The notes beneath the pieces are model-generated. The model had not been told where the DNA came from. It saw nothing but the letters and a program-made list of their open reading frames with translations, and made no database searches. A DNA stretch of 51,335 bases from Promethearchaeota archaeon Loki_b31. GTDB lineage: Archaea > Asgardarchaeota > Lokiarchaeia > Sigyniarchaeales > SOKP01. Position numbers and translations under genes: made by a program. Position 1 is the first letter of the stretch; each line of letters starts with the position of its first letter. The DNA is taken from assembly GCA_005222975.1 (NCBI GenBank), contig NJBI01000020.1, positions 1 through 51,335 on the forward strand, written 5' to 3'. This document shows positions 1 to 51,335 of this stretch, piece after piece.

Positions 1-135
1 CTTCTAGGGATAGTATCAGATTTGTCATGCACGATCTAATAAAATGGAATTCAAAATTACAAGATTTAAAGCAAAAAGCCAACGAATTGATAAAATGGCT
101 ATTGATGAAAAATTAAGAAAAAAAATACTAAAAAG

Positions 136-573
136 TTGGAATTTCCCATTTCATCTAAAACAGGAGAACCATTAAAACCATTTATAAAACCGAGGGATGC
201 ATTACTACGAAGTATCATACTTATTGCCTTGGGATTTCTTTTTTGGTGGATGATAACATATCGTTGGTTTTGGGGAACCTTCCCAGTTTTTATTAACTTT
301 ATAATTCTTCTTATTTTATTAATTGAAGGGTGTCTATTAATTTCTCGAGCAAAACTAGGTAATAAACACGTGATGGGTCATCAAATAATCGTATTAATGA
401 GCGATTTCTTTATGTTATTTTATGGGATTTGTTTATCAATAATTCTATGGTCAATACCTGGTCTATTGGGCATGGTAATGGGTATTATAATCATTATAGT
501 ATCTACTTTGGGCTCCATTATTCATTGTTTATCTTGGCTCGTGAAGTTGGAAAAATACAAGGTTAAAAATTAA
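136..573 (+). CDS. Hypothetical membrane protein (about 4 TM segments)
   Basis: 145-aa ORF with four hydrophobic stretches. TTG start; the true N-terminus may lie upstream across the A8 run at 118-125. Confidence 0.55.
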   Translation: MEFPISSKTGEPLKPFIKPRDALLRSIILIALGFLFWWMITYRWFWGTFPVFINFIILLILLIEGCLLISRAKLGNKHVMGHQIIVLMSDFFMLFYGICLSIILWSIPGLLGMVMGIIIIIVSTLGSIIHCLSWLVKLEKYKVKN

Positions 574-1023
574 GTCATTAGAAGAGATCGTAATTACATC
601 ATTTATAAATGAAATATTACTAAGTCAGACTAATGCTCAACTTATATTTCTAGCCACTTGTTTTGGAGCGAATATTTATAATTTTACTGAGAATACAGAT
701 AAAAACACTATCGGGTGGAGGGGCGTTTCTGTTGCTATTATGGTGGGTTATGTGATAGCCTTACTTGTTAATGCCAAATTTCAATATTTAGACTATGTTC
801 AAGCTAATTTAAACTTACTAATAGATCGATATTACCAAATTTCTGAACACTCGGAGCAAATTATACCTTGGTTTGGATTAAAATAGAAGCAATTGATGAA
901 TATGTGAAGAATTTATTTCTTAATATGTTTTTAACTTTACAAAAAAAATATCTATATTTCATAACGATGAAAATTAAAAAAAAGAATGAAAAAGATAAAA
1001 AAATAAGAAAGATTTATTAAATT

Positions 1024-1953
1024 TTATCCTCCGATAATATCCATTAGTTTAGGGAATATTCGGGGGTAATGTACAGCCATACAATGGACGCCATCAATGA
1101 GACCTTTTTTTCTAAGCTCACCAATGAATGGTTTAAAAAGTTCATAATTATATTGGTCGTACAATTCCTTTTTCTGCTTCTTATCAGTAACCTCTTTCTT
1201 TACGCTCTTCCACTTAGCCAAGATCTCCTTAGGGACGCTTACGCCTGGGACAAAAGTATCGAAACCTTTGGCAATTCCATACGACTTCATTGGAAAGATT
1301 CCGAGTAGAATAGGTACTTTATACTTCCTGATTCCTGTTAGAAATTCTATCGTTCGATCAAGATCGTAAACTACTTGGGTTTGTATAAATTCACAACCCG
1401 CTTCTGCTTTTCTACCAATTTTTAAGATTTCTGGTTCCATTGGATCAGAATTAGGATTTGCTGCGCCGCCTACATGTAATTTTGGAGGATCTTCAATCTC
1501 ATAACCGTTAATAGAACCTTTATCAACCATTTCTCGCACAAGTTTAATTAAAGTTGCTGAATCAAGATCGAAAACGGGTTTAGATTCGGGCATATCACCC
1601 ATTGCTGTGTGATCTCCAGTGAGAGAGAGTATATTGTGAATCCCTAGAGCTTGCGCGCCCATGATCATGCCGGCAATACCTAGTTTATTAACGTCTCTAA
1701 CGGTCATCTGCCAGACGCATTCCAAGCCGGTAGCTTTTTGAATTAAATGCGTGGCTGCCATAGAGTTTATTGTTACTATCCCCAAAGGACTATCTGTTAC
1801 ATTTGCGGCAACAACATACGGAGCCATCTGTCTCGCTTCTTCGATCGTATGGGAAAGATCACAGGTTTTTTCTGGTTCAAGTTCGCCAGTTAATATAAAA
1901 TCGCCCTTTGCAAGGGCTTCCCCTAATTTTGAATATGATTTTGCTTCTGTCAT
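1024..1953 (-). CDS. metF: Methylenetetrahydrofolate reductase MetF (copy 1)
   Basis: Motifs TGELEP, NVTDSP, RDxN, LTGDH, FDLDS, FIQTQVVYD, GVHCMA. Start moved to ATG at 1953 (MTEAK), which follows a GGAGG SD and lies just after the metV stop. Confidence 0.92.
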   Translation of the reverse strand: MTEAKSYSKLGEALAKGDFILTGELEPEKTCDLSHTIEEARQMAPYVVAANVTDSPLGIVTINSMAATHLIQKATGLECVWQMTVRDVNKLGIAGMIMGAQALGIHNILSLTGDHTAMGDMPESKPVFDLDSATLIKLVREMVDKGSINGYEIEDPPKLHVGGAANPNSDPMEPEILKIGRKAEAGCEFIQTQVVYDLDRTIEFLTGIRKYKVPILLGIFPMKSYGIAKGFDTFVPGVSVPKEILAKWKSVKKEVTDKKQKKELYDQYNYELFKPFIGELRKKGLIDGVHCMAVHYPRIFPKLMDIIGG

Positions 1954-1961
1954 TTTCACAT

Positions 1962-2627
1962 CTACCTCCATACTACTTCTCGTTGATGACCAGATTCGCT
2001 CCAATCTACTGGGTCTCTCAATTTAGAGAATTTGTCTAATTGTCCTAACTCTTTTAAACGGTTGTAAATTAATACCCAACCACAATCTTTCTCGTAATTG
2101 CCCACTTCACATTTACCATCAACCATTCCTCCACATGGACCGTTCATAAGCGCTTTTGCGCAAGTGGTTATAGGGCATATACCTCCAGTTTCGTTCAACA
2201 AACAATCACCGCATCCCCGACAGCGCATATAGAAACGGCCGATACGCTCCGTCATTCCCATGAACTCAGTATTATTAGAGATAAAAACAGGGATATGAGG
2301 GTACTTGTCGTGTAAGACTTTATTAATGCTTGCAACTCCTAAACCACAGCTTAATGTCAAGATCGCGTCGATCTCGCCTAATTCTGCGTCGATTTTTCTC
2401 AAATCTTTCTTCATTACTCTATTATCGCAGGTTTCTTCAGGAACTATTATTGTTTTGATTTCAAAACCTTCCTTTTCCAATTTTTCTGCCATTTCTTGGG
2501 CTCCTTCTTCACCACCGGTCTGACACATTGCGGCACATGAACCACAAGAAACGATCCCGATTTTCTTAACACCTTTTAAAGCGGTAAGAACTTCTTCAAA
2601 TGGTTTTTTAGTAGTAATTATTGTAAT
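1962..2627 (-). CDS. metV: MTHFR small Fe-S/Zn subunit MetV (copy 1), apparent non-AUG start
   Basis: CxxCxxC..GGICP..C.K.L.NGPCGG..G.CEV..C.W motif. The frame extends upstream of the listed ATG as ITIITTKKPFEEVLTALKGVKKIGIVSCGSCAA, matching the N-terminus of copy 2. Confidence 0.88.
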   Translation of the reverse strand: MTIITTKKPFEEVLTALKGVKKIGIVSCGSCAAMCQTGGEEGAQEMAEKLEKEGFEIKTIIVPEETCDNRVMKKDLRKIDAELGEIDAILTLSCGLGVASINKVLHDKYPHIPVFISNNTEFMGMTERIGRFYMRCRGCGDCLLNETGGICPITTCAKALMNGPCGGMVDGKCEVGNYEKDCGWVLIYNRLKELGQLDKFSKLRDPVDWSESGHQREVVWR

Positions 2628-2976
2628 TTGATATCCACCTTTTTTGCTTTTTATAAAAAATTATTTACTTACGATAAATAAATTAATGAAATTATTAAAA
2701 TTTAATTTTTTTAGATCAAAGGTAAACATTTTCTATGACTAAATTTATTGTCAAATTGATAATTATTATATTTTTAATGATGATTTTCTAAATAATCGTC
2801 AAAAAGATCAACATAATGATCAAATTTAAAAATTACTAATATTAAAATGGATGAATTTAAGAAGATAGACATTTTTAATGAAACAATGTAAAGTGTTATT
2901 AAAAAAATATTGAAAGATAAAATGTGTAAAAAAAATATTTTTCTATTGTTAAATTAAATCCAAATAAAAAAGCCCG

Positions 2977-3345
2977 TTAACCAATCATGGATGGAAGCAC
3001 TTTTGCTAAGGGAACCGCTAAACCACCGAGTAAAGAACCGATAGAGGTCAATTTTTTCAAATAGGTTTTCATATCTTTAGTAACTTTTATTGTCCTCGTT
3101 TTTCCTTCGATAATCGTACCATCAGAAGACATTAAGAATATTTGAATCGTTTGTTCTCCCGTTGCTCTTGGCTCTAAAGTTAACCAAGTCGAATCTCCGT
3201 TTTCTAACATGGATGATAACACTCCTACGATATCAGTACCTTCAGAAGAGATTAAAGGAATGGGTTTCTCTGGGATTAAAAAGCTACCTCTTCCTTCAAC
3301 CTTGATGGCTAAATTTAATTCTCTAGGTTCAAAACCTTCCCGGTA
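2977..3345 (-). pseudogene. C-terminal fragment of a hypothetical protein, 5'-truncated
   Basis: The frame stays open upstream of the listed start (EGFEPRELNLAIKVEGRGSFLIPEKPIPLISSEGTDIVG) until it collides with the opposite-strand gene near 3340. No proper start. Confidence 0.55.
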
Positions 3346-4172
3346 TATTTGAAAGATATTTCATTTATCGCAATGATACTGAAGAAAATTTGAAAAAAGT
3401 AGCAGAGCTTTATCGATGGTTTTTTAAAAGTTTTTTACCTCCATTTTTAGCAGAGAGTAAATTAAAACTTTTTCGACCACGATTACCTGTTGATGCTAAG
3501 GAAAAATTAATTGAAATTGATGAATCTCTTGATATTGAGTCTCAAATCCTTCCTTATGAATTAGTATCTCAATTAATCGATAATTATGATATGTTTACAT
3601 ATATTCCATGTCAATGTCGTTTAATAGCTGAATATACAGGAGAACCATGTGAGGTAGCTCCAGCAGAAATGGGGTGCTTTTTAGCGGGAGAAGGAGCGAG
3701 ATCTGCAATAGAAGGAGGATTTCCGAATCTTAATAAAGAAGAAGCTATAGAATACTTAAGAAAAACTGAAAAAGCGGGATTAATCCATAGTTGTGTAGCA
3801 GATAGCAGTATTGAATCTACTTTATTCATATGTAATTGTTGTAGTTGCCATTGTGGGGCGTTAGTAGCAGCAAAAGAACATAAATACTATGCGACCATAG
3901 CATCCAATTATGTGCCTAAAATAAACAATGAACTCTGTACTAAATGCGAAATTTGTCTAAATAAATGCCCAATGGGTGTTATTTATCATAAACTTCCTAA
4001 CGAACCAGATTCTTCTGATGAACACATGTTTATAAATGAAGAATATTGTTTAGGATGTGGAGTTTGTGCAAGTAATTGCCCAAATAATGCAATTAAACTA
4101 GTAAAAGTCAGAGATAATATTCCTACAGAAAAATATAAAATTGGTACAAAAACATTTTCAGAACTAGTGTAA
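3339..4172 (+). CDS. 4Fe-4S dicluster ferredoxin-domain protein, probably 5'-truncated
   Basis: CQC, CNCCSCHC and two CxxCxxCxxxCP motifs. The frame extends upstream to PGIFERYF at 3339 and closes at TAG 3324-3326 without an ATG. Confidence 0.8.
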   Translation, partial: PGIFERYFIYRNDTEENLKKVAELYRWFFKSFLPPFLAESKLKLFRPRLPVDAKEKLIEIDESLDIESQILPYELVSQLIDNYDMFTYIPCQCRLIAEYTGEPCEVAPAEMGCFLAGEGARSAIEGGFPNLNKEEAIEYLRKTEKAGLIHSCVADSSIESTLFICNCCSCHCGALVAAKEHKYYATIASNYVPKINNELCTKCEICLNKCPMGVIYHKLPNEPDSSDEHMFINEEYCLGCGVCASNCPNNAIKLVKVRDNIPTEKYKIGTKTFSELV

Positions 4173-4734
4173 GTTAAAATACTGCATTTTTACTTTTTAT
4201 ATTTTTAATTCTTAAAAATTGAAACTTCTTAATTAATTAAAAAGAATTTAAGAGATTTAATAATAAATTTAAAAGAATTAAAGGATTAAATCACTTTCTT
4301 TGATATAAACTAATCTTATAAGTTAATTTGATCAAAAAAGAAAAATTAAAAACAAGAATTAAGGAAATAAGGGATAAAAAACTTTTAAGTTGTGAGTTTT
4401 TGATCATTTTTTACCAACATTTTTTGGTATTTTTATAACTTTTTCCTTACAATTATTTAACAATAGTGCGGAAAAAATCGGAAAAAATCTCGAAAATGTC
4501 AATTTTCAATCGTTTTTAAATCCTCAAAGTTAATAAAAGGGATTTTTTTCCCCCAAAAAATAAGGATTCCTTTTTCAATCGTTATATGTTCAGAAAAAGT
4601 CAAATTTTCAAAGATTCGCCCGATCTCGTATAATGGGCTAAGGAAAATTTCCCATTATATTTATATACTAATTTGTTCTTAAAGTAATTAATAATAAAAA
4701 AATAAATATAAAACAAACTCGGAGTGAAAAAAAT

Positions 4735-5073
4735 ATGGAAATAATAAACCTTCAAGAAAAAGTTTTAGACCTTTCTGACGAACAGCTAAAAAGTATTTAT
4801 TTAGCAGCTAGTAGAATAAGTCAAGATAGTATTGAGGAATTAACTCCTATCCTGTTAAGAGTATGCTTAAACTGCGAAACAGGAGTTTTAAAGGATGAGC
4901 TCGGGCGAGTTATCTTTCATTTACAGAAGACAGAGAGGTTAGATACTCGAATTGGTCTTGAAAAGCTTTTACATGGAGCTTTAAAAGTGAACGCTAAAGA
5001 AGTATTTAAGCTTCTTGAATCTAGTGCGCCAGATGCTAAAGATTTATTAGAAAGAATAAAATCAATTTTATAA
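4735..5073 (+). CDS. Hypothetical alpha-helical protein
   Basis: 112-aa ORF with GGAGTGA SD-like sequence and a TTTATATA box upstream. Confidence 0.7.
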   Translation: MEIINLQEKVLDLSDEQLKSIYLAASRISQDSIEELTPILLRVCLNCETGVLKDELGRVIFHLQKTERLDTRIGLEKLLHGALKVNAKEVFKLLESSAPDAKDLLERIKSIL

Positions 5074-5112
5074 GAAAAAACTTTTTTTTACTAATCTTAT
5101 TTTATTTTAATA

Positions 5113-5391
5113 ATGTCAAATAATAATCAATCTGATTTAGATAAAGCTTGGGAGCATTACGTGAAAATACGAGACGCTCTTATGGGTTTATACGAAATCT
5201 TGGATTTGAATTTGGAAAAGGACAATATTTTTTACCAATGTGCGATCGACAACTTAGAAAATTTAAAAGACACAATTATCGACTTATTAAAAAAGGATTA
5301 TAATCCCTCCGAAATCACGCTAAAATTGAGAGATCTAGAATTTTCTATGAAAAAAGAGCTTTTTTTTGAAAAAAAAGAAAAACAAAAATAA
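5113..5391 (+). CDS. Hypothetical helical protein
   Basis: 92-aa ORF co-oriented with the previous gene; typical composition. Confidence 0.65.
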   Translation: MSNNNQSDLDKAWEHYVKIRDALMGLYEILDLNLEKDNIFYQCAIDNLENLKDTIIDLLKKDYNPSEITLKLRDLEFSMKKELFFEKKEKQK

Positions 5392-5583
5392 ATCGTTATA
5401 GAGAAAGAGTATTTAGATTAATCTCAAGTTTATTTTTGACAATTTTGTATTATGTTTTAATAGTGCAATATATCACATTCAATTTTATTTATAAAGGTGG
5501 TTGAGCTAGTTTATATTATTATTTTTAAAATTTATCTAAAATTAAAATTTAAAAAAATTAAATATTAATAAAGTGAATGTGAA

Positions 5584-6288
5584 ATGCTTATTTTAGAAGG
5601 ATGGATCGATGGTATAACTGCGTCCGGAGTCGTTATTTTTGGCATTATTTTTGGCATATTCTTCTTATATAAATCGCGAAAATCTGGTGCTAGGATTTTA
5701 ACAATTTTAGGGATAGTAAATATTTTAGCGGGACTTATGTATTTAGGGGTTTTTACGGATTTTTTGGTGGTTCTTATGACGGAAACCAATTTGGATAACA
5801 CCTACGGTTTGGTGGGAATATTGAGTTACATCTGGTTCGCCCCCATAATCATACTCGCGATTTATATCGGTGCTGAACTCTTAGTACCTAAGAAAAAGTG
5901 GTACTTTATGATATTAATTATTATTTTAAGCGCTATATTTGAAGTTTTTTTCATCTTAGATCCACTGGGCACTTTTAATTTCGTTGATCCAGTAAATCCA
6001 GGAGAGACATTAATTGATTATAATGTTAACATGTTTACCCCAGCAGGTATTATTATGGCTGTTTTATTATTAACCGTTTTAATAATTCTTGGCTTTGGGT
6101 TCTTAATAAAAAGCATTAAGTCTAGTGGTGTATTAAGGAAAAGGTTTTTTCTCTTATCTATGGGGTCTATATGCTTCTGTATATTCGGATTATTGGAAGG
6201 GTTAACTGCTCCAGGCTTGATGGTAATTTTTGTTAGAATCGGATATTTAACTAGTTTTTGGCTAATGTATTTCGGGCTAAAAACTTAA
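5584..6288 (+). CDS. Hypothetical 7-TM membrane protein
   Basis: Seven hydrophobic segments in 234 aa; no soluble output domain. Confidence 0.75.
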   Translation: MLILEGWIDGITASGVVIFGIIFGIFFLYKSRKSGARILTILGIVNILAGLMYLGVFTDFLVVLMTETNLDNTYGLVGILSYIWFAPIIILAIYIGAELLVPKKKWYFMILIIILSAIFEVFFILDPLGTFNFVDPVNPGETLIDYNVNMFTPAGIIMAVLLLTVLIILGFGFLIKSIKSSGVLRKRFFLLSMGSICFCIFGLLEGLTAPGLMVIFVRIGYLTSFWLMYFGLKT

Positions 6289-6429
6289 TTTTCTTTTTTT
6301 TTCATTTTTTCTATTAAATTATAAAAATTGGTCTATAATTATTTTTTATTAAAAGAAAGCATTATTTTTCTTAGAACTTACGGTCTAAAATATATTTAAT
6401 CAAATTCAATTTTAATTATTTTTTGAATT

Positions 6430-7427
6430 ATGAGCAAAACAAGTATAAAAAAAGAATTTCAAATAAATAATGATTCTACCATTATTGATATTCAAAATAT
6501 CAAGAAAAATTCAAAGATGTTAAAGCCGTAGATGGAGTCTCTTTAAAAGTAAAGAAAGGAGAATTATTTAGTATTCTGGGTCCTAATGGTGCTGGAAAAA
6601 CAACCTTAGTTCGTATGTTAACAACTATCTTAACCCCTACCTCAGGGAATGCTTACATAAAAGGGCACAACATAAAATCAGAAAAAAGTGAAATTGTTAG
6701 GCTTATTGGTGTTTGCCCTCAAGAAATTGTAATATATGAAATTTTAAGAGCTGAAGAAAACGTAGAGTTTGTTGCTAATATGCATGGAATATCAAATAAG
6801 GAGGCTAAAGAGAAAGCAAAAATCTTATTAGAAAAATTTGGTATTGCTGGTCGTAAGACTTGGTCAAAAAGTTTCTCAGGTGGAATGAAGCGCCGATTGA
6901 ATCTTGTTATGGCTTTGGTATTCGATCCTGAAATTCTTTTTCTTGATGAGCCTACTGCTGGTCTTGATCCTCAAGCAAGGCGATTAGTTTGGGATTATAT
7001 TCGTGAATTAAAGAATAAAGATATTACAATTATTCTTATGACACATGATATGGTGGAAGCAGATTCTCTTAGTGATCGTGTGGCAATAATCGATCGTGGT
7101 AAAATCATTGCTCAAGGAACACCTACCGAGTTGAAAGAAAAATACGGAAGCAACAATGTGTTAGAGATATCATTTATTGAGCAAATAGATTTGAATATTG
7201 TAAAAAATAGTTTAGGAAAAATCCCATTTGTAACTAATACGAAAGAAATTATGAAAAAAGAAAAAAAAACACTTCTAATATCTTTCAAAGGTGGTTTGAA
7301 AGAATTTATTCACATTCTCCAATCGGGAATTATTAATAATATTGATGAGGTTGAAAATATGAAATATCGCCAGAATTCTCTTGAAGATGTATTTTTAAAC
7401 TTAACAGGAAAGAGGTTAAGAGATTAA
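6430..7427 (+). pseudogene. ABC-2 type transporter ATP-binding subunit with a 1-nt frameshift near the 5' end
   Basis: ATG at 6430 (MSKTSIKKEF) goes out of frame at A5 6505-6509. The other frame gives FKDVKAVDGVS..GPNGAGKTT (Walker A) upstream of the listed ORF, then FSGGMKRR and LFLDEP. Confidence 0.8.
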
Positions 7428-8228
7428 ATGAAATTACGGGATAATAAAGCAATTCAAATTGCTATTAAAAATTTCAAGGATAAAATTCGTCATTGGCAAT
7501 ATGTATTTTTTTCTCTCGGACTTCCAATCATGTTTACTATTATGTTTTACTTCATACTTGGAACAGAAGAGCTCCCCTCAGGTAAAACGGCTTTCGATTA
7601 TGGTTTTCCTGGCATGATAATATATGCAACTGCCATTGGAACTATGAACGCCGCAATTATGTTTTCAGGAGAGAGAAGTTCAGGTATGCTTAGTCGATTA
7701 GATACAATGCCAACTGGTAGAAAAAATATGTTCTTAGGAGCTCTAATTTCTGAATCTATCTTTTTATCACTTCAAATCATCATTATGTTCGTTATTGGAT
7801 ACGCAATTCTTGGTTTATATTTTGAAAGTCCCCTAGCTTTACTTTTTGGTTTCTTAATTGCAGTCCTTTTTGGTATTTCCTCTGTAGGTTTAGGTATAAT
7901 AATTGCTAGTATGTCAAAAACAGTTGATATAGCAAATGCAGTTTCATTAATGTTGTTTATGATACTTATTTTCCTTTCAGGAAGTTTGATGCCGTTCGAT
8001 AGTCCAATCGTCTATTTCACTCCTCCATTCTGGGCAAAGCAAGTATTTTTGCAAATTGTTGTAATGGGACACGGATTAGGTGAGAATTTATACAGCAGCT
8101 CATTAATAGGCTATTCTGCTGAGGTCATCCCAATTTCTTTATTAGGTGGATTATTGATTGTCATAGCTTATACAATCGTATTTATAATAGTAGGTATTAT
8201 CATATTCCAGAAAAAAACCAAATTTTAG
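7428..8228 (+). CDS. ABC-2 type transporter permease
   Basis: Six TM segments and ERxxGxLxRL motif; abuts the ATPase stop. Confidence 0.9.
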   Translation: MKLRDNKAIQIAIKNFKDKIRHWQYVFFSLGLPIMFTIMFYFILGTEELPSGKTAFDYGFPGMIIYATAIGTMNAAIMFSGERSSGMLSRLDTMPTGRKNMFLGALISESIFLSLQIIIMFVIGYAILGLYFESPLALLFGFLIAVLFGISSVGLGIIIASMSKTVDIANAVSLMLFMILIFLSGSLMPFDSPIVYFTPPFWAKQVFLQIVVMGHGLGENLYSSSLIGYSAEVIPISLLGGLLIVIAYTIVFIIVGIIIFQKKTKF

Positions 8229-8332
8229 TATGTATAAAAAAAATTTCCTCTTTTTCTTTTAGAATAGAAAATTACTAATTTTCTCATTATTTTACTTAAT
8301 AAAAAATATAAACTTATTATTTGGCTTGAATT

Positions 8333-9355
8333 TTGTATAAATTTAAATCTGAAGTCATTAAAATAGATGATGTCTATCGAATTAAAATTGATGTTCCATT
8401 TGCCGTAAAGTTCGTTTGTCTTTACCTTTTTAAATCAAATGATCAACACATTCTAATAGATGCTGGTTTAAATATGGGAAATTGGAGTAAACTTCTTTTT
8501 TCAGCGCTCAACGATTTAAATATAACAATTGGAGATATTGATTATTGTTTTATAACACATATTCATTTGGATCACATCGGATTAGTAAAAACTCTTAAAC
8601 GCAAAAACCCAAATCTGAAAGTAGTGATGAACGATATAACCCATAAAATTCTGCGATGGGAAACAAACGATTCAACTATGGAAGAGTTAAAATCCGAAGC
8701 TAAAAAAGTTGCAAATCTAATGATAAAATGTGGAATTAACGAAGAACAAGGGAAAAGAGTGGTTCAATTTTTCACTTTTTGGCCGAGACTTCTGCGCTAC
8801 CAAAAACCAGATGTAATTGTGCGCGATAACGATAGATTTTTGGATGATTTAGAAATAATTTGGACTCCAGGTCACAGTTTTGGTCACACTTGTATCTTCA
8901 ATGCTGAAAAGAAATATCTTTTTTCTGGAGATCACATCCTTTCGAGAATTACTCCGCATATCGGGAATTTCTTGATTCCTAATACTCTAAAGGATGAATA
9001 TGAGAAGTACGATTTTGATAACATTTTAGAACATTATCTAAACTCGCTGGATCGAATTGAGAAATTAAATTCAAAGATAATTTTCCCTGCTCATCAAGAT
9101 ATTATATATAATTCACACGAGCGTATTTTAGAGATAAAGAAACATCACGAGGCAAGGTTATCTGAAATTTCGATTTTAATTAAAGACAAGCCTATGACGC
9201 CATTCAAGATTTCTCAGATTCATTTTGGAACTGATTTAGACGAAATTAATTCATTTATGGCTTTAAGTGAAGTATTAGGGCATCTCCTTTACCTTGAAAA
9301 TCAAGGAACTGTGCAAAGATTTGAGAAAAGTGGAAAAATTTATTACAAAAGTTAA
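8333..9355 (+). CDS. MBL-fold metallo-hydrolase with C-terminal wHTH
   Basis: LIDAG, THIHLDHIG, TPGHSFGH, SGDH, PAH motifs. Confidence 0.9.
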   Translation: MYKFKSEVIKIDDVYRIKIDVPFAVKFVCLYLFKSNDQHILIDAGLNMGNWSKLLFSALNDLNITIGDIDYCFITHIHLDHIGLVKTLKRKNPNLKVVMNDITHKILRWETNDSTMEELKSEAKKVANLMIKCGINEEQGKRVVQFFTFWPRLLRYQKPDVIVRDNDRFLDDLEIIWTPGHSFGHTCIFNAEKKYLFSGDHILSRITPHIGNFLIPNTLKDEYEKYDFDNILEHYLNSLDRIEKLNSKIIFPAHQDIIYNSHERILEIKKHHEARLSEISILIKDKPMTPFKISQIHFGTDLDEINSFMALSEVLGHLLYLENQGTVQRFEKSGKIYYKS

Positions 9356-9470
9356 ACTCTCAAGTGTTGAAAATGATTGAATTTTTAATTGTTTCATATT
9401 GAGAACTGGTATGTTTATTCTAAAATTCAAATGTTTAGTCAAAAAAGTAATTTGATGTAAAAAAATCTCT

Positions 9471-9932
9471 TTATATTGGTAACCTTGCATCTTGAGATTT
9501 TGTCTTTATCGGTTTCAAAACCACACAAATTCTTTCTACGCTCTTTACATCGTTACGCCCTCGAAAATTTTCAACAAGCGCATCTAATTCGCTAATTTCT
9601 GGAACATTTACTTTTATTAAAACGCCACATTGGCCTGCGAGAAAATAAACCTCCTCACACTGAGGGATAATCTGCGTTTCTCTTATCAATTCTTTAATTT
9701 CTGATTCGTTATTGGGAATTACCGTAAGAAAAGCTATAATACATCTTTCATCCTCTCTACATATTTTAATCGTAAATTTTTCGATAACTTTTTCATTTTG
9801 TAATTTAATAACGCGCTTTCTTACCGTTGATTCGGATAAATTAACCTCTTCAGCAATTTCTCGATAAGGTCTCCGTGAATCTTCAATAAGCATTTCTAAA
9901 ATACGTTTATCTTTCTCATCTAGGTTTTTCAT
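9471..9932 (-). CDS. Lrp/AsnC family transcriptional regulator
   Basis: LDEKDKRIL..L..DSRRPYREIA..VNLSESTVRKRV HTH plus C-terminal RAM domain. Confidence 0.92.
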   Translation of the reverse strand: MKNLDEKDKRILEMLIEDSRRPYREIAEEVNLSESTVRKRVIKLQNEKVIEKFTIKICREDERCIIAFLTVIPNNESEIKELIRETQIIPQCEEVYFLAGQCGVLIKVNVPEISELDALVENFRGRNDVKSVERICVVLKPIKTKSQDARLPI

Positions 9933-10017
9933 TTTAATTCTTTCCTATGGGTTTTTTTGTTTACAAATGTATAAAAAAAATTTTAATTAAAATTTTAAAA
10001 AAATTATATTATTAGTT

Positions 10018-10980
10018 TTACATTGAATATTTTACGTATTCGGGATAATCTCCGAGTAACGGTGCGAAAAGTCTTTCGTACTCAACTGCCATACAATGAA
10101 TACCTGCCGCTTTAGTAGATTTCTTGATCTCTGCAATAAAAGGCTTGAAAAAGTCAATATTTATCTTGTCAATAGCTGCATATTTGCCAGGTTTATTTCC
10201 TTTATTGTCCTTTTCTGCTTTTTTAAGAGCTTTCAATAGATCTTTTGGAACGCTAACTCCAGGGATATAGTTATCAAAATACCAAGCTATTCCGTGACTT
10301 TTTAATGGAAAGAGCCCAAGAAGCACTGGAACATTGTATTGTTCTAGATCTTTTAGGAAGTCTTTTGCGTCGTCAATATCAAACGCTGTTTGAGTTTGGA
10401 TAAAATCAACACCACGATCTACCTTACGACCAACCTTTAGGATTTCGGGTTCGCGAGGGTTACTGTTAGGGTTAGCAACACAACCAAAATTCATTTCTAT
10501 TTTGCCTCCCTTTAACTCGTTTCCTTCGTAGTCAGTTCCCTCATCAATCATGATAGAAAGCATTTCACAGAACTGTGTGCTATCAATGTCATAAACTGCG
10601 CGAGCTTTTTTATGATCTCCAAGAGCTGTATGGTCTCCTGTGAGAGTTAGAATGTTCTTCAACCCCAAAACTGCACCAGCTACTACATCCCCAAAAAGCG
10701 CTACTCGATTTCGATCCCTAACTGTGACTTGCCATACTGCTTCAATTCCCGCTTCTTCTTGGATTTTATAGCTTGGAACTAATGATGCCATGTAGGCATC
10801 GCCTTGAGGACCATCCGTTACATTTGCTGCTACGATTCTTTTAGTCTTTTTCATCTCCTTTGCGGAATGGATAATCTCGCTAAGATCCAGGATTTTCTTT
10901 GGCTCTAGCTCACCAGTGAAAACAAAATGGCCCGCTTCGATCGCTTTGCATAATTGGCTATACGCCTTTCTTTTTGCCAT
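10018..10980 (-). CDS. metF: Methylenetetrahydrofolate reductase MetF (copy 2)
   Basis: TGELEP, NVTDGP, RDRNR, LTGDH, FIQTQ, GIHCMA; collinear with copy 1. Confidence 0.92.
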   Translation of the reverse strand: MAKRKAYSQLCKAIEAGHFVFTGELEPKKILDLSEIIHSAKEMKKTKRIVAANVTDGPQGDAYMASLVPSYKIQEEAGIEAVWQVTVRDRNRVALFGDVVAGAVLGLKNILTLTGDHTALGDHKKARAVYDIDSTQFCEMLSIMIDEGTDYEGNELKGGKIEMNFGCVANPNSNPREPEILKVGRKVDRGVDFIQTQTAFDIDDAKDFLKDLEQYNVPVLLGLFPLKSHGIAWYFDNYIPGVSVPKDLLKALKKAEKDNKGNKPGKYAAIDKINIDFFKPFIAEIKKSTKAAGIHCMAVEYERLFAPLLGDYPEYVKYSM

Positions 10981-11685
10981 TTAATTTTCCACCTCCTTTT
11001 TTTCTTCTTCGTTAGTGTATTCCTTATTGATAACTAAGTATCCAGGACTGGTAGACGTGCGAAAGTCCCTTGGAGGTCTGTATTTTTTAAAGAGATCGAG
11101 TCTATTAAATTCTTTTAACCTTGTCCAAATGCGTACCCACGCGCAAGGAAGCGTATAACCACCTACTTCACACATCCCATCTACCATTCCTCCACAGGGG
11201 CCGTTACTCAAATGTTTAGCACATCCCGCTCGGGGACATAATCCCCCAGTCTCTCCAATTATACAATCTCCGCACTCCTCACAGTATTCAATGAAATTAT
11301 TCTCACCACTGTCTTGTACGCCTCCAAACATGCTATCTTGGGCGGGGAAAGTTAACTTACTGGGAAGCACTTTATTTAGCATTACGACACCAAGCCCACA
11401 AGCAAGAGAAACTATAACTTCGTAGTCGTCGATGTAAGGTCGCACTGTTGTTGCTGCGATTCTATCGTCGCACTGTCTTAATACCGTTATTGCTTTCCAT
11501 TTTAACTCTTTACCTTCAGTTCGGGCTTTTAATTCTAAAAGTTGTCCAAGAACTTTTGCCTCGTTTACGGATCGTGGTGGTTGACAGCAACCATCACATC
11601 CAGCTATTAATATCTTGTTATAGCTCTTAACCATTTCATAAATTTCGTTTATGTCTTTTTGTTGTGTAATTATCATATCATACAC
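10981..11685 (-). CDS. metV: MTHFR small subunit MetV (copy 2)
   Basis: MIITQQK, GCDGC, RQCD, ACGLG, CEECGDC..GGLCP..CAK.LSNGPCGG. Confidence 0.9.
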   Translation of the reverse strand: MYDMIITQQKDINEIYEMVKSYNKILIAGCDGCCQPPRSVNEAKVLGQLLELKARTEGKELKWKAITVLRQCDDRIAATTVRPYIDDYEVIVSLACGLGVVMLNKVLPSKLTFPAQDSMFGGVQDSGENNFIEYCEECGDCIIGETGGLCPRAGCAKHLSNGPCGGMVDGMCEVGGYTLPCAWVRIWTRLKEFNRLDLFKKYRPPRDFRTSTSPGYLVINKEYTNEEEKKEVEN

Positions 11686-11757
11686 GCTTTTTATTCTTGT
11701 TTTTTCAGATTTTATTAGAGTTTTATTATTTAGTTTAAATTGTAAAAAAAAATTTCA

Positions 11758-12642
11758 TTATATTTTTAATTTTTCCATTAATTTCGTTGGTTTTACGCTT
11801 CGTTGTTTTAAAGCTAGCTTTGTTGTATCGACTCCCAAAGCAATTGCCATTAATTCTGCTAGATATAGAACTGGAATATCAAGTTCTTTCTCACTTTTTC
11901 TGGAGATCAATTTTTCTTTTCTATCATATTGGCTAGCACAAGCGGGACAAACGGCAACCATTCCATCTACTTGTTTGTCGAGATTTTTTAAGTCTGTCAT
12001 TTTTTCTTCGACTAAATTCATTCCTATTTCGTCTTGTAATCTAGCGCAGTACCCACAGCATTCGAGTTTAGCTGCAAATTCTACGGGCGAAGCTCCTATA
12101 GCTTTTAGTATTTTATCCATGCTCTCAGGCCGTTCGGGATGATCAAATTGCATTATTTTTGAAGGTCTTATAAGATGACAACCATAATGCGAAGCAATAT
12201 TTAAACTATCTAACGGTTTAACAACTTTGCTTTTAATCTTTTCAAGCATCTCATCTTGGCTAAACAATTCCGCAAAATGAAGAACTTTTGAAGTCCCTTT
12301 ATATTCGATGCCAAGCTTGCCTAGAATGGCATTAACTCTATCAAATGCTGCCTTATCTTCTTCTAATAAAACATGGACCGTTTTTAAGGTCTCATAACAT
12401 CCAGAACACACAGTCATGATGTCTAATCCAAGTTTTTCGGCAATTGATAGATTTCTCGCTCCTAATGTTAACCAAGTATCAATATTGAGCGATTGAGTTG
12501 CTACAGGATCGGGACAACATCCCGCTCCCTCCATCTCCTTATACTTTATTCCTAAGATTTTAGAAATTTCTCGAAAGGCTTTTTCAAAATGTGGCATTTT
12601 CAAAGGGATTGTACACCCTAAATACAACGCATATTCCATCAT
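11758..12642 (-). CDS. hdrB: Heterodisulfide reductase subunit B
   Basis: Two CCG domains: YLGC..GCCPDP..CSGC and HYGCH..CCG..CPAC. Confidence 0.93.
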   Translation of the reverse strand: MMEYALYLGCTIPLKMPHFEKAFREISKILGIKYKEMEGAGCCPDPVATQSLNIDTWLTLGARNLSIAEKLGLDIMTVCSGCYETLKTVHVLLEEDKAAFDRVNAILGKLGIEYKGTSKVLHFAELFSQDEMLEKIKSKVVKPLDSLNIASHYGCHLIRPSKIMQFDHPERPESMDKILKAIGASPVEFAAKLECCGYCARLQDEIGMNLVEEKMTDLKNLDKQVDGMVAVCPACASQYDRKEKLISRKSEKELDIPVLYLAELMAIALGVDTTKLALKQRSVKPTKLMEKLKI

Positions 12643-13175
12643 TTTTCATCATCCTCTTCTTTTTTTATTAAATTCCCTAGTCCGGTCTCTTTTATTATGA
12701 ATTGAATCTCATCTAAGTTAGGACCTACGATATTTGGTAAGTCCATTTTGTTTCTTCTTCTGTCTATAGTAGTTTTCATACCACCTGTATATGGTATTAC
12801 AAAACCATTATTATAAATCGTATTTATCGTAACAGAATATTCTATCGGCACATTTCCTTCTTTCACTGCCATGTTTCTTAGAAGTGCTAAGATAAACGAA
12901 TAATCTACATTCTTTGGACATCTTTCTGTGCACCGATGGCATAGCGAGCATGTCCATATAGCGTTGCTCGATAAAACTTCTTCTCTCAATCCTAGAAGGC
13001 ATGAAGCAACAACTCTATGAGGTTGTAAATCGACATATTCCGTTACTGTGCAACCAGAGCTACATACTCCGCATTGAATACACTTTAATAAAGATTTTGC
13101 CCCCACTTTTTCGCTAATTTCGTACCTAAAATTGTTATCTAAATTTTTAGCTTGTTTTACAACTTTATCAGACAT
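12639..13175 (-). CDS. hdrC: Heterodisulfide reductase subunit C
   Basis: CIQCGVCSSGC and WTCSLCHRCTERCP; ATGA overlap with hdrB. Confidence 0.93.
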   Translation of the reverse strand: MSDKVVKQAKNLDNNFRYEISEKVGAKSLLKCIQCGVCSSGCTVTEYVDLQPHRVVASCLLGLREEVLSSNAIWTCSLCHRCTERCPKNVDYSFILALLRNMAVKEGNVPIEYSVTINTIYNNGFVIPYTGGMKTTIDRRRNKMDLPNIVGPNLDEIQFIIKETGLGNLIKKEEDDEK

Positions 13176-13178
13176 TTT

Positions 13179-16100
13179 TTAAGCACCCTCCTTAGCTTTT
13201 TCTTTTTTTTTTATTTTGTCGCCTGTTTTACTTAGTGGTCCAAGTTCTTTTACTTTATTAACGAATTCGGTAATAACTTGAGAGAAACGTTTACCTTCGC
13301 TAGCTGATATCCATTCAAGTCGGTAACGTTCGGGATTGATTCCTACGCTTTCTAAAGTTTCTTGAATCTCGTTGTAACGCCTTAACATATCATAGTTGCC
13401 TTCTATATAGTGACAATCTCCAATGTGGCATCCACCAATAAGTACTCCGTCGGCACCTTCCAAAAATGCTTGTAATATGAAACTTTTCGGAATTCTTCCA
13501 GTACACATAACTCTAATAGGCCTAATATTAGGAGGGTATTGAAATCTACTTACACCACAAGTATCTGCTCCCGCATAGCTACACCAATTGCATAAGAAAG
13601 CTACAATCCTAGGTCTTTCGTCTATAAAATCTCCTTTGACTGCTTCTGTAATCATTGGGTATATTTGATCGTCGGCAAAATGTTGCATAGTAATTGCCCC
13701 TGCAGGACACGCTGCCGAACAATCTCCACACCCTTTACACAATAAAGGGTTAGACTCTGAAACCAATACTTCGTTATCGAAATTGACTCCAATAGCTCCG
13801 AAGTTACATACATCCTCGCATTTTTGACAGGCAATACATAATGCCGGGTTAACAATTGAAACCAGTGGTTCGTTTTCTACCTCTCCAGAGATCAACGGGA
13901 TTAGCGCGTGAGTAGCAGCAGCTCTTCCTTGAGATATTGAATCAGCAATACCTTTTGGTCCGTGAGCAGTCCCAGCTAAATAAATTCCATCAGTCGCAAA
14001 ATCGACGGGTCTTAATTTTATGTGAGCTTCTAAAAAGAAGCCTTTTTGGTCTCTGGCGCACTTTATGAATTCTCCAAGTTTTTTAGTATCATAAGGTACT
14101 AAAGGCGTTGACAGGACTACCTTGTCGGCTTCGATGTTAAGAGTTATTTGAGTTAAAATATCGTTAACCTTGACATTAATTTTTCCATTAACGAGATCAA
14201 CTTCGGGGTAATCGTTAAATCGAATGTAGTTGATTTTTTCACGTGCTTTCCAATAATATTGTTCTTCATCAGTTCCTACGCGTATATCTCTATAGAGAAC
14301 GTAAATTTGCGAATTAGGGTAATTTTCTTTTACGTATAAAGCGTGGCTTATAGATTCAGAGCAACATATTAGGGAACAGTATGTAACTCCATTACCTCCC
14401 TCAGGTTGTCGCGAAGCAACGCAGTGAATAAAGACGAAAGTCTCGCCATCCTTTAGTTCATCGTCTCTTAACTTTTGAGATAGTTCTAGTTGAGTCATTA
14501 TTCTCTCGTCTTCCCCGTAATGGTACCAATCTTTTGGTTTATATTCGTAAGCGCCAGTAGCAGCGATTATAACTCCAACATTTAAATCTGTGCTTTTCTC
14601 ATCAGTTAAATTTTTAACTTTGATGTTAAAATCTCCTATTGAACCCTTAACATCTGCAACTTCGGAATTTAAGTAAGCCGTGATATTTTTTAACCCGTTA
14701 AATTCTTTAAGTTTCTCTTCTAAAAACTGTTTTGATTCAATTCTATCGAAATTAATCTTATAAATAAGGTTTAATTGCCCACCTAATTTGTCGTCTTTCT
14801 CTATAAGGTGTACTTTGAAGCCTTTTTTGGCAATTTCCATAGCAGCAGACATTCCAGCGATACCTCCACCGATTACTAATGCCTCTGGGACAACATTTCC
14901 CTTTATTCTAATTTCTGATTTTTGAAATCGTACACGCGCTACACCCATTCTTATTAGATCTTTTGCTTTATCTGTTGCCTTTTCATATTCCTTCATATGA
15001 ACCCAAGAATCTAATTCCCGAATACTTACGAAATTAAATAAATATTCGTTTAGTCCTGCTTCTCGAATAGTTTTTTGAAACAATGGTTCGTGAGTTCTTG
15101 GTGTGCACGCAGCAACTATTACCCGGTTTAAGTCTAATTCCACAATTTTTTCCTTAATAATGTCTTGTGTGAGACTTGAACAACTATATTTATTGTCCAT
15201 CGAGAAAACTACATTTGGAAGCGTTTTGGAATACTCAACAAGCGCCGGAATATCCATATATCCCCCTATATTAACTCCACACTTACAAACAAATACTCCT
15301 ATTCTTGGTTCGTCTCTGGGATTTACTACTTTTAAGGGAGGCAAAATAACCTCTAATTCTTCAGGACTTAAAGGAACGGCATGTAAAGCCGCTAACGCCG
15401 CTGCTCCTCCAGCTTTTGCTACCGAATTAGCTATGTCGTCAGGGGATTGACAAGAACCGGTTACAAAAATCCCATCCCGAGTAGACCGTAGATCTTCGGT
15501 CGAATTTTTTGTTTTAAAAAACCCTAATTCGTTTGTTTCAATATTCAACATTTCGGCAAGCTTTTCGGTTCCCTTACGGGGGATAACTGCGTTAGCCAAC
15601 ACAACTAAATCGAATTCGCTTGTTTCGACCTCTCCCGTATCTAGGTTCGCGTGTTTTACAAAAAGGTTATGATTCTCGGGATTTTCTCGAATATCACCGG
15701 GAATGCCGCGATAATAAATTAATTTGTATTCATCTTTTGCTCTTTCAATGAATTCTTCTTGATTTTTTCCGATTACACGAGTATCGTTGAAAAATATCGT
15801 CACATTTGTGTCTGGAGCGTGTTCTCGAACGACCACCCCTTCTTTGGCCATATACATGCAACAGAATTTCGAACAATAAGCACATAAATCCTCATTTCGA
15901 GAACCAACGCACCCAATAAAACCAATTTCGTGGGCATGTTTTTTATCAGAGGGTCTAAGCAATTGTCCTTCAGTAGGACCAGATGCGCTTAATAAACGTT
16001 CATATTGCATTGCTGTAATAACATTAGGATACTCTCCGTAATGATATCTATCTATTGGTGTTGGATCTAATAGGTCTATTCCTGTAGCAACAATAATTGA

Positions 16101-16664
16101 TGCCACATTATACTCAACTACTTCGTCTTTCATATCCCAAGTAATAGCTTCAGCTTCACACTCTTTTTCGCATAATTGGCACGCATCTTTCGTTAGATAT
16201 AGACAATTTTCAGCATCAATGATTGCCTTTCTTGGTACGGCTTGTGGAAAAGGGATATATATTGCTGTGCGGTTTCCCATTGCTTCTTCGAACTCGCTCG
16301 AAATCTTTTTCATGGGGCACTTTTCCATACAAGCGCCGCAACCTGTACATTTATCCCAATCAACATATCGTGCTTTCTTAACGACCTTTACTTTAAAATT
16401 ACCTGCTTCGCCAGATACTTCTTGAACTTCCGAATACATGAGAAGTTCTACATTAGGATGTCTAGCTACTTCCACCATTTTTGGTGCTAAAATACAAATC
16501 GAACAATCTAAGGTTGGAAATGTTTTATCAAGTTGAGCCATACGTCCACCGACCGAGGATGTTTTTTCAACTAGAATTACTTTATAACCTTGCTCACCCA
16601 AAGTAAGGCTGGCTTCAATTCCCGAAATTCCTGCTCCTATTACCATTACATTACTATTTGGCAT
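13179..16664 (-). CDS. hdrA: Heterodisulfide reductase subunit A (two HdrA-type FAD modules) fused to C-terminal MvhD
   Basis: GAGISG..DKTFPTLDCSICIL, CVGSR..CSKFCC; second module ACTPRTHE, GGGIAG, CVASR..CSLICC, FFLEAHIKLRP; ferredoxin motifs; MvhD motifs CNWCSYAGAD, MCTGR, GCHIGDCHY, WISASEG. Confidence 0.95.
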   Translation of the reverse strand: MPNSNVMVIGAGISGIEASLTLGEQGYKVILVEKTSSVGGRMAQLDKTFPTLDCSICILAPKMVEVARHPNVELLMYSEVQEVSGEAGNFKVKVVKKARYVDWDKCTGCGACMEKCPMKKISSEFEEAMGNRTAIYIPFPQAVPRKAIIDAENCLYLTKDACQLCEKECEAEAITWDMKDEVVEYNVASIIVATGIDLLDPTPIDRYHYGEYPNVITAMQYERLLSASGPTEGQLLRPSDKKHAHEIGFIGCVGSRNEDLCAYCSKFCCMYMAKEGVVVREHAPDTNVTIFFNDTRVIGKNQEEFIERAKDEYKLIYYRGIPGDIRENPENHNLFVKHANLDTGEVETSEFDLVVLANAVIPRKGTEKLAEMLNIETNELGFFKTKNSTEDLRSTRDGIFVTGSCQSPDDIANSVAKAGGAAALAALHAVPLSPEELEVILPPLKVVNPRDEPRIGVFVCKCGVNIGGYMDIPALVEYSKTLPNVVFSMDNKYSCSSLTQDIIKEKIVELDLNRVIVAACTPRTHEPLFQKTIREAGLNEYLFNFVSIRELDSWVHMKEYEKATDKAKDLIRMGVARVRFQKSEIRIKGNVVPEALVIGGGIAGMSAAMEIAKKGFKVHLIEKDDKLGGQLNLIYKINFDRIESKQFLEEKLKEFNGLKNITAYLNSEVADVKGSIGDFNIKVKNLTDEKSTDLNVGVIIAATGAYEYKPKDWYHYGEDERIMTQLELSQKLRDDELKDGETFVFIHCVASRQPEGGNGVTYCSLICCSESISHALYVKENYPNSQIYVLYRDIRVGTDEEQYYWKAREKINYIRFNDYPEVDLVNGKINVKVNDILTQITLNIEADKVVLSTPLVPYDTKKLGEFIKCARDQKGFFLEAHIKLRPVDFATDGIYLAGTAHGPKGIADSISQGRAAATHALIPLISGEVENEPLVSIVNPALCIACQKCEDVCNFGAIGVNFDNEVLVSESNPLLCKGCGDCSAACPAGAITMQHFADDQIYPMITEAVKGDFIDERPRIVAFLCNWCSYAGADTCGVSRFQYPPNIRPIRVMCTGRIPKSFILQAFLEGADGVLIGGCHIGDCHYIEGNYDMLRRYNEIQETLESVGINPERYRLEWISASEGKRFSQVITEFVNKVKELGPLSKTGDKIKKKEKAKEGA

Positions 16665-17219
16665 AATTTTTTCTTCAGTTTTTGATTATTTTTTTAATAT
16701 TTTTTTATTAATTTTCGTTGCTTATCTAAAATTAATTGTCCTTTTTGAAAATAATTGTTTAATTGAAAAAGTTATGTTTTAATAATTTACTTAATAGGTT
16801 AAGAATATATATAAATATTACTCTGTTTGACGAAAATGACAAGTTTTGTGTTGAAGATTTACAAAAAAAAAGCTTTATTGATCAAAATTATGACCAATTT
16901 TTTCTTATTTTAATACATTTTTGCACAATAAATGTCAATTTGGCAATAGAGCACTTCTTCTCTATTAAAATTAATGACATTTTCGTTAATTTTTCAAATA
17001 TTAAGATTTTAAATAGTTAAGTAGTTAAAAAACAAATATATTGCAACTAACTGAATTGACTTATTAAAAAGTAATAAATAGGTTTTAAAAAAATAAAAAG
17101 ATCGATTTAATTTTTTCTAGAAGAATAAGCTCATATTATATGGATATTAATCAATATAATAATATAAAACAAGTTAATAATCAAATAATAACAATGTAAT
17201 CAAAAAAAAGTCCGACAAA

Positions 17220-17900
17220 ATGAAGATCGTTGTATCTGGCCCTCTCCAGTGCGGAAAGTCAAGTTTTATCAAATTTTTAGACGAAAAAGCTTTGAATGTC
17301 GAAGCAAAAGCTAGGGATAATAAATTTTATACAGTTGGAATGGACTTAGGCATTGTTAGATTAAATGGATTTGATGTCTTTTTATTTGGAACTCCTGGTT
17401 TATTAAGATTCAAAGTTATGAGAGATGTAATCATTCAAGGGTGTGATGGGGTTATTTTCATTTTTGATGCTGCTCATCCTGAAAAAGACGAAGATGCATT
17501 AATCATATTAAATACCCTTAGAAAAATAATAGGGGTTGATACGCCAATAGTTTATTTAGCAAACAAGCAAGATATTGCTGGTGCGAGACACGCTGAGGTG
17601 GTAAGATCACAGAATTACTTACGCGACGACGCTGTAATTTTTTCGACAAGCACAAGGACAGGAGAAAATTTAAAAGAATCTGTAAAATATCTTGTAAATC
17701 TGATATACGATAATTATTCTGCACTCCTCACAGTGCTTCGTTCATATGAAACAGATATTGAAGGATTGGCTGAAAAGTTAGAAAAAAATCCTGTTGAAAT
17801 GAGAGATTTGTTAAACACCCTTGAAATAAAGAGATTTATTGAAGTTGATAGGCTCAAAAGAACTTACAAAGTAAAACAAGGGTTAAAACTCTTGTTATAA
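17220..17900 (+). CDS. MglA-like small GTPase with a C-terminal wHTH-like extension
   Basis: G1 GPLQCGKSS, TVGMDLG, LFGTPG, NKQD; about 60-aa tail resembling a winged helix. Confidence 0.85.
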   Translation: MKIVVSGPLQCGKSSFIKFLDEKALNVEAKARDNKFYTVGMDLGIVRLNGFDVFLFGTPGLLRFKVMRDVIIQGCDGVIFIFDAAHPEKDEDALIILNTLRKIIGVDTPIVYLANKQDIAGARHAEVVRSQNYLRDDAVIFSTSTRTGENLKESVKYLVNLIYDNYSALLTVLRSYETDIEGLAEKLEKNPVEMRDLLNTLEIKRFIEVDRLKRTYKVKQGLKLLL

Positions 17901-17956
17901 AGTTTGAATTTTATTTTTCTATCCATATAATCTGTTTTTTGATAATTAATTTACTT

Positions 17957-19849
17957 TTACGACAAATCAGAGGGCAAGATATCATCTTTACCGTATTTTT
18001 TCAATAATTTATTTATTTCTGATCTTTGTTTAACATGAACTTCCCAGAAAAATTTTGGTATATCTTTTTCTGCCTTATACATTTCTTCCATGCGATCCAA
18101 CTTATCAAGCAATTTTTTGATTTTTAACTTAAATTGTTCTGTGTAATCTTCTTGAGAATAATTTTTATCTAATTCTAATTTAAACAATGCTTTCAGATCG
18201 TCATATTTCGGAAGATATCCAATCGGTGTTTCAATCGCGTCGAAGTCTCCTTGAGTACGGCCTTCCGCCCAAATAACCCATACTTTCTTATCCAATATTC
18301 CATTTAAATATTTGCCTTCTTTGCTTTTAAGAAAGTAATTAGTAGAGAATACTTGAGGACAATGTTTTAATTTCTTGCCAAATTTTTGGTGATTTTTTAA
18401 GTATTTTCCCAATGGCACAACTAGAAAATCTAAATTTGCCATTGGACTAGCTTTTCTAACACCTACCGCACCAAGAGTGGCTGATGTTGTTTCAGATTCG
18501 ATAGTAGCCCCTAAGAAGATTCCATGCTCCCAACTTAGACTTTCAACGACAGGAGGCATAGTATCTGAATCTCTACCGCCATAAAAAATTCCATGGATTG
18601 GTACGCCATTAGGATCCTCTAATTTGGGATCGCAATTAGATAGGTCGGTAAGATTTATTGTGTACCTGGCATTTGGATGGGCGTGAAGGATATTATTCCC
18701 ATTTTCGTCAGTTTTCCCTTCAAACCAATTACCAGAATAATTAAAGCCCTCTTTAGGGTGATCCTTACCCATCCCGAGCCAATATGACTTTCCGTCCTTT
18801 ATGAGAACATTAGAATAAATTAATTCTCTTGGCGTTATAAGCGCTTCGTAAATTACGGGATCGTCTTTAGGATTTACATCTTTTATAATTCCAAATATTC
18901 CTTTTTCTATGTTAACGACGTGAGCAAATCCGTCCTTCCAAGCGCGTAAATAGGCAATATCATCTCCTACAATTAGCTGTCCCGGAAGCATAGCCGTTGA
19001 CGTTTTTCCGGAAGCACTTGGATAAGCTCCTGTAAAATAAGTTGTTCGATTTTTTCCTGTAGGACGAACCCCCAATATAAAATAATGTTCTGTGAGCCAA
19101 TCTTCATTATTTGCCTTATTTATTGCTAATCGTAGAGCTAGTTTCTTTAATCCTAGAGAGTTGCCAGCGTATTGATTGTTTACGGACAAAACCCGATTTT
19201 CTTGTAAATCTACATATATGCGACGATTATTGATATTTTTAGTAACTGGAGGATCTCCATCGAGTTCACCGGCAGAATGGATGAAGTAAAAGAAATCATC
19301 AGAACCATTAAGGTCTTTGAATTCCTCGTAGCCGACACGATACAAAAGGTCTTCTGAATGTGCGACATAAAACGAATCAGTAAGTTGTAGAGCTCCGATT
19401 GTAAATTTAGAATTTATTGGACCAAGGCAGAAAAATCTTACAAGACATTCTTTTCCTTTCATACATCCATCCATAATTTCTAATATTTCTTTGAGTCCTT
19501 CATCCCTATCCATTGTATTTATCCAGGGGCTTCTATATTCGTCTTTAGGAATTAGCACTTTAGTGTTTTCTTTATCTCTTGCTTGATCGTAAAAGCTATC
19601 GTAATGAATCGTATGTCCATTTATCTGAAGTTTAGTTTCTTCGTTGATGACGATGGCTTTTTGTCTCACATATTCGATATCTTCTTTAGAATCACAAATT
19701 ACTGTAACCTTACTAGGTTTACATAAGTCAACAAATTGTTTTATAATCTTTAACACGTGTTCATTCTTCAAATTAAACAATTTTTCGATATCATCTTGAG
19801 ATATTAAATTTCTGTCCACAAAATTCACAAAATCTTTTGTAATGTCCAT
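17957..19849 (-). CDS. pckG: Phosphoenolpyruvate carboxykinase (GTP)
   Basis: YAGNSLGLKKLALR, WLTEH, GAYPSASGKT, VGDDIA, HPNARY, YGGRDS. Confidence 0.95.
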   Translation of the reverse strand: MDITKDFVNFVDRNLISQDDIEKLFNLKNEHVLKIIKQFVDLCKPSKVTVICDSKEDIEYVRQKAIVINEETKLQINGHTIHYDSFYDQARDKENTKVLIPKDEYRSPWINTMDRDEGLKEILEIMDGCMKGKECLVRFFCLGPINSKFTIGALQLTDSFYVAHSEDLLYRVGYEEFKDLNGSDDFFYFIHSAGELDGDPPVTKNINNRRIYVDLQENRVLSVNNQYAGNSLGLKKLALRLAINKANNEDWLTEHYFILGVRPTGKNRTTYFTGAYPSASGKTSTAMLPGQLIVGDDIAYLRAWKDGFAHVVNIEKGIFGIIKDVNPKDDPVIYEALITPRELIYSNVLIKDGKSYWLGMGKDHPKEGFNYSGNWFEGKTDENGNNILHAHPNARYTINLTDLSNCDPKLEDPNGVPIHGIFYGGRDSDTMPPVVESLSWEHGIFLGATIESETTSATLGAVGVRKASPMANLDFLVVPLGKYLKNHQKFGKKLKHCPQVFSTNYFLKSKEGKYLNGILDKKVWVIWAEGRTQGDFDAIETPIGYLPKYDDLKALFKLELDKNYSQEDYTEQFKLKIKKLLDKLDRMEEMYKAEKDIPKFFWEVHVKQRSEINKLLKKYGKDDILPSDLS

Positions 19850-20011
19850 CTTAATTCAATTTAATAAATATTTTTAGTTTATTAATAAAAAAGTGAAATT
19901 TTTATTAAAAATCTTTTTGAAGTTAGTGAAAAATTGAAAAATTTTTAAATAATATCCTAAAATTAACGAAAAGAAGAAAAAAATTAAGAAAAAAATAAAG
20001 TAATTTACATT

Positions 20012-21598
20012 TTATAATCCAGGAAGTTTAGAGCCTTTAGCGCTGATAATTCTATCTACTCTTAAAATTAAATTTGCTAATTCGCTTCCCGCTTTGATTA
20101 CATGGCTAACAAGAGCAGCGGGTTCAACTATTCCTTTTTCAAAATTATCTTCGATCTTATTGGATATAGTATCAATTCCAACCCATTTTTCGTTATCTGT
20201 TTTGTGAGCAGCGCGTAATTCCGTCATATTCTCAATTTCGTCTAATCCTGCGTTTTTGATTAGAGTTTTTGGAATTTCTTCTAAGGCTATAGCAAATGCG
20301 TTTACGGCAAGTTGTTCTTTCCCGCTAATTTGATTCGCATATTCTCTTAGTCTCTTCGCAAGCTCTATATATATAGCGCCACCACCAGCAACCACGGCTT
20401 CTGTGTCCATTACTTTAGCCACTACTGAGAGAACATCGTGTAAGGTAATTTCTGCGGAATCTAGGATTTTTTCTAAGCCTCCTTTTAGTATTATTGATAC
20501 TGACTTAGGGTTTTTACATCCACTAAATAAAACATAATTGTTGTTAGAAAGTTTTTCAAATTTTACTTTTTCTGCAAACCCTAAATCTTCTTCGGATAAA
20601 GAGTGGAGATCAGCAACTTTTTTCGCTCCAGTAGCTTTTGTTACGGCTTTTATGTCTGAATCGCCGAGATTTTTTATCGCAACGATTCCTTCTTTCGCTA
20701 AATATGCACCGAATTTATCGGAAATGTCTTGATTATTAACGATCATATTCACTCCTAAATCTTTAAAGATTTTTAAGTAATCTAGCAGGATTTTATCTTC
20801 TTGATCGAGAAACTTTTGAATGTCAGCGGGGTTAGATATTCTAATTTGGGAATCGAATTCTGTTTTAACAACATCTAATTTTCTTTTAATAACAGCTATT
20901 TTCGCATTTTTTAATACTTCTGGCATGGCGGGATTGACTCGTTCTTTCTCAATGTAGACTCCATTTATTAACTCTGATTCTCTGAGCGATTTTCCGGGTA
21001 TCTTAATAATTAATACATTCCCTACTTTCGAAAAAGTATCTTTGGCGTCTCCCTTTATATATTTTATAGCTTGTAAAGTTAATTCTGAAAAATATTCTTT
21101 TACCCCTACAATATCTTTAGCATTCATAGCAGTTTTAGCGATATTAATAAGAATTTTTTCATCGTCTTGAGATATTTTAACAGCGATCTCATTTAGAATC
21201 TCTAAAGATTTATTTGCTGCCATGCGGAATCCTTGAGTAATAGGTTTTGGATGTATGCCTTGTTCAATTAACTCTAGAGCGTTTCCCAATAAAGCAGCTG
21301 AGAAGATGACAGCTGTAGTAGTGCCATCACCGATATCGTCGTCAATCGATTTGGCTACATTTACCATCATATTCGCAGCAACATTATCAATATCAAGCTT
21401 CTTTAATATTTCGGCGCCATCATTCGTTATCGTTACGTCTCCTACAGAGTCTACAAGCATTTTATTCATACCTTTTGGTCCAAGCGTAGATTTTACGGAT
21501 TCAGTAATTGCTAGAATCGCATTTATGTTTTGCATTCGAGCTTCTTTCTCTTTAGTTTCCTCAGTTCCTTCTTTTAATATAATTATTGGTACAGACAT
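20012..21598 (-). CDS. Thermosome / group II chaperonin subunit
   Basis: STLGPKGMNKML, ITNDGAEIL, GDGTTT, AGGGA, NAGLD, ILRVD. Confidence 0.95.
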   Translation of the reverse strand: MSVPIIILKEGTEETKEKEARMQNINAILAITESVKSTLGPKGMNKMLVDSVGDVTITNDGAEILKKLDIDNVAANMMVNVAKSIDDDIGDGTTTAVIFSAALLGNALELIEQGIHPKPITQGFRMAANKSLEILNEIAVKISQDDEKILINIAKTAMNAKDIVGVKEYFSELTLQAIKYIKGDAKDTFSKVGNVLIIKIPGKSLRESELINGVYIEKERVNPAMPEVLKNAKIAVIKRKLDVVKTEFDSQIRISNPADIQKFLDQEDKILLDYLKIFKDLGVNMIVNNQDISDKFGAYLAKEGIVAIKNLGDSDIKAVTKATGAKKVADLHSLSEEDLGFAEKVKFEKLSNNNYVLFSGCKNPKSVSIILKGGLEKILDSAEITLHDVLSVVAKVMDTEAVVAGGGAIYIELAKRLREYANQISGKEQLAVNAFAIALEEIPKTLIKNAGLDEIENMTELRAAHKTDNEKWVGIDTISNKIEDNFEKGIVEPAALVSHVIKAGSELANLILRVDRIISAKGSKLPGL

Positions 21599-21798
21599 TA
21601 TTTTCTTTTTCCTTTATTTTTTTTCAAAATTGATCAAATATTTCTTCCAGAATTAAATTCTGGCAGAAAAAATTCTTTCTTTTTTTTGAGAGATCAATTT
21701 TTTTTATTTTTAATATATAGAAATATAAGAAGAATTCAATAATAATTTTATGATTTGGAGATCATTTAAATGTAAAACACTTCAATAACAAAAATTAT

Positions 21799-21860
21799 AA
21801 ATTTTACAATAAATATTGAATTGTTGTAATAGAAATTTTACAATAAATATTGAATTGTTG
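21799..21860. promoter_or_regulatory. Perfect 28-bp direct repeat (two copies, 34-bp period) with palindromic core; candidate Lrp operator
   Basis: AAATTTTACAATAAATATTGAATTGTTG at 21799-21826 and 21833-21860; core CAATA-AA-TATTG; lies between divergent thermosome and lrp genes. Confidence 0.65.
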
Positions 21861-21904
21861 AACAATTTTAAAGAATATATCACTCTTTTTGGTTTAGTTT
21901 AAAA

Positions 21905-22363
21905 ATGAAAAAAGAAAAGATCTTGGACGATATTGACAAGGAAATCTTAAAAATCTTGCAAAAAAACGCTAAAACATCTTATCGAGTTATTCAAGATAAG
22001 TTAAACATCTCTATCGGTACTATTCATAATAGAATAGCAAAACTCGAAAAGAATGGTATAATAGAGGGTTATACTCTTAAACTCAACAACGAAAAGCTCG
22101 GTTATAAGTTAACATTTTTAATAAGAATACAAATTGATGGTAAACACACAGCTGAAATTTTGGACCAAATATCAAAAATACCGGAGGTTTGTTCTGTCTA
22201 TCATACTACAGGGGAGCAATCCGCAGCTTTAATTTGCCGTTTTAAAGAAGCAGAAGATGTCCATCATTTTATTAGGGTGTTGAATGAGAAGGAATATGTT
22301 ACGAAGACTATTTCTAATATGGTTCTAAAAGAATACCGCCCTCGTTCAGGTATTCAATTTTAA
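21905..22363 (+). CDS. Lrp/AsnC family transcriptional regulator
   Basis: LDDIDKEILKILQKNAKTSYR..ISIGTIHNRIAKLEKNGIIEGY; VYHTTG. Confidence 0.93.
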   Translation: MKKEKILDDIDKEILKILQKNAKTSYRVIQDKLNISIGTIHNRIAKLEKNGIIEGYTLKLNNEKLGYKLTFLIRIQIDGKHTAEILDQISKIPEVCSVYHTTGEQSAALICRFKEAEDVHHFIRVLNEKEYVTKTISNMVLKEYRPRSGIQF

Positions 22364-22455
22364 GACCGTAGAGAATGTAAAAAATTCACATTTTTTATTC
22401 TATGGTGATTCATTATTTGCGTAATAATGACAAAAAAAATTAAAATTGAGATATT

Positions 22456-22926
22456 ATGGAAGTTTTTATTGAAGAAGTAGAACCTGCGACTTATGATCCC
22501 GATGATCCATATGATATACCATATGACTATTGGATTGTAGCTAAACTAAATAATGGTCAAAGAATAAATATATTAGTTGATGCATACGACTTAACAGAAC
22601 TTAAAGGTAAAAAAGCAAAATTTTACATATATGCAAAAGAAGCTCTTGAATATCCTGAAAAAAAAGTTTTTACTACATCAGGTAATTATCATAGTAAATA
22701 TAAAATATCAATTGATGAAATAGAAAAATTTTTTATGTATGACTTAATACCCGAAAAAACAACTAAAGAAGAATATTTTAAGGACTTTTTAGAGGGAAGA
22801 CCAGCACTTACTACTGAAAATGGTACTTATTTTGCTTCAGAAAATCCCTCATATAATGATGGCGATTTAATTGATTATAATGTCTTACAATTTTATCCTA
22901 GTTTTTGGTATCCTATTGATGATTAG
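22456..22926 (+). CDS. Hypothetical acidic protein
   Basis: 156-aa ORF with no recognised motif. Confidence 0.6.
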   Translation: MEVFIEEVEPATYDPDDPYDIPYDYWIVAKLNNGQRINILVDAYDLTELKGKKAKFYIYAKEALEYPEKKVFTTSGNYHSKYKISIDEIEKFFMYDLIPEKTTKEEYFKDFLEGRPALTTENGTYFASENPSYNDGDLIDYNVLQFYPSFWYPIDD

Positions 22927-23002
22927 TTACTTTTTTTTTCTAACTTTTCTCCCTCATTTATCCGTTCAGCGATTAATATCTTATTGAATAGTTTAGATAT
23001 CC

Positions 23003-23353
23003 TTATTCTTTAAATAAACCTGCCATTAGAGTTGGTAATTTTAGATATATGACATCACCTTTATCATTAATTCCATTTATTTGATAAGGAAAACGCACTG
23101 GTTTCAATTTATTTACTTTGATACAAACTGGAAGAGTAGCTTTATATGCACTAAGTTCATTCTTTAATTTCCTTACTGTTATCCCTTTATCACTTATATC
23201 CATTACAATTATATTTACTGATTCTTCTTCTAATTCAGTTCTTATAACTACTGTATGATATAATGAAGCATCTTTTTCCGACTGCATAACGCAAGAAACT
23301 GTAGCGTCCTCATTACATTCTTCTAAATCATCAATCAATTCTCTTACATTCAT
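23003..23353 (-). CDS. Hypothetical protein with internal duplication
   Basis: MNVRELIDDL and ITVRKLKNEL begin two similar halves; strong GGGAGG SD. Confidence 0.65.
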   Translation of the reverse strand: MNVRELIDDLEECNEDATVSCVMQSEKDASLYHTVVIRTELEEESVNIIVMDISDKGITVRKLKNELSAYKATLPVCIKVNKLKPVRFPYQINGINDKGDVIYLKLPTLMAGLFKE

Positions 23354-23594
23354 ATTTTATCCCTCCCTTTTTTTGACCTATTATAATAATATAATTTTTT
23401 ATTTTTCTAATTAGTTTTTGTCTTAACCTATAATAAATGCAATAGATATATATCCTTTTCCTCATTCACTTTAAGTTACTTCATTGTCTCTTCTAAAATT
23501 TAAATCTAAAGGGAAAATTAAAAAATGATGATTTAAAGAAGAATTAATAAATCTAAAACACAAGTGGAGTAACCTTGATATTACTAGGAGGATA

Positions 23595-24362
23595 TTATCT
23601 AATCTTTTGAAATATTTGCCCCCAGTATTCACGATTTAAAGCTTTATAGGCTTTATCTCTTATCTCATATTTTTCACGACGAGTAAGATCTGCCGATATT
23701 ACATTGTCTCTATTAGCAGGATCAAAAAAATGTTTGTTAACTATATTATTAGCAATATATTCAAATACTGTCTCAAGTTGAATTGAGAGAGAATCTCTCG
23801 TAACATCATAGCATGCTAGATGAGTCATGATCTCTAATAAAAATGTTTTTATTGGTATTTCTCGACGAAATTTCCAGAGTTTTAACAATTTAATTACATC
23901 TCTACGATCATATTTTTCTATTTCTTCAATGTGTTTCTGCATGCTTGTTTTCAGTCTTTTCTTTTCATAGCAATTATATAGATAAGAATACTCAGATTCA
24001 TGAATGTCTTGGACAGTCGGAATGACATCCACATGAAATTCATTTTCATAGGGAATTCGCCATCCAACTCTCTTTTTCTCAATTCTCTTCCATTTAGAAT
24101 TTAACGCATGTTCTACTTCATAGAATAAATCTTTTAATGGCATAAATTCAGGAGTCCAAATTATAAACATATCCAAATCATAGTGTTGTCTTATCATAGT
24201 ATCCTTTTTGAATGAACCCGCCATAAACATGCTTTTTTTACCCCCTATATGCTTAAAAATACAAGACCGAACATTATTTCTTAATCTTAATAAGCTATCT
24301 ACTTGAGATTGTGTTGGTTCTAAATCATTCAGGACTGTTCTTAAAAATTCTTCATTATCCAT
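23595..24362 (-). CDS. cGAS/DncV-like (SMODS/OAS-like) nucleotidyltransferase, copy 2
   Basis: Pol-beta motifs AGSFKKDTM..YDLD and FHVDVIP; C-terminal KLLKLWK, DPANRDN, YWGQIF. Confidence 0.85.
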   Translation of the reverse strand: MDNEEFLRTVLNDLEPTQSQVDSLLRLRNNVRSCIFKHIGGKKSMFMAGSFKKDTMIRQHYDLDMFIIWTPEFMPLKDLFYEVEHALNSKWKRIEKKRVGWRIPYENEFHVDVIPTVQDIHESEYSYLYNCYEKKRLKTSMQKHIEEIEKYDRRDVIKLLKLWKFRREIPIKTFLLEIMTHLACYDVTRDSLSIQLETVFEYIANNIVNKHFFDPANRDNVISADLTRREKYEIRDKAYKALNREYWGQIFQKIR

Positions 24363-24428
24363 TAGTTTACATATAAATTTATTAAATTTTTTTATAAAAA
24401 CTATTATTCTAATATAACTTATATCTCG

Positions 24429-25190
24429 TCAGAAGAACACCTGATTCCAGTACTGTACTTCAATAGCCTGACGGGCAAGATTACGAACTCGATTCTTTTG
24501 TTCTTTTGATAAATCATCTGAAATAATATTATTGGAATTGGAGGGATCTTCAATTCTAACATTTTGAATACTATCTCGTAGATAATTAAAAGCCGCTAGC
24601 AATTGAGATTCAAGTTTAGATCGATCAATACCCTTACATCCCTCGATGATGCAGCTCTCTAAAATAAAGGTTTTAATTGGTACATTTTTTCTTTTCTTCC
24701 ATAATTTCATTAGTCTAATTACATCTTGTCGACCACTTTTATTAACATAGTCAACTTGGATATAAATACTTGTTTGGAATCTTCCACCTGTTTTATTATT
24801 ATATAAATATGCATAGTTTTCATCTTTACTTGAGAATTTACCAGGTATAACATCAATATGAAAATCTCCTTCAAAGGGAAGTTCTAATCCCACTTTCTTT
24901 TTTCTCACGGTCCTCCAATTTCTATTAAGTACGCCTTCAGCAGCCCTATATAAGCTTTCTAGAGAATAAGGAGAATCCGAGGGCCAATATAAAACAAGAT
25001 CTAAGTCATAACTCGCCTTTATCATTGTATTTTTAGCATAGGAACCTCCATAATATGCTTTAGGAGTTCCTTTTATTCCATTTCTTAATTGCCCTTCGAT
25101 TTTATCTCGAAGTTCCCTTAAATTTCTTTTCTGATTCTCAGTTAAATCTTGTTCGTCTAAAATTTCTCTCAAATAGCTTTCATTAGTCAA
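24429..25190 (-). CDS. cGAS/DncV-like (SMODS/OAS-like) nucleotidyltransferase, copy 1
   Basis: GGSYAKNTM..YDLD, FHIDVIP, RLMKLWK, DPSNSNN, YWNQVF; TTG start after a GTGA SD-like motif. Confidence 0.87.
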   Translation of the reverse strand: MTNESYLREILDEQDLTENQKRNLRELRDKIEGQLRNGIKGTPKAYYGGSYAKNTMIKASYDLDLVLYWPSDSPYSLESLYRAAEGVLNRNWRTVRKKKVGLELPFEGDFHIDVIPGKFSSKDENYAYLYNNKTGGRFQTSIYIQVDYVNKSGRQDVIRLMKLWKKRKNVPIKTFILESCIIEGCKGIDRSKLESQLLAAFNYLRDSIQNVRIEDPSNSNNIISDDLSKEQKNRVRNLARQAIEVQYWNQVFF

Positions 25191-25320
25191 GAATAATCAC
25201 TTTTATCAATTTGACTTTATTGTAGTCTTTGGTTAATTTTTATAATGTAATTTGGATATATAAATTTATAGAGCTAAAATAATAGTAATTTAATATTAAA
25301 TACAGAAATTCTGGGTTTTT

Positions 25321-26430
25321 ATGAAAGAAAGAGATGTCCATAAATTAATAGTTGAAAGCGGAGGGATTTGTAACTTTCCTGAATGTAGAGAAAAATTTAT
25401 TTTCCAGTATGAAGATGGTACTTTTGTTAAATTATATGAATTTGCCCATATTATTGGAGAAAGTCCCGAAGGTCCAAGAGGGCATCAGACAAAGAGTAAA
25501 TTAATGGCACAAGATCCTGAAAATATTATATTATTATGTGTAAAACATCATAAAATTGTTGATAAGAATGAAAGAGAATATCCAGTTGAAAAACTAAAAA
25601 AAATGAAAGAAAATCATATACAATGGGTTAATGAAAGATTAGAAGGTCTAAAAGAAGCCACTTGGACATTGATAATCCATTCAGGGAATGTAACAGGAAC
25701 GGGTGTTCCAAATTTAGATAAAGAATTAATATATCGAGATTTTTATGGATCTCACATAATTGCAGAAACTGAAGAAATCATTATTGAAGAATTTCTAACC
25801 GAGACGCAAAATTGGCTTGAATATCAACAAAAACAAAAAGAATGGTGGCAAAATTTTAAAAATCGAGATGAGATTTCCAAGAAATTTCTTATTTGTTCAA
25901 TTAATTTTATTCCATTAGTAATTCAATTAGGCTATCTCATTCACGATACATTTACAGCAGATATTTATCAATATCACCGTGAAGAGGATACTTGGAAATG
26001 GGAATCTTTACACGGGATCAAAAAAGAACAAGACTTTTATTTAATTGAAAGATTTGATAATAATGATTTAAATATTCAAGAAATAGCCTTATCATTTTCA
26101 ATATCGGGTATTGTTAATGATGATGATATTTTCGAAGTTGTCGGGAATGCTATTAAAATAATTAAAATTAAAGTAAATGAACCTAATAGAACTTGGTTAA
26201 AATATAAAGAACAGATAATAAATTTTCAAAAAAAGTATATCCAATTGATAGATGCAATAGTTCAACAATATAAGAATTTAAAAAAAATTCATTTGTTTTA
26301 TGCAGGACCCACTCCAATTGCTTTTATTATTGGGAGTTCTATTAATCCAACTATACACCCTCCTTTTATACTCTATAATTATTATGCAAAAGATACTCCT
26401 AAATATACAAAAGCTTTTCATATAAACTGA
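25321..26430 (+). CDS. HNH endonuclease-SAVED effector (Cap5-like architecture)
   Basis: N-terminal GGICNFPEC..AHI..GPRG..NIILLCVKHHKIVD (HNH). C-terminal SAVED hallmarks IPLVIQLGY, YQYHR..WKW, ALSFSISG, IHLFYAGPTPIAFIIG, LYNY. Confidence 0.9.
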   Translation: MKERDVHKLIVESGGICNFPECREKFIFQYEDGTFVKLYEFAHIIGESPEGPRGHQTKSKLMAQDPENIILLCVKHHKIVDKNEREYPVEKLKKMKENHIQWVNERLEGLKEATWTLIIHSGNVTGTGVPNLDKELIYRDFYGSHIIAETEEIIIEEFLTETQNWLEYQQKQKEWWQNFKNRDEISKKFLICSINFIPLVIQLGYLIHDTFTADIYQYHREEDTWKWESLHGIKKEQDFYLIERFDNNDLNIQEIALSFSISGIVNDDDIFEVVGNAIKIIKIKVNEPNRTWLKYKEQIINFQKKYIQLIDAIVQQYKNLKKIHLFYAGPTPIAFIIGSSINPTIHPPFILYNYYAKDTPKYTKAFHIN

Positions 26431-26551
26431 TAATTTACTAATTACATAGGGAAATGCGATACAATCCCCCTTATCGCCGAAGTGTGTCCTTATTCTCACT
26501 AATGTCCCGCTATATTTTCCTCGTTACTCAAGGGATTAAAAACGGATTTTG

Positions 26552-28783
26552 TTAGAAATTTGTGTTTATAAGAAAATGATAAAGATTCATTGGCTTTCCT
26601 TGTCTTATATGAATAGTTTTTCCCTGTCTTAATTCACTATTAATATTATATTGATCACTTTCATCATAGAATTGTTTTTCCTTAAGTTTATATTTGAAAG
26701 GAGTTTTTAGAACGGTTTCTTTATAGTTTGACCATAAATCCTCGAAATGAACAGCTTTTGAGTATATAATGATAAAATTAAATGGAAGACCGATTATATC
26801 GTATTTAAAAATTTTTAATAAATGTTCTTCAATTGTCTTTATAACATTGGATTTTAATACTAATGCTTCGCAGATTGCTAAGAGTAAGTTCTTTTCATTC
26901 ATTAATACAAAATCTAAATTCCCCAATCCACCTATATGATCAAATTTTCTTTTTTCAGCTGAAGCAGATATTCCCGAAGGAACCTGGTCCTCAGTATGCC
27001 AACCATATCTCTCAATCGAATTATTAATAAATTTACTTAGGATTACTGAATAATGATCCTCAGATTTTTGAATAGATTGGATTATTTGTTGGAATTGATA
27101 AATACATTTTATTAAAGTTTCAATGATTAACTCTCTATTGGTTTTTATATCAGGTTGTGGTAGTAATTCCAATTCTATGACTGGTAGCTTTAAATCAACA
27201 CCAACAGTGCATAAATCATTTTGCTTCAAGCAAAAATTAATTTCTCTTTCACCAATAAATCCATTACTCTTAATATCAATTTTGAAATGATTTCTTCCAG
27301 CTTCATAAACAGGTTCATACTTACTAATATCAAATAAATCAGTCTCCTCAAAATCTATAATATATGTATAGATTTTATCGTTTTCGGCAAATTTTTGTAT
27401 TATATCGAATTGTTGATAATTCTTAGATAAATTTAGATATTGAAAATTAGGATTATTCTCTTGATTACGATTCCATGGATGGATCTCCTTCATTGAATCT
27501 AAATTAATTATAAAAATAGATTCGATTGGAGGGGGTAGTGGACAGAAATTCGCAGGTAATTCGAATCTCAATTGTTTTAATTTTCCGTTATCGTTAAAAT
27601 AGAAGTTTTCAAGAGAAGATCTTATTCTTTCAGTCTTTATATCTTCGGAACTAGGACTAAATTCTATACTCTCTATATGATCAGAGAATTCTTGTTTTAA
27701 CTGGGATATCATAAGTTTATTTTTGAGATTCTCTATTCTTTTAATAAAAGTTGATAATATTGAAGAAAGCTCCAAATAAAACATAATTATTTCTTTATTA
27801 TATAAGGGAATGGTCTTGGAGTTCAATAAATTTTTAAAACTCGTTTCTGATTTATGTAATTTTTGGTTTGAAAGGTCATAATCATCTATATTCATGTAAT
27901 ATATCCCCATAAATAGCATGAATCGAGCTTTTAAAAAATTAAATTTAAAAGGAAATTTTCTACTCGATTCTTTAATTATATTAAAAGACTCAAAATCGTT
28001 CTTTAAATGTTCTATATCCGCCTCAAGTTTTTTCAGAATAACAACAGGTATATCTTCATTGTATATATCAAGGTACTCCAAAATATAATCAGTTAAAATG
28101 AAGATTTTCTGTGAAAGAGATATTTCTTTATTAATAGATTCTTTAAAACATTCTAGAGCTTTCACCTTCTCCCCTAAAAATGAAAGAAAAAGACCTTTAT
28201 CATATGTATTTGGCATAAGAAGTAGTCTGTCTTTAAGTTTTTCGAAGATTGGTTTATGGTCAATATGACCTCGGAGAATAAGTTTAAAGATTCCTATAAT
28301 TGATCTAATCTCACTTTCATTATCAGATGTCATTTCTAAAAATTGATCTATAAAATTTGAGAATGTCTCAGGTTTTCTCGCCAATGAAAAAGATATGCTA
28401 TTATAACGCTTCCTTTCAATTAAAAGGTTAATTATATCTTGTTGCAGATCATTATCCATTTTATCAAAGTTTTTCAAAAGGTTCATTGACCAAGGATTAA
28501 ACCATTCTCGATTGCGAGTATTTGATAAATATTCTTTTACTTTATTTATGAAGAATTGTGGAGATAAATGTGAAGTATAATCCCCAAAAGATCCAAAAAG
28601 GACATTTGAATATTCAGAAATATGACTATCAGAGGGAGGCTCTCCAAAATTAATATTTTCGTAATATTCCTCTAAGATTTTTGTAAATTCTTCACCTAAC
28701 TCTGGTTTTGCCTTAAAAAATACTGAAAAGATCTGTGATTTATTAATATAATTCTCAAGATGATATTTAAAAGCTTCAACCAC
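26552..28783 (-). CDS. Large helical-repeat protein with a putative C-terminal PD-(D/E)xK-like domain; in frame with the upstream ORF
   Basis: TPR-like helical region; C-terminal EDHYS..EDQ..G.G.LDF..ICEAL..EHL.K..YD..G pattern. Fold assignment is inference. Confidence 0.6.
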   Translation of the reverse strand: MVEAFKYHLENYINKSQIFSVFFKAKPELGEEFTKILEEYYENINFGEPPSDSHISEYSNVLFGSFGDYTSHLSPQFFINKVKEYLSNTRNREWFNPWSMNLLKNFDKMDNDLQQDIINLLIERKRYNSISFSLARKPETFSNFIDQFLEMTSDNESEIRSIIGIFKLILRGHIDHKPIFEKLKDRLLLMPNTYDKGLFLSFLGEKVKALECFKESINKEISLSQKIFILTDYILEYLDIYNEDIPVVILKKLEADIEHLKNDFESFNIIKESSRKFPFKFNFLKARFMLFMGIYYMNIDDYDLSNQKLHKSETSFKNLLNSKTIPLYNKEIIMFYLELSSILSTFIKRIENLKNKLMISQLKQEFSDHIESIEFSPSSEDIKTERIRSSLENFYFNDNGKLKQLRFELPANFCPLPPPIESIFIINLDSMKEIHPWNRNQENNPNFQYLNLSKNYQQFDIIQKFAENDKIYTYIIDFEETDLFDISKYEPVYEAGRNHFKIDIKSNGFIGEREINFCLKQNDLCTVGVDLKLPVIELELLPQPDIKTNRELIIETLIKCIYQFQQIIQSIQKSEDHYSVILSKFINNSIERYGWHTEDQVPSGISASAEKRKFDHIGGLGNLDFVLMNEKNLLLAICEALVLKSNVIKTIEEHLLKIFKYDIIGLPFNFIIIYSKAVHFEDLWSNYKETVLKTPFKYKLKEKQFYDESDQYNINSELRQGKTIHIRQGKPMNLYHFLINTNF

Positions 28784-28789
28784 TTTTTT

Positions 28790-29890
28790 TCAGTATAAAG
28801 TATCAATATATTTGGCATTTATCTTTGGATCTTGGTCTACAATATCAAATATTGAGATTTCTAATTTTTGAATAAGGTCTTTATCTGTTTGTTCATATTT
28901 AATATAGTCTCTAATGAGATTATAGCCTAAATCCTTAAATTTTTTTAAATAATTCTTCAAAAGGTGATTTTTTTGATTAATTTGGATAAAGTATAGGAAT
29001 TGGTTTATTTCAGATGAAATTGGGTCCATATGATTCCATTCAATATTGAATTCCAAAATTTTTTCTAATATTTCTATTAACTCATTATCTGAATTGAATA
29101 ATATCGCCGTTGAAAGAAGGAGCTTTTTCTTTTTCACCCACTCAATTGTAAATTCTTCTGTCAATAAGGATTTGAATTCTTTAAAATATTCTTGAAATCT
29201 TATTTTTAAATCATTTTCAATTGTCTTGTATAAACTGATATTAATCTTCTCTAAAATTATTTTAAAATTCCTAAATTGGTATATGTTTAAAAAAATATTT
29301 TCAATTGAAATTCTTACATATTCTGGATATTGATTAATTAATTCAGGAATTAAATTAAAAAGTCTAAAAGCTAAGTCCCACCATTTTAACTCAAATATTT
29401 TCGGAAGAAAATTTGAAATTTCTCTTGGATATTTAGAAACAAGATTTTCAAATAATCTTGGATAATCTGTTAAACTTTCACCTCTAGTTTCTATTAAATA
29501 ATCACCTAATGCATTATTAATCTTTTCCTGAGCATTTCCAAATAAGGTTTCAGAAGTAGGAAGTATTTTTTCTAATAAATATTCTCTAAGTTTATTACTA
29601 AAAATTTTCGGATTTTCAGTCATTAAATTTAATATGAGCTCTATTGGATCGGAAAGAAATTTCCTTTCATTTCTCTCAAAAAAAAGAGAGGGAATGAAAT
29701 CCTCTTCAGATATGATTTTCTTCTCGAAAAGAGTGATTTTTGCTAGTTGGGTTATCTGTTTCGGAGAGGATTTTAAAATCAATCTTAATGCTAACCAATT
29801 ACCATTTAATAAAAAATCCTCTGTTTGTTTAATTAAATCTTCTTTTATTTGTTCATATTCGAGTTTAAACGGATTGGCTGTCATAAACAA
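28790..29890 (-). CDS. Helical-repeat hypothetical protein; probable N-terminal part of the 26552-29890 frame
   Basis: 366-aa Leu/Ile/Glu/Lys-rich ORF ending TGA-AAA-AAA-GTG, in frame with the next ORF. Confidence 0.6.
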   Translation of the reverse strand: MFMTANPFKLEYEQIKEDLIKQTEDFLLNGNWLALRLILKSSPKQITQLAKITLFEKKIISEEDFIPSLFFERNERKFLSDPIELILNLMTENPKIFSNKLREYLLEKILPTSETLFGNAQEKINNALGDYLIETRGESLTDYPRLFENLVSKYPREISNFLPKIFELKWWDLAFRLFNLIPELINQYPEYVRISIENIFLNIYQFRNFKIILEKINISLYKTIENDLKIRFQEYFKEFKSLLTEEFTIEWVKKKKLLLSTAILFNSDNELIEILEKILEFNIEWNHMDPISSEINQFLYFIQINQKNHLLKNYLKKFKDLGYNLIRDYIKYEQTDKDLIQKLEISIFDIVDQDPKINAKYIDTLY

Positions 29891-30262
29891 AATTATGAGA
29901 TTTATATTTGTAATTTATTATATCACAATTTAGCTATTTAAATTACAGAGGTTTAAGGTTTTTTCTATATATTAATAATCTTATATTTAATATATTCTCA
30001 TTTATTAATGAAATGTATTTCTTCATATATTGTTAATTTGTTGCTTGATTAACAAGAATTTGATTGCTATATCTATAGTTTTTAAATATGCCCGTGTAGC
30101 ATCATAAAATTATGAGAATTACAAATCTGAATATATTTACAGCCAAGATTCAATGCTCCGCACAAAATGATGACACTCCCTTCTTTATTTGTGAATTTAA
30201 CGGCGAGGATGCGAATTGGATTGACTCCCAATAAACTTTTTTTGAGGCTTGATGAGTAATAT

Positions 30263-30423
30263 TATTCCAAAATATTTTTAAATTTTTTTTCTTATTCCAA
30301 ATCCAAAACATTCATTCCAAAATTTATTTAAAAAACTCAACAATAAGAAAAAATAGAATATATTATTTGCATTTTTTGGAGAACTTTGCATTTATTTGGA
30401 AAATTTAGCATTTATTTTGGAAA
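30263..30423. repeat. Cluster of short repeats: TTCCAAA copies facing three degenerate ~20-bp GCATTT..TTGGA tandem copies
   Basis: ATTCCAAA near 30264, 30294 and 30314; TTTGCATTTTTTGGAG, TTTGCATTTATTTGGAA and TTTAGCATTTATTTTGGAA across 30366-30422. Confidence 0.45.
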
Positions 30424-30424
30424 T

Positions 30425-30823
30425 TCACACTTCTGGTTTAAAATCTAAAGAAATTGAATTAATGCAATATCTTAAGCCTGTAAGTTTAGGACCGTCGTCA
30501 AATACATGCCCCAAATGACTCCCACATTTATTGCATAATACTTCTTCTCTTTTCATGCCTAAACTGAGATCTGACTGCATGTCGACATCTTTATCGCTTA
30601 TAGGTGCTGAAAAGCTAGGCCAACCACAACCGGATTCGAACTGAGCGTTTGAATCAAATAGAGGTGCCCCACACCCAGCGCAATAATAGAGGCCTTTTTC
30701 GCGATTATTCCAATATTTTCCTGAGAATGGTCGTTCGGTTCCTTTTAACCTTAACACGTGATACTGTTCTTTAGTTAATTTTTGCTTCCATTCGTCTTCA
30801 GATTTAGAATCTTTCGCTGTCAT
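30425..30823 (-). CDS. msrB: Peptide-methionine (R)-S-oxide reductase MsrB (Cys type)
   Basis: [39 protein letters not shown]. Likely start is ATG 30823. Confidence 0.95.
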
Positions 30824-30859
30824 AACAATAAAAGAGTACAATGTAGAATTAATATACTT

Positions 30860-30990
30860 AGCGGTTAGGTTATCAATTTTGTTAAAAATGTTAAGTAGTA
30901 GTATAACATTTTAATAAAAATTGTTCATGCGAAGTTTGGAACACATCCCTTATTCGCACAGGCTGAAACCAGCAACCTCTATCGGATAGA
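30860..30990 (-). ncRNA. Putative omegaRNA / right-end structure of tnpB-1 (boundaries approximate)
   Basis: Hairpin AGGUUG..CAGCCU (30960-30978) and an ~20-bp imperfect inverted repeat 30874-30893 / 30904-30923 overlapping the tnpB 3' end. Confidence 0.5.
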
Positions 30991-32167
30991 TTTTGAATAA
31001 AACCATCTCCGACTACTTTTCTGAGGATATTTAACGCTCCATTTACATCTGCATTGAGAAGATAATTCGAACCTCTAAATAATCCTCGTTTTGTCCGTTT
31101 ACCAACGTAATTTTTACGTTTTTGAATCGGTTCTAAATCCAACGAGCTACATTTTGAAGTATAGGACTCATTGACTTCGTGAATTTGAATTCCTACAAGT
31201 TGAGCTTTATAAGTTATCATTTGTTTAAGCTTTTGAATGGGGATATTCACGAAATTTTGGTTATTTCGTTTGCCCATTCTGATATTCTGTTTTATATTTT
31301 TCAAATTACCTAAACAAATATGTCCTATTTGGTTTTCTAAGCAATAACCTATGAGAAATTGAGCTGTTTTATGTAAATAATCGGTAATAACTGAATTTCG
31401 ATTAATAGTAATACTTTCGAGCCTATTTGTCCGCTTTAGGTTCTGTTTGTCTTTAATAGAATTAAGCCTTGCTTTCTGTTTGTTCCATTGTCGGTTAATA
31501 GACTTTAAAACTCTTCCTGAAACGATAATCGGTTTTTCGTTTCTATTTTCTACCGTTGTTATTAAATTATTTAATCCAAAATCAATAGATAAGTACGAGC
31601 TATAGTTTAATTCTGCTTTCTCTACCTTTCTTTTATATACTCTTCGATTTCGTAGAATTTTTTTCTCGGTAAGATCCTTATTTGCTGATAACATTCAAAA
31701 TTCTTGTTTCTATAGTGAGGTATTGTAATTTCTATTGGATGTTCAAATTCAGGAAATGCTTTCTTAAAAAACTTAGACATCGTAAGAATGATTTTATTGT
31801 TCGTAATTTTACTATTCTGATTCGTAAAGATCAAGAGATTATAACCGTCTTTCTTATATTTAGGTGGTCTCGGTCTTCCATTGAATTTTTCTTGACCCTT
31901 TTTCCATTCTTTTATTGCATTGAAGAAACTTTTCCAATTCCTATCGATGATTTTAAGAATCTGTTGCGAAGTTTGAGCTTTTAATAATTTGTAGTTATTA
32001 GAGTGTTGCAAAATAAAATTTAAATCTTGATAGCGAAGCAAATTTTCCAAATGAAAAAAATCTTGTCGTACGTACCAATTTGCCTGATTATAGAGCTTTT
32101 TAGAAATAATACAAAGCAAATCTAACTGAGCACTTTTAGGATGTCTAAACCTATAAGTTAATTTCAC
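30891..32167 (-). pseudogene. tnpB: TnpB RNA-guided endonuclease (solo, IS200/IS605/IS607-type) with a 1-nt frameshift at about 31641
   Basis: N-half SKKLYNQA..AQTSQQ..WKSFF..PRPPKYK..QIRILP; C-half SIDFGLNNL, DYLHK, NESYTSKCS, NADVNGALNI. Junction reads GAA-GA-GTA-TAT. Confidence 0.9.
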
Positions 32168-32372
32168 AGTAAGATAAAATATTATTGCTAATTATTTAAA
32201 GGCAATGACGCATGTTATTTTTAAAAAACCTTGGGCTTTTTACTATATGAATTTTATATCCACTTAATTAAATCCATATTCTATTAACAAAAAGAAGTTA
32301 AAAATTGCAAAAAGTGTTTGAAATATTATTCGAGCACTTAAATAGTTCTTTAAGTATAGTTCCCTTTAGTAT

Positions 32373-33539
32373 TTAGTAGTTCCATTTTTTTTTTTTTTCA
32401 TTTATTAAAGATTTCAAATCTACTTTTTCTCTAAGTAAATAATCTTCTAAAACATCTTTTGCCTTTTCTCTTTGTTTTTGGTGCTCACTAAGGAATTTAT
32501 TAATTTTTTGTATTAAGTCTTTTTTACATTCTCCACAAAGTAATTCTCCTCCTCTGCATTTTGATTGAATCCTTTTGATTTCATTGTCATCTAAAGTGAA
32601 AAGCATAAAATGATATTTATAAACCGAACAGACTGAAGGATTTCCCCCTAATTCTCTTTGTAATTTTGCATTTGCTTGTCCCCCTGTGAATGCATTATTT
32701 ACTTTTCTTTTTACAACATCTGGTTCATCTTTCGTGAAGATTGCAGTATTTTCAACTGATGCAGACATTTTACCGTTTTGCTGGAGACTTGGAAGAAATA
32801 CACATTGAATAGAGGCGGGTTTGTAATAACCAAGTTTTGGTAATACATCTCTTGATAACCGAAAATGAGGATCTTGATCTACAGCATGAGGGATTAAACA
32901 TGGAACATTTTTCTCTTCAATCAGACTTTTAAGGATGGCGGGAACTGCTTGAATACTTGTGTAAAATATTTGACCTATGTTTGCACTATTATCTAACCCA
33001 AATGTTGCTTTGATTGTAGAGAAAGTTATTTTTTTAGCAATTTTTAAAGCATTTCTGTAAAAAGTATTACCGAGATCAATATCAGAAAAGATATATGTCT
33101 TTTTTGGATTAAATCCCAAGGCAATAACATCTAGTGCATTATCATATCCAAAATTATGAGTTTCTTCTAATGTAATGGATTGGTTAAATAGAAACTTCTC
33201 ATCATCAGTTAATTGGAACCATAAGTCCACATTAAATTTTTCTTGAATCCATTTCGTAAAAATCCAGGGTAATATATGACCTAAATGAATATTACCCGAA
33301 GGACCTCTTCCAGTATAAAGGTAAAACGGATTTCCTTTTTTATATTCCTGAAGAATCCATTGAAAATCTCTATGAGCAAAGAAAATCTTCCTTCTTAGAT
33401 ATGGATGAATCTCCTTTGTAATCTCTTTTAGATTGAACAACAATTTTTCATCAATAGGTTCTATTCCAAACTCTTGAATTAGTAGATCATAATCTACTTC
33501 ACCACTAACTTCCCATGGAGTTACTATAAAATCTGGCAT
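32373..33539 (-). CDS. trpS: Tryptophanyl-tRNA synthetase (archaeal/eukaryotic type)
   Basis: VTPWEV, YTGRGPS..HLGH, TDDEK, DQDPHFR, KMSAS, AFTGG. Confidence 0.96.
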   Translation of the reverse strand: MPDFIVTPWEVSGEVDYDLLIQEFGIEPIDEKLLFNLKEITKEIHPYLRRKIFFAHRDFQWILQEYKKGNPFYLYTGRGPSGNIHLGHILPWIFTKWIQEKFNVDLWFQLTDDEKFLFNQSITLEETHNFGYDNALDVIALGFNPKKTYIFSDIDLGNTFYRNALKIAKKITFSTIKATFGLDNSANIGQIFYTSIQAVPAILKSLIEEKNVPCLIPHAVDQDPHFRLSRDVLPKLGYYKPASIQCVFLPSLQQNGKMSASVENTAIFTKDEPDVVKRKVNNAFTGGQANAKLQRELGGNPSVCSVYKYHFMLFTLDDNEIKRIQSKCRGGELLCGECKKDLIQKINKFLSEHQKQREKAKDVLEDYLLREKVDLKSLINEKKKKWNY

Positions 33540-33755
33540 TTATGAATTAAAAAATATTTTTAAATTATTTATTAAAGTAAATATTCTATTTTTATTAGAT
33601 ATTAAGGATTTTAAAATTTGATGTCTTTAGAGGTAACCTTTATAAAAAACATAAAAAGAAAAAAGAAAAACTAATTGATAAAGCTAGAGAGCTTTTAGAT
33701 ATCGATTAATCGGTAATTCCCTACATCTACTATTTGATGTAGATTTTATGGAAAT

Positions 33756-34682
33756 CTATAATAAAGTTTTCAAAATCTCTGTTAAATCAGAAAGGAAATC
33801 TGAAACTTTTTCTAAAAACTTTTCTTTTAATTTTTCTTTCATAACAACCGAGACAAATAAAGATTCTTCTTTGAGTTTTATTCGATGTAGATATGATATT
33901 AATTCATTTCCAATTGTTGAAAAGGTGGAATCAGCCTCATAAGATTCTTCTTGCATTCTTTTAAGTAAAAAGAGGTGTTCCTTAATCGATTCGAGAAGCT
34001 CAATGTATATTTCTGGTTCTATAATGTCGTTGTAGAACTCACTTATAATAATGCCGTTTTTATCGAATACTAATAGCGATTTACTGTCGAATTCCTTGGT
34101 GTACTTTTCTAAAAGCTCTGAAAGTTCAAAGAATTTTTCATCAAATACTGATAACCCATAAGAAATAAGTTGAACTATTGAAATTATATCGTAAATTGAT
34201 GTTTGTTGGAATAAGATTTTAAATGAGGGATATTTTTTTAGTATATTTTCTCTTAATTCTTCAATCTGGTCAACCATTTTCTCGTTTCCACGAAATTCGG
34301 GGTCGAATTTATGAAAGCTAATTATTAAAGGGACGTCCATTTTATGTTTCTCGAAATTATGCAAAATCATATCTAAATAAGCGAGAGCAGTTCCAATTCT
34401 TTTTGTATCTTGAATGTCAATGATATATACCAGCAAATCAGTATCCCCAAAATAAAGCTCTTGTTTCTCTTGATATAACTTTCTATATTGTTCTTGCCCG
34501 CCCATATCCCAAAATACAATTTTGTTATTTAGAAATTCGGTTGCTTGATATTCAACTCTAATCGTTGGTGTAAGGGAAATAATATCATTATGAAAGTCAT
34601 ATTTCTTATCTAACGCAGTTAATATCGATGTTTTACCCGCGTTATCTAAACCAGCTATAATTATCTTAATAAATCGTTCCAT
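33756..34682 (-). CDS. Rag/Arf-like small GTPase with a C-terminal roadblock/longin-like domain
   Basis: GLDNAGKT, PT, WDMGGQ, HKFD, TSIYD; C-terminal LLVFDKNGIIISE. Confidence 0.88.
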   Translation of the reverse strand: MERFIKIIIAGLDNAGKTSILTALDKKYDFHNDIISLTPTIRVEYQATEFLNNKIVFWDMGGQEQYRKLYQEKQELYFGDTDLLVYIIDIQDTKRIGTALAYLDMILHNFEKHKMDVPLIISFHKFDPEFRGNEKMVDQIEELRENILKKYPSFKILFQQTSIYDIISIVQLISYGLSVFDEKFFELSELLEKYTKEFDSKSLLVFDKNGIIISEFYNDIIEPEIYIELLESIKEHLFLLKRMQEESYEADSTFSTIGNELISYLHRIKLKEESLFVSVVMKEKLKEKFLEKVSDFLSDLTEILKTLL

Positions 34683-34939
34683 TATTGTGAACCAATACTT
34701 ATTATTGTAAACACTTATTAAAAAAAAATAACGATAAAACCTTTTTTAAAAGAAGATTAAAATGAAATTTTTTAATAGTAAGTGAAATTCATTATTTTTA
34801 ATCTTATTGTCTTTTTCTGTTTTGATGGTATATATCTCAAATTTCAAATATTACTTGAAAAATACATACATGATACTTTCCTTTTATAATGAGAACTATT
34901 TTAATTTCGTTAAATAGTAATTTATAAAAGTGGATTGAA

Positions 34940-35161
34940 TTGAACGAAGAGGAAAACCAATTTTTGGAATTTTTACATTATCAAATAAATCAGAAAAATA
35001 AATTTGAGAACGTAGTACGAAAGGTTCCTATGTTTAAAAGCATGATACAAGAGGGTCATAAAACTATCTTAAAGATGATAGATAAATTCGAAAATATTCG
35101 CCGTCGAGAAACATATGACATGTTAGTGCACGAATTTAATAATATGAACCAAAAGAATTAA
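34940..35161 (+). CDS. Small hypothetical protein
   Basis: 73-aa ORF with TTG start after GTGGA. Confidence 0.5.
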   Translation: MNEEENQFLEFLHYQINQKNKFENVVRKVPMFKSMIQEGHKTILKMIDKFENIRRRETYDMLVHEFNNMNQKN

Positions 35162-35188
35162 TTATTTTTTACTTTTATTATTTTGCAA

Positions 35189-35611
35189 TTATTCTCCAAT
35201 AATGGAACAGTAAATTTTTCTATGCCTAGATTTTTCGTCATTCTCCACGAAAATTACATTCTGCCAATTCCCTAGGATTAATTCCTTGTTTTTGAATGGA
35301 AAAGTTTGAGATGTTTTAAGGAGAAAACTCCTTAGGTGCCCGGCTCCGTTATGATCGTGCCATGTTTTATGATGTGCATAATTTTTATCGTATGGAATTA
35401 GTTTTTCAAGTAGATCCTTAATATCATGCTTAACTATTCCGGGCTCGTATTCAGTCGTGGAAATAGCTCCAGTAGATCCGGCAATATGTACGTTTACTAT
35501 GCCATCTTTCAATCCACTTCTCTCAACCGCACTTTGAACTTGAGGGGTAATATTTATTACATCGCAATAAGCTTTCGTTTTAATTTCAAACGTTTCTAAT
35601 ACAACCGTCAC
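35189..35611 (-). CDS. yjbQ: YjbQ / UPF0047 family protein
   Basis: INIT..V..SG..DG.V, GSTGA..EYEPG, HHxxWHDHNGAGHLRS, LGNWQ. Confidence 0.9.
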   Translation of the reverse strand: MTVVLETFEIKTKAYCDVINITPQVQSAVERSGLKDGIVNVHIAGSTGAISTTEYEPGIVKHDIKDLLEKLIPYDKNYAHHKTWHDHNGAGHLRSFLLKTSQTFPFKNKELILGNWQNVIFVENDEKSRHRKIYCSIIGE

Positions 35612-35710
35612 GATTTCTTCTCCTTTTTCTTTCTTTTTAATAATAAATTTAATTAATTATCTTAATTTAAGCTATTTATAACTTAGCACTTTTTATCGTT
35701 TTGAATCAAA

Positions 35711-36145
35711 ATGAATGACAAGTTAAAGGAATTTTTAAAAAAAATACACGATCCTAAAAATAATCTTCCAATTTACGCTACAATAATTGTACGTCCCGGC
35801 AAGAACATACTTGATTTCAAAATAAAAAAAGAAGAAGTAAATATCTTAAAAATAATTGCTCACGAAGAAAAAAAAAAAAAAGAAAAAAGTACAGGCTGGT
35901 TTACTCATTCTTTTCATATTCCAATAAAAAATTTAGGACTTTCGGCTGACTCTAAAAATAAAGATATTCTAGCAAATTTATCTAATCCAAACCAGATATC
36001 AAATAAACCAACTAAAGCTTATGTTGAAGATATTTTAAGGAAATATATTGATATTTTACCTGAGAAAAAGAAACATTACTTTAAAACGCAGAGGTATAAG
36101 AAAAAGAAAGAGATGCAAACTGGCGTTAAATTAAAAGGATTTTAA
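35711..36145 (+). CDS. Basic hypothetical protein
   Basis: 144-aa Lys-rich ORF. Confidence 0.6.
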   Translation: MNDKLKEFLKKIHDPKNNLPIYATIIVRPGKNILDFKIKKEEVNILKIIAHEEKKKKEKSTGWFTHSFHIPIKNLGLSADSKNKDILANLSNPNQISNKPTKAYVEDILRKYIDILPEKKKHYFKTQRYKKKKEMQTGVKLKGF

Positions 36146-36484
36146 TTATTTTATTTTGCTCCCTGGTGGTACTACTTTTCCATTTCGCTCATCTATTTTT
36201 AACAAAAAAGGTTCGTTATTAAAATCCGCAGCTAAAAGCATTCCTTGGCTTTCTAAGCCCATAATTTTTTTTGGTTTAAGATTCGTTAAGATAACAATCT
36301 TCTCGTTTACTAATTCTTCTGGGGAATAATAGCTGGAAATTCCGGTTATAATCTGTCTCAACTTATCCTCTCCACAATCTACTGTTAATCTATAAAGAGT
36401 TTTAGACTTTGTAATACGTTCACAAGTTTTAATTAACCCGACTTTTAAATCTAATTTAGTAAAATCTTTGTAATCGATTACCAT
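36146..36484 (-). CDS. Stand-alone OB-fold tRNA-binding protein (Trbp111 / MetRS C-terminal-like)
   Basis: DFTKLDLKVG, RQIITGI, NLKPKKIMGLESQGMLLAA, PPGSKIK. Confidence 0.9.
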   Translation of the reverse strand: MVIDYKDFTKLDLKVGLIKTCERITKSKTLYRLTVDCGEDKLRQIITGISSYYSPEELVNEKIVILTNLKPKKIMGLESQGMLLAADFNNEPFLLKIDERNGKVVPPGSKIK

Positions 36485-36490
36485 TATTTA

Positions 36491-37357
36491 TCAACCTCGT
36501 AAGGGCATTCCATTCAATTCGACAAACTCGTCTTGTTTTGGTTTCTTTTCTCGATATGGATTTCTCACATCATTGATTTTTCTTGCAAATGTCATGTAGC
36601 CCGTATGCCCAATCATTCGAACTTCGGGATGGGTTGCATTTTTTTTCACTTGAAATTTTCTTTTAATTAATTCGTATGTATTTATTTCATAAAATCCGTT
36701 TTCTTGCAGAGCAAAAGTTGTTTTTTTAACTTGTTCTATAGCAGGTGAAAATGACACAAAGGTTCCACTAAGTTTAAGATAACTCCTAATTTTTTCAACA
36801 GCCTTCCAAGGTTGTGGCATATCTAAAACAACTGAGTCGACATTTTTGTGTTTAAGATCGTCATTTAAAATATCTCCGAATTGAATTGAGACAAAATCTT
36901 GTAAATTTGCCTTAATAACATTCCTTTGAGCTCGTTTTAGGCTTTTTTCTCTGATATCGTACGAAAATATATGCCCCTCGGGTCTTACATAATTTCCTAA
37001 AATACATGTTAATGCTCCTGAACCACACCCTGCTTCAACAACCATACTGCCAGGGCCAATCCCAGAATACATTAAAATTAATCCTGCGTCTTCCGGATAA
37101 ATTATTTGAGTTTTGCGGCTCATGTAAGTTACATAATCAGAAGGTAAAGGTTTAAAAACATAGAATTTATATCCTTGAGTTTCATAAGGTCGAGAAAATA
37201 TTACAGAACCAAATGGTTTTCCTATTAGATCATCATACTTTATAATCCCTTTATGTGTATGAAATTCACTCCCAGATTCTACACTAACCAACCACTTTCT
37301 TCGTTCATCAAGAATTAGGTAAATTAAATCATTTTCTTTTATTATCTCTTCGGCCAT
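36491..37357 (-). CDS. trmI: tRNA (adenine-N1)-methyltransferase TrmI/Trm61
   Basis: TQIIYPED, VEAGCGSGALT, LDMPQPW, GHTGY. Likely start is ATG 37357. Confidence 0.93.
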   Translation of the reverse strand: MAEEIIKENDLIYLILDERRKWLVSVESGSEFHTHKGIIKYDDLIGKPFGSVIFSRPYETQGYKFYVFKPLPSDYVTYMSRKTQIIYPEDAGLILMYSGIGPGSMVVEAGCGSGALTCILGNYVRPEGHIFSYDIREKSLKRAQRNVIKANLQDFVSIQFGDILNDDLKHKNVDSVVLDMPQPWKAVEKIRSYLKLSGTFVSFSPAIEQVKKTTFALQENGFYEINTYELIKRKFQVKKNATHPEVRMIGHTGYMTFARKINDVRNPYREKKPKQDEFVELNGMPLRG

Positions 37358-37572
37358 AATTAATCTCTTTTCCAAAACCCGAATTTTTTCAATAATATCT
37401 AAAGTGTTCTAATAATTTCGCTGTCATAAATTTTACAAAATTGTAACTTTTTTATAACGTTTTAAATAATTTAAACGAGTTTTTACAAAAAATATAAAAT
37501 ATATGTAAAATTGAAATAATCAATCATTGTTTATGCAACCTTTTTTATAAATACTCGTTAATGATTTAATCT

Positions 37573-38493
37573 ATGAGTAGTGCCAACAAAAATACATCTC
37601 AAATTTCAAAAATCTCTTTTAAAGAACTTCAACTTCAAATTGAAGAATTTAGGCAAAAACGAGATGATTTAAACAAAAAAACTAAAAAATTTATTACCGA
37701 ATTACAAGAGATTGATGGTGAAATCGAGGACTACTTAAAAGTTGTGAAAGACGATTATAAGAAAAAGCGGGATTATTGGAACGATAAGGTAAAGAAATTA
37801 AAAGACAAAAAAATAGAATATAAGCAATTACTAGATAAATGCATCGATGAAGGAAAAGCACTTTTGAAAACAAGCAAAAAGGGCAAAGATACAAAGAAAT
37901 TTATCTCAATTAAACAAATCGATAAGAAAATTGATAATCTAGAAAGACGAATAGAAATTGAAAATTTAGAGATTGTTGAAGAAAATGCAATTGTTGACAA
38001 AATTAGAGAATTAGTTATAATTAAACATGACTTCTTGGATGAGCAACAGAACACTGATTACTTTAGAATTGAGCGTAAAATCCAGATTGTTAAAATTAAT
38101 TTAAATAAGATTTATGAGCAACTAAGTAAATGGTCTAATAAATCTCAAAATTACCATGCCAAAATGCATGAAGCTTATGAAATAATTAACGAATTAAGAG
38201 AGAAAAAGAAAGGTCTTGAAGAAGAGTTGATCGAAAATAAAAAAGCAGCAGATGCATACCACGAACAATTATTGCGAGTTATGGATAAGAGAAAAAAAAT
38301 ATCAAAAGGAAAACGACCATATAACTCCTCTCAAAGTAGGTCAAAAACTCCGTATAGAAAGAAAACAAGAAGAAACGATGATCTTGATAAGTTAAAGCAA
38401 GAAAAATTAGCTGTTGCGTTGGAGAAACAAAAGGCGGGTAAAAAACTAAACCTATTTGAAGCTCGATTAATCCTCGAACAACCGAAAGATTAA
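37573..38493 (+). CDS. Archaeal coiled-coil protein (COG1340-like)
   Basis: Long heptad pattern, KRDDLN, H..M, KKAADAYHE, K.KAGKKL.L.E C-terminus. Confidence 0.75.
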   Translation: MSSANKNTSQISKISFKELQLQIEEFRQKRDDLNKKTKKFITELQEIDGEIEDYLKVVKDDYKKKRDYWNDKVKKLKDKKIEYKQLLDKCIDEGKALLKTSKKGKDTKKFISIKQIDKKIDNLERRIEIENLEIVEENAIVDKIRELVIIKHDFLDEQQNTDYFRIERKIQIVKINLNKIYEQLSKWSNKSQNYHAKMHEAYEIINELREKKKGLEEELIENKKAADAYHEQLLRVMDKRKKISKGKRPYNSSQSRSKTPYRKKTRRNDDLDKLKQEKLAVALEKQKAGKKLNLFEARLILEQPKD

Positions 38494-38880
38494 GTTAAAA
38501 TTTAGGATAAAAAATATTCTTTGTTATGATTATTTTTAATTGGTTACAGAATAAATTCAGAATTAACAAAGTGAAATATTTGAAATACGATTCATTAGCA
38601 ACTCTAAGTAGATTGTATTGTGGCTTCTGTCGTTATTATTTGGCTAAGAAATCTCGCAGAGTTGCCTTCTAAACAAGTAACAGAAATTAAATAGATTTAT
38701 TTTCTCTCTTTGTTTATCTTAATTTTCTTAATATGTTTTTGATAAATCTGATTGTAATATAATCCAAATTTCAAACATATAGATAAAATTCTTAGAAATT
38801 TGTCGTAAGATTTAAAATTATTTGCATTTTATTATAATGCAATAAGAACTTTAAAATTCCAAAAAAAGATTTGATAAAAT

Positions 38881-40209
38881 TTGAAAAAGAAAGTCGAAGA
38901 AATTAGAAATATATTATTAGAACATCATGAATGGTTCCAAAAATCAATACCTCTGATTGCTTCTGAAAACATCACTAGCCCTGCTGTAGACGAAGCTTGT
39001 GCTTCCGATTTCTCACATCGATATGCAGAAGGATGGAGTGGGCAAAGAGTCTATGCAGGATGCAAATATATAGATCAAATCGAAGATATTTGCATGGAAC
39101 TTACAAAGGAATATTTTAGATGTATTCATGCTGATGTAAGGCCTATATCTGGCGTTGTCGCTAACTTAGCAATGTATAACGCATTTACTTCTGATAATAA
39201 TGGTAAAATGTGCTGTATGTCTATTGTTCGGGGAGGTCATATTTCTCATGGACCAAGATTCGCCAAAAGCGGAAGGGAAATTTTTGGTACGGCTGGAACA
39301 ACAAGGGGACTAAATATTGAATATTTAGCATTCAATAACGATGAAATGAATCTCGATATTGATGCTTCAGCTAAGATCATTCGGGAATTTAAACCCGAGT
39401 TAGTTTTATTTGGTGGTTCAGTTTTTCTATTCCCGCATCCCGTTAAAGAACTAGGTGATGTTGCAAAGGAGGTCGGAGCGTATGTTGGCTATGACGGTGC
39501 TCATGTTGCGGGATTAATTGGCTCGGGGTATTTTCAAGACCCTTTAAGAGAAGGAGCTGATGCTATGACTTTTAGTACACATAAAACACTCCCAGGACCT
39601 CAACATGGAGCTTTAGTATCAAATAGGGAAGATTTAATTGAAACTTTAAGATCGTGTGCCTTTCCAGCCTTACTTTCTAATCACCACTTACATAACGTTG
39701 CTGGATTAGCTATAGCATTAGCAGAAATGTTAGAATTTGGTAAAGAATACCATAAAAACGTTATTGAAAACGCTAAAGCTTTAGGGCAAGCTTTATATGA
39801 AAGGGGTATAAATGTACTTATGGAACATAAAGGTTTCACGGAATCCCATCAAATAGTTGTTGATATATCTAATTTTGAGAAAACCATTGGGCTCGGGGGT
39901 GCGATAGAAGCATTACTTGAATCTACTAACATCATTTTAAACAGAAACCTATTACCCAGGGATTTAGCTGAGGGAAGACATTATCAGGATCCGGGAGGCT
40001 TAAGATTGGGGACTTCTGAGGTCACACGGCTTGGAATGGGCAAAAGTGAGATGGTAGATATCGCTGAGTTTATCAAGAAAATCTTAATAGATAAAGCGGA
40101 TCCAAAGAAAGTTAAACAGGAAGTAATAGAATTCAAAAAGAATTTTCAAGAAATTAAATATTGTTTCCAAACCCCTAATAAAGCATATGAGTATTTGAAA
40201 TTTTACTAA
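38881..40209 (+). CDS. glyA: Serine hydroxymethyltransferase
   Basis: LIASEN, RYAEG..Y.G, GGHISH, YDGAHVAGL, STHKTLPGPQ, ESHQ, GLRLGT. Confidence 0.96.
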   Translation: MKKKVEEIRNILLEHHEWFQKSIPLIASENITSPAVDEACASDFSHRYAEGWSGQRVYAGCKYIDQIEDICMELTKEYFRCIHADVRPISGVVANLAMYNAFTSDNNGKMCCMSIVRGGHISHGPRFAKSGREIFGTAGTTRGLNIEYLAFNNDEMNLDIDASAKIIREFKPELVLFGGSVFLFPHPVKELGDVAKEVGAYVGYDGAHVAGLIGSGYFQDPLREGADAMTFSTHKTLPGPQHGALVSNREDLIETLRSCAFPALLSNHHLHNVAGLAIALAEMLEFGKEYHKNVIENAKALGQALYERGINVLMEHKGFTESHQIVVDISNFEKTIGLGGAIEALLESTNIILNRNLLPRDLAEGRHYQDPGGLRLGTSEVTRLGMGKSEMVDIAEFIKKILIDKADPKKVKQEVIEFKKNFQEIKYCFQTPNKAYEYLKFY

Positions 40210-40410
40210 TTATTTTTTTTATTTTATAAATGTTTGATTAATCAAGACTTAATTCCATTTCTTTGTCTAAATTCCCCGAGTATTAGTCTATTATCATTTT
40301 AATAACTTTTTGATCTTAAATTTCTAAACATATATTTCGGTATACGAAAATATTTATAAAGCTATTTAAAATAATATAACTTATAATGAAAACCTGTTTA
40401 TAATGAAATT

Positions 40411-41394
40411 ATGATCTCTAATCAACAAGATAATATTGAAGATTATTATATTTGGACAAATAAACTCACAAAAGTTTATGGAACTGGTACAAAAAAAATA
40501 CTAGCAGTAGATGGAATTGATTTTACAATGAAATCAGGAGTTCATGGATTTTTAGGTCCAAATGGTGCTGGAAAGACATCAACAATTAACATGTTAATTG
40601 GAGCCATTTCAATTACAGAAGGAGATGCTTTCTTGAAGGGTAAAAAGGCTGGTACTAAAAAAGCTAGAAAATTTATTGGATTTCTTCCTCAAGATCCTGC
40701 TTTTTATGAAAAACTTTCGGGATTAGAATATCTAATTTTTTTAGCACGTTTGAATTCGATTCCTAAAAACATTGCAAAACAAAAAGCTTTAAATTTACTG
40801 AAATTTTTTGATTTGATGGAAGACAAGGATAGGAAAATCAAGACTTATTCTATGGGCATGAAACAGAAAATTGGATTAGCAGCTGGATTAATACATAGTC
40901 CTAAACTCTTAATTTTAGATGAACCTACTAGCAACTTAGACCCTCTCGTAAGAAAAAAAATTATTGATTATGTGAGGAAAATCTCAAAAGATATGAGTAT
41001 TTTTATTTCAAGTCATGTACTTTCTGAAGTCGAACAAATGTGTGATAGAGTCACCATCATCAATAAGGGGAAGATCATATTAACTGATACTGTACAAAAT
41101 ATTAAAAAGTGGTTTTCTAGTTCTACTAATCTCTATATAATTGATACGAATTCTAATGAGACATTCCTATCCGTGATTAAAGGATTAGAAATGATTACAA
41201 ATGCTTGGATTGATGAAAAAGAAAAAAAAGTTTATATCAATACTAATGATGTCAAACAATTTCAAAAGGAAATACCAAAATTAATTATCGATAAGGAATT
41301 AATTCTAAAATCTTTTTATCAACCCGAATCAAGTCTTCAAGATGTATTTTTGGAAATTATAAATAAGGACGAGGGAAAACGTAATGGGTTATAA
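40411..41394 (+). CDS. ABC-2 type transporter ATP-binding subunit
   Basis: GPNGAGKTS, YSMGMKQK, ILDEPT, SSH. Confidence 0.93.
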   Translation: MISNQQDNIEDYYIWTNKLTKVYGTGTKKILAVDGIDFTMKSGVHGFLGPNGAGKTSTINMLIGAISITEGDAFLKGKKAGTKKARKFIGFLPQDPAFYEKLSGLEYLIFLARLNSIPKNIAKQKALNLLKFFDLMEDKDRKIKTYSMGMKQKIGLAAGLIHSPKLLILDEPTSNLDPLVRKKIIDYVRKISKDMSIFISSHVLSEVEQMCDRVTIINKGKIILTDTVQNIKKWFSSSTNLYIIDTNSNETFLSVIKGLEMITNAWIDEKEKKVYINTNDVKQFQKEIPKLIIDKELILKSFYQPESSLQDVFLEIINKDEGKRNGL

Positions 41395-42382
41395 AATTAT
41401 AAGATCTGAAATGGGGGAAGAAACAACGAATAATGTAAATATGAAGGGCGAGAAATCTGGTGTAATAATGAATTTAACAACAACAGCAGTTATTCTTTTT
41501 AAAAAAACATTATTTAAAGACATGTTTAAAATTCCTAAAGTACTCGTTTCTATCACTCTCATGGCTTTTGGTCCTTTAATGGCTATTCTTGCTATTCCTA
41601 CAGGTATTGAGTTTTATAACAATTCATTAAATGATTATCTTGGTTTAACTTATAGTTTTTACACATACTGTATGATGTTTCCAATTATACTTACTGTTGT
41701 TGGTGCTCCCCTTATTGCAGAAGAGTTGAAATCTGGAACAATGTTAACACTCATAAGTAAACCAATTTCAAGAGGAGGAATTTTGATCACAAAATATCTA
41801 GCACTTACTTGTTTCGGGTTTTTAATAAATATAGCATCGTTATCTCTAATAACATTAATCGCTCCATTGAAATACACCTTTGAGGGTGTAGCAGATTTCT
41901 TCGTTATAAATCTACTCTTTTCTCTAATAGTTCAGTTCTTCTTTCAGAGCATCGCATTTAGTTTTTCCTGTTTATTTAAAAAGACACGAAATGCAATATT
42001 AATGCCTTTATTGATTATTATCTTTACTTTTTTTGTATTAATGTCTTTTCGACCACTATTTATGTATATATACTTGGGTGATAGTGAAGTTCCAATATAT
42101 ATCCAATTTCAATTGTTCCATTTTGATTTAGGCTATCACCTGTTTAATGCGTATATAGGGGTTATGAATATCATTTCAGGGGGGGTTTCTGAGAACATGA
42201 TGTATTTCCTTTACATGTTTGGTTTATATACTCAAAAAATTGATTATGACACGTGGGAGATCACTTTTACTCGCAATGATTTTTATTCACCTTTAGGATC
42301 CTTAATTTTTCTACTCTCAATAGCTATTGGGTTGATGTTTTTAGGATATTTCCTCTTTAAAAAGCGAGATATCTCGAGATAA
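41384..42382 (+). CDS. ABC-2 type transporter permease
   Basis: IAEELKSGTMLTLISKPISR..KY; multiple TM segments; C-terminal FKKRDI. Confidence 0.9.
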   Translation: MGYKIIRSEMGEETTNNVNMKGEKSGVIMNLTTTAVILFKKTLFKDMFKIPKVLVSITLMAFGPLMAILAIPTGIEFYNNSLNDYLGLTYSFYTYCMMFPIILTVVGAPLIAEELKSGTMLTLISKPISRGGILITKYLALTCFGFLINIASLSLITLIAPLKYTFEGVADFFVINLLFSLIVQFFFQSIAFSFSCLFKKTRNAILMPLLIIIFTFFVLMSFRPLFMYIYLGDSEVPIYIQFQLFHFDLGYHLFNAYIGVMNIISGGVSENMMYFLYMFGLYTQKIDYDTWEITFTRNDFYSPLGSLIFLLSIAIGLMFLGYFLFKKRDISR

Positions 42383-42400
42383 TAATTTTTTCTTATTTTA

Positions 42401-42565
42401 AGTGAGATGGAGAATGTCGCTGAATTCTTCAAAAAGTTGTTAATTGACAAAAAGGATCCTAAGAAAGTTAAACAAGATGTATTGGAGTTTAGAAAAGATT
42501 TTCAAGAAATTAAGTATTGTTTTCAATCTCAAAATAAAGCGCATGAATACATGAAATTTTTTTAA
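42401..42565 (+). pseudogene. glyA: Orphan diverged duplicate of the last 54 codons of glyA
   Basis: Translates SEMENVAEFFKKLLIDKKDPKKVKQDVLEFRKDFQEIKYCFQSQNKAHEYMKFF*, versus glyA 40045-40209 SEMVDIAEFIKKILIDKADPKKVKQEVIEFKKNFQEIKYCFQTPNKAYEYLKFY*. Confidence 0.92.
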
Positions 42566-42669
42566 TTCTTTTTTTTACTTTTTTGAGCTTAAATAGTAAA
42601 ATTTATCTTAAATTACACATTTCAACAAGTATTTATACAATATTTACAAAAGTATGAGATGTAAGTACT

Positions 42670-43509
42670 ATGAGCCCTCTAAAACTCGATGTTCTTAAAA
42701 AAAGTGAACATAAAATAGTATTTGTAATAGAAGGTATTTCTATTGAAATGATTAATTCTATACGGCGAATAATACTAACTGAGATTCCTGTTATGGCAAT
42801 TGATGAAATAATCATCTTAAAAAATGATAGTCCGCTTTACGACGAGATTATTTCTCATCGGCTGGGTTTAATTCCTCTGAAAACAGATTTAGATGCATAT
42901 AAGCTACCTCACGAGTGCGAGTGTTTAGGATATGGATGTCCCTTATGCCAGGTCTCTTTAACATGCGAAATTACAAATACTACTAATGCGTTATTAGATA
43001 TTTACTCGGGTGATTTAAAGTCAAACGACCCTAAGATCGTACCAGTTGATCCATACATCCCAATTGTCAAGATTGATAAGAACGCTAAAATCATTATTGA
43101 AGCTTACGCAATCTTAGGTTTCGCTAAAAACCACGCAAAGTGGCAAGTTGTATCAAATGTGGCTTACAGACATTATCCCATAGTTGAGTTTGATGCAAAT
43201 AAGCTTAAAGACCCAGAGGAGAAAAAATTAATAGTTAAAATGTGCCCCGAAAAGCTATTTGAATTAATTAACAATGATTCTTTAAAAATAAAAGAGGATT
43301 ATTGGAAATCTTGCACTTTATGTATGTCTTGTGAGAAAAATAGTAATGGCAAAATTAAAGTAGTTCCAAAGAAAGGTACATATATCTTTTCAATAGAGAG
43401 CGATGGTGTTTTACCTTTTGATGTGTTAATCAGAAAGATTTTCGAGATTTTTAACGAAAAAATTGATGAATTTGTTATAAAATTAGAGGAACTTGAGATA
43501 GAATCATAG
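42670..43509 (+). CDS. rpoD: DNA-directed RNA polymerase subunit D (Rpo3)
   Basis: NSIRR..EIP.MAID, NDS.LYDEIISHRLGLIPL, YSGDL, HAKW, Fe-S CP..CTLCMSC. Confidence 0.96.
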   Translation: MSPLKLDVLKKSEHKIVFVIEGISIEMINSIRRIILTEIPVMAIDEIIILKNDSPLYDEIISHRLGLIPLKTDLDAYKLPHECECLGYGCPLCQVSLTCEITNTTNALLDIYSGDLKSNDPKIVPVDPYIPIVKIDKNAKIIIEAYAILGFAKNHAKWQVVSNVAYRHYPIVEFDANKLKDPEEKKLIVKMCPEKLFELINNDSLKIKEDYWKSCTLCMSCEKNSNGKIKVVPKKGTYIFSIESDGVLPFDVLIRKIFEIFNEKIDEFVIKLEELEIES

Positions 43510-43710
43510 TCAATCAAGAATTTATTAAGATATCATAAATGTTACAGATTTTATTTAAATAACTTTCTAATTATTTTTTACTTATTTTGATGTCGCATGT
43601 GTAATCATCTAAGCACTAATGGAAAAGACTTTCAAACAAATCGATAAAATATTTAAGTTTTGAGCAATTTTCAAGATTAATATTCTAAAATTTCAATAAT
43701 TGAGCACAAA

Positions 43711-44067
43711 ATGAGTCATCGTATAAGCGGCCCTTCAAATTATTATGTAAGAAGGCTAATTCGTGATTTATGGAAGACAAAAAGGCGAATTTGGAAAAAG
43801 GTCTCAAAAAAGCTATCAGGACCTAGGAGTAATAGAGTAGAAGCAAATCTCTACCGAATCAATAAAAAAACTAAAGAAAATGATGTTATAGTTGTTCCAG
43901 GTAAGGTATTGTCACTTGGCGATTTAGACCATAAATTAACTATTGCGTGTTTAGATTGTTCTACGCCTGCTCGAAAAAAAATTGAAATTTCAGGGAGCAA
44001 ACTCTTGTCAATTGAAGAATTGCTTGAACAAAATCCTGAAGGAAAAGAAGTAAAGGTATTTTACTGA
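43711..44067 (+). CDS. rpl18e: 50S ribosomal protein L18e
   Basis: IWK.V..L..PR..R.E.NL..IN, VVPGKVL..G, SIEEL..NP.G. Confidence 0.95.
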   Translation: MSHRISGPSNYYVRRLIRDLWKTKRRIWKKVSKKLSGPRSNRVEANLYRINKKTKENDVIVVPGKVLSLGDLDHKLTIACLDCSTPARKKIEISGSKLLSIEELLEQNPEGKEVKVFY

Positions 44068-44091
44068 TATTTAAAAACGAGAGAGATTTAA

Positions 44092-44562
44092 ATGCAAGAA
44101 TATCTGTTAATAGACGCGAAAAACAAGATTTTAGGAAGGTTTTGTAGTCAGGTAGCTAAGAAAGCGCTATTAGGTGAGGCAATTGTTATAATTAATGCTA
44201 AAGAAGCAATAATTAGTGGTACTAAACGAAATATTCATGAAAAATATTTATCTAAGCTCAACATTAGCACTGCTACGAATCCTAGAAGAGGACCCTTCTG
44301 GCCAAGGCGACCTGATACTTTCATGAGAAATATAATTAAAAAAATGCTCCCAACAAAGAAAATCCGAGGTAAAGACGCTCTTAAAAGGGTTCATGTATAT
44401 ATCGGAGCTATTCCACACCGCTTCCAGAACAGATATCAAAAGTTAATTCCTACAGAGATACCTAATGCGGATAAGCAAAGACTCTCGTACTATAACAAAT
44501 TTATTACCTTAGAAAACCTTTGTTCTCGAATTGGATGGAAAAATACACAAATTGAGGCTTAA
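44092..44562 (+). CDS. rpl13: 50S ribosomal protein uL13
   Basis: IDA..ILGR..S.VAK..L.GE, NPRRGPFWPRRPD, MLP.K..RG. Confidence 0.95.
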   Translation: MQEYLLIDAKNKILGRFCSQVAKKALLGEAIVIINAKEAIISGTKRNIHEKYLSKLNISTATNPRRGPFWPRRPDTFMRNIIKKMLPTKKIRGKDALKRVHVYIGAIPHRFQNRYQKLIPTEIPNADKQRLSYYNKFITLENLCSRIGWKNTQIEA

Positions 44563-44567
44563 ATACC

Positions 44568-44984
44568 ATGTCTGAAAGAATAAAAATAATTCAATCTTCG
44601 GGTAAAAGAAAAACGGCGATTGCTCGAGCCGTATTAAAATATCCTGCGAAAGGACAGATTAGAATTAACAACATCCCATTAAAAAATTATGAACCTGATA
44701 TTGCTAGAATGAGAATCCAAGAAGTTTTCGAAGTTATCGATCATCCCAAATTAGAAAAATGTGATATCACTATACGCGTAAAAGGTGGTGGGACAATGGG
44801 TCAAACAGATGCCGTCCGTATTGCTATTGCTAAATCCATAAATAAATTTATTGGAACAAAAACTATTGAAAAATCATTTAGAGAGTATGACGAATCTTTA
44901 CTCTCTGGAGATTCAAGACGAACAGAACCAAAACATTTTGGAGGAAAAAAAGCTCGCGCTCGAAGGCAAAAATCTTTTAGATAA
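44568..44984 (+). CDS. rps9: 30S ribosomal protein uS9
   Basis: GKRKTAIARA, VKGGG.MGQ, D.RRTEPKHFGG.KARARRQKSFR. Confidence 0.96.
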   Translation: MSERIKIIQSSGKRKTAIARAVLKYPAKGQIRINNIPLKNYEPDIARMRIQEVFEVIDHPKLEKCDITIRVKGGGTMGQTDAVRIAIAKSINKFIGTKTIEKSFREYDESLLSGDSRRTEPKHFGGKKARARRQKSFR

Positions 44985-45004
44985 TTTAGAATTCGTTTTA
45001 TATT

Positions 45005-46327
45005 TTATTTTAATTCTACTTTTGCTCCTAAGTTTTTAATATCTTCAATAAAATTTGGATAAGAATCCTTCACAATTTCGATATCCACTATCTGAGAAAA
45101 GTCTTCAGCATATAAACACGCAACGGTAAACGCCATAGCAACTCTGTGATCGTTTTCGTGATTTATGTTAGCACCTTTTAAGTTATCACAATGATATATA
45201 GTAAGTTTATCTTCTTTTTCTTCTACTGCAACTCCCATTTTACCTAATTCTCTAGCAATTATTAATATTCTATCGCTTTCTTTATCTCTTAGACTTAAAG
45301 CATTATATAATTCAGTCTTACCATTAGCAAATGCGCCAATAATTGATAATATGGGGAATAAGTCGGGATTTTCGCGGATATCAATGTCCAAACCAATTAA
45401 TGGATATTTTTTTAGATTGCCATTAACAGTAATAGAATTTTTTTCTCGGTTAACTTCGATATTTGCTCCCATCTCTTGTAAAATCTTAATTATTTTTTGA
45501 TCCCCTTGAGGTTTGTCAAAATTAAGATTGGTTATAATGATCTTAGAGTCTTCGGGAGACAGTATAGCCGCAGCTATAATAAAAGAAATTGAAGAAAAAT
45601 CACCAGGTATTTCGTAAGTTTGGGCTCTATATTTCTGCCCACATGTGATTAAGTATTTACCAACTTTCAGTTCGTCTAAACTTTCTTGAATGTTAATTCC
45701 AAATGAGTTTAAAACATCTAAGGTTATATTTATATATGGATAGGAAATAAGAGGAGATGTAATTTCAACTGTAATAAGATCAGTTTCTTTACAAATTAAC
45801 AATGGGCACACCATCAATAGAGCTGAAACAAACTGAGAACTAATATCTCCTTGAATTTCTATTGTACTACATTTTTTACTTTTTCGCTTGATAGTTAATG
45901 TCTCTTCAGTTAAGTCGTAGCTACCGCCAATATTTTCCAAAGCATTTAATAATGGAAGAAGTGGTCTCTTTCTTTTAATAAATTCACCCGAAAAAGAAAG
46001 ACCCCCTTTAATCATCATAGCTAACGCGCTAAATATCCTAATAGAAGTGCCTGAATTTTTGCAGTCGAATAATGGATTAATTTGTTTAATTAAACCTTCA
46101 TATTTCTTAACTATGTATGTATTTTTTGATACTTTCGTAATTCTATGGCCCAAAGACTTTAAAAAATCTATAGTAACCTTAACATCACCAGAAGTTAAAG
46201 GGTTTTTAATTATTGATACTCCTTCAGCAAGGCTCGCAGCTATAAAAGCACGATGAGAATAGCTTTTAGAAGGTGGCGCAATAATTTCACCTTGAAGTCT
46301 CGTTGTAGGGGATATTCGAAGTTTCAT
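45005..46327 (-). CDS. aroA: 3-phosphoshikimate 1-carboxyvinyltransferase
   Basis: PPSKSYSHR, NSGTSIR, SSQFVSALL, PGDFSS, RDKESDR, DHRVAMA, SYPNF. Confidence 0.96.
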   Translation of the reverse strand: MKLRISPTTRLQGEIIAPPSKSYSHRAFIAASLAEGVSIIKNPLTSGDVKVTIDFLKSLGHRITKVSKNTYIVKKYEGLIKQINPLFDCKNSGTSIRIFSALAMMIKGGLSFSGEFIKRKRPLLPLLNALENIGGSYDLTEETLTIKRKSKKCSTIEIQGDISSQFVSALLMVCPLLICKETDLITVEITSPLISYPYINITLDVLNSFGINIQESLDELKVGKYLITCGQKYRAQTYEIPGDFSSISFIIAAAILSPEDSKIIITNLNFDKPQGDQKIIKILQEMGANIEVNREKNSITVNGNLKKYPLIGLDIDIRENPDLFPILSIIGAFANGKTELYNALSLRDKESDRILIIARELGKMGVAVEEKEDKLTIYHCDNLKGANINHENDHRVAMAFTVACLYAEDFSQIVDIEIVKDSYPNFIEDIKNLGAKVELK

Positions 46328-46366
46328 TTGGGATATTTCAACATTTAAAACTATTAGTTATAACTT

Positions 46367-46484
46367 CATTTTTTTGAAAGGTGTACTCCTTTTAGAGCTC
46401 TAACCGAAGTAAAGACCCATTATTTTTAAAATTTTATATTGCTGCTATTTTTTAGGGGTCCAACTTTGAGGAATCTTGTCAAAT
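46367..46484 (-). ncRNA. Putative TnpB omegaRNA scaffold, distal copy B
   Basis: Homologous to 46517-46644, including a non-coding echo of the tnpB 3' coding end. The 55-nt core differs at 2 positions. Confidence 0.65.
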
Positions 46485-46516
46485 TATTAAAAAAATAAAA
46501 GAAAACCTCGATTATG

Positions 46517-46644
46517 CATTTTTTTGAAAGGTGCACTCCTTTTAGAGCTCTAACCGAAGTAAAGAGCCATTTATTTGTTTATTTTACGTTACTGCTATTC
46601 TTTCTGGTGGAATAAGCATCCAAATTTGAGGAATATTGTCAAAT
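46517..46644 (-). ncRNA. Putative TnpB omegaRNA scaffold, proximal copy A (overlaps tnpB 3' end)
   Basis: Minus-strand hairpins GCUCU-UU-AC-UUCG-GU-U-AGAGC and AAAGG-AGUGCA-CCUUU directly after the tnpB stop. Confidence 0.65.
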
Positions 46645-47411
46645 AACGATTGTGCTCCCTTTCTTCCGATGTTAAAAGCACCATTAATATCTGAATGAAT
46701 GTATTTTTTAGATTTATACGAATAAAATTGACCGTAATGCATATGAGACTTTCCGTCTTTTCCTTGAATAGAGGGGTTTCGAACTCCATCGTAGTTTAAA
46801 TGAAATTCAATCGATTCCTTATCGAGAGCTGAACATTTTGAAGTATAACTCTCCTCCTGAACGATAACATCAATTCCGAGCAAAATTGCTTTATATTTAA
46901 TAGATTCAATTAATTTATAAAATGGAAGGGGGATAAATCTACGATTGACGGCTTTATTTAGTTTTGAACGAGTTTTCCAACCTTCGTTGTATCCTATTAT
47001 GATTGTTCCAACATTTTTTTTTTTACATAAATCGATTACGTAACGAGACATTTTATGGGTGGCGTCTCTGGTTTTATTTCTGTAAATTTTAAACAATCCA
47101 TCCAAAATCGTCTGGTTTTTTCGTTGTAAGTCTTTTACGAGTTGAAAGTGCGTGTTCTCAAGTTCTTTTTTTAAATCGTTTTCCAGATCTTTACAAATAT
47201 CTTGTTTTCTATTAAGTTCCCTTTTCTCGTAGAAAAGATAATCTTTAATCGTTTCTATATCAGACAATTTTTTTAAATAATTAAACAAACTTTTTAGCTT
47301 TTTATTTTCACCATATTTATTCTTAAATTGATTATACGTCATTGTAGGGTTATTCAATACAATATCAGCCACATTTTTTTTCCATTGGAAGTTTTTAAGA
47401 TATTTTTGAGA
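46584..47411 (-). pseudogene. tnpB: TnpB-family endonuclease, 5'-truncated, with a long helical insertion
   Basis: RDATHKMSRYVID, IIIGYNEGWK, YKAILLGI, EESYTSKCSALD, HSDINGAFNI. The frame opens at 47411 and has no RuvC-I D motif. Confidence 0.88.
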
Positions 47412-47424
47412 TTAATTAAAAGAA

Positions 47425-47925
47425 GTGATTATCATAACCATCATAACAATTTTATACTTACCTGAAGGATTAGTACTAGGATCAGATACTCAATCGACTA
47501 TATTTGTTAAAGGCAATCCCGTCAATTCATTTAAAAACAGTCAGAAAATTTTCAATATCTCAATTGAAAACGGTAAATATAATTATGCGTTATCTCAATC
47601 TGGAAATGCAATACCTGGAATAAAACCTTTGATTACTCACATATATTCAATTAGAGAATTGTTATCTCTTAACGGGTATTCTGATGATGTTTTTAAATCA
47701 ATAGACAAAGTTTCAGACAAAATAATTGAATACTTTAAAAAATTCAAAAAAGCTGATCTCTTTGGTCTTTTTTTCTATTTTAGTGGTTTCGATTATGAAG
47801 ATAACAAAATTATTCCATGTGTTTATTCTATTAAATTTTTTAAAGATAAAAATGGAGAATTAGAAGTTAAAAAGAAGCTCGTAGCAAGACCGGAGGAAAG
47901 AAAGAATTTAAGAATTAGTAATTAA
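47425..47925 (+). CDS. Putative Ntn-hydrolase (proteasome-beta/HslV-like fold) protein
   Basis: N-terminal TIITIL..PEGLVLGSDTQST..QKIF..SG pattern and later FYFSGFD..P.VY resemble beta-subunit strands. Inference only. Confidence 0.5.
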   Translation: MIIITIITILYLPEGLVLGSDTQSTIFVKGNPVNSFKNSQKIFNISIENGKYNYALSQSGNAIPGIKPLITHIYSIRELLSLNGYSDDVFKSIDKVSDKIIEYFKKFKKADLFGLFFYFSGFDYEDNKIIPCVYSIKFFKDKNGELEVKKKLVARPEERKNLRISN

Positions 47926-48760
47926 CAGATTCTCTCTGAGCTAGGAAGAATAATCCATAAGAATTACCAAGTGATGGGAATTTTATTTTTATTTTAATTG
48001 GTATTTTAGAATTGATGAAAAATTTTAATTTTGGGCTAGTTCCAAATAAAAAATGTTTTAAGATTATTATATTATTAATTGAAAAGTAAGATTTCACCTT
48101 TTCTATATCAGAATTGTTATTTAACAATGTTAGTTCTTCAATATTCCATTTAATTTCTCCATTCGAAATATGATTATTCTCTTTAAAAATAATGGCCGTA
48201 TTTGATAAATCCAAACATATTGATTTTGAAAATCGTTCTAATTGAGTTATTAAATAAATAAATTTTTCTTTTTCTAATTCAAATTTACCCACATATGTTA
48301 GGTTAATTAATTTGTCTAGGATATCTTCGTTTTCTATGAAAAAATCTACTTTTTTAAAATTCCGTAAGATTAGAGATTTATATACTTTTGATTCTAATTT
48401 TATTTGTATCTCATCCTTTTTAAAATATAAACTAGTAATATTTTTATCATTTTTATTGCATTTCAATAATTTTACGAATTCCTCCAAATTAATTGTCAAT
48501 TTTAATGAAGAATTATAAATAAAATATGATGAATCAACTCTAAAAAGAACTCTCATTAAATGGGTTTTCCGATTATTTAATACATATACTTCTAAATTGT
48601 CGGTATTAATTTTAATATAAGCTAGTGAATTAATTCTTAGTAAAGCTTCAAAAATTTTATAAAATAAATATCCATCATTAAAAATTGCTTCACAATGTGT
48701 GTGTTTAATTTTATTATGTTTTAATTTTTCATTATTAAATCTATTCCAGTCAAAACTCAA
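47915..48760 (-). CDS. Divergent PCNA-like sliding clamp
   Basis: EAIFNDGYLFYKIFEAL..HLMRVLF..TINLEEFVKLLK..RNF..PIKIKI..GLFFLAQR parallels the PCNA pattern (INL..L.K.LK, terminal LAPR); similar length. Confidence 0.65.
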   Translation of the reverse strand: MSFDWNRFNNEKLKHNKIKHTHCEAIFNDGYLFYKIFEALLRINSLAYIKINTDNLEVYVLNNRKTHLMRVLFRVDSSYFIYNSSLKLTINLEEFVKLLKCNKNDKNITSLYFKKDEIQIKLESKVYKSLILRNFKKVDFFIENEDILDKLINLTYVGKFELEKEKFIYLITQLERFSKSICLDLSNTAIIFKENNHISNGEIKWNIEELTLLNNNSDIEKVKSYFSINNIIILKHFLFGTSPKLKFFINSKIPIKIKIKFPSLGNSYGLFFLAQRESVNY

Positions 48761-48887
48761 AATTATCCCTTTAATTTCAAATATTTAATCCATGCTATAT
48801 ACTTCAATAAAAATTATTAAAACTAATAGAAGAAATTAATTCATTTAAAAAATAATAAGATAGCAGTGAATTGGGCTTGAAATGTAA

Positions 48888-50444
48888 TCAACTTTGATTT
48901 TCTTCAAAATCAGTTAAGGACTTTTGAGATTTTTTAATGGGATTATTTATTTTGTCAACTATTCTATTTAATTCTTTAATATTAAATTTATGAGGATTTT
49001 TCATTATCTTTTTATAAATTTTATTTAAAATAGAATCTTCAGAGGGAATTTTAGGAAATTGTAAATCTAAAGTCGTTTTTATGGCACTAGTCATCTTCCG
49101 AAAATAATCTAATTCATCATCATTGTGTCTTAATTCATGATATAATCGATTCTTTTTTGGGGTTCTTGGATTTATATAGATTTTTGTAGATAACCATTGT
49201 TTAAGTTGTTTTTTGCCTCCTATTTCAAAATTCCAGATTTCTTCTGTAATACCTCCTAACCAAAAAGTCTTTTCTGGATCTCTAACTGAAGGTTTTTTAA
49301 AGTACATTCGTTCTTCATTAGGATCATAATAAATCTTCCTTAATTTTCTATTTTCAACATCATTTGCTAATTCATTATACGGGCAATCGGAAAATCTAAT
49401 TTCCTTTGATTTTAATAAATGTAATTCAATAAGTTTCATTCCAAGTTCTGACATTTCTAGAAAAGTCCCCTTATCATTAGGAAAAGGAATTCTTGGAAAA
49501 TCTTTTTTAAGAAAAACCTTAAAGTTTTCTCGATATTGTGGAACATATAAAAGACCATAAATATAGTTAAAAATCTCTCTATTTTCTACATCATAAGGGA
49601 GTAATTTTTTAAAATCTTCATTAATATTAGTATTTTTGGCAGGTTTAATCAGCCCAAACTCATTAGGGGCATCAGAAGTATTTATTTTTAATGGAAACAC
49701 ACAAGTCCCTGATCCTGTTGAGCTGGTTGCTCCCTTATGTTCAACAAATTTATCAGAAATAATTGCTATATTGCTATCTCCAATATGTTGAATTCCTCTA
49801 TCGACACAGATAGCTAAATTATCTTGTTCAGGATATAAATATTGCATTATTTTGAATTGTTCAGTGCCATTCTTCAGTAACGGCTGGTAATAAGAAAAGT
49901 ATCTTTGATCAAAACCTCGATATACCCATTTATAAATTGATTTCAAGGAATCTTTTATGTTTCCTTTAAGTGCGTCACTTATCTTCCAGTCTCGATTGTC
50001 ATTAAAGTTTATTTCTTTATCTTTATATTGCAATCCCTTTTCTCTTTGTTTCTTACGGTTAACGTAAAAGAAATCTACTAGATTTTCTGAATATTCTCCA
50101 TTATAAAAGTTTTTTATAATATTTGTTAATCTTTCTTTATCGGGATGAGAAACTAAAGTATCTTGTCCTGTAACAATCCCTACAGAATTCATTCTAAATA
50201 TTTCAATCATTCCCGCAAAAGAATTATATAGCTCTTGAAATTCTTCTGTATACATAGGAGGAGTAAACTCATGATCTAATCTTTCTCCAACATCTATAAA
50301 ATCTATTGAAGAAATATCATTTTCCCTCAAGTTTTGGAATTTCTTTTGCCGGCTCCCCCATATCTCATAATATTTTATTTTACAATTATGTTTATCTTCC
50401 TTTTTATTTTCATTATGTTCGTTTTCAGAATATCTAATAAAAAA
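48888..50444 (-). pseudogene. Type ISP / Type IIG restriction-modification enzyme, C-terminal (specificity) part; 5' end cut by an IS
   Basis: GIVTGQD, YRGFD.R, FNYIYGLLY.P.YRE.F..LKKDFPRIPF, L.ELHL, IWNFEIGG..L.QWL. Frame extends to ~50444 (FFIRYS..CKIKYYEIWGSRQKK), next to the IS end. Confidence 0.85.
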
Positions 50445-50446
50445 TC

Positions 50447-51322
50447 GTAAGTACTAAGTTTTTTGATCTTTAATTATCTTTTTCTAACCATAACATTTAT
50501 ATCTTCTAGTACATTCGTTATAGGATGGGTCTATGGCGCTTATTCTCAATTCTCGTCGTCAGAACACTCTTTCTCAGGCATTATATGTTCCGACAAAAAG
50601 GGAAAAAGTACGAGCGCGTGATTAAGAGTCAAGAGGCCCAATTAAAAGCTAAAGATTTGGAACTCTAAGAAAAGGATTACACCTTTAAAAATGAGATAGA
50701 ACAACTGAAAAAGGAGAAAGATACCCTTGAAGCGAAATATCTCAAGAAACTCAAGTTAGCGGATGTAAAAAAGAAAAACCTTGCTATGTATCGACGCAAG
50801 ATGAAAACTCTCCGAAAAATCCAAGAGGTTAACTAAAGAAGAAGCGGAGGAGCGATTGAGAGAGCTCGTCCTTAAATTGCGGGAGGAAGGCGTGATTGAG
50901 ACGGATTTAGAAAAGTTCTTGAAGCGATATGAACAATACGAAAAAAAGTTATTTACCTACTTGAAATACGAGGGCGTGCCCCCCGATTACAACGAGGCAG
51001 AACGAGAATTCCGCCCTTTCGTCGTCCAGCGGAAGCGTTCGGGCGGGTTCAAGAGTCCCGAGGTCATGCGGCACTACGTCGGTTACCTGTCGTTGTACAT
51101 GACATGTAAAGTAAACGGAAAAGATTTCGATAAATTGCTCGATTTGATCTTTTCCTGCCAAAAGATCGATTTAGGTTCGTTTTTGTCCTACTAAGGACAA
51201 TTTTCTCCAATTTTATAGCGTTGTTCGATTCTTACCTCAAAATTTAGGCAAATACGGTGAAAATTTTCTATGAAATCAGAACATTTTTAACAGATAGAAT
51301 GATCAAAAAACTTAGTACTTAA
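50447..51322 (+). mobile_element. Short non-autonomous IS66-family derivative (~876 bp) with terminal inverted repeats
   Basis: Left GTAAGTACTAAGTTTTTTGATC (50447-50468), right GATCAAAAAACTTAGTACTTAA (51301-51322), 21/22 match. GTAA start is typical of IS66. Confidence 0.88.
50856..51194 (+). pseudogene. IS66 transposase (TnpC) C-terminal fragment
   Basis: VPPDYNEAEREFRPFVVQRKRSGGFKS..SLYMTCK.NG matches the IS66 NNxAERxxR..RK motif; higher GC than flanks. Confidence 0.85.
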
Positions 51323-51335
51323 AAATTCATTAATG

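Follow-up and report, generated by a model that had tools for sequence, protein, structure and literature searches.

A putative mobile type I CBASS cassette with two paralogous cyclases and one Cap5-type effector in an Asgard archaeon

We report a three-gene cassette of an Asgard (Promethearchaeota/Loki-type) archaeon, P0001-P0002-P0003, which, judged from its sequence and relatives, represents a mobile CBASS cassette of type I that carries two cyclases and a single effector. Its anatomy, the family membership of its products, the conservation of the cyclase pairing, the purifying selection on its genes and the mobility of the cassette are demonstrated below. For the function of the pair, we give about an even chance to the reading that P0001 and P0002 are independent infection sensors feeding one shared Cap5, i.e., an OR gate. 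The window, by which we mean the whole analysed stretch of 51,335 nucleotides, contains the following features.

23592..26500, no strand: extent of the mobile three-gene cassette, set by the end of DNA homology to relatives.
23595..24362, minus strand: P0001, 255 aa, predicted distal CD-NTase, the "P1-like" accessory cyclase.
24363..24428, minus strand: spacer between P0001 and P0002, 66 bp, read directly.
24429..25190, minus strand: P0002, 253 aa, TTG start, predicted proximal CD-NTase, the "P2-like" primary cyclase.
25191..25320, no strand: divergent intergenic region, 130 bp, AT-rich, read directly.
25321..26430, plus strand: P0003, 369 aa, predicted Cap5-type effector with an N-terminal HNH nuclease and a C-terminal SAVED sensor.

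Both promoters are presumably located in the 130-bp divergent region, and a TATA-like AT-rich sequence is additionally found in the 66-bp spacer, about 28 nt 5' of the P0001 ATG. The TTG start of P0002 falls at the same position as the MTNESY start of its homologues. Cyclase-cyclase spacers in relatives of the cassette measure 24–69 bp; such tight tandem spacing would suit a two-subunit enzyme equally well. A conserved readthrough fusion of P0002 to P0001 was considered and rejected: a stop-free, in-frame spacer occurs only in the window and in loci L092 and L093, the closest relatives of the window cassette, while in 11 other loci the spacer is out of frame or contains stops, and the stop codon of the upstream cyclase varies (TGA, TAA, TAG).

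Scanning of the neighbours from 17.2 to 33.5 kb with Pfam and PADLOC revealed no ThiF, JAB, HORMA, or AAA genes, although the same tools detected accessory genes of the Cap2/Cap3 or HORMA/TRIP13 type in loci L083 and L022. Since neither Cap2/Cap3 nor HORMA/TRIP13 genes are found nearby, the locus is classified as type I rather than type II (Cap2 and Cap3) or type III (HORMA and TRIP13). The linkage of cyclase to effector that characterizes CBASS is provided by the SAVED-HNH gene 130 bp away. P0004 (116 aa, 23003-23353) was tried as a fourth gene of the module and discarded, being linked in L088 only and having homologues in non-CBASS contexts.

The end-to-end alignment of P0001 and P0002, with 37% identity, 59% positives, and 3 gaps (E 2e-65), goes well beyond what chance would produce. 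The original prediction had described two collinear NTases of about 254 aa, sharing a series of motifs (GSxxKxTMI..YDLD, FHxDVIP, YxYLYN, KLWK..PIKTF.LE, DPxNxxN, W.Q.F), retaining GS and three catalytic Asp, and lying head-to-head with an HNH-SAVED gene across 130 bp without Cap2/Cap3 or HORMA/TRIP13 genes; the open reading frames are exactly as it gave them, and each of these statements was borne out. The Pol-beta-type active site (GS, [DE]x[DE], and a third acidic residue) consists of G49-S50, D62/D64, and D112 in P0001, invariant in 24 homologues, and of G49-S50, D62/D64, and D113 in P0002, invariant across 42 homologues. In total, 45 positions, including K53, T55, KLWK, E177, and DPxNxxN, are invariant within the P1-like and P2-like clades and identical between them. 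Hence, the two clades have similar-looking active sites, consistent with products that are identical or alike.

Both proteins match the PADLOC cyclase model PDLC00803 end to end (3.6e-60 for P0001; 1.5e-71 for P0002, positions 2-252 of 253). In Pfam, P0001 exceeds the SMODS cut-off of 26.5 bits (31.7 bits) and P0002 falls just below it (25.0 bits); NCBIfam CBASS cyclase models match both, with scores under the equivalog cut-offs. The AF2 models (pLDDT 83.8 for P0001 and 95.9 for P0002) match CdnD, CdnB, and DncV over the full length, i.e., they have the two-lobe cGAS/DncV-like fold. For P0002, VIA-align yielded Z 24.4 to both CdnB (7ljo) and CdnD (6p82) over all 253 residues, with an rmsd of 2.5–2.6 A over 248–251 residues, and for P0001, Foldseek yielded TMq 0.80 to CdnD 6p82. 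P0001 and P0002 are thus assigned to the CD-NTases and are apparently catalytically competent. They share the catalytic triad and the two-lobe fold with CdnC (6p80, E. coli MS115-1), CdnD (6p82, P. aeruginosa), and CdnB (7ljo, B. fragilis), but are only 15–22% identical to these enzymes, are shorter, and are devoid of their insertions; moreover, the CdnC and CdnD of 6p80 and 6p82 work with HORMA/TRIP13, whereas the window locus has neither. The cyclase classes cannot be told apart by net charge or pI; almost all of them are basic.

Outside defence, P0001 and P0002 could serve as housekeeping nucleotidyltransferases of the CCA-adding, MNT, or poly(A) type, lying next to a SAVED gene with which they have no connection. 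Such a role could be suggested by matches to the archaeal CCA-adding model TIGR03671 (2.9e-7 and 1.3e-5) and to CCA-adding enzymes in PDB (2e-3). However, the TIGR03671 matches are weak (29.7 and 24.2 bits against a cut-off of 281) and confined to the N-terminal part, whereas the CBASS cyclase models match end to end and better by 40–60 orders of magnitude. Neither protein matches a class I CCA-adding enzyme over its full length or has the form of a minimal NTase paired with HEPN. Furthermore, linkage with HNH-SAVED is seen again in some 50 bacterial and no fewer than 15 archaeal loci, and the distribution is patchy and cassette-like. We consider the housekeeping explanation extremely improbable, and the CCA-adding or MNT affinity that was to refute the original prediction did not materialize.

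Two other expectations of that prediction found no support. The "minimal" form of the cyclases is not special, as about 253 aa is the ordinary length in this subfamily, bacterial members included. A bearing on the origin of eukaryotic OAS is not supported by the present evidence: the pair falls within an archaeal clade whose sister group consists of bacterial Cap5-linked cyclases; the best sequence-profile match in PDB is CdnC (3.8e-15) versus 6.6e-7 for OAS2, the latter restricted to the N-terminal ~100 residues; Pfam OAS1_C (PF10421) has no match in P0001 or P0002; and OAS is absent from the 50 best fold matches (Foldseek top chains).

P0003 matches Pfam SAVED (1.5e-38) and, weakly, HNH_2 (0.0036), and it is covered end to end by the PADLOC models for the CBASS endonuclease effector (1.4e-65) and SAVED_HNH (4.3e-63). 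In PDB, it matches 8ysq (1.8e-27), a Deinococcus wulumuqiensis SAVED protein released with the DwCdnB structures, as well as the Cap5 structures 7rwm, 7rwk, and 8fm1. The alignment to 8ysq and 7rwm retains AHI..SPxGPR and N..LLC..HH..D, and the protein combines an HNH domain bearing the catalytic His/Asn/His with a C-terminal SAVED domain, as in the Cap5 family. On these matches, P0003 is predicted to be a Cap5-type HNH-SAVED effector.

Type I CBASS with Cap5 is exemplified by CdnG-Cap5 of Asticcacaulis sp. and Lactococcus lactis (PMC8568899; PDB 7rwk, 7rwm). The window likewise has a cyclase and an HNH-SAVED nuclease, lacks Cap2/Cap3 and HORMA/TRIP13, and encodes an effector that aligns end to end with those of 7rwk, 7rwm, and 8ysq. 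In contrast to such systems, it contains two cyclases instead of one, and the effector gene is divergent rather than directly upstream and co-oriented. The window cyclases belong to a compact 253-aa subfamily (PDLC00803) that may differ from clade G, and the host is an archaeon.

In the phylogenetic tree, the archaeal clade (support 100/99) consists of the P2-like cyclases (94/87) and a group uniting L022 with the P1-like cyclases (99/93); support for the P1-like clade itself is 99/95. The sister of the archaeal clade is a bacterial 253-aa group (98/98) of Cap5-linked single cyclases. By its position in the tree, P0002 is placed as the Asgard counterpart of these single cyclases, and P0001 as a member of the P1-like lineage, an older archaeal duplicate with the behaviour of an add-on cyclase.

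The two lineages differ in their company. The bacterial relatives of P0002 show the exact two-gene layout of type I Cap5 CBASS, with one cyclase, usually directly following a co-oriented HNH-SAVED gene, in about 50 of ~60 loci; the norm of one co-oriented cyclase assumed at the outset holds there. Since P2-type cyclases are single in these loci, such an enzyme would suffice with Cap5. All 17 distinct archaeal loci in which the P1-like gene is intact and the flanks are long enough contain a second cyclase, and an intact P1-like gene was never found without one. The HNH-SAVED gene is visible in 15 of the 17 loci, the contigs being too short in the other two. Thus, the objection that the pair might not be conserved elsewhere fails. 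The partners of P1-like cyclases are of three kinds, P2-like, a 268-aa "X" type, and a 292-aa type, all of which keep the catalytic residues and which are only 32–34% identical to each other. A literature search extending to papers other than Millman 2020, Whiteley 2019, and Burroughs 2015 found no paper on two-cyclase CBASS.

Also similar to the window cassette are the two-cyclase type II systems of Lokiarchaeum ossiferum (L083) and Ca. Harpocratesius repetitus (L024), which also have a P1-like cyclase (58–59% identical to P0001), an HNH-SAVED gene, and a second cyclase. However, the second cyclase there is the 292-aa enzyme, whereas in the window, the partner of P0001 is its sister paralogue, located in tandem. 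In L083, the gene for the 292-aa cyclase is followed by Cap2 (ThiF) and Cap3 (JAB) genes, which the window lacks, and the P1-like gene lies beyond the effector gene.

The constant presence of a second cyclase might indicate a heteromeric or sequential enzyme, i.e., an AND gate in which only the pair makes the Cap5 ligand; either a heterodimer would build a composite active site, or a linear intermediate from one cyclase would be extended or cyclized by the other. The genes invariably lie side by side or close together, a lone intact P1-like gene is never seen, and catalytic residues are kept in both cyclases, all as would be expected of such an enzyme. We nevertheless regard it as distinctly unlikely. 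Firstly, P2-type cyclases act alone with Cap5 in the bacterial loci. Secondly, a specific P1-like interface is difficult to reconcile with three partner types that are so divergent. Thirdly, the two cyclases flank the effector gene on opposite sides in L083, L024, and L099. In addition, a P2-P1 fusion was not detected among proteins of 448–2000 aa, although this is weak evidence.

Neither is the second copy easily dismissed as redundant, i.e., as a product of tandem duplication that is kept by chance or dosage without division of labour. The paralogues do fall in one archaeal clade and have the same length, fold, and motifs. However, the duplication is old, with only 37% identity between the copies and many lineages in each clade; purifying selection acts on both copies; and the P1-like gene persists while distant cyclases replace its partner. 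Neutral copies should decay, and the decayed copies observed are solely fragments without the whole module. This makes mere redundancy very unlikely.

All three genes are under purifying selection, with dN/dS of 0.09–0.15 for P2-like, 0.17–0.29 for SAVED, and 0.20–0.43 for P1-like genes, the last evolving fastest, at two to three times the rate of its partner. The higher P1-like ratio could reflect relaxed constraint instead of an arms race. Within a locus pair, dS differs from gene to gene, which indicates allele shuffling. Mantel correlations of SAVED with the partner cyclase (r 0.41) and with the P1-like cyclase (r 0.52) provide no clear signal of co-evolution. In blastn comparisons with the window, L092, L086, L096, and L088 match only at ~23592-26430/26500, with 82–96% identity, and their flanks differ. 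As DNA homology to relatives stops at the borders of the cassette, the latter is a mobile unit. It is rare and patchy, being absent from all 40 further genomes of its genus; a scan of viral contigs revealed no relative.

Rapid evolution and shuffling of the P1-like gene between cassettes may also be understood if this cyclase is a modulator or supplies a second signal, making a different nucleotide that tunes or protects the pathway. This nucleotide might act as a reserve messenger out of reach of viral sponges or nucleases, or as a ligand priming or restraining Cap5. The extra variability of P1-like proteins is concentrated in segments 30-49, 70-86, and 116-145, away from the catalytic motifs, and they accompany very different primary cyclases and SAVED effectors 25–98% identical to P0003; such portability fits a generic accessory role. 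Against this, both clades share their active-site residues, SAVED domains, e.g., those of Cap4 and Cap5, usually have one ligand pocket, and no second sensor or effector gene, P0004 included, is consistently linked to the cassette. A modulator is, in our opinion, rather unlikely.

Under the preferred OR-gate reading, each cyclase would independently sense a different cue of viral infection, and either of them, once triggered, would make a nucleotide second messenger. The messenger would be bound by the SAVED domain of the shared Cap5, whereupon Cap5 would oligomerize and its HNH DNase would be switched on, degrading DNA and causing abortive infection. Two cyclases connected in this way would widen the range of detectable cues. 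We infer signal synthesis, activation of Cap5 by both products, and independence of the sensors. Besides the tight spacing, the possibly relaxed constraint on P1-like genes, and the Mantel result, one further observation weighs against this reading: P1-like genes 58–87% identical to P0001 are paired with SAVED proteins only 25–31% identical to P0003 (L091, L083, L024), so that one P1-like product would need to fit rather different sensors, or the P1-like enzyme may make no ligand of the effector.

A broader reading, possible but tentative, is that the P1-like cyclase is a portable, fast-evolving second sensor module that is plugged into different Asgard CBASS types, with Cap5 as the integrator. 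It may apply to type I systems with a P2-like or X-type cyclase and to type II systems with Cap2/Cap3, and the inputs to Cap5 may be two unrelated triggers or two different messengers.

In animals, several cGAS-like receptors (cGLRs) converge on one receptor, STING. The OR gate would follow the same logic, several sensor-synthases of one family acting through one nucleotide receptor, but there is no evolutionary link between the two systems, the window effector is a nuclease, and the convergence on it is conjectural.

In the bacterial relatives examined, CBASS consists of one sensor-cyclase wired to one effector. If the favoured reading is true, a cyclase lineage that occurs solely as a second cyclase and is swapped across CBASS types would mean that CBASS can have more than one input. 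If the P1-like cyclase is indeed a portable module, this would constitute a prokaryotic multi-receptor network of nucleotide signalling, with the logic of several cGLRs and one STING. P0001 and P0002 also form a compact pair of ~250 residues each for a side-by-side comparison of trigger and product specificity.

Reading out the ORFs of the window placed the three genes of the cassette exactly where the original prediction had put them:

23595-24362, minus strand: P0001, CD-NTase of 255 aa
24429-25190, minus strand: P0002, CD-NTase of 253 aa, TTG start
25321-26430, plus strand: P0003, HNH-SAVED effector of 369 aa

The TTG start of P0002 is at the same position as the Met start of its homologues. 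The two cyclases are indeed collinear paralogues, being 37% identical and 59% similar with three gaps (E 2e-65), and a divergent gap of 130 bp separates the pair from the effector gene. The 66-bp spacer between the cyclase genes (24363-24428, minus strand) is in frame and stop-free and would permit a read-through fusion. As a conserved feature this candidate was rejected: outside the window, such a spacer occurs in L092 and L093, the closest relatives, and nowhere else, the stop codon upstream of it differs (TGA, TAA, TAG), and other loci have spacer stops or are out of frame.

Both cyclases match the PADLOC CBASS cyclase model PDLC00803 (253 positions) end to end (P0001, 3.6e-60; P0002, 1.5e-71) and the NCBIfam CBASS cyclase models at 1e-15 to 1e-19; for Pfam SMODS, P0001 is over the cut-off and P0002 slightly under it. 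The NCBIfam model of the archaeal CCA-adding enzyme matches the N-terminal part only (1e-5 to 1e-7). Against PDB, the family profile retrieves CdnC (3.8e-15), as well as cGAMP synthase, CdnD, and CdnG, and CCA-adding enzymes at 2e-3. Confident AlphaFold models (pLDDT 83.8 for P0001 and 95.9 for P0002) superimpose over their full length on CdnD, CdnB, DncV, CdnG, and CdnC, with TMq up to 0.80 for P0001 and, for P0002, Z of 24.4 and rmsd of 2.5-2.6 A across 248-251 residues. All of 24 P0001-like and 42 P0002-like sequences keep GS, DxD, and the third Asp without variation. Taken together, the profile matches, full-length models, and invariant catalytic residues argue that P0001 and P0002 are compact but complete CD-NTases. 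Their description as a special "minimal" form has to be dropped, since approximately 253 aa is the normal size in the subfamily, bacterial members included.

Much is known about Cap5 and about type I CBASS. In P0003 a SAVED domain is recognised at 1.5e-38, and the protein matches end to end the PADLOC models of the CBASS endonuclease effector (1.4e-65) and SAVED_HNH (4.3e-63). It aligns across 360 residues to solved Cap5-type proteins (8ysq, 1.8e-27; also 7rwm, 7rwk, and 8fm1), with the HNH signature residues kept. As had been claimed for Cap2/Cap3 and HORMA/TRIP13, no ThiF/E2, JAB, HORMA, or TRIP13 gene is present among the neighbours at 17.2-33.5 kb of the window, which points to a type I CBASS whose effector is Cap5.

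Gene layout was counted in 80 species-representative loci of the P0001/P0002 cyclase family, about 60 of them bacterial. About 50 of the bacterial loci follow the presumed norm of exactly one cyclase co-oriented with an HNH-SAVED gene, which lies directly upstream in all but a few; this layout suggests that a P2-type cyclase needs no second one to work with Cap5. All loci that have two cyclases are archaeal. These were gathered from contigs of genomes and metagenomes and by exact-protein look-ups, and a locus with a P1-like gene (44-91% identical to P0001) was counted if the gene was intact and its upstream flank was 500 bp or longer. A second cyclase is present in all 17 distinct loci and an HNH-SAVED gene is visible in 15, the remaining two contigs being too short; the NTase-NTase-SAVED neighbourhood, whose conservation had been proposed as a check, is thus conserved. 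Truncated P1-like fragments lacking a partner, on three more contigs, are read as remnants.

The partners of P1-like cyclases are of three kinds. P0002-like partners share 70-98% identity, X-type partners (268 aa; L018, L098, and L100-L102) are 32-34% identical to P0002, and a 292-aa type is encoded in Lokiarchaeum ossiferum (L083), followed by Cap2 (ThiF) and Cap3 (JAB) genes, with related cyclases in Harpocratesius (L024) and L099. Catalytic residues are kept in every partner type. Usually the cyclase pair and the effector are transcribed in divergent directions, the window being an example; in L083, L024, and L099 the effector is flanked by two cyclases, and in L091 (2297-5166) all three genes are co-oriented with HNH-SAVED upstream of both cyclases, like in the bacterial layout. 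The HNH-SAVED protein of L091 is 27% identical to P0003, its P2-like and P1-like proteins being 79% and 87% identical to their counterparts; a similar cyclase pair seems to have received a different effector here. A heteromeric or sequential enzyme formed by both cyclases would agree with the obligate companionship of P1-like and the tight gene spacing, but partner swapping and the split gene arrangements speak against it, making it quite unlikely. A diverged cassette copy (L084, 2355-12780; SAVED 50% and P1-like 44% identical) lies inside a defence island that also contains a HEPN_Swt1-like gene, a CAP12/PCTIR TIR fragment, and Cas6 genes.

In a tree of 60 sequences (IQ-TREE, LG+C20), one archaeal clade is recovered (100/99), consisting of the P2-like branch (94/87) and a branch of L022 and the P1-like clade (99/93; P1-like itself, 99/95). 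Bacterial 253-aa Cap5-linked cyclases are the sister group (98/98), and the X and 292-aa partners fall in the opposite half of the tree. This topology suggests an old duplication within archaea behind the tandem pair, after which the P1-like copy would have become an obligate companion with an exchangeable partner. Basal to the P1-like clade, L022 is a lone cyclase beside convergent Cap2-like (ThiF) and Cap3-like (JAB) genes. No SAVED gene is present at 2480-8944 of this locus; encoded upstream are a Schlafen/AlbA_2 protein and a PD-(D/E)XK and helix-hairpin-helix protein, the latter a candidate effector. The supposed tie to OAS-type immunity found no backing: the tree, which did not include OAS, gives no hint of a special eukaryote link, and OAS2 matches the family profile only at 6.6e-7, over 100 residues. 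OAS has been placed within bacterial clade C (PMC10732462).

Purifying selection maintains all three cassette genes (pairwise dN/dS among orthologous cassettes: P2-like, 0.09-0.15; effector, 0.17-0.29; P1-like, 0.20-0.43). P1-like genes evolve 2-3 times faster than their partners, with the extra variability mainly at residues 30-49, 70-86, and 116-145, none of which belongs to the catalytic motifs; 45 positions, nucleotide-binding motifs among them, are invariant and identical across both clades. Faster evolution, together with the coexistence of P1-like with SAVED effectors just 25-31% identical to P0003, would fit a modulator or a maker of a second messenger, a role that we regard as unlikely.

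Synonymous divergence is strongly unequal between genes within one locus pair (window vs. L092: SAVED 0.01, P2-like 0.06, P1-like 0.19), and the identity matrices are a mosaic; both argue for shuffling of cassette parts. The window shares homologous DNA with its relatives only between ~23592 and 26430-26500, and the flanks are unrelated; the effector end adjoins msrB in L092, and in the window msrB is 4 kb further away. At E<=1e-20 the cyclase family occurs in 10 of 400 species genomes of the phylum, the window's included, with a true P1-like gene in three of these; the other 40 genomes from the window's genus all lack it. The cassette is a rare, mobile accessory unit, as expected of a defence system; a non-defence role is highly improbable. 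The assignment of the host to Asgard archaea is supported. Among homologues with a name, the nearest belong to Hodarchaeales, Promethearchaeota, Lokiarchaeum ossiferum, and Ca. Harpocratesius; one genome assigned to the window's order has its match at coordinates that agree with those of the Harpocratesius repetitus locus L024; and a thermosome and a Ras/Arf-like GTPase are encoded elsewhere in the window.

Several neighbouring genes deserve mention. P0004 (23003-23353, minus strand), a 116-aa ORF with no family match, follows P0001 on its downstream side after 241 bp; it recurs behind the same cassette in L088 (93% identical protein, 96% DNA), other homologues adjoin HNH_5/DDE transposase or unknown genes without CBASS, and it is probably a hitch-hiker of a variable region. 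Two function-unassigned genes in a low-GC stretch (26552-29890, minus strand; 0.26-0.27) encode proteins of 743 aa (weak RPN7/PCI-like match; sole member of its 90% cluster) and 366 aa (no match). Both are missing from L092, and the stretch looks like a separate insertion next to the cassette. At 30891-32167 (minus strand), a 267-aa TnpB/Cas12f-like ORF (OrfB_IS605 and TNB domain) overlaps a 181-aa ORF, probably a broken IS605-family element. A 156-aa ORF (22456-22926, plus strand) with a weak, below-cut-off match to an archaeal phage integrase domain (1.3e-4) may be what is left of an integrase and mark a hotspot of integration beside an Lrp/AsnC regulator gene. Finally, a 294-aa ORF (36491-37375, minus strand) matching the PADLOC mad2 model (mads_2; 9.8e-22) may belong to a further system of defence or methylation.

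For CdnG-Cap5 it is established that a CBASS cyclase acts as the sensor and also generates the signal, and that SAVED binding of the cyclase product activates the Cap5 nuclease (PMC8568899). At even odds or slightly less, we favour a model in which the two cyclases have independent triggers and act on one shared Cap5, so that either of them alone would feed this effector as in an OR gate. This reading is preferred because P2-type enzymes appear to suffice alone in bacteria, active-site residues are alike in both clades, and P1-like is portable, pairing with primary cyclases that differ greatly; mere redundancy of the cyclases seems improbable. CBASS is known in Asgard archaea and reported as enriched there (PMC12988326; PMC11291487). 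A literature search, whose coverage did not extend to the main classification papers, found no paper describing two-cyclase CBASS operons, which is not proof of novelty. The two-cyclase CBASS variant is directly testable.

Follow-up and report, generated by a model that had tools for sequence, protein, structure and literature searches.

The tandem repeat located upstream of aroA in this genome consists, with a probability of roughly 0.83, of the decayed remains of two related copies of a TnpB-family element, that is, of ordinary transposon debris and not of a working guide array. The window, i.e. the whole stretch of 51,335 nucleotides that was analysed, is contig C57 of a 3.5-Mb MAG with a completeness of 92%. 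On its minus strand, upstream of aroA, the 3′ end of a tnpB gene together with two hairpins is present twice (copy A and copy B). An earlier sequence-only reading of the window had taken the two stretches that follow these copies as guides (guide A and guide B). The features of the locus are as follows.

45005..46327, minus strand: aroA (EPSP synthase; Pfam EPSP_synthase, E = 2.9e-99), the native gene downstream of the remnants.
46328..46359, minus strand: native aroA-upstream flank, probably the promoter, with TTTTAAAT; it makes up most of guide B and is 32/32 identical to G138 and G021.
46360..46366, minus strand: AAGTTAT (GTTAT motif), equal to the 7 nt that precede the insertion site of element A in relatives.
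46367..46482, minus strand: copy B, probably the terminal ~116 nt of an older element of the family, comprising the tnpB 3′ end and two hairpins without the terminal CAT (covariance model 115 bits).
46483..46513, minus strand: native aroA-upstream DNA, 31 nt, T-rich; it makes up most of guide A and the spacer.
46514..46646 (46646..46514 on the minus strand), minus strand: copy A, the right end of element A, comprising the tnpB 3′ end, hairpin 1, hairpin 2, an A-run and the terminal TGCAT (covariance model 143 bits).
46584..47372, minus strand: truncated tnpB ORF of 262 aa (Pfam Cas12f1-like_TNB, E = 2.5e-8); homology to the family reaches ~47420.
47421..51335, no strand assigned: strain-specific accessory DNA with a 166-aa ORF, a PCNA-like gene and a Type ISP restriction-enzyme C-terminal domain; it cuts off the 5′ part of element A.

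The repeat is composed of an 87-nt block (46367-46453 versus 46517-46603; 86% identity, spacing 150) and a 26-nt block (46459-46484 versus 46619-46644; 92% identity, spacing 160), and the difference in spacing shows that copy B is short by 10 nt between the two blocks. The 55-nt 3′ core is identical at 53 of 55 positions, and the E-value of 1e-27 obtained with BLAST for copy A versus copy B excludes a chance match. The minus-strand direct repeat, the hairpin core with two differences and the loss of about 10 nt in copy B had all been described in this form by the sequence-only reading. It had also named the parts correctly, namely the tnpB 3′ end with a structured right-end region (the expected omegaRNA scaffold), present twice and with differing downstream sequence. 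Its statement that both copies end alike and then diverge holds as well, as both read ...CCTTTCAAAAAAATG and differ from there on; the end position needed to be corrected. In the ten other copies of the family the right end is 3 nt longer and extends to GCAT, so that element A ends at 46514, its flank begins at 46513 and copy B is without the end. The scaffold repeat is confined to one locus in the whole genome, and the pair of copies A and B is the sole adjacent double match of the covariance model in the 135 genomes of the taxonomic family. An Rfam scan of 45800-47600 revealed no relevant family.

The tnpB gene of the window is, as far as can be judged from its sequence, a dead C-terminal fragment. 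Its ORF covers only positions 224-389 of the 389 positions of the NCBIfam guided_TnpB profile and shares 79% identity with aa 556-839 of P0001, a homologue of 839 aa in which the RuvC-I motif SIDLGVNN is located at aa 484, upstream of the break of the window ORF. Two thirds of the length are lost, including the WED/REC parts and RuvC-I. With these parts and one catalytic motif missing the gene would be dead, and the locus is predicted to have no RNA-guided nuclease activity. A second copy of the family was not detected in this 92%-complete genome at E ≤ 1e-30, nor were further scaffold matches, and the TnpB paralogues of the genome show at most 50% identity over ~110 aa, the scaffold being absent from all of them. 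As the MAG is incomplete, an intact family copy could be unassembled. The window also contains a second, unrelated TnpB-type frame (31011-31475, minus strand), a 267-aa open frame with 36% identity to the tnpB fragment, which has three paralogues of ~405 aa on contigs C91, C74 and C28.

The DNA that adjoins the tnpB fragment on its upstream side is accessory. No counterpart of 47380-49000 was found upstream of aroA in the relatives, and within the genus this stretch was matched in one other genome only (G146, 73% identity over 433 nt); the 166-aa ORF could not be assigned to a family. In its place the relatives contain 1.5 kb of other DNA. Synteny with them is regained at the end of contig C75, and the contig break thus falls inside a variable island.

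The interpretation of the repeat relies on a comparison of 11 copies of the element family, which were collected by genus-wide DNA and protein searches, 18-mer scans and a covariance model. The exact scan used an invariant 18-mer of hairpin 1 and covered the GTDB species representatives and JGI metagenomes. The covariance model, which was based on nine copies, was applied to 135 genomes of the taxonomic family. The right end was used as the query, and the sampling is consequently biased toward right-end stumps. An intact element of ~2.74 kb was identified in the same genus (G009:C414, L028:3584-6324). It shows no target duplication when compared with the empty site, and its ORF (3736-6255) encodes P0001. 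This protein matches Pfam Cas12f1-like_TNB and OrfB_IS605 as well as NCBIfam guided_TnpB and TIGR01766, the guided_TnpB score of 71.5 bits being under the cut-off of 100 bits. Its N-terminus is extended by ~230 aa, and the motifs of RuvC-I (aa 484) and of the RuvC-II region (aa 703) are separated by ~215 aa. A CxxC zinc finger is not visible in P0001, and an EE beside YTSK may represent a shifted catalytic Glu. The best PDB match of the protein is weak (E = 0.007, a deactivated Cas12f), and no tnpA gene is located beside the intact G009 copy. Based on these sequence features, the family seems to represent a lineage of large TnpB proteins in Promethearchaeota that has not been described before.

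The right end of the family is sharply defined, as 10 of the 11 copies end with GCAT and diverge immediately thereafter, the exception being copy B (...ATG). The two hairpins are 96.5% paired across nine aligned copies and include two compensated pairs. At all nine other family loci found in the 135 genomes, the GTDB species representatives and the JGI metagenomes, a single scaffold is present; the longer arrays that the sequence-only reading had suggested looking for with a covariance model were not encountered. The family inserts 3′ of a (T/A)TAT motif without target duplication and has the right end TGCAT. An ATAT-type motif (ATAT or GTTAT) lies just 5′ of the insertion in comparison to the empty sites of G009:C414, G139:C236, G138:C48 and G138:C56, and a target duplication is absent from all four comparisons.

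Truncated and solo copies start at element positions 870, 1849, 2306, 2352, 2636, 2653 and 2687, and the remnant in G001 starts between about 2680 and 2710. Most copies are therefore 5′-truncated at differing points, and right-end stumps are usual for this family. A reading of copy B as a defined mobile mini-unit was rejected on the grounds of these different start positions. Orphan right-end stumps of 76-121 nt without a gene were found at L085 (G001:C253), L105 (G132:C125) and L106 (G004:C275), two of which follow a host gene immediately after its stop codon. The G132 stump carries an insertion in hairpin 1, and the G004 stump is a divergent variant that still ends with TGCAT. A further peculiarity was observed at G138:C56 (L091) in comparison to G000:C59 (L142): the right end is followed by 24 nt of native flank, after which 87 nt of native DNA are missing. 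The gap lies between two 9-nt direct repeats (TTATTATTT) and represents a microhomology deletion whose start is approximately one guide length away from the element end; this may be coincidental, or the deletion may be the scar of a cleavage event.

The origin of the two putative guides becomes apparent from relatives that contain neither scaffold copy. The aroA gene shows 95-97% nucleotide identity and conserved synteny in G017, G021, G138, G009 and G139, with a difference of 4-10% at four-fold sites, and both copies are absent from these five genomes. In G017, G021, G138 and G009 the empty site is unbroken and reads AAGTTAT, 9 nt (A-run, TA), AAGTTAT, a T-rich stretch of ~30-31 nt, a 32-nt stretch and ATG. 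The 32-nt stretch holds the TTTTAAAT box and is located directly before the ATG of aroA. Its counterpart in the window (46328..46359) shows one to three differences from G017, G009, G139 and G005, and synteny with the relatives stops at 46360/46361. Directly after the TGCAT end of element A follows the T-rich native stretch (46513..46483), the first 23 nt of which are identical to the sequence after GTTAT in G138, G021 and G017 (22/23 in G009); beyond these 23 nt it aligns to the relatives with small indels. In G139 the element is absent and the T-rich flank contains a deletion, and in G005 (94% identical) the match begins with the promoter flank, the sequence upstream of it being diverged. 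Since both stretches are consecutive in the element-free genomes G138, G021, G017 and G009, the two guides are native DNA. A spacer that matches plain pre-insertion chromosomal sequence had been named by the sequence-only reading as evidence against its own proposal, and this is the arrangement found in the four relatives. These alignments place the insertion of element A directly after the second GTTAT upstream of aroA.

Neither flank occurs elsewhere in the genome at two or fewer mismatches over 20 nt, which extends to the whole genome the earlier statement that no guide match exists elsewhere in the window. A search of IMG/VR with exact 18-mers of the two flanks gave 3 and 7 matches, respectively. 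This is the chance level, and none of the matches was preceded by the motif or situated in a related context. One match of 24 nt (L123) lies in unrelated T-rich sequence. Foreign DNA targets of the flanks, which the sequence-only reading had suggested looking for among viruses, were rejected on this basis.

Copy B is both degenerate and of mixed kinship. At columns that are invariant in the other eight aligned copies it carries 10 private changes, compared to one in copy A and 18 in the G001 stump. Pair 88-106 of hairpin 1 is broken by a G-G mismatch that is unique to copy B, and the 10-nt deletion is accompanied by the loss of the terminal CAT, which is present in 10/10 other copies. Of 123 aligned sites, 20 (16%) distinguish copies A and B. 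The distance of copy A from the copies of other genomes is equally large, and the divergence of aroA from relatives without either copy is smaller, at 4-10% of four-fold sites. The linker of copy B is identical at 21/21 positions to that of G138:C48 and differs from the linker of copy A at 6/21, and the linker of copy A matches the metagenome copy Ga0209345. The two linkers belong to different sublineages. Between hairpin 2 and the right end (~38 nt, with a run of 7 A), copies A and B have a variant that is common to these two only and differs between them at one position. This shared end indicates common descent or gene conversion between neighbours, and copy B could also be a local copy of A. 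The mosaic of A and B could accordingly reflect gene conversion between neighbours.

The junctions of copy B constrain how the arrangement may have formed. Its left edge (46482) is positioned between GTTAT and TTGACAAG inside the family tnpB, i.e. at the same motif as the insertion site of element A. Directly after copy B follows AAGTTAT (46366..46360), which together with the preceding A-run matches the native stretch between the two GTTAT motifs of the relatives at 15 of 16 nt; the chance of finding the 7-mer AAGTTAT at a fixed place is ~3e-4 at 31% GC. The left edge at an internal GTTAT and the AAGTTAT on the other side show that copy B is not the insertion of a free fragment. The T-rich flank, which natively separates AAGTTAT from the promoter stretch, is absent there and sits between copies A and B instead.

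We infer the order and the chemistry of the rearrangement from these junctions. The parent element of copy B would have resided at the first GTTAT, 16 nt upstream of the motif used by A, and copy B would be the last ~116 nt of this older sibling. Element A would have inserted after the GTTAT motif upstream of aroA, and A together with 31 nt of flank would then have been cut out and pasted after the GTTAT inside the 3′ end of the tnpB gene of B. Alternatively, recombination and a microhomology deletion could have led to the same outcome. The move of A would have left the native flank between the scaffolds and a joint of GTTAT and promoter to the right of B. Slippage between two A-runs would have deleted 12 nt and with them the tip of the right end of B, and the left two thirds of element A would later have been lost to the strain-specific island or by a deletion. 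This genome no longer contains the left junction of the putative nest, which has been deleted, and the proposed right cut, after AAT, corresponds neither to the TGCAT end nor to a (T/A)TAT motif. It may also be speculated that the locus is the fossil of a natural scaffold-guide-scaffold origin, in which a TnpB element moved with a right flank of guide length (31 nt) through a read-through cut and landed at a TAM-like motif in a sibling; we regard this more specific reading as rather doubtful. Abortive homing repair, in which a break in the flank is followed by partial copying from an occupied allele and end joining, was rejected: it predicts a second 31-nt flank after copy B, which is not seen. 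The solo fragment in G132 likewise shows no flanking duplication of the kind predicted by this model.

The arrangement could, in principle, be a working two-guide omegaRNA mini-array, in which both units are transcribed and loaded in trans onto an unassembled full-length nuclease of the family and thereby address two targets. The near-identical hairpin cores (53/55), the differing sequence after each copy and the T-tract after the first flank are in line with this possibility, as is the completeness of the genome of only 92%. It has moreover been proposed that the duplication of omegaRNA segments gives rise to arrays, and rare omegaRNA-like arrays with long repeats have been reported (Altae-Tran et al. 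2023, PMC10691335). Nevertheless, we consider such an array highly improbable. An intact nuclease is absent in cis, and none of the family was found in trans. Both flanks are DNA native to the locus, and the sequence after copy B has no proper partner site in the empty alleles. Copy B is without the invariant end and has a broken stem and a 10-nt deletion, each of the nine other family loci contains a single scaffold, and the IMG/VR matches are at chance level and without the motif. Four marks of an array were looked for, namely repeats that are intact, spacers of non-local origin, an effector in cis or in trans and a recurrence of the layout in relatives, and none of the four was found. What the family does show are the marks of a TnpB transposon: a TnpB-type protein, a structured 3′ region with a sharp boundary and TAM-like insertion without duplication (five empty sites). 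The proposal of a scaffold-guide-scaffold-guide array serving one nuclease is therefore not supported in view of the dead tnpB fragment, the native flanks, the lack of arrays in the family and the degenerate copy B. The evidence favours what the sequence-only reading had mentioned as its alternative, a repeated insertion next to an older element end.

A different explanation would dispense with a second element. Template switching at microhomologies, as an error of replication or repair, might have generated copy B in place as a local, non-functional copy of the right end of A, after which both copies would have drifted. The main point in its favour is the variant from hairpin 2 to the end with its 7-A run, which is exclusive to A and B. 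The two copies are also adjacent and in the same orientation, microhomologies are present at all three junctions (TAA/ATAA, an 8-nt A-run plus T, and AT), and the AAGTTAT after copy B is locus-specific, which argues that the joint was formed in place. However, a tandem duplication would have repeated the flank, and the flanks are unrelated, their identity of ~40% being the level expected at 31% GC; a simple 150-nt tandem duplication was rejected for the same reason. The linkers also speak against a local origin, as that of B agrees completely with a copy in another genome and deviates from that of A, which itself matches a different copy, and the 16% divergence between A and B is higher than the four-fold divergence from relatives that lack both. 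We therefore regard a local copy as unlikely and prefer the remains of two related elements.

The locus illustrates that tandem TnpB right ends can resemble proto-arrays and should be interpreted with caution, and that empty sites in close relatives can reveal nested or repeated insertions. As a by-product, a large (839-aa) TnpB-like family of Promethearchaeota gains a defined right end (TGCAT), a (T/A)TAT motif and a two-hairpin model of the right-end RNA. The position of the T-rich stretch suggests that an element can carry along a piece of flank of guide length, which is relevant to the question of how guide arrays start. If such flank-carrying moves recur with an intact nuclease, they would offer a concrete route to the omegaRNA duplications from which type V CRISPR arrays have been proposed to originate.

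TranC systems are reportedly intermediates between TnpB and Cas12 (10.1101/2025.09.28.678669). Like omegaRNA-like long-repeat arrays and TnpB-to-Cas12 intermediates, the locus presents the order scaffold-flank-scaffold-flank downstream of a TnpB-type gene. It differs from the arrays in that an intact effector is lacking, the spacers are local and native, the second repeat is degenerate and the layout is not conserved in relatives.

The closest correspondence is with TnpB elements of the IS200/IS605 type with an omegaRNA (reRNA), such as ISDra2, in which the flank next to the TAM serves as the guide (Karvelis et al. 2021, PMC8612924; Meers et al. 2023, PMC10055086). The family shares with them a RuvC protein of the TnpB type, a conserved and structured non-coding region with a sharp boundary and an overlap with the 3′ end of the gene, insertion 3′ of a short motif without target duplication, so that the flank is the post-motif sequence of the empty site, and decay into right-end remnants without a gene. 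In contrast to these elements, the protein of the family, known here from its sequence, comprises 839 aa, i.e. approximately twice the usual size, with an N-terminal extension and no visible CxxC; tnpA is absent beside the one intact copy, and P0001 scores under the NCBIfam TnpB cut-off.

With nested or repeated tnpB insertions and solo right ends (PATE-like remnants) the locus has in common the tandem right ends, one on a longer element and one consisting of the right end only, as well as copies of different sublineages in a short intergenic region. A more distant tandem was observed at G050:C2, where two direct repeats of 73 nt (L037:3521-3685; 85% identity, 19 nt apart) lie behind a large, intact TnpB-like ORF of 814 aa (L037:1081-3525; 32% identity to P0001). 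The sister copy G050:C132 in the same genome has one repeat, and all three repeats end with GGAC. An empty site for the G050:C2 tandem was not found, as the locus is absent from all relatives, and the tandem probably reflects nesting. Unlike in plain nesting, the two right ends upstream of aroA are separated by 31 nt of native flank that is missing from its native place, and this displaced flank points to an extra step beyond nesting, either read-through mobilisation or recombination together with a deletion.
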